Shown here: positions 1 to 20,000 of the stretch, piece after piece | Layout: every line of letters begins with the position of its first letter | Numbering within the stretch: the first letter of the stretch is position 1 | Virus record (IMG/VR): IMGVR_UViG_3300032167_007852 | Span: 108,250 to 128,249 of that record | Length of the DNA: 20,000 nt | Reading direction: 5' to 3' (one strand) | Source of the DNA: an uncultured virus (IMG/VR IMGVR_UViG_3300032167_007852) | Taxonomy: Duplodnaviria; Heunggongvirae; Uroviricota; Caudoviricetes | Translations under genes and position numbers: made by a program | The notes under the pieces: model-generated | Told to the model about the DNA's origin: nothing | Database searches by the model: none | The model's input: the letters and a program-made list of their open reading frames with translations, nothing else

Positions 1-211
1 TGCTATAAATGAATCAATGTTTACTGACTTTATTAAAGAAGAATCTAAGAACTTTAAGTTAGTTAAAAACGTTGAAGAAGTTATAGGAGATACATTCAAA
101 TTAACTAAAGACTTAAACAACATAATAATTAAAGAAGGAACTGATACTTATTATGTTAAAGTTGAAGACAAGATAAAACATGATATAAGAAATTTCATGA
201 GTAAATTTTAA
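1..211 (+). CDS. 3' end of a hypothetical protein, probably truncated by the window edge
   Basis: The frame of ORF 17..211 is open back to position 2 (gct ata aat gaa tca atg). No RBS precedes the ATG at 17. Confidence 0.6.
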   Translation, partial: AINESMFTDFIKEESKNFKLVKNVEEVIGDTFKLTKDLNNIIIKEGTDTYYVKVEDKIKHDIRNFMSKF

Positions 212-259
212 TACAGATATGTTTGTACTGGCGTACAGACGGCAATAGGAGGTTAATTG

Positions 260-532
260 ATGCGGGATGTTAATATTCGTTTATATAGCACAGTCTATAT
301 GAACAATTTAACTTACGAAGAAGCTTTAGTTCATTGTAAATCTGGAGCATATATAACTAGACCTGAATGGAATGGATTTCATTATATAGAAAATGGTATT
401 TATAAAATAATGCTTAAAGAAGGTATTATATTAGAAAACCCTGATGAAATTTATGGAAAAGGTGCAAATGATTGGTGTGTTGTAGATATTACAATGGAAG
501 CTTTTAATATTATGATAAATGATGAAAAATAA
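260..532 (+). CDS. DUF2829/Tad2-like protein (candidate Thoeris anti-defence sponge)
   Basis: RBS AGGAGG at ~247-252. LTYEEALVHCKSGAYITRPEWNG...ANDWCVV matches the DUF2829 pattern (F.EAL..lK.G..v.R..WNG...a.DW.iv). Confidence 0.65.
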   Translation: MRDVNIRLYSTVYMNNLTYEEALVHCKSGAYITRPEWNGFHYIENGIYKIMLKEGIILENPDEIYGKGANDWCVVDITMEAFNIMINDEK

Positions 533-562
533 GATATAGGCTAAAGCCTATATCTTATTTTT
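525..562. terminator. Bidirectional intrinsic terminator between convergent genes
   Basis: AAAAATAAGATATAGGC-TAAA-GCCTATATCTTATTTTT: perfect 17-bp inverted repeat with A/T tails on both sides. Confidence 0.9.
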
Positions 563-3124
563 TTATGCTCTAACGTAAACCTCAAATCTTTCAGTTACAT
601 CTGAAAATCCTTCAGTTTTTAATGTTATATTAACAGCGGCAGCTTCTGCAGTAAGCATAGTGACAGTTACTGCTAATCTTGAACCACCGTCAAGAACATT
701 TGCAGCGATATCTATAGATGTCTTACTTCTATTAACTTCAAAGTTATAAGTATATGAACTATTATAATTAGTAATGTCTGCATAGAATGTATGTTGTTCT
801 CCAGGTATCATTTGTGATTCATATGCTGATAATATTAATCCCGGTTGATTGATAACCTCAACATAAGCTAATTGAGATACCTCTATTCCATTAACAACAG
901 CTTTAACTGTAATCATTCCTGATTTTTTTAGTGTTAACACACCACTATTATTAATAGTTGCTATACTACTATCAGTAGTTGACCATGTTGCATTAGATTT
1001 ATAACTACTTGGGTTAACTATTAAATTACTAGAAAGATCGACAGTTGTACCTGTTTTTCCTGTATATGTTGCAGCATCAACATCCATTTGAACAGCTATT
1101 ATAGTTATAGCACATGTAGCAGTTTTACTACCGCAAGTTGCAGTTATTGTAGCTGTTCCTGCAGCTTTAGCGGATACAACTCCATTACTATTTACAGTTG
1201 CTACATTTGTATTAGATGATTTCCAACTAACAGTATCTGTAGTATTAGATGGTGTAGCAGTTGCAGTTAGTGTTACACTATTGTCAGCAGAAGTACTATT
1301 TTGATATTTATATAAATTCATCGTATGACTAGTTTTGTTCAAACTTAAACCTGTGCAAGATCTTTCGACTGTAACTGTAATTGAATCTGATTCACTTCCA
1401 CATTTAACTGTTATATCAGCTGTACCTGGGGATTTAGCAAAAATTGTACCTTTAGTACCACCTGAAGTAGCACTAACTATAGCAACACTTGTTTTATTTG
1501 AACTCCATGTTATACTGTCAGTTGTATTAGATGGTTTGATTGTTGGAGTAAATGTTACAGAATCAGTTCCTGATAGATCTAATGTATAAGTTGATTTAGA
1601 TAAACTCACGGAAGTACAAGAAGCTATAACTGTAACAGTACATGTAGCTGTTCTATTACCACAAGTAGCAGTTAGAGTAGCAGTACCAATTCCTTGAGCT
1701 GTAATCAATCCTGTCGTTGTCACGTTAACAACACTGGTATCACTTGATTTCCATGTTATTATATCTGTTGTATCAGATGGTGTGACTGTAGCCTTGACTA
1801 ATGTTGCTGAAGTTCCTGATAAATCTAATGCATACGATGATTGTTCTAATCTTATTCCGGCACACGATTTACCAGTATTAACCCTTATACTATCAAAATA
1901 TTTACCACAAATTGCTTGAACATGGGCAGAACCTACACCAGTGATACTTAAATACCCCTCTCCATTAACACTCATAACATTATCACCATCATCTAATATA
2001 GTCCATTGAACAGTTTCATCACAATTTTGTGGAGTTATATTTAATAACGTATTTAAATTATACATAAAGTTACTTGTATATTCTAATTCGATTTCATCTT
2101 GTGTAAATGATAATCCAGTACATGGCACATTTACTTCTTCAGAAGTGTCAACACCAGTACCAAGAACATATACAGATTTACGTATTAAATAAATAGTATT
2201 TATATTAATAAACTCTTCAAGACTATCTCCTGTATCAATATTACGTTTAAAGTATAGACCTAAATACCCAACACCATTTACAAGGTCAACATCAAGTGAA
2301 TGTTTATTAACTCCTTGTTTTAGTGCTATAACGGTTCTATCTTCAACAAACGTTGTACCGTCTACATCTGTAGGGTTACCGTTCTGATACCCTTGTTGTC
2401 CAGTTTTATTATTTCTAGTTAATCCTATTATAGTTGAATGGTCTGCTGCATTTGTTATATCCATATGCATAACATCATATTCTCCAAAATCAACTTTGTT
2501 AGCCCAACTGAACCATATCGTACCATAGTTACTAGTCGAACCGGCTAATGTAAGGAAAATGTTATCAGTTGCATAACTAAACTTACTCGTATCACTAGGA
2601 TGAACTATCTGACCAAACTCACTATTATTATTTACAACTCCTCGATTATATAAATATAATGTTTGTTCTTTAACATGTACTTTACAAGCAACACTCTTTT
2701 TATCACATGTTACTATTATATCACATGTACCTAAATTTACAGGATGTATAGATCCATCTCTATTAACCGTTGCAACATCAGTATTACTAGATGTAAAAGT
2801 TACTTCCTCAGTACAATTCGAAGGTGTAACTTTAACTGATAGTTTGAATGAATTATCGACTGTATTTGTAAGTACTAATTCTCTGGCATTTAATTCTATT
2901 TTTTCACATGGTCTATAATTATAAACCAATTTACCATTAAAATACATTGAGCGAACTTGTTTCATTCCTGCTTCAAAAGCAACCTGATCATCAGAAACTT
3001 TAGATTCACCAACAATAGCTTTCCCTACAATAGCAACCTCTTCATCCGTTAACGATGGTCTGTCTTTTGTATAGATATGATATATAAGAGGGTTTTTTCC
3101 ATTAAGTCCTAAATTGTTTAACAT
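563..3124 (-). CDS. Ig-like (Big_2) repeat protein, probable virion adhesin/decoration protein, 853 aa
   Basis: About six repeats of C..l.L...(V)TPSNTTD.vtW.SS.t.VAtV...G.i.A...GtAtITAtCG, plus a non-Ig insert at ~aa 152-320. RBS AGGGGG. Confidence 0.85.
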   Translation of the reverse strand: MLNNLGLNGKNPLIYHIYTKDRPSLTDEEVAIVGKAIVGESKVSDDQVAFEAGMKQVRSMYFNGKLVYNYRPCEKIELNARELVLTNTVDNSFKLSVKVTPSNCTEEVTFTSSNTDVATVNRDGSIHPVNLGTCDIIVTCDKKSVACKVHVKEQTLYLYNRGVVNNNSEFGQIVHPSDTSKFSYATDNIFLTLAGSTSNYGTIWFSWANKVDFGEYDVMHMDITNAADHSTIIGLTRNNKTGQQGYQNGNPTDVDGTTFVEDRTVIALKQGVNKHSLDVDLVNGVGYLGLYFKRNIDTGDSLEEFININTIYLIRKSVYVLGTGVDTSEEVNVPCTGLSFTQDEIELEYTSNFMYNLNTLLNITPQNCDETVQWTILDDGDNVMSVNGEGYLSITGVGSAHVQAICGKYFDSIRVNTGKSCAGIRLEQSSYALDLSGTSATLVKATVTPSDTTDIITWKSSDTSVVNVTTTGLITAQGIGTATLTATCGNRTATCTVTVIASCTSVSLSKSTYTLDLSGTDSVTFTPTIKPSNTTDSITWSSNKTSVAIVSATSGGTKGTIFAKSPGTADITVKCGSESDSITVTVERSCTGLSLNKTSHTMNLYKYQNSTSADNSVTLTATATPSNTTDTVSWKSSNTNVATVNSNGVVSAKAAGTATITATCGSKTATCAITIIAVQMDVDAATYTGKTGTTVDLSSNLIVNPSSYKSNATWSTTDSSIATINNSGVLTLKKSGMITVKAVVNGIEVSQLAYVEVINQPGLILSAYESQMIPGEQHTFYADITNYNSSYTYNFEVNRSKTSIDIAANVLDGGSRLAVTVTMLTAEAAAVNITLKTEGFSDVTERFEVYVRA

Positions 3125-3137
3125 TATTATTACCCCC

Positions 3138-4178
3138 TTAATCTATAATTATATACAATCTTCCATGTTCTACTCTAGTCAGAGCTTGATACTCTGCATT
3201 TGTACCTACCCAAAATTTAAGATATTGCTCTTTAACTTCATCTACAACTTCATGTAAATCTTCTATATCTTTATGTAATCCTGTAGCAGGATCGTCGTCT
3301 TTAGCAGGTGTTCCTACTAAATTTTGTAGTTCGTTTATTTTTTCTAATAAAGGTACTGTATATGTATTACCATCAACATATCCTACCATTTGTTTAATAT
3401 CATTAATATCTTTAATTATACCGTCTCTGGCTTCTTCATCACCTTCAGTATTGGCACCTATTAGTTCTCTTAGTTCCTCTAATTGTTGGATTAATCCTTT
3501 TTGATCTCCTTCGGCTTCTATACCAACAAATTCTTCTAAGTTATCAAGTCTATCTTGTAAATTAGACCCTCCTTCTTCTTCATCTCCTAGACCAACAAAT
3601 GTTTTTATATCTTGTATTTCTTTTTCATTAGTTACTTGCTTTCCTTCAAGTACTGCAATTCTATTACTGTTTAGTTGTATATTATTTTTATTCGTTTGCA
3701 CTTGTGCATTAATTCCAGTTACTACTTGATCTATACTACCTTGTAAATTACCAGCAGTTTGTTTTATGTTATTAATTTCTGTATTTATATTAAGTATATT
3801 AGTTGTATTCGTAGAAACTTTTTCAGTAATTTTTGATAGTTCATCTCTATGCTCTTTATCTAAAATAAGAGCTTGTTCAGCCATTTGAGCTATTTGTTTT
3901 TTAATTGAAGACAAATCCCCATTAACTATAGTCTCTTGTCTTTGTTCTAGTTTTTCTACAGCTTCTTGTATAAGTCTTAAATCGTTAATAACTTCCCATC
4001 TTCCAGGAGATCCAGCTAATACACACACCCAACCAAATACTCCATTTTCTTGTTTATTGGATATAACTATATCACCAACTATAAAGTCACCTTGTGTTGG
4101 AGGGTTATCTAGACAAAGCATCTTATTATTATCAAAAAATCCGGCTTCATCATTACTTATATATAAGCGTTTTTTCAT
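3138..4178 (-). CDS. Coiled-coil fibre/stalk protein, paralogue of 5188..6669
   Basis: N-terminal PPTQGDFIVGDIVIS...GWVCVLAGSPGRW motif, heptad-rich middle, C-terminal FWVGTNAEYQAL...LYIIID motif typical of phage fibre proteins. Confidence 0.75.
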   Translation of the reverse strand: MKKRLYISNDEAGFFDNNKMLCLDNPPTQGDFIVGDIVISNKQENGVFGWVCVLAGSPGRWEVINDLRLIQEAVEKLEQRQETIVNGDLSSIKKQIAQMAEQALILDKEHRDELSKITEKVSTNTTNILNINTEINNIKQTAGNLQGSIDQVVTGINAQVQTNKNNIQLNSNRIAVLEGKQVTNEKEIQDIKTFVGLGDEEEGGSNLQDRLDNLEEFVGIEAEGDQKGLIQQLEELRELIGANTEGDEEARDGIIKDINDIKQMVGYVDGNTYTVPLLEKINELQNLVGTPAKDDDPATGLHKDIEDLHEVVDEVKEQYLKFWVGTNAEYQALTRVEHGRLYIIID

Positions 4179-4212
4179 TCCATATCACTCCTTTTCTATT
4201 AAATTCTATACG

Positions 4213-4226
4213 CTTATCTGATTGTT
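4213..4226 (-). promoter_or_regulatory. Putative late promoter (AACAATCAGATAAG)
   Basis: Shares AACAATC-N2-ATAA with 6698-6711 and 15483-15496. Intergenic, upstream of a virion-type gene. Fits the AR9 late consensus AACA-N6-TA. Confidence 0.65.
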
Positions 4227-4239
4227 TTTATAGCCTTAA

Positions 4240-5175
4240 TTAGGTTACTGTAACCTTACAATCTGCAGAACACTTACCACATTTAAATGTTATGACAGTT
4301 GCTCCTGATTGAAAAATACCATTTGAGAATACATACCATTTTCCACCAATACATTCAACATATACCATATCTGGATTATGTACTGTACAAGTTACAACAT
4401 CAGTTGTATTTGCTGGTTCAACCGTCACATTAATTAATTGACCTCCACCATTTTCAGGTAATATGTTTTCATTATCAACTGTAACTTCCTCATCACATGT
4501 TATTTTTGTACAAGGTATATTAGTATCAATTACATTAACAACACAATTATCCATTTTATTACCACATCTACCAGTAATAGTACATGTTCCCATAGATAAA
4601 GTTTTTATCCAGAATTCATCGGTACCTGTGCTATGATGTTCAACTTCTATAATATTTGGATCTGATAACTCGTAAGTAACTTCATCTTCACAATCGTCAG
4701 GTGTTATTATATATTTAAGTTTATAGTAAGTTTTATCAACAACTTCAAGATTTACTTGATTTTCATTAAATTTAAAACTTCTACAACTACGATCGTTAAT
4801 TATACTTAAATTGATAGTGTCACTATAAGATTCACAAGTAGTAGTTACTAATATATTCAATTCATCAACATCTAAACTAATATCCCCAACTAATCTTGTT
4901 AATACACCATTAGATATACTAAAATAACTATTAGATTCTATAGACCAAATTACTGGTTCTGTGCAATCATTAGGTGATATATTATAATCAATATTATAAG
5001 TATCTCCAGCACTACCTTCTAGTGGAATCGATATCGATTCTTCTATAATATTTAATCCTGTGCATGGTATGTATTCGTAAATTATATCATCATTAAAAAC
5101 CATTCTCCTAATTCTCTTATTATAAGTACGATACTTTGGAGGTTTCCCTCCATTAATGTATAATTTATTTATCAT
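4240..5175 (-). CDS. Ig-like (Big_2-type) repeat protein with three Cys-rich repeats, paralogue of 563..3124
   Basis: Repeats begin PCTGLNI / SCRSFKF / PCTKITC and contain P.dc.d.V motifs. N-terminal RRMVFNDDIIYEYIPC resembles RSMYFNGKLVYNYRPC in the 853-aa protein. RBS AGGAGG. Confidence 0.75.
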   Translation of the reverse strand: MINKLYINGGKPPKYRTYNKRIRRMVFNDDIIYEYIPCTGLNIIEESISIPLEGSAGDTYNIDYNISPNDCTEPVIWSIESNSYFSISNGVLTRLVGDISLDVDELNILVTTTCESYSDTINLSIINDRSCRSFKFNENQVNLEVVDKTYYKLKYIITPDDCEDEVTYELSDPNIIEVEHHSTGTDEFWIKTLSMGTCTITGRCGNKMDNCVVNVIDTNIPCTKITCDEEVTVDNENILPENGGGQLINVTVEPANTTDVVTCTVHNPDMVYVECIGGKWYVFSNGIFQSGATVITFKCGKCSADCKVTVT

Positions 5176-5187
5176 CGGAACACCTCC

Positions 5188-6669
5188 TTAATCTGTTATT
5201 ATGTATAGTCTATTTGGATCTTTTGTTGGTATTGCATCAAATTGATCCTGTGTCCCAATCCAGAATGTAAGAAATCCTTCATGACCATGTGTTTTAGGTG
5301 CAAAGATATCACTATAATCATGAGTATGATTTATATCCGAATACACACCATCATGTTCATGTGTTTTAGGTGCAAAGATATCACTATAATCATGAGTATG
5401 ATTTATATCCGAATACACACCATCATGTTCATGTGTTTTAGGTGCATAATCGTCATCATGATTATGATCATTCATTTGACTTTTAAGTGTTGTAATATCA
5501 TTCGTATTAGTATTTATTTTCTTATTAACATCAGTTAAATCTACTCCTTCAGGTATATCTAAATCATTTATCATACCTCTAAGTTTTTCTATATCAACAT
5601 CGTGCCCATCAACTCTACCTTTAAGAGTATCAATATCTCTAGCATTATCTGATATATTCGTTTTATTTGTATTTATATCTTTAATAACATCAGTTAAATC
5701 CACTTCTTCAGGTATATCTAAATCATTTATCATATCTTTCAGTTCTTCTAGATCAGCATCATGCCCATCAACTCTACCTTTAAGAGTATTAATATCTCCA
5801 GCATTAGTAGATATATTTGTGGTATTGGTATTTATTTTCTTATTAACATCAGTTAAATCTACTTCTTCTGGTATTTCTAGTCCATCTAAGTCCTCTCTCA
5901 ACTTAGCTATATCTGTATCATTAGAGGCGATATTATTTTTATTTGTATTTATATCCTTTATAATATCAGTTAAATCCACTTCTTCTGGTATATCTAAACC
6001 TGCAATTAAATCAAATAATTCATCTATGTCTCCTTTATTATTGGATATATTAGTTATATTATTATCAACTTTTCTTTTTAATTCAGATATATCTGATGTA
6101 TGTATATCAATATTACCAGTATTCGTCTGAACCTTTCCTTTTAATTCTTCGATATTAGTATCATTTTCTCCAATATTCGTAGTATTTACATTTACTTTTT
6201 TAGTAAGTTCAGCTATAGATTCTCTAAGTTCACTTCCTAAACTAGTATTACTTCCTCCTAATGCAGCAACATCAGCTAATAACTTAGTTATGTTGCCTGT
6301 ATTGATTTGAACTTGATCGTCTATATCATTAATATTACTATCTTGAGAAACATTTTTATTTTTAAGTTCATCATAAAGTTTTTCAAGTCTTTGTCTTAAT
6401 GCACTTATAAGATCATCATGTGTAACATCTTTATTTTGTAATTCTTTAATCGCTTCTTTAATAGCACCAAGATCTGCAACAGATCTCCATGTACCAGGTT
6501 CTCCTGATCTGATACAAACCCACCCAAGCGTTTCTTTTTCCTGATGACTTGATATAACAATGTCACCTACTTTGTATGATCCAGTTGTTGGAGGTTCTGG
6601 TAAGCAATGTAATTGGTGTTCTGCAAAATATGAAGCTTCTATATTACTTACATACTTTCTTGTAGCCAT
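5188..6669 (-). CDS. Coiled-coil fibre/stalk protein with internal repeats and HxH motifs, 493 aa
   Basis: N-terminal PPTTGSYKVGDIVIS...GWVCIRSGEPGTW, four LDIPEEVDLTD-like repeats, HxH repeats, C-terminal FWIGTQDQFDAIPTKDPNRLYIITD. Confidence 0.8.
   Translation of the reverse strand: MATRKYVSNIEASYFAEHQLHCLPEPPTTGSYKVGDIVISSHQEKETLGWVCIRSGEPGTWRSVADLGAIKEAIKELQNKDVTHDDLISALRQRLEKLYDELKNKNVSQDSNINDIDDQVQINTGNITKLLADVAALGGSNTSLGSELRESIAELTKKVNVNTTNIGENDTNIEELKGKVQTNTGNIDIHTSDISELKRKVDNNITNISNNKGDIDELFDLIAGLDIPEEVDLTDIIKDINTNKNNIASNDTDIAKLREDLDGLEIPEEVDLTDVNKKINTNTTNISTNAGDINTLKGRVDGHDADLEELKDMINDLDIPEEVDLTDVIKDINTNKTNISDNARDIDTLKGRVDGHDVDIEKLRGMINDLDIPEGVDLTDVNKKINTNTNDITTLKSQMNDHNHDDDYAPKTHEHDGVYSDINHTHDYSDIFAPKTHEHDGVYSDINHTHDYSDIFAPKTHGHEGFLTFWIGTQDQFDAIPTKDPNRLYIITD
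5286..5446. repeat. Perfect 72-bp in-frame tandem repeat (2 copies + 17-bp partial)
   Basis: CATGTGTTTTAGGTGCA starts at 5286, 5358 and 5430. The unit encodes APKTHEHDGVYSDINHTHDYSDIF on the minus strand. Confidence 0.95.
5500..6000. repeat. Four imperfect in-frame repeats encoding (L)DIPEEVDLTDV.K.INTN
   Basis: ATCAGTTAAATCYACT recurs four times (~5530, 5689, 5847, 5965), with shared flanks such as TGCCCATCAACTCTACCTTTAAGAGTAT. Confidence 0.9.
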
Positions 6670-6697
6670 TTCAGCTCATCTCCTTTACTTATTATTT

Positions 6698-6711
6698 ATT
6701 ATGGGATTGTT
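6698..6711 (-). promoter_or_regulatory. Putative late promoter (AACAATCCCATAAT)
   Basis: Lies between the terminator at 6722-6756 and the RBS of the 493-aa fibre gene. Same motif as 4213-4226 and 15483-15496. Confidence 0.65.
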
Positions 6712-6721
6712 TTTGAGCCAG

Positions 6722-6756
6722 AAAAAAGATATAGTATGACCTAGTCATACTATATC
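6722..6756 (-). terminator. Intrinsic terminator
   Basis: GATATAGTATGAC-cta-GTCATACTATATC, 13-bp stem followed by T6 on the minus strand, directly after the stop of 6755..6973. Confidence 0.9.
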
Positions 6757-6973
6757 AATTATTTAAAATATCTAATATATTTATAGGTAATATCATTTCA
6801 TGACCATGTTCATCTCTAACTTCCAAAACTGTAGTTTCTCCATCAATTTTAGCAATCATTTTACAATCACCATCAAAACCACTGTCCTTTAATAATCCTA
6901 TAACTGCTAGTTTAGAACCATCATCCAATATTTCCCATAATAAATTATTATATAATTTTATTGGTTCTTCCAT
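6755..6973 (-). CDS. Hypothetical protein, 72 aa
   Basis: RBS GAAGGTG; tightly packed in the minus-strand operon. Confidence 0.75.
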   Translation of the reverse strand: MEEPIKLYNNLLWEILDDGSKLAVIGLLKDSGFDGDCKMIAKIDGETTVLEVRDEHGHEMILPINILDILNN

Positions 6974-6986
6974 ATAATCACCTTCT

Positions 6987-7211
6987 TCATCTTGTAAATT
7001 GTCTTATTGAATTGTGTGTATTTATAACAAGACAAAGAACATTATCTTCATCTAATACCAACACAACATCTTTTAATTCATGTTTATGTTCATCCATATA
7101 ATATTCAAGCCAATCATGTTGTTCTTGAGTTAATTTCTTACATATAGCTAGATTCTTAACCAATCTATTAAATTCTCCTATTTTAATTGGGCATGGTATT
7201 CCTTTTTTCAT
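6987..7211 (-). CDS. Hypothetical protein, 74 aa
   Basis: RBS AGGAGG; operon context. Confidence 0.8.
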   Translation of the reverse strand: MKKGIPCPIKIGEFNRLVKNLAICKKLTQEQHDWLEYYMDEHKHELKDVVLVLDEDNVLCLVINTHNSIRQFTR

Positions 7212-7223
7212 ATAAATTTCCTC

Positions 7224-8297
7224 CTATTCATTTAACAATTTGTGTTGTACTATACTCATTAATTCTTCAACTTCAGTTAATTCATTTGTATCCATTTCAA
7301 AATAACTGTATATAGGTACATTCATCTTAAATACATGATTAAAACAACCTAAACAACATAACATTTGAATATGTTCAGTTCCTTCTTCTGTTTTAAGATT
7401 ATAAACTAACATGTACCAATTATAAATATATTGATCTATTTTATTTGCTAAATCACCTTCTATTTCTGCATAACTTCTAGGTAATACAACTCTAAATTGT
7501 TCTTGTTCTATGAAATCATACATATTCTCTATTTTTATACCTTGTTTAGGTACATCATTAACTATATCTCTGTATGCTACTAAACTACAAGAACCTATTG
7601 TTGATAACTTAACCTCATTAGCATAATTATTAACACAATATTCAATATATTCTTCATTTGATAAAATTCTTATATTTTCACCTACAGAATCTAATAAGAA
7701 TTGTCTATTTTCATCATCAAGTTTCATTCTTATAAATAAATCATCAGCAACTATAACATCATCTAACGACATAGCTATAGTTACAAGTTTTTCCATTAAT
7801 TCATCATAATTACTAAATATAACTAAAATATCCATCAATTCATCATATTTACCACATGTTAAAAAGAAATAAAATAAATCTTTAATAGAAGCAGAAACTC
7901 TAATATTTACTAACTTACTATTAGGTTCTAAATATTCTATTTCTTTTTTAGACATATTAAGTTTAATTAATTCTTGTTGTATTTCAACATACTCAGTTAT
8001 TAATCTTTCATACTCTTTCTCAAATTTTTCATTTGGAAATTCCATTCTAACAAAACTGATATCATTAGGAACTAATCCAACACTTATATTTTTCATTGAT
8101 AAAAGAGTTGTATAAGCCAATGTATCTACATCTTCCAATATGAAAGAAATATTAAAACTATCTAAATCATCTAATACATTTCTTATTCTTTTATTGTTAA
8201 TAAAACTTTTTTCTTCTTGTACAAATCCTAACAATGCTTCTGCAACATCATTTAAACCTGTTTCAAAAAAATCACTATTTTCAATCGTTAATATCAT
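7224..8297 (-). CDS. Acidic protein with remote, degenerate ThyX (flavin-dependent thymidylate synthase)-like fold
   Basis: SFNISFILEDVDTLAYTTL and KKEIEYLEPNSKLVNIRVSASIKDLFYFF resemble ThyX segments, but the RHRx7S motif is absent. RBS AAGGAG. The CDS is solid; the fold call is tentative. Confidence 0.5.
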   Translation of the reverse strand: MILTIENSDFFETGLNDVAEALLGFVQEEKSFINNKRIRNVLDDLDSFNISFILEDVDTLAYTTLLSMKNISVGLVPNDISFVRMEFPNEKFEKEYERLITEYVEIQQELIKLNMSKKEIEYLEPNSKLVNIRVSASIKDLFYFFLTCGKYDELMDILVIFSNYDELMEKLVTIAMSLDDVIVADDLFIRMKLDDENRQFLLDSVGENIRILSNEEYIEYCVNNYANEVKLSTIGSCSLVAYRDIVNDVPKQGIKIENMYDFIEQEQFRVVLPRSYAEIEGDLANKIDQYIYNWYMLVYNLKTEEGTEHIQMLCCLGCFNHVFKMNVPIYSYFEMDTNELTEVEELMSIVQHKLLNE

Positions 8298-8309
8298 CTT
8301 ATCAGCTCC

Positions 8310-8597
8310 TTACATTAAATCTAAATTTACGTCTATAAATTTATTGACTATTTCAACATACTGAACTTTAAATTCTCTTATGTTTTCTAATCCTTTATAT
8401 TCATATTCTTCTATTGTAAAAACATCTTTGTATAAATCGTAAGGTATCCATTGATCGGTTTTTACTAAAAAATCAATCCATTGAATAAGGTGTTTCTTCT
8501 CAAAAAATTCATCTACTGTTAAATCAAATACATGTTTTGAACCATTTAAACAGATTAAAGTTATTTGATATCCCTTATATTCATGATTTATTTCCAT
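8310..8597 (-). CDS. Hypothetical protein, 95 aa
   Basis: RBS AGGGGTG; operon context. Confidence 0.8.
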   Translation of the reverse strand: MEINHEYKGYQITLICLNGSKHVFDLTVDEFFEKKHLIQWIDFLVKTDQWIPYDLYKDVFTIEEYEYKGLENIREFKVQYVEIVNKFIDVNLDLM

Positions 8598-8608
8598 TGT
8601 CTCACCCC

Positions 8609-8764
8609 TTACATGTTATATACTTTTACTGTTTGTTCTTTTCCACATTCACTACACATGATTGTTATCTCAAACCATCCGTCATCAGTTTCTTGAGAAT
8701 AATGTGTTACATCATGTACTGTTTCTTTTCCACATTCTTTACAAAAAATAATAGTTACATCCAT
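8609..8764 (-). CDS. Zinc-ribbon mini-protein, 51 aa (not in ORF track)
   Basis: Manual translation MDVTIIFCKECGKETVHDVTHYSQETDDGWFEITIMCSECGKEQTVKVYNM*, with two CxxC motifs. RBS GGGGTGA. Confidence 0.85.
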   Translation of the reverse strand: MDVTIIFCKECGKETVHDVTHYSQETDDGWFEITIMCSECGKEQTVKVYNM

Positions 8765-8797
8765 TTTATTCACCCCACATTTTTTATTAATTTATAA

Positions 8798-8837
8798 AGA
8801 TGTTGGACTATAAATAATTATCTATAATCCAACATCT
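8798..8837 (-). terminator. Stem-loop, probable terminator after 8844..9416
   Basis: 40-nt near-palindrome AGATGTTGGA...TCCAACATCT. Its two mismatches become G-U pairs on the minus strand. Confidence 0.7.
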
Positions 8838-8843
8838 CTTGTA

Positions 8844-9416
8844 TTAAATTAAATCATAATATGATATGATATCACCTATCATCTCAGAACCTGATTTACC
8901 AGCTAAAACAGACATTAATCCTATCGCTCTTGTATTACCTCTTATTTGAAATGGTTTATTTGCAAATCCAAATGTAAATTTTATCTTTTGCCATAAACTT
9001 TCTTTCTTATAAACTAAATCAGATTCTATAGAATGTTTTAATATTTCCGTAGCATTAATTGTCTTACCTTCATGTTCGTATATATAATGTAATAGAAAAC
9101 AGAAAACCATTGCTCTATTTAATAAACTATCTCCGCCTAAAGTTATATATTTATCAGCTAATGTTGATAATATAAACATCATAGCACCTGAATCATCTGG
9201 TAATCCACTTGTATCTTTTATTATTTCATCTACAGTTGTTAGATTATAATCTGCTATTATACCTAATAACCTTTTAAATGTTTTATTTATTATAATTTCG
9301 CCTTCTTTAACTTTCCAAAAATCACAACCATTGAAGGTTGTAATATATTCATTTAATTCATCACCTATTTCATTTACTATTCTATCCATTATTCTTTGTT
9401 CTCTTAACATATACAA
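8844..9416 (-). CDS. Hypothetical protein, ~190 aa
   Basis: RBS AGGAGG; start is TTG 9416 or ATG 9410. Confidence 0.8.
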   Translation of the reverse strand: MYMLREQRIMDRIVNEIGDELNEYITTFNGCDFWKVKEGEIIINKTFKRLLGIIADYNLTTVDEIIKDTSGLPDDSGAMMFILSTLADKYITLGGDSLLNRAMVFCFLLHYIYEHEGKTINATEILKHSIESDLVYKKESLWQKIKFTFGFANKPFQIRGNTRAIGLMSVLAGKSGSEMIGDIISYYDLI

Positions 9417-9424
9417 TACCTCCT

Positions 9425-10072
9425 TTAATTGTTAAAATATTGTAACACGCTATCAAAATCAATATTATCGTAATATTCTTTTAATAATGTTTGTACTTGT
9501 TCTACAGGTGCATCTTCACCTATTGATATACGTTTATTAAGATAATCATTTTTAGCATTTGCTAAATTACAACCTTCTATAGTTGATGTCATAACATTAT
9601 TATCTGGAAGATATATTCCTCCTGAACTTATTTCATAATTATCTGCTATTGAAGATGTTTCTATTGTATCTGTATCAAATTGTTGTATTATTCCATTTGT
9701 AGCCATATCATTATAAACTAATGATATGTTATTATCATTTAATATTTTTGCTAATTGTGATATCACATCACCTGTTACGTCTCCACTTATATTTTCCCTA
9801 TAAGCCATTTCATTTATAAATCTGTTTAAATTCATTATGTCTATAGCCTGGTCAATATTAGTTTTATCTATAACTGGACCATTGTTCATATTATAATGAT
9901 ATACCATATTCTTTAAATCATTAGGATCATACTTTTGTTGACTTAAGTTGTATTTATTTGCTAAATGTTTTATTGTAACTGTACCTAAATATTTTAAGAT
10001 ATCTTGTGTTGATTTTTTACCTAATAATGTTTTAGCTCCATTTAATAACATTCCTACACAATTATTAATCAT
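9425..10072 (-). CDS. Hypothetical protein, 215 aa, first gene after an early-type promoter
   Basis: RBS AGGAGG; long ORF. Confidence 0.85.
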   Translation of the reverse strand: MINNCVGMLLNGAKTLLGKKSTQDILKYLGTVTIKHLANKYNLSQQKYDPNDLKNMVYHYNMNNGPVIDKTNIDQAIDIMNLNRFINEMAYRENISGDVTGDVISQLAKILNDNNISLVYNDMATNGIIQQFDTDTIETSSIADNYEISSGGIYLPDNNVMTSTIEGCNLANAKNDYLNKRISIGEDAPVEQVQTLLKEYYDNIDFDSVLQYFNN

Positions 10073-10104
10073 AAATAATTACCTCCTATAATTTTAAATT
10101 AAAT

Positions 10105-10143
10105 AATTACATATTATATCTATCATAGATATAATATGTAATT
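10105..10143. repeat. Perfect 19-bp inverted repeat with 1-nt centre, overlapping a promoter
   Basis: AATTACATATTATATCTAT-C-ATAGATATAATATGTAATT. Confidence 0.9.
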
Positions 10144-10164
10144 GAAATATTACTCTGTTACACT
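10122..10164 (-). promoter_or_regulatory. Putative early promoter, copy 1
   Basis: Minus strand AGTGTAA-cagagtaat-ATTTC-aatta-CATATTATA-tct-ATGAT, overlapping the tmk stop codon. Confidence 0.7.
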
Positions 10165-10845
10165 ATCTGGAATTTCTAATGCTTCCCAAGCTTTTTCTGT
10201 TATTTCTTCTCTTGTAAGCATTTCATAACTTCCATCTTCATTCTGCTTACAGCAATCTATCATAACATAACCTTCTATATCACATAATCTTTGTAAATTA
10301 TTATATGCTTTCGTAAGATTTTCTATTGTTTCATTCTCATCCGTTTCTCTACCACGGTTTAAAATGTTTTGATATGATACTTCAGGCTTAACACTCAATA
10401 CTAGGGTGATATCTGGTTCAGGTAAACCTAATAGATCAAATTCTATATATTTCATTTTTGTTATATATACTTCTAATTCATCTTCTGACATGTCATTGCA
10501 TCTGTGTATAAAGTTACTAGAAAGATATCTGTCGAATATCAATAATTTATTTTCATTATATTCATCTAATTTAGATTTTCCATTTTCTCTTATTCGTCCT
10601 AATGAAACCATTCTATCTATAGCATACAACATTCCTTCTCTCACTTCTTTATATCCATCATCATTAAATCTTAAACCTTCATATAAGAATTTATCAACTA
10701 GCTCTCCAGAGAATTCTTCTTGATGTCTTGGAAAACTTATTATCTCGGCTTCTATATTTAATGCTTCAAATTTCTTTTTAAGATTCTCTGCTAATGTTCT
10801 TTTTCCACTTCCATCAATTCCTTCAATAGCTAAAGAAATTCCCAT
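10150..10845 (-). CDS. tmk: Thymidylate (dTMP) kinase
   Basis: P-loop IEGIDGSGKRT, SFPR, LYAIDR, FDRYLSSN and PEPDITLVL motifs. Confidence 0.92.
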   Translation of the reverse strand: MGISLAIEGIDGSGKRTLAENLKKKFEALNIEAEIISFPRHQEEFSGELVDKFLYEGLRFNDDGYKEVREGMLYAIDRMVSLGRIRENGKSKLDEYNENKLLIFDRYLSSNFIHRCNDMSEDELEVYITKMKYIEFDLLGLPEPDITLVLSVKPEVSYQNILNRGRETDENETIENLTKAYNNLQRLCDIEGYVMIDCCKQNEDGSYEMLTREEITEKAWEALEIPDSVTE

Positions 10846-10849
10846 ATAA

Positions 10850-11074
10850 TTACTCTCCCTTCACTAATTCTATTCTAAAATTAACTAATTTACAATCAAC
10901 TATAAATAATGCATAATCTTGTGTAATCTTCATTATATAGTTATCAGTTTCATTAGTTTTCTCAAATACTTCAACTACACATTCTTTAAACTCTTTCACT
11001 GCTGTAGCAAAATCGTTATAATGCATCGTAGCCTTTAATTCATCAACTTCCATTTTCATTGTATACATATTCAT
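10850..11074 (-). CDS. Hypothetical protein, ~74 aa
   Basis: RBS GGAGG; the ATG at 11074 overlaps the upstream stop (TAATG). Confidence 0.75.
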   Translation of the reverse strand: MNMYTMKMEVDELKATMHYNDFATAVKEFKECVVEVFEKTNETDNYIMKITQDYALFIVDCKLVNFRIELVKGE

Positions 11075-11217
11075 TACCTCCATAAATTATTAAAAATAAT
11101 AAGGATTATTCCAAAAGTTAATCCTATTAACATTATAGGGAAAGATAGCAACACGTTATGTGTCGCTATCACTGCTCCTATAATAATATTAATTAAACAT
11201 ACTAACCAATACTTCAT
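11074..11217 (-). CDS. Small two-TM membrane protein, 47 aa (not in ORF track)
   Basis: Manual translation MKYWLVCLINIIIGAVIATHNVLLSFPIMLIGLTFGIILIIFNNLWR*. RBS AGGAGG. Confidence 0.75.
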   Translation of the reverse strand: MKYWLVCLINIIIGAVIATHNVLLSFPIMLIGLTFGIILIIFNNLWR

Positions 11218-11226
11218 TTTACCTCC

Positions 11227-11982
11227 TTATTTTTTGACATTTATAACTTTTGTACTATCTACAAATTCTATTGTATATTTTAAGTTATTTAAATTTATTG
11301 TATCAACTAATTCTTTTAATGCTTTGTTGGCTTTCAATTGAACTTCTGTATCATCATATTTTTGTGCTTCTATTTTAGAATTTCTCATTAATTGTCTTAT
11401 AGCACCTTCTTTTAATTCTTCATCATCATTAAAGCACTCTAACCAATCTATTGCTTTAACTTGCCAATTTTTATATCTTTCTATTTCTTTTATGTCACCT
11501 ACTAATTCTACAGAATCAACTCCAACTGCATCTTTAGGAACTTTTAATATAACTTCTTCTTTATCGAAGTTATAATCTAATTTCATTCTTGTAACATCTA
11601 CAGAATATTTTATTTTGAAATTACCTTGTACTACAACATAATTTTTACCACTCTCACCATATGTTTCTGTCATTCTCATATTTTCTTCACCAAACACTAA
11701 AGCACTTACATCATATATTCCAGATTTAAGTTGCTCAACATGTTCTAAGAATAAATCTGTTTTTCCTTTTTCGTTTTTAACTTCTACTATTTTTGCTGGT
11801 CTGTTATTTATTGTAGGAGCTTGTTTCATTTTGAATACTATTATACAACCTCCCATTATAGTTATTACTGCTAAGATTATTGCTCCAGCTCTTCTTAATT
11901 TATCTTTACGTGTTTCCACAAATTTGCTTGATTTTTCTTTAACAACTTCAATATAAAATTTAACTCTTTCACTTAATTTCAT
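11227..11982 (-). CDS. Membrane-anchored DUF4230-like protein
   Basis: Single N-terminal TM (AGAIILAVITIMGGCIIVF). GNFKIKYSVDVTRM...EVILKVP and the C-terminal ANKALKELV resemble DUF4230. RBS GGAGG favours the ATG at 11982. Confidence 0.6.
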   Translation of the reverse strand: MKLSERVKFYIEVVKEKSSKFVETRKDKLRRAGAIILAVITIMGGCIIVFKMKQAPTINNRPAKIVEVKNEKGKTDLFLEHVEQLKSGIYDVSALVFGEENMRMTETYGESGKNYVVVQGNFKIKYSVDVTRMKLDYNFDKEEVILKVPKDAVGVDSVELVGDIKEIERYKNWQVKAIDWLECFNDDEELKEGAIRQLMRNSKIEAQKYDDTEVQLKANKALKELVDTINLNNLKYTIEFVDSTKVINVKK

Positions 11983-12011
11983 AATAAAACCCTCCATTAT
12001 TTTTTAATATT

Positions 12012-13046
12012 TTATTTAAAGCTTAATGTTATAACTTCTGGTTCAGCTATAGATCTTGTATTATCTAATTTAACTTGAACGTTATCTATTGTTATTTTTA
12101 TATGTTCTGTACTTTTAGCTGTTATAACTTTTGTATTCTCAATGTCTTTAGCTATTTCATCTATGTTATCAACAGTTGAACTTATATTCTCTAATGTTTC
12201 ATTTAATGACTCAACCATTTCATTTACATTCATGACTTCTTCAGCTTTATCTATTACTGCTTGTTTTGTAGGATTCATACTTTGTAATTGATTGTATATA
12301 GATTCAGCTATTTTATCTGAAACATAATTTACATAATCATCACTACAAATCTTAACTATTTCTGCTTTATTAAAATATCCAAATTCACCTAGGATGCTTA
12401 TTTTATTACTATTTTTAAATTGATTTAATTCTCCTATATATCCATCATTAGCTCTATTCGATCTTTGAGGAACATAGTTATTATTCTTTATAGAATTAGA
12501 GAATTTATTTGCTACTTCTGCTGATTTTGTATCTCCTTCATTATACATGAAGAAATATCCTGTACTGTCATCTTTGAAAGAATTATGATGAACTGATAAA
12601 TATATTTTTGGATCACATTTCATTGCTCTTCTACCTGCTGCATTTAAATCTCCAGATTTATCAGTTGCATATTGTAGATTTACATCTACTCCATATTTGC
12701 TATCTAATTTTTTAGCTATAGCTTTTGCAAGTTTTAAATTGATATCATATTCTGATATAAACCATTCGTTGTTTTCAACCCTTAATGGTATGTCACTAGG
12801 TATTTCTTTTATAGAGATTCCATGTTGACTTAAATTTATATCATTACCCCATGTATATCGTTTACCTGGTTTAACTGTATCTTTGTTACCCCATTCACCT
12901 GCTCTGATTACTACTTCTGTTGGTCTTATTGCGTTTTCACTATAATCTGCATATGCTGTATCTTTAGGTAAACTTGTTAATATCATTGCTGCGAATAATA
13001 TTGCTGTTAAAAGATTTTTTCCATATTTTATTATAGCTTGTAACAT
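12012..13046 (-). CDS. N-acetylmuramoyl-L-alanine amidase (Amidase_3) with N-terminal signal/TM and C-terminal coiled coil
   Basis: SEYDINLKLAKAIAKKL, YLSVHHNS, TGYFFMY and SILGEFGYFN motifs. Signal-like LLTAILFAAMILTSLPKDTAYA. RBS GAGGGGTG before the ATG at 13046. Confidence 0.85.
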   Translation of the reverse strand: MLQAIIKYGKNLLTAILFAAMILTSLPKDTAYADYSENAIRPTEVVIRAGEWGNKDTVKPGKRYTWGNDINLSQHGISIKEIPSDIPLRVENNEWFISEYDINLKLAKAIAKKLDSKYGVDVNLQYATDKSGDLNAAGRRAMKCDPKIYLSVHHNSFKDDSTGYFFMYNEGDTKSAEVANKFSNSIKNNNYVPQRSNRANDGYIGELNQFKNSNKISILGEFGYFNKAEIVKICSDDYVNYVSDKIAESIYNQLQSMNPTKQAVIDKAEEVMNVNEMVESLNETLENISSTVDNIDEIAKDIENTKVITAKSTEHIKITIDNVQVKLDNTRSIAEPEVITLSFK

Positions 13047-13118
13047 AATAACACCCCTCAAATTTTTTAAATTTTTATAGCTATCTTTTAGCAAATTTAT
13101 CTTGAAGTTGTTTTTAAG

Positions 13119-13607
13119 TTATCTTACTAATACTGTTGGTAATCCTTGGTTTTCTCTTTCATATTGATATGAAGAATGTAATGCATCTACATCTAAATTA
13201 ACAAATACGTTATTCATATTATACTTAGCATGAATATTAAATACTTCATCCATAAAGTTTCTCATATAAGTTAATTCTTCTATGACTGTTCTATTAAATA
13301 CATTTGTTAAGGTTAATAGATTATCTAATTCCTCTTGAATATATTTAATACCTTTTGTTTCTTCTTGACATCCTTCTCTAACCATTTTTATTTCCCCTAA
13401 TGTTAAGAATGTATTAGTTCCTTGAATATTATATACTTCATAATCTTCATAGAAACTACTATTCCTATCGGATACTGAATAAGGTTTATATGTTATATCA
13501 TCAGTTGTGATACTATATAATTGATTAATATAACTATCACACATCGACATTGTTCCCCAACATATAACCTGATTGAATTTGTCTAAACATATAACATAAT
13601 TATTCAT
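13119..13607 (-). CDS. Hypothetical protein, 162 aa
   Basis: RBS GGGAGG before the ATG at 13607; follows an early-type promoter. Confidence 0.8.
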   Translation of the reverse strand: MNNYVICLDKFNQVICWGTMSMCDSYINQLYSITTDDITYKPYSVSDRNSSFYEDYEVYNIQGTNTFLTLGEIKMVREGCQEETKGIKYIQEELDNLLTLTNVFNRTVIEELTYMRNFMDEVFNIHAKYNMNNVFVNLDVDALHSSYQYERENQGLPTVLVR

Positions 13608-13635
13608 ATTAAATCCTCCCTTAATAATATTTTGT

Positions 13636-13677
13636 ATCACTTTTATAATATATAACTGAAATTTTATAATTTACAGT
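13636..13677 (-). promoter_or_regulatory. Putative early promoter, copy 2
   Basis: Minus strand ACTGTAA-attataaa-ATTTC-agtta-TATATTATA-aaa-GTGAT. Confidence 0.75.
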
Positions 13678-13678
13678 T

Positions 13679-13931
13679 AAAAAAATTATTTCCTCTAAAG
13701 GAAATAATTATGTTTATTGCTTGCGTTAGCGAGAAAATTTGTTCATGTAAATGAACGTATCTTCCTAACCATATTTCTATTTGTAACAACTTCTTTCACT
13801 CACCTTTTTATAAGGTTCGTTTCGTATCTTAATTTCGCTTTCGCTTCATTAAGAAGTTGTTGGTATGTTGATAAATAATTATACGGTTTCGCTGAAATGT
13901 AATTTGCTACAACAATATATACTATTTTGTT
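13679..13931. other. ORF-free multi-hairpin structured element (candidate ssDNA origin/priming signal or ncRNA)
   Basis: Hairpins at 13684-13709, 13720-13733 and 13741-13756. A long-range stem 13785-13795/13851-13861 encloses two tandem-GA hairpins, one with GCGAAAGC (minus strand, 13837-13844). Confidence 0.65.
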
Positions 13932-13942
13932 AAGGAACATAT

Positions 13943-13972
13943 AAAATGTGTATAGCCCTTAGGCTATACACA
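13943..13972 (-). terminator. Intrinsic terminator
   Basis: TGTGTATAGCC-ctta-GGCTATACACA, 11-bp stem with T4 on the minus strand, just after the stop of 13978..14436. Confidence 0.85.
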
Positions 13973-13977
13973 GAATA

Positions 13978-14436
13978 TTATTTTCTAACTTTTCCATCAC
14001 CTATTAATAAATTAGCTTTATTAACTGCTTTACCAACAGCTTTAGATTTAGTATTTTTAGATTTTTTCATAGCTTGTTTTGCTAATTGTTTAGCTTGAGC
14101 AGAATATCTTTTTTCTAATTTTTTCTCTATGAATCTTTCTAATTTCCATAAAGTTAAAAGTTTTTTGAAATCTCTATCATTTTTTTCTTTAGCTACTTGG
14201 AATATAGCCATTTTGTAAGCTTTATTTTTCTTAGCTTCTTTATCTAAACGAACTATACTTCTTTCTACTAATATATCTTCATTTATAGCTTTTCCTAAAT
14301 CGTAAGTATTTTCAGTTAAAGATTCTATTTCTTCACTAGAGAATGTATCTAATATAGCACATTCTACTATTAAAGCATTAATTTCAGTTTCATTACTAAA
14401 TTCATTTATTATTAATCCGTTATCATCGAATATCAT
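13978..14436 (-). CDS. Probable virion head protein (acidic N-terminus, very basic C-terminus)
   Basis: Charge switch around ILVE|RSIVRLDK suggests a cleaved propeptide. Lies in an operon under a late-type promoter. The function is inference. Confidence 0.55.
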   Translation of the reverse strand: MIFDDNGLIINEFSNETEINALIVECAILDTFSSEEIESLTENTYDLGKAINEDILVERSIVRLDKEAKKNKAYKMAIFQVAKEKNDRDFKKLLTLWKLERFIEKKLEKRYSAQAKQLAKQAMKKSKNTKSKAVGKAVNKANLLIGDGKVRK

Positions 14437-14459
14437 AAAATTTACCTACCTTTCGTATT

Positions 14460-15449
14460 TTAATTCATTGTTACACCATATGCACTACAAAAATCTTTTT
14501 TAGCTTGTTCGTATACTGTAAAGAAAGCATTGTAAGCTTTAAATACATTTGAAGTCATTGCACTTATGAATGAACTTACCATAGTTATTAATTGTTCTAC
14601 TTGTGAAATATTACTTTGGTCTATTTCTGCTCCTCCATTACGTGCACCTTCAAGTTGACTTTTTAATTGTTCTAATTGTTTAATGGTATGGCTTTGGGCA
14701 TCGTTAAGATATTTAGAAAGACCTTTACCACCACTTCCTCCATCTCCACCTTTATCCATATCTGCAGATAGATAAGATTCTACTACATTCATTGGTATAT
14801 CTTTTACCTTTACAGGTTGTGCTTCTTTAGGTTCTCCAACCTCTAAAGCTATTCTATCAGCCATAGATGCTTCTGGTACAGCTTTGTATGATCCTTTTCC
14901 TTTAAAGCAAGCACGTTTAACAGCTTTTAAAAGCTGTTTGTTTTCATTTTTATATTTATCTGCAAAAAATGATGATAGGTGGTTTCCTACAACACCATTA
15001 ACGGCATTTATGAATGTATCAGTTACTCCTTCTTTAACTTTGAATTCTGCGAATTTTATCATGTTAACAGTACGTAAAGATCCAGCGAATATATCTCTCA
15101 TTGTTACATTCTTTTTACCTTTATGGATATTTGTATCATAAACGTCACTTGATTTACCTTGAGCACCGCCTTCTCCGATGGCATCATTTATATCATCTAA
15201 AGGAACACTGGATTTTCTACCAAGTAAGAAATCAATCATTTTTTTAACAAGTTCTCTTATCTTAGCAATTACGGTTTTGATAAATTCAACCACTTTATTA
15301 ATCGCATTTTTCACATTTTCACCTAGAGCTTCTTGCATGTAATATTCGTTATTAGCTAATTGACTTATGGTATAGTCTAAATCATATTTAGCCATATTAA
15401 CATCCACCATAGCTTTTTGCTCAGCGATTATATCGTATATATTTCTCAT
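14460..15449 (-). CDS. Probable internal head protein of jumbo-phage type
   Basis: YYMQE|ALGENVKNAINKVVEFIKTVIAKIRELVKKMIDFL: Glu followed by an amphipathic helix, as in processed phiKZ-like head proteins. RBS AAGGAG; late-type promoter upstream. Confidence 0.55.
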   Translation of the reverse strand: MRNIYDIIAEQKAMVDVNMAKYDLDYTISQLANNEYYMQEALGENVKNAINKVVEFIKTVIAKIRELVKKMIDFLLGRKSSVPLDDINDAIGEGGAQGKSSDVYDTNIHKGKKNVTMRDIFAGSLRTVNMIKFAEFKVKEGVTDTFINAVNGVVGNHLSSFFADKYKNENKQLLKAVKRACFKGKGSYKAVPEASMADRIALEVGEPKEAQPVKVKDIPMNVVESYLSADMDKGGDGGSGGKGLSKYLNDAQSHTIKQLEQLKSQLEGARNGGAEIDQSNISQVEQLITMVSSFISAMTSNVFKAYNAFFTVYEQAKKDFCSAYGVTMN

Positions 15450-15482
15450 CCATTACTCTCCTTTCTTTAAGTAATTACAGTA

Positions 15483-15496
15483 ATTATAAGATTGTT
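15483..15496 (-). promoter_or_regulatory. Putative late promoter (AACAATCTTATAAT)
   Basis: Third copy of AACAATC-N2-ATAA, upstream of the head-protein pair. Confidence 0.65.
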
Positions 15497-15500
15497 CTTT

Positions 15501-15543
15501 AGTGTAAAAAGGTAATATTTCGATGCTATATTATATAAGTGAA
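15501..15543 (+). promoter_or_regulatory. Putative early promoter, copy 3
   Basis: AGTGTAA-aaaggtaat-ATTTC-gatgc-TATATTATA-taa-GTGAA. Confidence 0.75.
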
Positions 15544-15655
15544 TAATCAATCAAATAACAATGATGTAACCAACTTAGAATAAGGATTGATTAAATTCTA
15601 TATGATCCTTAACAAAAAATTAATAAAAAATAAAAAAATTAAGGGGGTACACCAT

Positions 15656-16327
15656 ATGAAAGAATTAAGTAACAGTTATTTAGTAGAAAGATTAAATGTT
15701 GAAAATAGTTTAAGAAATGCTGGCGTAATAGAAGTTCAATCTGTAATGCCTGGAGAATCATCTGAATACAAAAACAGAGTGCTTAATCTATTTGGTGGAT
15801 TCGACAAAGCAACAATAAGCGAAATGATGAAACAATGCTTAAAATGGGAAGAGGAAGATGCTGAGATATTATACAAACATTCTCAACAAATCAGACAATT
15901 ACAAGATCCAAGACAATTATTAAAACCAATAATATTAAACATAAACTCTCCTGGAGGACATGTAGATGAATTAATGGCTTTAGTAGACATGTTAGAATCT
16001 ATGCCTGCTCCAGTTATAACAAGAGCTTATGGAGAAATAGCATCTTGTGGTTTTGTATTATTCTGCATAGGGGATGAAAGATATGTTGGACCTAATGTAT
16101 CTTTAATGTACCATGAGATAGCATACGGAATAATGGGAAAAGATAGTGAGATAAGAAATTACAGTGAATATACAAAAAGAGTACAAAAACGTATAGATAG
16201 ATTAATAAAAGCTAAAACAGGAATAACATTAAAGAAATTAGATGAATGGAAAAAATCTAATCAAGATAAATGGCTGGATGCTGAAGAAGCAGTTGAGCTA
16301 GGAATAGCTACAGCATTCTTATATTAA
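15656..16327 (+). CDS. clpP: ClpP-family (S14) serine protease subunit
   Basis: PIILNINSPGG, IASCG (catalytic Ser), LMYHE (His), DKWLDAEEAVELGIA (Asp region). RBS AGGGGG before the ATG at 15656. Confidence 0.9.
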   Translation: MKELSNSYLVERLNVENSLRNAGVIEVQSVMPGESSEYKNRVLNLFGGFDKATISEMMKQCLKWEEEDAEILYKHSQQIRQLQDPRQLLKPIILNINSPGGHVDELMALVDMLESMPAPVITRAYGEIASCGFVLFCIGDERYVGPNVSLMYHEIAYGIMGKDSEIRNYSEYTKRVQKRIDRLIKAKTGITLKKLDEWKKSNQDKWLDAEEAVELGIATAFLY

Positions 16328-16341
16328 AAAGGAGAGATAAT

Positions 16342-16509
16342 ATGAATACGTGGTCAAAATATGAAAGATGTGCAAAAGCAATGTCTGATTATAAAGCAAA
16401 ATTTGGTAAAGGGATACCTGTACAATTATTATTCTATGATATGGAGTATATAATTGAAGTTACAGAAAAAGCAATAAAAGATAATGTTGAATTATCATAT
16501 GAAGAATAA
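16342..16509 (+). CDS. Hypothetical protein, 55 aa (not in ORF track)
   Basis: RBS AAGGAG; MNTWSKYERCAKAMSDYKAKFGKGIPVQLLFYDMEYIIEVTEKAIKDNVELSYEE*. Confidence 0.8.
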   Translation: MNTWSKYERCAKAMSDYKAKFGKGIPVQLLFYDMEYIIEVTEKAIKDNVELSYEE

Positions 16510-16531
16510 GGGATTTCCCTTATTCTTTTTT
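16502..16531 (+). terminator. Intrinsic terminator
   Basis: AAGAATAAGGGA-tt-TCCCTTATTCTT followed by a T-run. Confidence 0.85.
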
Positions 16532-16561
16532 ATATGATCCTAAACATTTAAATATATCAAA

Positions 16562-16603
16562 AGTGTAATTTATAGAATTTCGATACCATATTATAACTGT
16601 GAA
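16562..16603 (+). promoter_or_regulatory. Putative early promoter, copy 4
   Basis: AGTGTAA-tttataga-ATTTC-gatac-CATATTATA-act-GTGAA. Confidence 0.8.
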
Positions 16604-16639
16604 ATACCATAATAATATATTTAATTAGGAGGTAATCAT

Positions 16640-16924
16640 ATGAGAATAGTTGTAATGGATAGAAAAAGAAATGAAGTAATAAGAGTCAATATTGATTTAA
16701 ATGACAAAGTGTTCATAGTGGCACCTGAAATTGTTAATCATAAATTCGATTATTTAAGACAAAGATTAATGGATATACGTAAAGTTTATATGATCCAGTA
16801 TTTAGAAGATAAAGAAAACTATGTGTATTATGAAGGACAGATATACAAAGAAATGAAAGAACTATTATTAGAAGAAATGCATAATATATACACAACAGAG
16901 GGAATTATGTATTACACAAGATAA
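16640..16924 (+). CDS. Hypothetical protein, 94 aa
   Basis: RBS AGGAGG. Confidence 0.8.
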   Translation: MRIVVMDRKRNEVIRVNIDLNDKVFIVAPEIVNHKFDYLRQRLMDIRKVYMIQYLEDKENYVYYEGQIYKEMKELLLEEMHNIYTTEGIMYYTR

Positions 16925-16964
16925 TAATATTACAGAGGGATAAACGAAAGGGAGTAAATAACTT

Positions 16965-17186
16965 ATGAAACAAGAACAATCAGGAACTAAAGATGAAATA
17001 GCATTTTCAATAATAACAGAAAAATTCAATAATGAATATACAGAACTATATGATGCATTATATTATTATATGGAAACCCATATAAAAGGATATACAATGG
17101 ATAGAGAATTATTTAGAGACGAAGTAGAAAATTATTTAGACATAAGATCTCATTCAGATATTGTAAATTATATATTAAAATTATGA
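16965..17186 (+). CDS. Hypothetical protein, 73 aa
   Basis: RBS AGGGAG. Confidence 0.75.
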   Translation: MKQEQSGTKDEIAFSIITEKFNNEYTELYDALYYYMETHIKGYTMDRELFRDEVENYLDIRSHSDIVNYILKL

Positions 17187-17198
17187 AGGAGGTGAAAG

Positions 17199-17885
17199 GT
17201 GATACTATCATTAGATAGTATCACCACTTTTATGTTCTTAAATTATAGTACAGGGAAAAACTATTTAGTAGGGAAAGTTAAAGCTAATGGAACTAATATA
17301 ATGTTATATGGACATGTTAGTGAAAGATATCCTGAAAGATTAGGACGTGTACAAGAAGTTACAAAAGCAAAATGCTTAAAGTATAATAACTTATTAAACA
17401 AAGCTATCAAGATAACTGAAGATCATTATAAAGAATGTATAAACCCAACAGATAAAAAAGTTAGACACGTAATACGTGATGAAGTTCATTTTGAATGTGA
17501 AGATGGAAAACATTTTGTAATAGATTTAACAATGTTAGTTACAGGAACTGTAGTTGGATTTGATCCTAATCATCCTAAAGTTGTAGAGCCTCAATATAAA
17601 GATTTAGTTAATAAAAGAATAATAAAAGTAAATGACAAGATATTAACTTTCGAGACTCTAGCAACTACAATAAGATTTGAAAATGAAAAATTAGAAAACT
17701 TTAGCTATCAACCAACTGTAGCATATTTTGGATTACCTCAAAGAGTATATAAAGCAACTAAAGCAGATATGTTATATATGACAGAACACATGGTAAAAGA
17801 TAAAGATACAAAGATAAGTAAAAATGTAATGAAAGTTTTAAACGCATATAATAATGATTTAAAAAGACAAGCTGTATTAGCTTAG
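17199..17885 (+). CDS. Hypothetical protein, 228 aa (GTG start)
   Basis: RBS AGGAGGTG; long ORF. Confidence 0.8.
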   Translation: MILSLDSITTFMFLNYSTGKNYLVGKVKANGTNIMLYGHVSERYPERLGRVQEVTKAKCLKYNNLLNKAIKITEDHYKECINPTDKKVRHVIRDEVHFECEDGKHFVIDLTMLVTGTVVGFDPNHPKVVEPQYKDLVNKRIIKVNDKILTFETLATTIRFENEKLENFSYQPTVAYFGLPQRVYKATKADMLYMTEHMVKDKDTKISKNVMKVLNAYNNDLKRQAVLA

Positions 17886-17893
17886 TTTATATG

Positions 17894-17928
17894 ATCCTAT
17901 GAATTATGATAAGTGTAATTCATAGGAT
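17894..17928 (+). terminator. 13-bp stem-loop overlapping a TATATGATCC motif and the upstream part of a promoter
   Basis: ATCCTATGAATTA-tgataagtg-TAATTCATAGGAT, just after the stop of 17199..17885. The U-tail is short. Confidence 0.55.
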
Positions 17929-17953
17929 TTCAGTACCATATTATAACAGTGAA
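17912..17953 (+). promoter_or_regulatory. Putative early promoter, copy 5
   Basis: AGTGTAA-ttcatagg-ATTTC-agtac-CATATTATA-aca-GTGAA. Confidence 0.8.
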
Positions 17954-17988
17954 ATATAATAAAAAATAATTTAAAAGGAGTGTTGTTT

Positions 17989-18126
17989 ATGTTAGGATTA
18001 TGGTTATTAGTATTTGCTTTAATATTAGCTGCAATGAAAGTTAATGCAGAAGTAATATTAGCTTTAGTAATATTAGCAATAATAATAAAAGATATATATG
18101 TATTATTCCATTATAAAAAGAAATAA
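17989..18126 (+). CDS. Small two-TM membrane protein, 45 aa (not in ORF track)
   Basis: RBS AAGGAG; MLGLWLLVFALILAAMKVNAEVILALVILAIIIKDIYVLFHYKKK*. Confidence 0.8.
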   Translation: MLGLWLLVFALILAAMKVNAEVILALVILAIIIKDIYVLFHYKKK

Positions 18127-18129
18127 GTA

Positions 18130-18233
18130 ATAAAAGAGTTCTAAAGAGGCATCTCTCTAAAAGCCTCTTTCCAATAGGATTTATATGATCCTAAATAAAA
18201 TAAATAAGAGGGAGAATGATATTTATGATGAAT
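18130..18233 (+). repeat. ~103-bp direct repeat, copy A (hairpin + TATATGATCC + RBS + start codons)
   Basis: Identical to 18445-18546 except a 2-nt CT indel and one G/A substitution. Confidence 0.95.
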
Positions 18234-18443
18234 ATAACTGCTAAATTAACAAGTAAAAGTGCTGAGAAAATTGCTGTAACAACAATAAAAAGTGTAAGTA
18301 AAGTTGCAACTAAAGTAGTAGAAGGTGGAGTGTTAACAAATCCAGCAACATTAACTGCAGCAGTAGCAGTAACAGGAATATATGCAACTTATAAGTATTT
18401 AGACAATAAAGATAAAAGAAGATATGAGAATAAAGCATATTAA
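18225..18443 (+). CDS. Small basic protein with a hydrophobic segment, ~72 aa
   Basis: RBS GAGGGAG; hydrophobic stretch LTAAVAVTGIYATY. Enclosed by the direct repeats. Confidence 0.75.
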   Translation: MMNITAKLTSKSAEKIAVTTIKSVSKVATKVVEGGVLTNPATLTAAVAVTGIYATYKYLDNKDKRRYENKAY

Positions 18444-18444
18444 T

Positions 18445-18546
18445 ATAAAAGAGTTCTAAAGAGGCATCTCTAAAAGCCTCTTTCCAATAGGATTTATATG
18501 ATCCTAAATAAAATAAATAAAAGGGAGAATGATATTTATGATGAAT
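18445..18546 (+). repeat. ~103-bp direct repeat, copy B
   Basis: See copy A (18130-18233). Confidence 0.95.
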
Positions 18547-18879
18547 TATGATGATATGAGAAATATAATGAGAGCTGTAGAATTAGAAAACTATTTTATA
18601 AAAGTTGATGCAGAAGTAGACAAAGCATTAGTAACAAACGACAACTTTATGAATATAACAGATGCAATATTAGAAATAGAAAACAGATGTAGAAATATAG
18701 AAGATGCAAAAGCAATGAGAAGAAGATGTGACAAATTAACTAATTTAATAAAAGTAATGAATAATATAGAAACAGAAGCAATAAAAATAAAAGATCATGA
18801 ACTAATGTGGAAATGTGAAGCAAGAAAAGGAAAAATGATAATGCAAATGCAAGTAATGCAAGACAAATATGATTTCTAA
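18538..18879 (+). CDS. Helical hypothetical protein, paralogue of 18936..19217
   Basis: RBS AAGGGAG; shares the LT.L...IE.EA.K..D.E...CE...K...KY.F C-terminus. Confidence 0.8.
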   Translation: MMNYDDMRNIMRAVELENYFIKVDAEVDKALVTNDNFMNITDAILEIENRCRNIEDAKAMRRRCDKLTNLIKVMNNIETEAIKIKDHELMWKCEARKGKMIMQMQVMQDKYDF

Positions 18880-18935
18880 AAATATATATCATAATTCAAA
18901 ATAAAAAAATATAATATATAAGGAGAGATGGATAT

Positions 18936-19217
18936 ATGATGAATTTAAATTATGAAATAAAATGTGTAGAAAGAGAAGTTATGTTAGCAATGTTTACAGA
19001 TGAAATGTATTTAAAACATACAGAAGCAACAGATGAAAAAGTAATTAAAATAATGAACGAAAGAATGGTATTATTAACAAAATTAGATACAAAAGTTGCA
19101 GATATAGAAATGGAAGCATTCAAAGTAAATGACAAAGAAGCTGTAAATAGATGTGAAAGAATAAGATATAAAATAGCAGATGAATTAAGAGCAATAAGAG
19201 TTAAGTATAATTTCTAA
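18936..19217 (+). CDS. Helical hypothetical protein, paralogue of 18538..18879
   Basis: RBS AAGGAG; shared C-terminal pattern. Confidence 0.8.
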   Translation: MMNLNYEIKCVEREVMLAMFTDEMYLKHTEATDEKVIKIMNERMVLLTKLDTKVADIEMEAFKVNDKEAVNRCERIRYKIADELRAIRVKYNF

Positions 19218-19316
19218 TCTTTATATGATCCAAGCATAAGATAAGAAGTATCCTTTACAAAAGATAAATGTTATGTGGGAGTAAATAAAATTTATATTAT
19301 AAAGGAGAAAAATATT

Positions 19317-19517
19317 ATGTATGCTTTATTAAACGTTAAAAATAATAAATTCTTTAGAGGAGAAAATAAATACGGAAACTGTTATGAAGTAGATTTATTT
19401 ATAGAAGCTCATACATTCAATGACATAAAAGATGCTTATTATAGAAATAACTTATTGAAAGAAGAATATAGAATAGTTACAATAGATGAAGCAAAAGAAA
19501 TGAATAAATTATATTAA
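19317..19517 (+). CDS. Hypothetical protein, 66 aa
   Basis: RBS AAGGAG before the ATG at 19317. Confidence 0.75.
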   Translation: MYALLNVKNNKFFRGENKYGNCYEVDLFIEAHTFNDIKDAYYRNNLLKEEYRIVTIDEAKEMNKLY

Positions 19518-19530
19518 GGAGGAATAAATT

Positions 19531-19659
19531 ATGGAAATGATATTAACTATAGCCCTAATAGCATTAGGGATTTATGTAATTAAAACATCTATAGGTGCAA
19601 TATTCAAAATAGGAATATGTTTAGCAATAATAGCAATGATATTAAATATGTTAGGGTAG
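19531..19659 (+). CDS. Small two-TM membrane protein, 42 aa (not in ORF track)
   Basis: RBS AGGAGG; MEMILTIALIALGIYVIKTSIGAIFKIGICLAIIAMILNMLG*. Confidence 0.8.
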   Translation: MEMILTIALIALGIYVIKTSIGAIFKIGICLAIIAMILNMLG

Positions 19660-19668
19660 GTGATTTTA

Positions 19669-19779
19669 ATGAAAGGTAAAGTTATTTATCTTGATAAATA
19701 TAGGGAAGAAAAAAATAAAGATATAATTTATAGATTTAAAAAATTCATTAAGAAGATATGGGGAGTGATAAATATATGA
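19669..19779 (+). CDS. Small basic peptide, 36 aa (not in ORF track)
   Basis: RBS AGGTGA; MKGKVIYLDKYREEKNKDIIYRFKKFIKKIWGVINI*; ATGA overlap with the next gene. Confidence 0.6.
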   Translation: MKGKVIYLDKYREEKNKDIIYRFKKFIKKIWGVINI

Positions 19780-20000
19780 AAATATTTATATTACAAAATG
19801 CTAATTACGAAGAAGGATTTAGCTTATATTCAAAACAAACTATATTAGCAGAATCTGTTGATCAAGCAATAGAGATAGCTAATAATGAAGAAGAAACTAA
19901 TTGGATATTATGGGAAGAAATAGATATGACAAAACCAAGAATCATATCACAAGACGATGTTGAATATCTAAGTTATGGATATGAAGACTGGGACGATTAG
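19776..20000 (+). CDS. Acidic hypothetical protein, 74 aa
   Basis: RBS GGGAGTG before the ATG at 19776; stop TAG at the window end. Confidence 0.75.
   Translation: MKIFILQNANYEEGFSLYSKQTILAESVDQAIEIANNEEETNWILWEEIDMTKPRIISQDDVEYLSYGYEDWDD

Follow-up and report, generated by a model that had tools for sequence, protein, structure and literature searches.

A conserved structured unit of about 180 nt in uncultured AR9-like giant phages, a candidate small non-coding RNA gene

Introduction

To our knowledge, hardly any work has been done on the non-coding RNAs of giant phages. The AR9/PBS1-like phages have uracil-containing DNA and two unusual multisubunit RNA polymerases, and the late polymerase of AR9 recognises the uracil-containing template strand. 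The described systems closest to the element reported here are the orphan non-coding RNA motifs of phages and metagenomes (Rfam-type), the 3′-UTR-derived small RNAs of bacteria, whose terminator is common to the upstream mRNA, 6S RNA, the put RNA of HK022, which acts in processive antitermination, the single-strand initiation (ssi) signals, the hairpin promoters of phage N4, the mini-hairpins of the type d(GCGAAAGC) or d(GCGAAGC), which are stable in DNA, and the kink-turn.

In the present study, a gap free of open reading frames was analysed in a 20,000-nt stretch of an uncultured phage (IMG/VR record IMGVR_UViG_3300032167_007852, positions 108,250 to 128,249; hereafter the window). The gap was found to contain one member of a new structured family of about 180 nt, which is most likely a minus-strand small non-coding RNA gene, a claim that we would put at an even chance. 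The unit is conserved, folded, present in several copies at conserved gene positions and devoid of coding potential; its RNA nature, the start and end of the transcript and any function are inferred. The element is previously uncatalogued. The literature search found no description of it, and the Rfam comparison proposed in an earlier sequence-only reading of this DNA gave no family, as 0 of 4227 Rfam 15 models reached the gathering threshold in the window and at 10 other copy loci. At E<=10, the best match to positions 13600-14000 was Prevotella-2 (23.3 bits against a threshold of 72.1 bits), which fell on a terminator specific to this copy.

With the orphan motifs, the element (helix names as in Table 1) was found to share an intergenic location, conservation, several helices in which compensatory changes occur, loops of the GNRA type and a 3′ hairpin resembling a terminator, but it matches none of the Rfam 15 models. 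Like the 3′-UTR-derived small RNAs, the unit closely follows a gene and has a terminator hairpin as its end, and some copies contain a promoter-like motif while for others the upstream mRNA would have to be processed; unlike typical base-pairing small RNAs, it is far more structured and conserved in sequence and occurs in multiple copies per phage genome. The length of about 180-190 nt recalls 6S RNA, as does the presence of promoter-like words in the most conserved blocks (P2 has AACA-N6-TA, the 5′ domain ATTTCA...TTAT-N6), but the long rod with a central bubble is absent and the helices that might close the structure are either weak or lack support. Identity with 6S RNA was rejected, no Rfam 6S model having matched at E<=10 and the supported fold being a Y-shaped junction followed by a 3′ hairpin.

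As with the put-type RNAs of HK022, several copies occur per phage genome, upstream of terminators and co-oriented with the downstream genes; in contrast to put, the terminators are immediately followed by early or late promoters that belong to the downstream genes, so that read-through is not needed, and no match in sequence or structure was found. The words GCGAAAGC or GCGAAGC in several P2a hairpins, the tandem G.A pairs and the conserved hairpin shapes are common to the ssi signals, the DNA mini-hairpins and the N4 promoters, but in many copies P2a has GCGAUAGC or GCAAAGC in the loop or AAUGC/GCAUU as the stem; the mini-hairpin motif is not conserved, and the motifs of the element lie on one strand only. 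An invariant C:G pair followed by G.A and A.G beside a helix (23/23 copies) is shared with the kink-turn. A canonical kink-turn was rejected on the symmetric 2x2 loop lacking the 3-nt bulge, which makes it a plain tandem-GA motif, and the five phage records searched contained neither an L7Ae-family protein nor a reverse transcriptase.

Results

Position and boundaries of the element

The gap was found to extend from 13611 to 13977 (367 nt, its start being set by a likely ATG start at 13610) and is the widest between likely genes in the window, followed by a runner-up of 137 nt, in agreement with the sequence-only reading, which had called it the largest ORF-free gap. The CpG richness claimed there was also borne out: 9 CpG dinucleotides were present in 253 nt, with an observed/expected ratio of 1.82 against 0.44 across the window, and only 0.4% of segments of 253 nt attained 9 CpG. 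The element was found to retain its CpGs within a strongly CpG-depleted genome. The hairpins listed in that reading were all recovered, namely the 11-bp stem with arms AACAACTTCTT (13785-13795) and AAGAAGTTGTT (13851-13861), the two minus-strand arms AC-GA-ACCTT-ATAAA-AAGGT-GA-GT and CTTAAT-GAA-GC-GAAA-GC-GAA-ATTAAG, the hairpins GTTCAT-GTAA-ATGAAC (13741-13756) and CTTGC-GTTA-GCGAG (13720-13733), and the distal hairpin with its U-tract, and the AACA-N6-TA match was located where it had been placed.

The suggested terminator was found on the minus strand behind the upstream virion-protein gene; it is the upstream boundary of the element, and such a hairpin also precedes most of the other copies. 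On the downstream side, the suggested early promoter was found to be the sole exact match in the window to TATATATTAT-N6-G (13654-13638, minus strand). It bounds the element and is not part of it, and the early-promoter motif also follows 9/23 copies, within about 5-40 nt. As the consensus sequences are stated in PMC5312081, the early promoter of AR9 is AAATATATATTAT-(6N)-G, and the late promoter, used by the non-virion RNA polymerase, is AACA-(6N)-TA/G, whose final base is the start site. This phage shares both types of motif with AR9. No tRNA or tmRNA was found in the scan of the window.

Table 1. Features of the element and its boundaries, listed in the direction of the minus strand (positions of the window)
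Feature	Position	Strand	Description
Intrinsic terminator hairpin of the upstream virion-protein gene (13978-14436)	13947..13972	-	11-pair stem with 5 G-C pairs, then TTTTATATGT
Late promoter match AACAAAATAGTA (AACA-N6-TA/G consensus)	13920..13931	-	predicted start A13920, one base before the unit
5′ AT-rich domain, 58 nt, conserved in sequence	13862..13919	-	TTGTT (13915-13911), ACATTTCA (13900-13893), TATAATTATTTATCAAC (13883-13867)
P2, 5′ arm AACAACTTCTT	13851..13861	-	11 pairs; also reads as AACA-N6-TA
P2a hairpin AAT-GAA-GC-GAAA-GC-GAA-ATT	13831..13850	-	GNRA-type loop; variant stems in other copies
P2b hairpin A-C-[G.A/A.G]-ACCTT-ATAAA-AAGGT-[G.A/A.G]-G-T	13798..13820	-	tandem sheared-GA platform CGA...GAG
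P2, 3′ arm AAGAAGTTGTT	13785..13795	-	pairs with the 5′ arm of P2
Linker with conserved purine-rich block GGTTAGGAAGATAC (13770-13757)	13757..13784	-	from the alignments
P3 hairpin GTTCAT-TTAC-ATGAAC, then AAATTTTCTC (13740-13731)	13741..13756	-	terminator-like 3′ end of the unit
Second AT-rich hairpin, then TTTTTTT	13679..13709	-	back-up terminator, restricted to this copy and the near-identical relative L160
AR9-type early (virion RNA polymerase) promoter of the downstream gene	13638..13661	-	TTTCAGTTATATATTAT-N6-G; predicted start G13638

Features of the conserved unit

Judged from the alignments, the conserved unit is about 180 nt long (13919-13741, minus strand). The AACA-N6-TA word was found directly upstream in 3/4 copies at the same gene position (those of the window, L160 and L151). 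Matches to AACA-N6-TR occur at chance frequency in the window (48 against 48.0 +/- 6.8 expected), and a recognisable promoter is missing upstream of most copies. A sigma-70 scan of 13500-14100 gave 4 matches against 4.2 +/- 1.9 expected, with no minus-strand match upstream of the unit. The copies in divergent regions (B and L186) were found to contain an upstream TGATATAAT extended -10 word. The 5′ AT-rich domain, in which TTGTT was kept in 22/23 aligned copies, may be the 5′ part of the RNA or a promoter.

The 5′ domain is followed by helix P2, with 98.8% of its cells paired and one covarying pair (C:G in 14 copies, A:U in 8 and C.A in 1; n=23). The stem of P2a was found elsewhere as AAUGC/GCAUU, AAGC/GCUU or AAAC/GUUU, the change from G:C to A:U being compensatory. 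In P2b, the CGA...GAG platform was invariant (23/23 copies), with compensatory changes in 4/6 pairs and about nine different complementary stems among the copies. The purine-rich block of the linker was identical in copies A, B and C and was replaced by GGAAAGGAAG or AAGGAAAG in other copies.

All six pairs of P3 were found to be compensatory somewhere in the family. A P3 hairpin of at least 5 bp was present in 20/23 copies, two copies lacked P3, and a T-rich tail (at least 5 T in 8 nt) was present in 12/23 copies. P3 was strong in L159 and L143 (11-13 bp with a T-tract) and weak in the window (6 bp, AAATTTTC). There it is followed by another hairpin with a run of seven T, which had stayed unflagged in the terminator scan owing to its fewer than three G-C pairs. 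In copy B, P3 is followed by U6 and then by a second hairpin with a T-tract.

Family members and genomic positions

Pattern scans and two covariance models recovered 23 distinct copies from IMG/VR and metagenome contigs, and the carriers are uncultured AR9-like giant phages from animal guts. Each phage contig of about 200 kb was found to contain 2-4 copies at four or five conserved gene positions (G000 and G005, two each; G004, three; G009 and G010, four each). The second copy in the genome of the window was 73% identical, and the copies of G009 and G010 formed one 100/100 clade though located at the gene positions of family-1 copies. The copies thus appear, from their sequence relationships, to evolve in concert within genomes. 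A divergent intergenic location was found for 5/8 copies in G000, G005 and G009 (copy B, both copies of G005 and two of the four in G009). The class I copies have a gene for a small DNA-binding protein as a neighbour.

Model R2 detected no copy in AR9, BpSp, MarsHill, LPJP1 and phiR1-37 (best E 0.26), and a blastn search with 13400-14200 had no match among 50,697 phage records. A related-locus search with a polymerase subunit returned only the five contigs already known. Two of the 27 loci with a gapped P2 pattern (L169 and L189) apparently lie in coding sequence and were not counted as copies, and one locus of a Planctomycetota MAG from the genome-contig pattern scan was discarded as unmatched by the covariance model. 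Contigs of four RNA-labelled runs were found to contain variants of the unit, though contigs cannot show transcription, strand or ends; one such contig matches 13741-13918 exactly with unlike flanks, which likewise cannot show transcription.

Fold and covariation

Folded singly as RNA, the 253 nt gave z -4.27 on the minus strand and -3.66 on the plus strand, and the 186-nt core gave z -2.78 as RNA and -1.79 as DNA on the minus strand and -2.01 as DNA on the plus strand. The comparison with shuffled sequences proposed in the sequence-only reading was therefore passed only moderately (z -1.79 to -4.27), whereas its second proposal, a search for homologues with covariation, yielded the 23 distinct copies with compensatory changes. 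It is the comparative evidence, rather than single-sequence folding, that is decisive for a structure beyond chance. Standard pairs occupied 96.6% of the 552 pair cells against 35-51% with the partners slid by 1-3 columns; compensatory changes were present in 12/25 pairs, and the compensatory cells numbered 54 against 14.8 +/- 3.8 in shuffles, a count not reached in any of 500 shuffles. P2, P2a, P2b and P3 were also given independently by RNAalifold, and the Y shape was recovered in 18/23 copies by folding each sequence singly. The covariation supports a Y-shaped fold composed of P2, a tetraloop hairpin and a tandem-G.A hairpin, followed by the 3′ hairpin.

Wobble pairs were rare (5 G.U against 3 C.A among 552 cells), and the helices are almost purely Watson-Crick, so that they contain no RNA-specific or strand-specific signal and would fit DNA hairpins as well. 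The hairpin GTTCAT/ATGAAC is a palindrome and is equally uninformative on strand. The Y region was more stable on the minus strand in 20/23 copies with RNA parameters and in 22/23 with DNA parameters, and the tandem G.A pairs and GNRA-like loops are present on the minus strand only.

Several further pairings were considered. An outer helix AACCGTAT/ATATGGTT (part of model R1) was rejected: 80% of its cells pair without clear covariation, one pair fails in 11/17 copies, and a change from GGTT to GGAA is uncompensated in three copies. Pairing of the 5′ TATTGTT with GGAAGATA was also rejected, covariation being absent. A candidate UUUC/GAAG pairing (4 bp) showed two compensatory changes and fails in subfamily 2, and an all-against-all column scan gave spurious helices equally good. 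The extension of P3 by the U-tract was plausible in some copies and inconsistent overall.

Proposed mode of action and alternative explanations

The minus-strand non-coding RNA suggested in the sequence-only reading is best supported, on account of the motifs found on the minus strand only, the stronger folding of that strand, the spacing from the start site and the terminator-like closing hairpin; its length becomes about 180 nt (13919-13741) instead of ~240 nt. The start suggested there agrees with a unit that begins one base past the AACA-N6-TA start, whereas the suggested end, the hairpin 13709-13679, is specific to this copy and L160. In the window, the transcript would begin at A13920, driven by an AR9-type late promoter (AACA-N6-TA), and the RNA would pass through the conserved AT-rich 5′ domain before the formation of the Y-shaped domain, composed of the 11-bp P2 of almost invariant sequence, the tetraloop hairpin P2a and P2b, the last sitting on the invariant C:G pair and the tandem G.A/A.G platform. 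The RNA would end at P3 and its U-rich tail, with the second terminator (13709-13679) as a back-up, and the terminators would shield it from the next gene's early promoter. The invariant P2 and the G.A platform could be where a phage or host protein docks, and the RNA would then act in trans within a ribonucleoprotein, a common partner accounting for the concerted evolution of the 2-4 copies per genome. In some genomes, the unit may be made without its own promoter, as the 3′ end of an upstream late mRNA. The copy number, conserved positions, concerted evolution, fold, invariant helix, G.A platform and kept CpGs together mark the element as functional, with a putative common partner. If it is an RNA, it is a new entry in the catalogue of families and offers a way into how genes are regulated in an uncultured clade of gut phages.

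A cis-acting RNA module at the boundaries of transcription units is a possible, though rather doubtful, account. The unit would be the structured 3′ untranslated end of the upstream mRNAs (mostly late, of virion-protein genes), with no separate trans-acting RNA, and its local role would be that of a terminator or insulator for the multisubunit RNA polymerases, of mRNA stabilising or processing, or of a put-like polymerase modifier. In its favour, 12/17 first-found copies lie directly behind the hairpin of the upstream gene, which in six copies is an internal-head-protein paralogue, and the nine copies followed by an AR9-type early promoter would part late from early units. In L159 and L143, the upstream ORF was found to end 4-24 nt before the unit without a hairpin, which leaves P3 as the sole terminator and places the unit within the transcript of that ORF, a layout that counts for the small RNA as well. 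One contig of an RNA library, containing 243 nt of unlike upstream sequence followed by the unit, is consistent with such a module, weakly, as contigs cannot show transcripts. Against it, the copies in divergent regions have no co-oriented upstream gene, so that a promoter of their own would be needed, and the window already has a good terminator between the upstream gene and the unit. The invariant 11-bp helix, the G.A platform and the 58-nt 5′ domain would be superfluous for a plain terminator, and the concerted evolution points to a common trans partner or to recombination.

A role at the DNA level is unlikely. The element would be a replication origin or priming site, in the form of single-stranded DNA hairpins or a cruciform or with a structured priming transcript as in ColE1 RNA II and the T4 ori R-loops, or else the site of a phage DNA-binding protein on the invariant inverted repeat. 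The arms of P2 do form an almost invariant 11-bp inverted repeat (23/23), something unusual in an RNA helix whose role is structural alone; the nearly complete Watson-Crick pairing, the mini-hairpins of the d(GCGAAAGC) and d(GCGAAGC) types in P2a, the very AT-rich 5′ half and the 2-4 copies at conserved genome positions point the same way. Both copies of G005 and 2/4 copies of G009 lie in divergent intergenic regions, and one more copy was found at the minimum of the cumulative GC skew, with a strand switch 0.7 kb away; the skew, however, tracks gene orientation, and its extremes do not fall exactly at the copies. The tandem G.A pairs and GNRA-like loops are sensible on one strand and become C/T mismatches on the other, and the greater stability of the minus strand in nearly all copies makes a symmetric cruciform unlikely. 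Both the promoter-like motifs and P3, which resembles a terminator, are signs of transcription, and as single-stranded DNA the core folds weakly (z -1.79 and -2.01). The sequence-only reading had offered an origin or a priming signal with folding of both strands; that argument fails because the plus-strand hairpin 13720-13733 lies outside the unit and is not conserved in the other copies. An origin would place the replication origins of this phage group, and under either reading the covariance model is ready for annotating these genomes.

Returning to the small RNA, a more specific function as a decoy or regulator of the multisubunit RNA polymerases of the phage, 6S-like for the viral enzyme, is very unlikely. 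The two most invariant blocks would carry phage promoter words in uracil-containing form: one arm of P2 was found to read AACA-N6-TA and its partner arm to contain the template-strand word UGUU, with a further invariant UUGUU at the 5′ end, and the 5′ domain resembles the layout of an early promoter (ATTTCA ... AT-rich ... TTAT-N6). As the late polymerase of AR9 reads a uracil-containing template, the RNA could mimic that strand, and such mimicry would time the early-to-late switch or titrate the polymerase.

The chance of a small protein gene or its decayed remnant is practically negligible, for although ORFs of 46 aa (13800-13940, minus strand) and 53 aa (13717-13878, plus strand) exist in this copy, they have no Pfam or PHROG match, no frame is open family-wide (the longest stop-free stretches are 24-29 aa in L186, L173, L124, L170 and L172), the indels are of 1, 2 or 4 nt and not multiples of three, and the substitutions in the helices are compensatory.

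Structure of the conserved unit

The element was found to belong to a real, well-supported and uncatalogued family of structured elements, carried by AR9-like jumbo phages of an uncultured clade. A non-coding RNA is its most probable identity, and it was ranked among the orphan phage structured RNAs. The conserved unit runs from the TTGTT nucleotides (13915-13911) to just past the P3 hairpin (13741), whatever the flanks, and a contig from an RNA library matched exactly 13741-13918, with both flanks unlike those of the window. All the hairpins of an earlier sequence-only reading were present at the coordinates that it gave. The minus-strand non-coding RNA that it proposed has an even chance of being essentially right, although the conserved unit is shorter than proposed.

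In the structure-guided alignment of 23 copies, standard pairs occupied 96.6% of the 552 pair cells, against 35-51% with the 3′ partners slid by 1-3 columns, and 12 of the 25 pairs were changed on both sides. Covariation across the homologous regions, suggested as a check by the same reading, was present, with 54 compensatory cells compared with 14.8 +/- 3.8 in shuffles (none of 500 shuffles reached 54). This alignment was fitted to the model, and two model-independent checks were made: RNAalifold by itself predicted P2 and P3, P2b along with the pairs that flank it, and the inner pairs of P2a, and the Y-shape was recovered in 18 of 23 copies folded singly. Folding of the single sequence was better than that of the shuffled controls, but only moderately so (core z of -2.78 as RNA, -1.79 and -2.01 as DNA).

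The 11-bp helix P2 was almost invariant in sequence, with one pair switching between C:G (14 copies), A:U (8 copies) and C.A (1 copy). The tetraloop hairpin P2a contained GAAA, GAGA, GAUA or AAA loops on the stems AAU..GC/GC..AUU, AAUGC/GCAUU, AAGC/GCUU and AAAC/GUUU. The hairpin P2b occurred with about nine complementary stem sequences, all different, and rests on an invariant C:G pair and tandem G.A/A.G, with an outer covarying A:U/G:C pair; its platform nucleotides CGA...GAG were conserved in all 23 copies. The 3′ hairpin P3 contained the stems GUUCAU/AUGAAC, GUCCAU/AUGGAC, GUUCACCU/AGGUGAAC and GCUCAA/UUGAGU. Wobble pairs were nearly absent from the helices (5 G.U versus 3 C.A in the 552 cells). 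Sequence conservation extended to the 5′ domain (58 nt) and to the linker GGUUAGGAAGAUAC, and pairing tests across the copies established no structure for either.

Genomic context and promoters

The source record is 128 kb long and an estimated 58% complete, and the window is its final 20 kb. The gap holding the element was, as the sequence-only reading had it, the largest between likely genes of the window (367 nt, the next being 137 nt), and its CpG richness was also borne out: the window has about 28% GC and is strongly depleted in CpG (observed/expected 0.44), whereas 13679-13931 contained 9 CpG in 253 nt, a count that only 0.4% of stretches of equal length attain. The CpGs of the element sit at conserved positions, for example ACGA, GCGA and TACG, with an observed/expected ratio of 1.82 against 0.44 for the genome.

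Location of features in the window and at other loci
Feature	Location	Strand
Largest gap between likely genes	13611-13977	
phiKZ_IP-like internal head protein gene, upstream of the element	14460-15449	minus
Virion structural protein gene	13978-14436	minus
Gene of unknown 163-173-aa protein	13119-13610/13640	minus
Amidase gene	near the element	minus
Thymidylate kinase gene	near the element	minus
ClpP-like prohead protease gene	diverges at 15587	
Early-promoter block downstream of the element	13638-13661	minus
The same block, other loci	L163, L159, L167, L138, L143, L151, L165, L173	
Internal head protein genes upstream of the element, other loci	L143:482-1432; upstream ORFs of L159, L165, L167, L160	
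Second copy in the same phage record	G000:29548-29730	
Conserved stretch of about 100 nt	L023:1560-1700, L128, L164, L124	
Divergent intergenic region	15450-15586	
AACA-N6-TA words of that region	15485-15496	minus
	15557-15568	plus

The motif downstream of the element, TTTCAGTTATATATTAT-N6-G, reads as the AR9 early promoter consensus AAATATATATTAT-(6N)-G(+1) of PMC5312081, in agreement with the early promoter claimed earlier; the late consensus of the same paper is AACA-(6N)-TA/G. An AR9-type early motif was found 3′ of the element in 9 of 23 copies. The early-promoter block of the clade was strongly conserved as TGTAAAAAGGT-N5-TTTCAATTATATATTAT-N6-G, its core fitting the AR9 virion-polymerase consensus. 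Several of these downstream genes have AACAAT-type late-promoter words roughly 20-25 nt ahead of the ribosome-binding site, so some of them appear to carry both promoter types, as in AR9.

One recurrent downstream gene encodes a subunit of the phage multisubunit RNA polymerase (phrog_3015, E 1.6e-49), with its best cultured relatives, about 30% identical, in the Bacillus phages BpSp, PBS1 and AR9 and in Yersinia phage phiR1-37. Its AR9 counterpart, g154, is the C-terminal part of the non-virion polymerase beta′, where an early promoter is annotated too. Judged by these promoter motifs and relatives, the source of the window is an uncultured jumbo phage, distantly AR9/PBS1-like. Faeces and bovine-gut metagenome runs contained DNA nearly identical to it. 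The contigs G000 (the window's own record), G004 and G005 are labelled 'provirus' in IMG/VR; in gene content and promoters they resemble an AR9-type jumbo phage.

Distribution and evolution of the copies

Conserved-word scans of IMG/VR and a single scan of metagenomes, together with the covariance models R1 and R2, gave 23 distinct copies. False positives were discarded from the 14-mer scan (77 of 80 listed loci), the 17-base pattern (17 of 31) and the metagenome scan (1 of 9), as was the single GTDB locus; L169 and L189 were apparently coding and hence not counted. Two copies were present in G000 and in G005 (97% complete), three in G004 and four each in G009 and G010 (both about 80% complete). 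The second G000 copy is intergenic and 73% identical to that of the window over 183 nt. No family of Rfam 15 matched the window or 10 other loci in the search suggested earlier, and a tRNA/tmRNA scan of the window found none. R2 gave nothing convincing on AR9, BpSp, MarsHill, LPJP1 and phiR1-37 (best E 0.26), and species-representative bacterial genomes contained no copy as far as the pattern applied could tell. Literature-search listings gave no account of an element of this kind, and a term search for 'phage' and 'jumbo' in a preprint on prokaryotic non-coding sequence space was empty.

The gene positions of the copies were conserved by homology of the flanking genes. Position I has a 67-aa ORF and a 124-aa DNA-binding protein downstream, and position II, as a rule in a divergent region, a 312-aa virion protein. 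Position III, which the window's copy occupies, has virion-protein genes on one side and a 161-173-aa early gene on the other, and position IV lies upstream of the polymerase beta′ gene. Position V occurs in G009 and G010 (L172, L175), with flanking genes matching none of positions I-IV. Family 1 contained 18 copies and the divergent subfamily 2 contained five, all in G009/G010. The four G009 copies and one distinct G010 copy form a cluster of 100/100 support that excludes the family-1 copies occupying the same positions, which argues that copies evolve in concert within a lineage. Likeness was greater between positions within one lineage than between lineages at the same position (L171-L175 and L186 versus the rest), which indicates concerted evolution, whether by gene conversion or by co-evolution with a partner common to the copies.

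Nature of the element

The tandem G.A platform and GNRA-type loops were found on the minus strand only, the opposite strand giving C/U mismatches and UUUC loops, and the minus-strand fold of the Y-region was the more stable one in 20 of 23 copies under RNA parameters and in 22 under DNA parameters. Several minus-strand features look like a transcription unit. An exact AACA-N6-TA, with a predicted start at 13920, lies one base ahead of the unit and is kept in three of four class III copies; in the window, AACA-N6-TR occurs at chance frequency (48 matches versus 48.0 +/- 6.8). The extended -10 TGATATAAT lies upstream of two divergent-region copies (the second G000 copy and L186), a plain TATAAT upstream of L120, and TATA(A/T)T exactly 5 nt before TTGTT in all five subfamily-2 copies; no recognisable promoter was found upstream of most copies. 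A T-rich tail follows P3 in 12 of 23 copies, and a second hairpin with a T-tract lies 3′ of the unit in both G000 copies. At L159 and L143, no hairpin lies in the 4-24 nt that separate the end of the upstream ORF from the unit, and P3 (11-13 bp stem and T-tract) is the sole terminator seen there.

That the element is a small, insulated gene for a structured RNA, read from the minus strand, is put at one chance in two. The near absence of wobble pairs, the chance frequency of the promoter word, the promoterless copies and the moderate single-sequence folding would speak against a view of the element as RNA only. The Y-domain of such an RNA may be a docking platform for a protein, and the copies may co-evolve with this shared partner, because the helix sequence and G.A platform are invariant, the copies evolve in concert and the layout is that of promoter, unit and terminator.

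A cis-acting boundary or 3′-UTR module, to which the position behind late genes and ahead of early promoters is suited, is a less probable alternative; the divergent-region copies do not fit it. Still less probable is an origin, priming or protein-binding element acting as DNA. In its favour are the invariance of the inverted repeat, pairing that is purely Watson-Crick and the location of copies: two of the four in G009 and both in G005 occupy divergent intergenic regions, and a further one lies at the cumulative skew minimum, 0.7 kb away from a strand switch. The motifs, however, lie on one strand only, and skew, suggested earlier as an origin check, simply follows gene orientation in these genomes. 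The specific argument that both strands fold fails because the plus-strand hairpin 13720-13733 is confined to the window's copy and a near-identical relative. A small protein gene is very nearly dismissed: no reading frame was kept across the family, where indels of 1, 2 and 4 nt were common, and the 46-aa and 53-aa ORFs of the window's copy had no family match.

Other features of the neighbouring regions

The listed GTG start of the downstream ORF (13640) overlaps the predicted early-promoter start G13638 on the minus strand; an ATG at 13610, together with the ribosome-binding site GGGAGG, makes a 163-aa product seem likelier. Genes of phiKZ_IP-like internal head proteins, paralogous or orthologous, adjoin the element upstream at two genome positions (classes III and IV). 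The region between the internal head protein and prohead protease genes is a local GC-skew turning point, and both of its strands bear AACA-N6-TA words. Behind the class I copies, the conserved stretch before the 67-aa ORF contained a strong hairpin with a T-tract, along with CATCTCC and the late-promoter word AACAATTAAGTA.

Follow-up and report, generated by a model that had tools for sequence, protein, structure and literature searches.

Transcription of the jumbo phage AR9 has been modeled with only two promoter classes, early promoters of the form AAATATATATTAT-N6-G and late promoters of the form AACA-N6-TA/G, and these also occur in tandem (Lavysh et al., 2017, PMC5312081). By the count of that paper, AR9 has 159 transcription start sites (TSSs). 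In phiKZ, the non-virion RNA polymerase (RNAP) uses late promoters of the form 5'-TATG-3', with the G at +1 (PMC12809450, PMC7598289). T4-type phages carry promoter-early stem-loops (PeSLs) in which the promoter is sigma-70-like and both functions were shown experimentally (Arbiol et al., 2010, PMC2839356).

The window analyzed here is a stretch of 20,000 nucleotides. It closes a 128-kb contig from a jumbo phage of the AR9/PBS1 type, which is uncultivated and encodes multisubunit RNAPs. The contig gave PHROG hits to the RNAP beta subunit, a hit was also obtained under the annotated "non-viral RNA polymerase beta subunit" of MarsHill, and its gene order was syntenic with AR9. Two of its motif classes equaled the experimentally defined AR9 early (ATATTAT-N6-G) and late (AACA-N6-TA) consensus and lay upstream of the expected gene classes. 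On the + strand of the window, early-type promoter-like motifs were found at 15502..15541 (GTGTAAAA...ATTTCGAT...ATATTAT-N6-G, predicted start G 15541, matching the consensus of the AR9 virion RNAP), 16563..16601 (predicted start G 16601) and 17913..17951 (predicted start G 17951).

A first-pass annotation of the window had reported a third, strand-polar motif, the 10-mer TATATGATCC, with seven copies on the + strand, none in the first 15.5 kb, and well under one copy expected by chance. The recount agreed on every point. Exact copies start at 15599, 16531, 16787, 17888, 18182, 18495, and 19222, with none on the - strand; both strands upstream of 15599 contained no exact copy, and copies with one mismatch occurred in the window at 344(-), 6573(+), 13934(-), 14885(+), and 17047(+). 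In 200 dinucleotide-preserving shuffles of the window the mean was 0.13 copies (maximum 2), and none reached seven. The common extended form that had been noted for six copies is TTTATATGATCC; the remaining copy, at 15597, reads TCTATATGATCC. A count by strand over the whole 128,249-bp contig, which the annotation had proposed, gave eight exact copies on the + strand and zero on the other. Extending the 10-mer gives a 12-mer, TTTNTATGW(T/A/C)CC, of which it is the core and whose wider family is spread over the contig, with 17 curated intergenic copies.

The seven copies, all on the + strand, are placed as follows. Copy 1 (15597..15608) lies 63 nt past the predicted early-type start 15541 and 52 nt ahead of ATG 15656, which has a Shine-Dalgarno sequence; the longest ORF begins upstream of it, at TTG 15587, and the copy would count as intergenic only on the assumption that translation begins at 15656. 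Copy 2 (16529..16540) directly follows a terminator-like hairpin of 12 pairs (16501..16528, +), whose T-run merges into the motif, and the promoter-like motif 16563-16601 comes next. Copy 3 (16785..16796) is in the sense orientation within a 94-aa ORF (16640-16924), with the motif ATG in the ORF frame. The description of six copies as intergenic and one as coding therefore holds for the copy at 16787 and depends, for that at 15599, on the start codon. Copy 4 (17886..17897) immediately follows the TAG stop of the ORF 17199-17885, upstream of the promoter-like motif 17913-17951, and copy 7 (19220..19231) lies 2 nt beyond the TAA stop of the ORF 18936-19217, without a hairpin. Copies 5 (18180..18191) and 6 (18493..18504) belong to a repeated module consisting of a hairpin, the motif hairpin, an A-rich leader, a Shine-Dalgarno sequence, and the first codons. 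In the first module (18130..18233, +) the motif is 3' of the hairpin 18143-18170 and ATG 18216 follows; in the second (18445-18546) it lies past the hairpin 18458-18483 and the start codon of the ORF 18529-18879 follows. A 2-nt indel in the loop and a single mismatch (18208 vs. 18521) distinguish the two modules.

The GGAT partners proposed for the ATCC of the motif were found again: TAAGGAT/ATCCTTA at copy 1 (15581-15611), TGGAT/ATCCA at copy 3 (16770/16793), a TAGGAT/ATCCTA hairpin with copy 5 at its apex (18175-18193), a complementary GGAT at copy 6 (18488-18506), and at copy 4 the ATCC opens the 13-bp stem of the hairpin 17894-17928. Over a curated set of 64 intergenic copies from eight genomes, in which TATG is present throughout by the definition of the pattern, 14 had an upstream complement of at least 5 nt that included CC, compared with 5.9% when flanks were shuffled. 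The complement is enriched, yet it is a minority feature of the motif.

The annotation had also asked whether relatives share the motif. The same 12-mer recurred, in matching contexts, in AR9, BpSp, Staphylococcus S6, Listeria LPJP1, Yersinia phiR1-37, and Fusobacterium JD-Fnp4, phages whose capsid proteins are 21-25% identical to that of the contig phage; the hosts of the motif-bearing phages are Bacillus, Staphylococcus, Listeria, Yersinia, and Fusobacterium, with the rumen as a further origin. In four phiKZ-like phages it was at background (none in SL2, EL, and RSL2; one in PDCC-1). No printed description of the 12-mer was found in the literature, and the motif appears to be undescribed.

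A Markov-3 scan of the eight genomes counted 62 intergenic copies against 1.5 expected, and among the copies curated as lying between tandem genes, 42 were co-oriented with both flanking genes and five were anti-oriented. Together with the window shuffles, these figures establish a real, strand-polar cis-signal that is not due to chance. Its information content is high. Eleven of the 12 positions are constrained, spanning -7 to +5 when the G is set as +1, whereas no conservation was seen from -37 to -8. When the fixed positions were relaxed one at a time in three related genomes, each added only 0-3 intergenic hits to 36 (+1, +0, +1, and +0 for -3, -2, -1, and +1, the TATG), and one-mismatch relatives, such as TACG in JD-Fnp4, were rare. 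The claim that the motif is distinct from both promoter motifs was upheld, since neither the ATATTAT-N6-G with its AT-rich upstream block nor an AACA upstream of TATG occurs in it. No conserved -35 was found upstream, and sigma-70-like promoters were not enriched in the region (45 vs. 52.1 in shuffles). The suggested association with early regions was upheld: an early-type promoter was present in 12 of 27 intergenic regions with the motif and 66 of 328 without it. Copies also occur elsewhere in the contig and in other phages. The observation of the first-pass annotation was thus confirmed, and its interpretation was partly supported.

Our first-ranked reading, which was absent from the options in that annotation, is tentative, and we give it a probability of about 35%: the motif would be a third promoter class of AR9/PBS1-type jumbo phages, with a phiKZ-like TATG start, combined with terminators in PeSL-like cassettes. 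The options listed there (an RNA site, an operator, a polar DNA signal, a crossover site) are candidates. What the sequences show is a real, polar, intergenic motif of high information content that is conserved across the clade; initiation, the reading enzyme, and the timing are inferred. A multisubunit RNAP of the phage, or an accessory factor, would read the motif on the coding strand, and RNA would start at or beside the G of TATG, as it does where the non-virion polymerase of phiKZ transcribes late genes. The motif could act by itself or next to an early (ATATTAT-N6-G) or late (AACA-N6-TA) promoter. Together with the stem-loop ahead of it, it would form terminator-promoter cassettes around small accessory genes, and the repeated cassettes may double as recombination joints.

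Besides its polarity and information content, several properties are consistent with a promoter. The distance between the motif G and the first downstream start codon that has a Shine-Dalgarno sequence has a median of 50 nt (29-58 nt in 20 of 33 copies), close to the medians of 39.5 and 40 nt for predicted early and late starts. Conservation in the same contexts across the clade, despite the low capsid identity, is what one would expect if conserved phage machinery reads the signal. Several copies in divergent regions without a co-directional upstream gene (e.g., phiR1-37 197194 and 227631, LPJP1 167201, BpSp 51905) also fit, as does the frequent tandem arrangement with early or late promoters, which mirrors that of AR9; a separate AACA-N6-TA lies 2-4 nt beyond the motif in nine of 64 copies. 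The AR9-type polymerases and signals of the contig phage, and the lack of enrichment of sigma-70-like promoters, point the same way. The resemblance to the phiKZ late promoters includes the invariant TATG core, the position of the motif across the putative start rather than at -10/-35, and the homologous split beta/beta' polymerase encoded by the contig phage. The differences are the 11 constrained positions as opposed to four, the association with early-type regions and not with late genes, and the background frequency in phiKZ-like phages. With AR9 the contig phage shares its clade and both promoter motifs, but the sequence of the 12-mer is unlike either.

Other results argue against a promoter. 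None of the 10 AR9 matches, three of them intergenic, coincided with a TSS in Tables S2 and S3 (PMC5312081 supplements). AR9 FPKM fell from 153 to 42 at 20 min and from 1157 to 621 at 40 min on passing the copy that separates g229 from g228, and g292, with a copy in its 5' UTR, was expressed purely early. The phiR1-37 RNA-seq paper describes no further conserved sequence ahead of its new start sites. Hairpins follow eight of the 64 copies by script, and five of these were read as terminators (S6 132446, LPJP1 14755, BpSp 169710, phiR1-37 163068, and contig 126135, which is window copy 4); a sixth copy with a terminator-like hairpin downstream is at a CDS end, LPJP1 216396. Several of these lie between convergent genes, where a promoter would yield only short RNA. 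Nor does the motif replace other promoters: an early or late motif accompanied it in 18 of 27 upstream regions and was present in 172 of 328 regions that lack it. A search for homologues of the sigma-like gp226 gave one in each of five genomes with a match and none in the contig or in its relative G001, and no extra specificity factor was seen in that search. Finally, intragenic copies were over-represented on both strands (Markov-3, eight genomes: sense 28 vs. 3.1 expected, antisense 25 vs. 5.3), an excess that none of the readings explains, although a DNA-level site could tolerate it.

Among the alternatives, an RNA-level element ranks first but is unlikely: a site in the transcript for a phage RNA-binding protein or endoribonuclease, punctuating polycistronic early RNAs or setting their stability. 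RNase III sites in T7 and RegB sites in T4 are precedents for such control. The sense orientation between genes agrees with it, as do the positions in 5' UTRs (nine of 64 copies, 29-63 nt past a predicted early start), between cistrons, and in 3' UTRs before terminators. A hairpin stands directly 5' of 29 of the 64 copies and would shield the upstream RNA after a cut, and in the hairpin-embedded copies varying flanks keep their complementarity. The AR9 pipeline, as far as it is described, was designed for primary 5' ends and could have filtered out processed ones. However, many copies, including all four in JD-Fnp4, directly follow strong terminators, where little RNA is expected, about 25-30 lie upstream of the next promoter and outside its transcript, and the divergent-region copies have no upstream transcript; a linear specificity of 12 nt is also unusual for an RNase. 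Less probable is a DNA site bound by a phage regulator, acting either as an operator or as a polar roadblock, which would modulate or shut off early transcription units. A non-palindromic 12-mer of high information, enriched beside early-type promoters and abutting their upstream edge (0-5 nt in seven of 10 rumen-phage cases read) or lying about 30 nt past their start, would suit such a site. Against it, the strict co-orientation in tandem contexts is not required of a simple operator, the position relative to promoters varies, 23 of 64 copies stand with no promoter nearby, and a candidate binding protein was not identified.

The FPKM drop across the g229/g228 copy (2- to 3.6-fold) and the lack of a TSS at AR9 copies could instead point to a sequence at which one phage polymerase, such as the late enzyme, would specifically terminate or pause, insulating early units from read-through. 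We consider this improbable. The motif does adjoin stop codons (within 9 nt and with no hairpin in 11 of 64 copies) or hairpins, has a T-rich 5' half and a pyrimidine(-1)-G(+1) junction, is found at some convergent gene ends, and is missing from the structural-gene blocks of the contig, apart from one operon end. In nine of 64 copies, though, the motif separates an early start from its gene, so it cannot be a general terminator; there are genes after stop-motif junctions that have no other promoter (e.g., S6 231857), sense intragenic copies are not depleted, and divergent-region copies have nothing to terminate. As for intrinsic terminators, the T-run of the upstream hairpin often fuses with the motif TTT, but 35 of the 64 copies have no adjacent upstream hairpin, the JD-Fnp4 copies follow a GC-rich hairpin with its own run of at least seven T, and the motif is missing at most terminators of the contig. 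Least probable of all is a motif that does nothing itself and is a conserved scar of mobile regulatory modules, or a passenger on them, maintained by cassette recombination. Its presence differs at orthologous junctions of close relatives, and their similarity in the early region is mostly confined to the regulatory modules, but 11 of 12 positions are constrained across hosts despite about 21-36% capsid or RNAP-beta identity to the contig phage, and its flanks are unconserved.

Cassette turnover was compared between this one window and four relatives (G001-G004). The junction of copy 4 is also found in G003 without the motif, as is the junction before the homologue of the gene downstream of copy 7; the hairpin 16501-16528 is kept in G003 and is followed by different sequence, again without the motif. 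Genes were gained, lost, or replaced at the cassettes. Against G001, G002, and G004, alignable stretches of the early region were mostly regulatory modules plus a few genes, and several shared genes aligned with G003. The earlier idea of a crossover site for small gene cassettes thus received partial support. For the third-promoter reading, the architecture of a stem-loop terminator beside a putative promoter, recurring where small genes come and go, is present. PeSL cassettes are likewise small repeated modules of stem-loop and signal on either side of small orphan genes, in an early region that is plastic; between relatives they account for most of what can still be aligned, and gene content varies at them; they differ in that the motif is not sigma-70-like and its promoter role is putative.

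Away from the cluster, a variant, TTTATATGTTCC, lies at 13934..13945(-) directly after a terminator-like hairpin (13972-13947) that closes a unit of two minus-strand genes, and is thus oriented with local transcription. The ends of the RNA-library contigs fall at repeats. A third copy of the repeated module is located at about 41820-41900 of the contig, and related copies occur in G002.

The 10-mer TATATGATCC occurred seven times in the window, always on the + strand (15599, 16531, 16787, 17888, 18182, 18495, and 19222). This is not a chance frequency: 200 dinucleotide-preserving shuffles gave a mean of 0.13 copies, and none of the 200 reached seven. Six copies are identical (TTTATATGATCC), as the first-pass annotation had described, and the seventh is TCTATATGATCC. 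One copy (16787) lies in a coding sequence, here the ORF at 16640-16924, and the GGAT/ATCC partners are present, both as that annotation had named them. Its placement of the other six copies between genes holds provided that the first gene starts at the ATG at 15656. This gene encodes a ClpP-like protease, and the ATG of the first motif copy is in frame with it (15602-15655). A start there would give the protein an 18-residue lysine-rich N-terminal extension, which is probably coincidental.

A mismatch-tolerant search revealed that the true unit is the 12-mer TTTNTATGW(T/A/C)CC. In the contig and two related phage genomes (G001 and G002), 36 copies were intergenic, and 6 sense and 7 antisense copies lay in coding sequence. 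When any one of the fixed positions was relaxed, these three sequences gained only 0-3 intergenic matches, and outside positions -7 to +5 nothing was conserved except a downstream A-rich run. The strand counts in five related IMG/VR records were 1:11, 15:2, 12:3, 11:2, and 10:2, while the control, the motif read backwards, gave 0-2 per strand. When eight genomes were compared with a Markov-3 expectation, we found 62 intergenic copies (1.5 expected), 28 coding-sense copies (3.1 expected, 9-fold), and 25 coding-antisense copies (5.3 expected, 4.7-fold). A variant, TTTGTATGATCC, was seen at 6571-6582 (+) and 14883-14894 (+) of the window, antisense within minus-strand genes.

The 12-mer, mostly as TTTCTATGATCC, was present across the phages of the clade: AR9 (8 copies), S6 (14), LPJP1 (11), phiR1-37 (18), and BpSp (15), with 0-2 for the controls, and Fusobacterium phage JD-Fnp4 (4). 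The phiKZ-like phages nearly lacked it (none in SL2, which is phiKZ-type, EL, or RSL2; one in PDCC-1). After removal of three ordinary Shine-Dalgarno gene starts (G002 98982, G001 37377, and phiR1-37 204611), 64 curated intergenic copies remained in eight genomes: 17 in this contig, 9 each in G002 and G001, 7 each in S6 and phiR1-37, 6 each in LPJP1 and BpSp, and 3 in AR9. The motif is a real, conserved punctuation signal of AR9-type jumbo phages. It is apparently new: we found no description of it in the literature, a string search with four 9-10-mers gave unrelated titles among the matches listed, and the available portions of the accounts of AR9 (Fig. S3 aside), phiR1-37, MarsHill, and UFV_DC4 and of a review of the RNA polymerases contained no such motif.

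The source is a single contig of 128,249 bp (27.9% GC), and the window is its final 20 kb. PHROG matches indicated a myovirus; they included a tail sheath, RNA polymerase beta-like subunits, topoisomerase II, several HNH endonucleases, and an NAD-dependent DNA ligase. The capsid protein was 21-25% identical to those of AR9/PBS1, BpSp, Staphylococcus S6-type, Listeria LPJP1, and Yersinia phiR1-37 phages; 29 contig proteins of at least 100 aa matched the AR9 genome, often in the same order, and one beta-like protein matched a MarsHill region annotated "non-viral RNA polymerase beta subunit." Since IMG/VR relatives at 95% and 83% capsid identity have records of 227.5 and 228.3 kb, the contig is probably a fragment of a jumbo phage of about 228 kb. 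Related sequence was present in bovine-gut RNA libraries.

The current account of the AR9-type transcription programme has two polymerases and two promoter motifs, and the 12-mer adds a third signal. Reading all upstream regions of the contig, we found that a long motif, GTGTAAAA...ATTTCRAT...ATATTAT-N6-G, precedes many small and DNA-metabolism genes, and that AACA-N6-TA precedes structural genes. These are, respectively, the early (AAATATATATTAT-N6-G+1) and late (AACA-N6-TA/G) consensus of AR9, based on dRNA-seq and primer extension (PMC5312081, consulted in part). The 12-mer matches neither, as the first-pass annotation had held. The early-type motif extends over about 40 nt (GTGTAAAA-N-ATTTCRAT-N-ATATTAT-N6-G) and stands at 15502-15541, 16563-16601, and 17913-17951 (+) and at 10124-10163 (-) in the window, with further sites contig-wide; its upstream portion is similar to the CCGTATTAAAA block that precedes some AR9 early promoters (Table S2). 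The late motif, at 4215-4227 and 6700-6712 (-) and before most minus-strand structural genes, lies 23-50 nt ahead of them and is identical to the AR9 consensus. From this likeness, the rumen phage and AR9 seem to have a late-promoter code in common, and the rumen phage may have dU-containing DNA.

Among the 64 intergenic copies, 29 had a hairpin within 14 nt upstream, and 11 had no hairpin and a stop codon within 9 nt upstream. A predicted early start lay 29-63 nt upstream of nine copies. Downstream, the early motif occurred within 90 nt in 16 cases and AACA-N6-T(A/G) within 45 nt in 15, nine of these at a spacing of exactly 2 or 4 nt; the motif stood alone before a leader in 23. A script detected downstream hairpins at eight copies, five of which were judged terminators, as was one at a CDS end in LPJP1 (216396). 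By crude longest-ORF gene calls, the flanking genes were both co-oriented in 42 cases, divergent in 10, convergent in 7, and both opposite in 5, and two "divergent" S6 copies really follow unannotated small ORFs. Measured from the G of TATG, the next start codon that has a Shine-Dalgarno sequence lay at a median of 50 nt, comparable to the 39.5 and 40 nt of the other two classes. In S6, as in the window, an early promoter is followed by a small membrane ORF, a hairpin, the motif, and the next gene, and all four JD-Fnp4 copies lie between a terminator and an early or late motif.

The reading that we rate highest, at a probability of about 0.35, is that the motif is a third promoter class. A fuller version, in which the class is clade-wide, has its start-site TATG between TTT and WTCC, and drives the early region's mobile cassettes of small genes, is a little more doubtful; if true, AR9-type polymerases would have a second, phiKZ-like promoter search without the AACA/gp226 contact. 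A promoter is favored by the motif's polarity and placement, its information content, the A-rich leader that comes after it, and its occurrence in tandem with other promoters, which is how AR9's promoters are arranged. A homologous enzyme, the non-virion polymerase of phiKZ, has as its start-site consensus the TATG that is invariant here, and the G is its +1 (PMC12809450 and PMC7598289, both consulted in part). Other results speak against a promoter. No start listed in Tables S2 and S3 of the AR9 map (PMC5312081) falls on any of the 10 matches in AR9; that map, made at 20 min, has 159 TSSs by the paper's count and starts for 134 of 293 genes. AR9 FPKM drops across the copy at g229/g228, and g292, the only one of 38 early 5' UTRs from Table S2 with the motif core, is expressed as a purely early gene. 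In the sections available, the phiR1-37 authors report that new starts shared no further conserved sequence. In addition, some copies have a terminator alone downstream, other promoters are not replaced by the motif (as a filler of promoter gaps it was not seen; odds ratio 1.8, p = 0.17), and a second sigma-like subunit was not found. In tblastn searches, AR9 gp226 had one homologue each in G002, S6, phiR1-37, LPJP1, and BpSp and none in this contig or G001. This homologue is a sigma-like subunit of the non-virion polymerase, and in S6 (130989-132446) and LPJP1 (216396-217818), a motif copy and a bidirectional terminator are convergent with the 3' end of its gene.

An RNA site, a polar protein roadblock, or a polymerase-specific terminator would each suit most copies and leave awkward ones, and copies in divergent regions, with nothing upstream to terminate or process, favor the promoter. 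Of these, the RNA element has perhaps one chance in five. The motif forms the apex or 3' arm of a hairpin in about one fifth of copies, and the flanks of motif hairpins vary yet stay complementary in 14 of 64 cases, against 5.9% with shuffled flanks; a search of window 13500-20000 for known RNA families gave none at E up to 1, 80 kb of the contig likewise gave none at gathering score, and none of the phiR1-37 non-coding RNAs listed in Table 1 up to misc_9 coincides with a copy. We consider a protein site rather less probable, a terminator specific to one polymerase improbable, and a motif with no function of its own the least credible. A general terminator is excluded because nine copies are preceded by an early start and followed by its gene, and because some genes have no other promoter. 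A host sigma-70 promoter showed no enrichment and no -35. A leaderless or in-frame internal start was rejected, as only 10 of the 28 sense copies in coding sequence have an in-frame ATG; the mini-ORFs that the intergenic ATGs open appear to span just a few to about 20 codons, with nothing conserved past CC. GATC is missing from the common TTCC variant, which speaks against a Dam site; in two copies inspected by eye, the reverse complement lacks AACA-N6-TA, which speaks against an opposite-strand late promoter; and a host Chi site is unlikely because phages of unrelated hosts have the same motif.

Assembled contigs from four bovine-gut metatranscriptome runs of one study were aligned to the window. 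They spanned the copies at 17893 and 19227 and started at 16565/16569, at 18522 (two runs), and near 15625-15630. Position 18522 directly follows 18521, the sole mismatch between the two module copies (18130-18233 and 18445-18546); 16565-16569 is where the repeated early-promoter module begins; and 15625-15630 is within a flagged low-complexity stretch. These starts are therefore most likely assembly breaks, and because contig ends fall on repeat boundaries, the RNA libraries cannot discriminate among the readings.

The two modules take in the first codons of their downstream genes, both of which start MIFMMN; the 5' end of the gene was therefore copied along with the regulatory cassette. Nucleotide similarity of the early region to the related records G001, G002, and G004 was mostly confined to regulatory modules, plus a few genes in G002; several shared genes also aligned with G003. 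After the ORF at 17199-17885, G003 keeps the early promoter and is missing the motif; the conserved hairpin at 16501-16528 is followed by different sequence, and the gene downstream of 19222 has no upstream motif there. The motif is thus dispensable at single sites and moves with cassettes, and the promoter-early stem-loops of T4-type phages likewise travel with cassettes (PMC2839356, consulted in part).

Rumen phages share the motif with phages of Bacillus, Staphylococcus, Listeria, Yersinia, and Fusobacterium but not with the phiKZ-like phages tested, so the current model leaves out some of how the clade expresses or shuffles its genes. As a promoter, the motif would link AR9-type with phiKZ-type promoter recognition; if it acts instead as an RNA site, roadblock, or terminator, non-canonical multisubunit polymerases would have a new form of punctuation specified by sequence. 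Under any reading, it marks joints where phages swap small accessory genes, and its role is directly testable in cultivable members of the clade.

G003 also lacks two features that lie between the ClpP-like gene and the capsid-side genes of the window, a 329-aa gene on the minus strand and the divergent promoter region; the window counterpart of G003 57363-57460 is 14460-15610, and RNA-library contig X2 has a joint skipping 13956-15448. Two further observations concern contig positions 87866-90563 (7866-10563 of contig part L005) and 17268-18243 (contig part L001). The DNA polymerase appears split, with a 492-aa ORF, then an HNH endonuclease ORF, then a 121-aa polymerase-similar ORF. Two long, GC-richer non-coding stretches with common sequence (…ggttcaacgactatc…gatatagtct.atctcatatgaaagtatgagc…) flank HNH genes; they had no Rfam match at gathering score and look like introns with homing endonucleases. 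Outside the window, at 1884-14429 (-) in L001, a 4181-aa ORF consists of many leucine-rich-repeat-like units (...DTS.V.NM..MF..C..L.SLDVSNWDTS...), and the first 1.9 kb or so of the contig carries the same repeat DNA.
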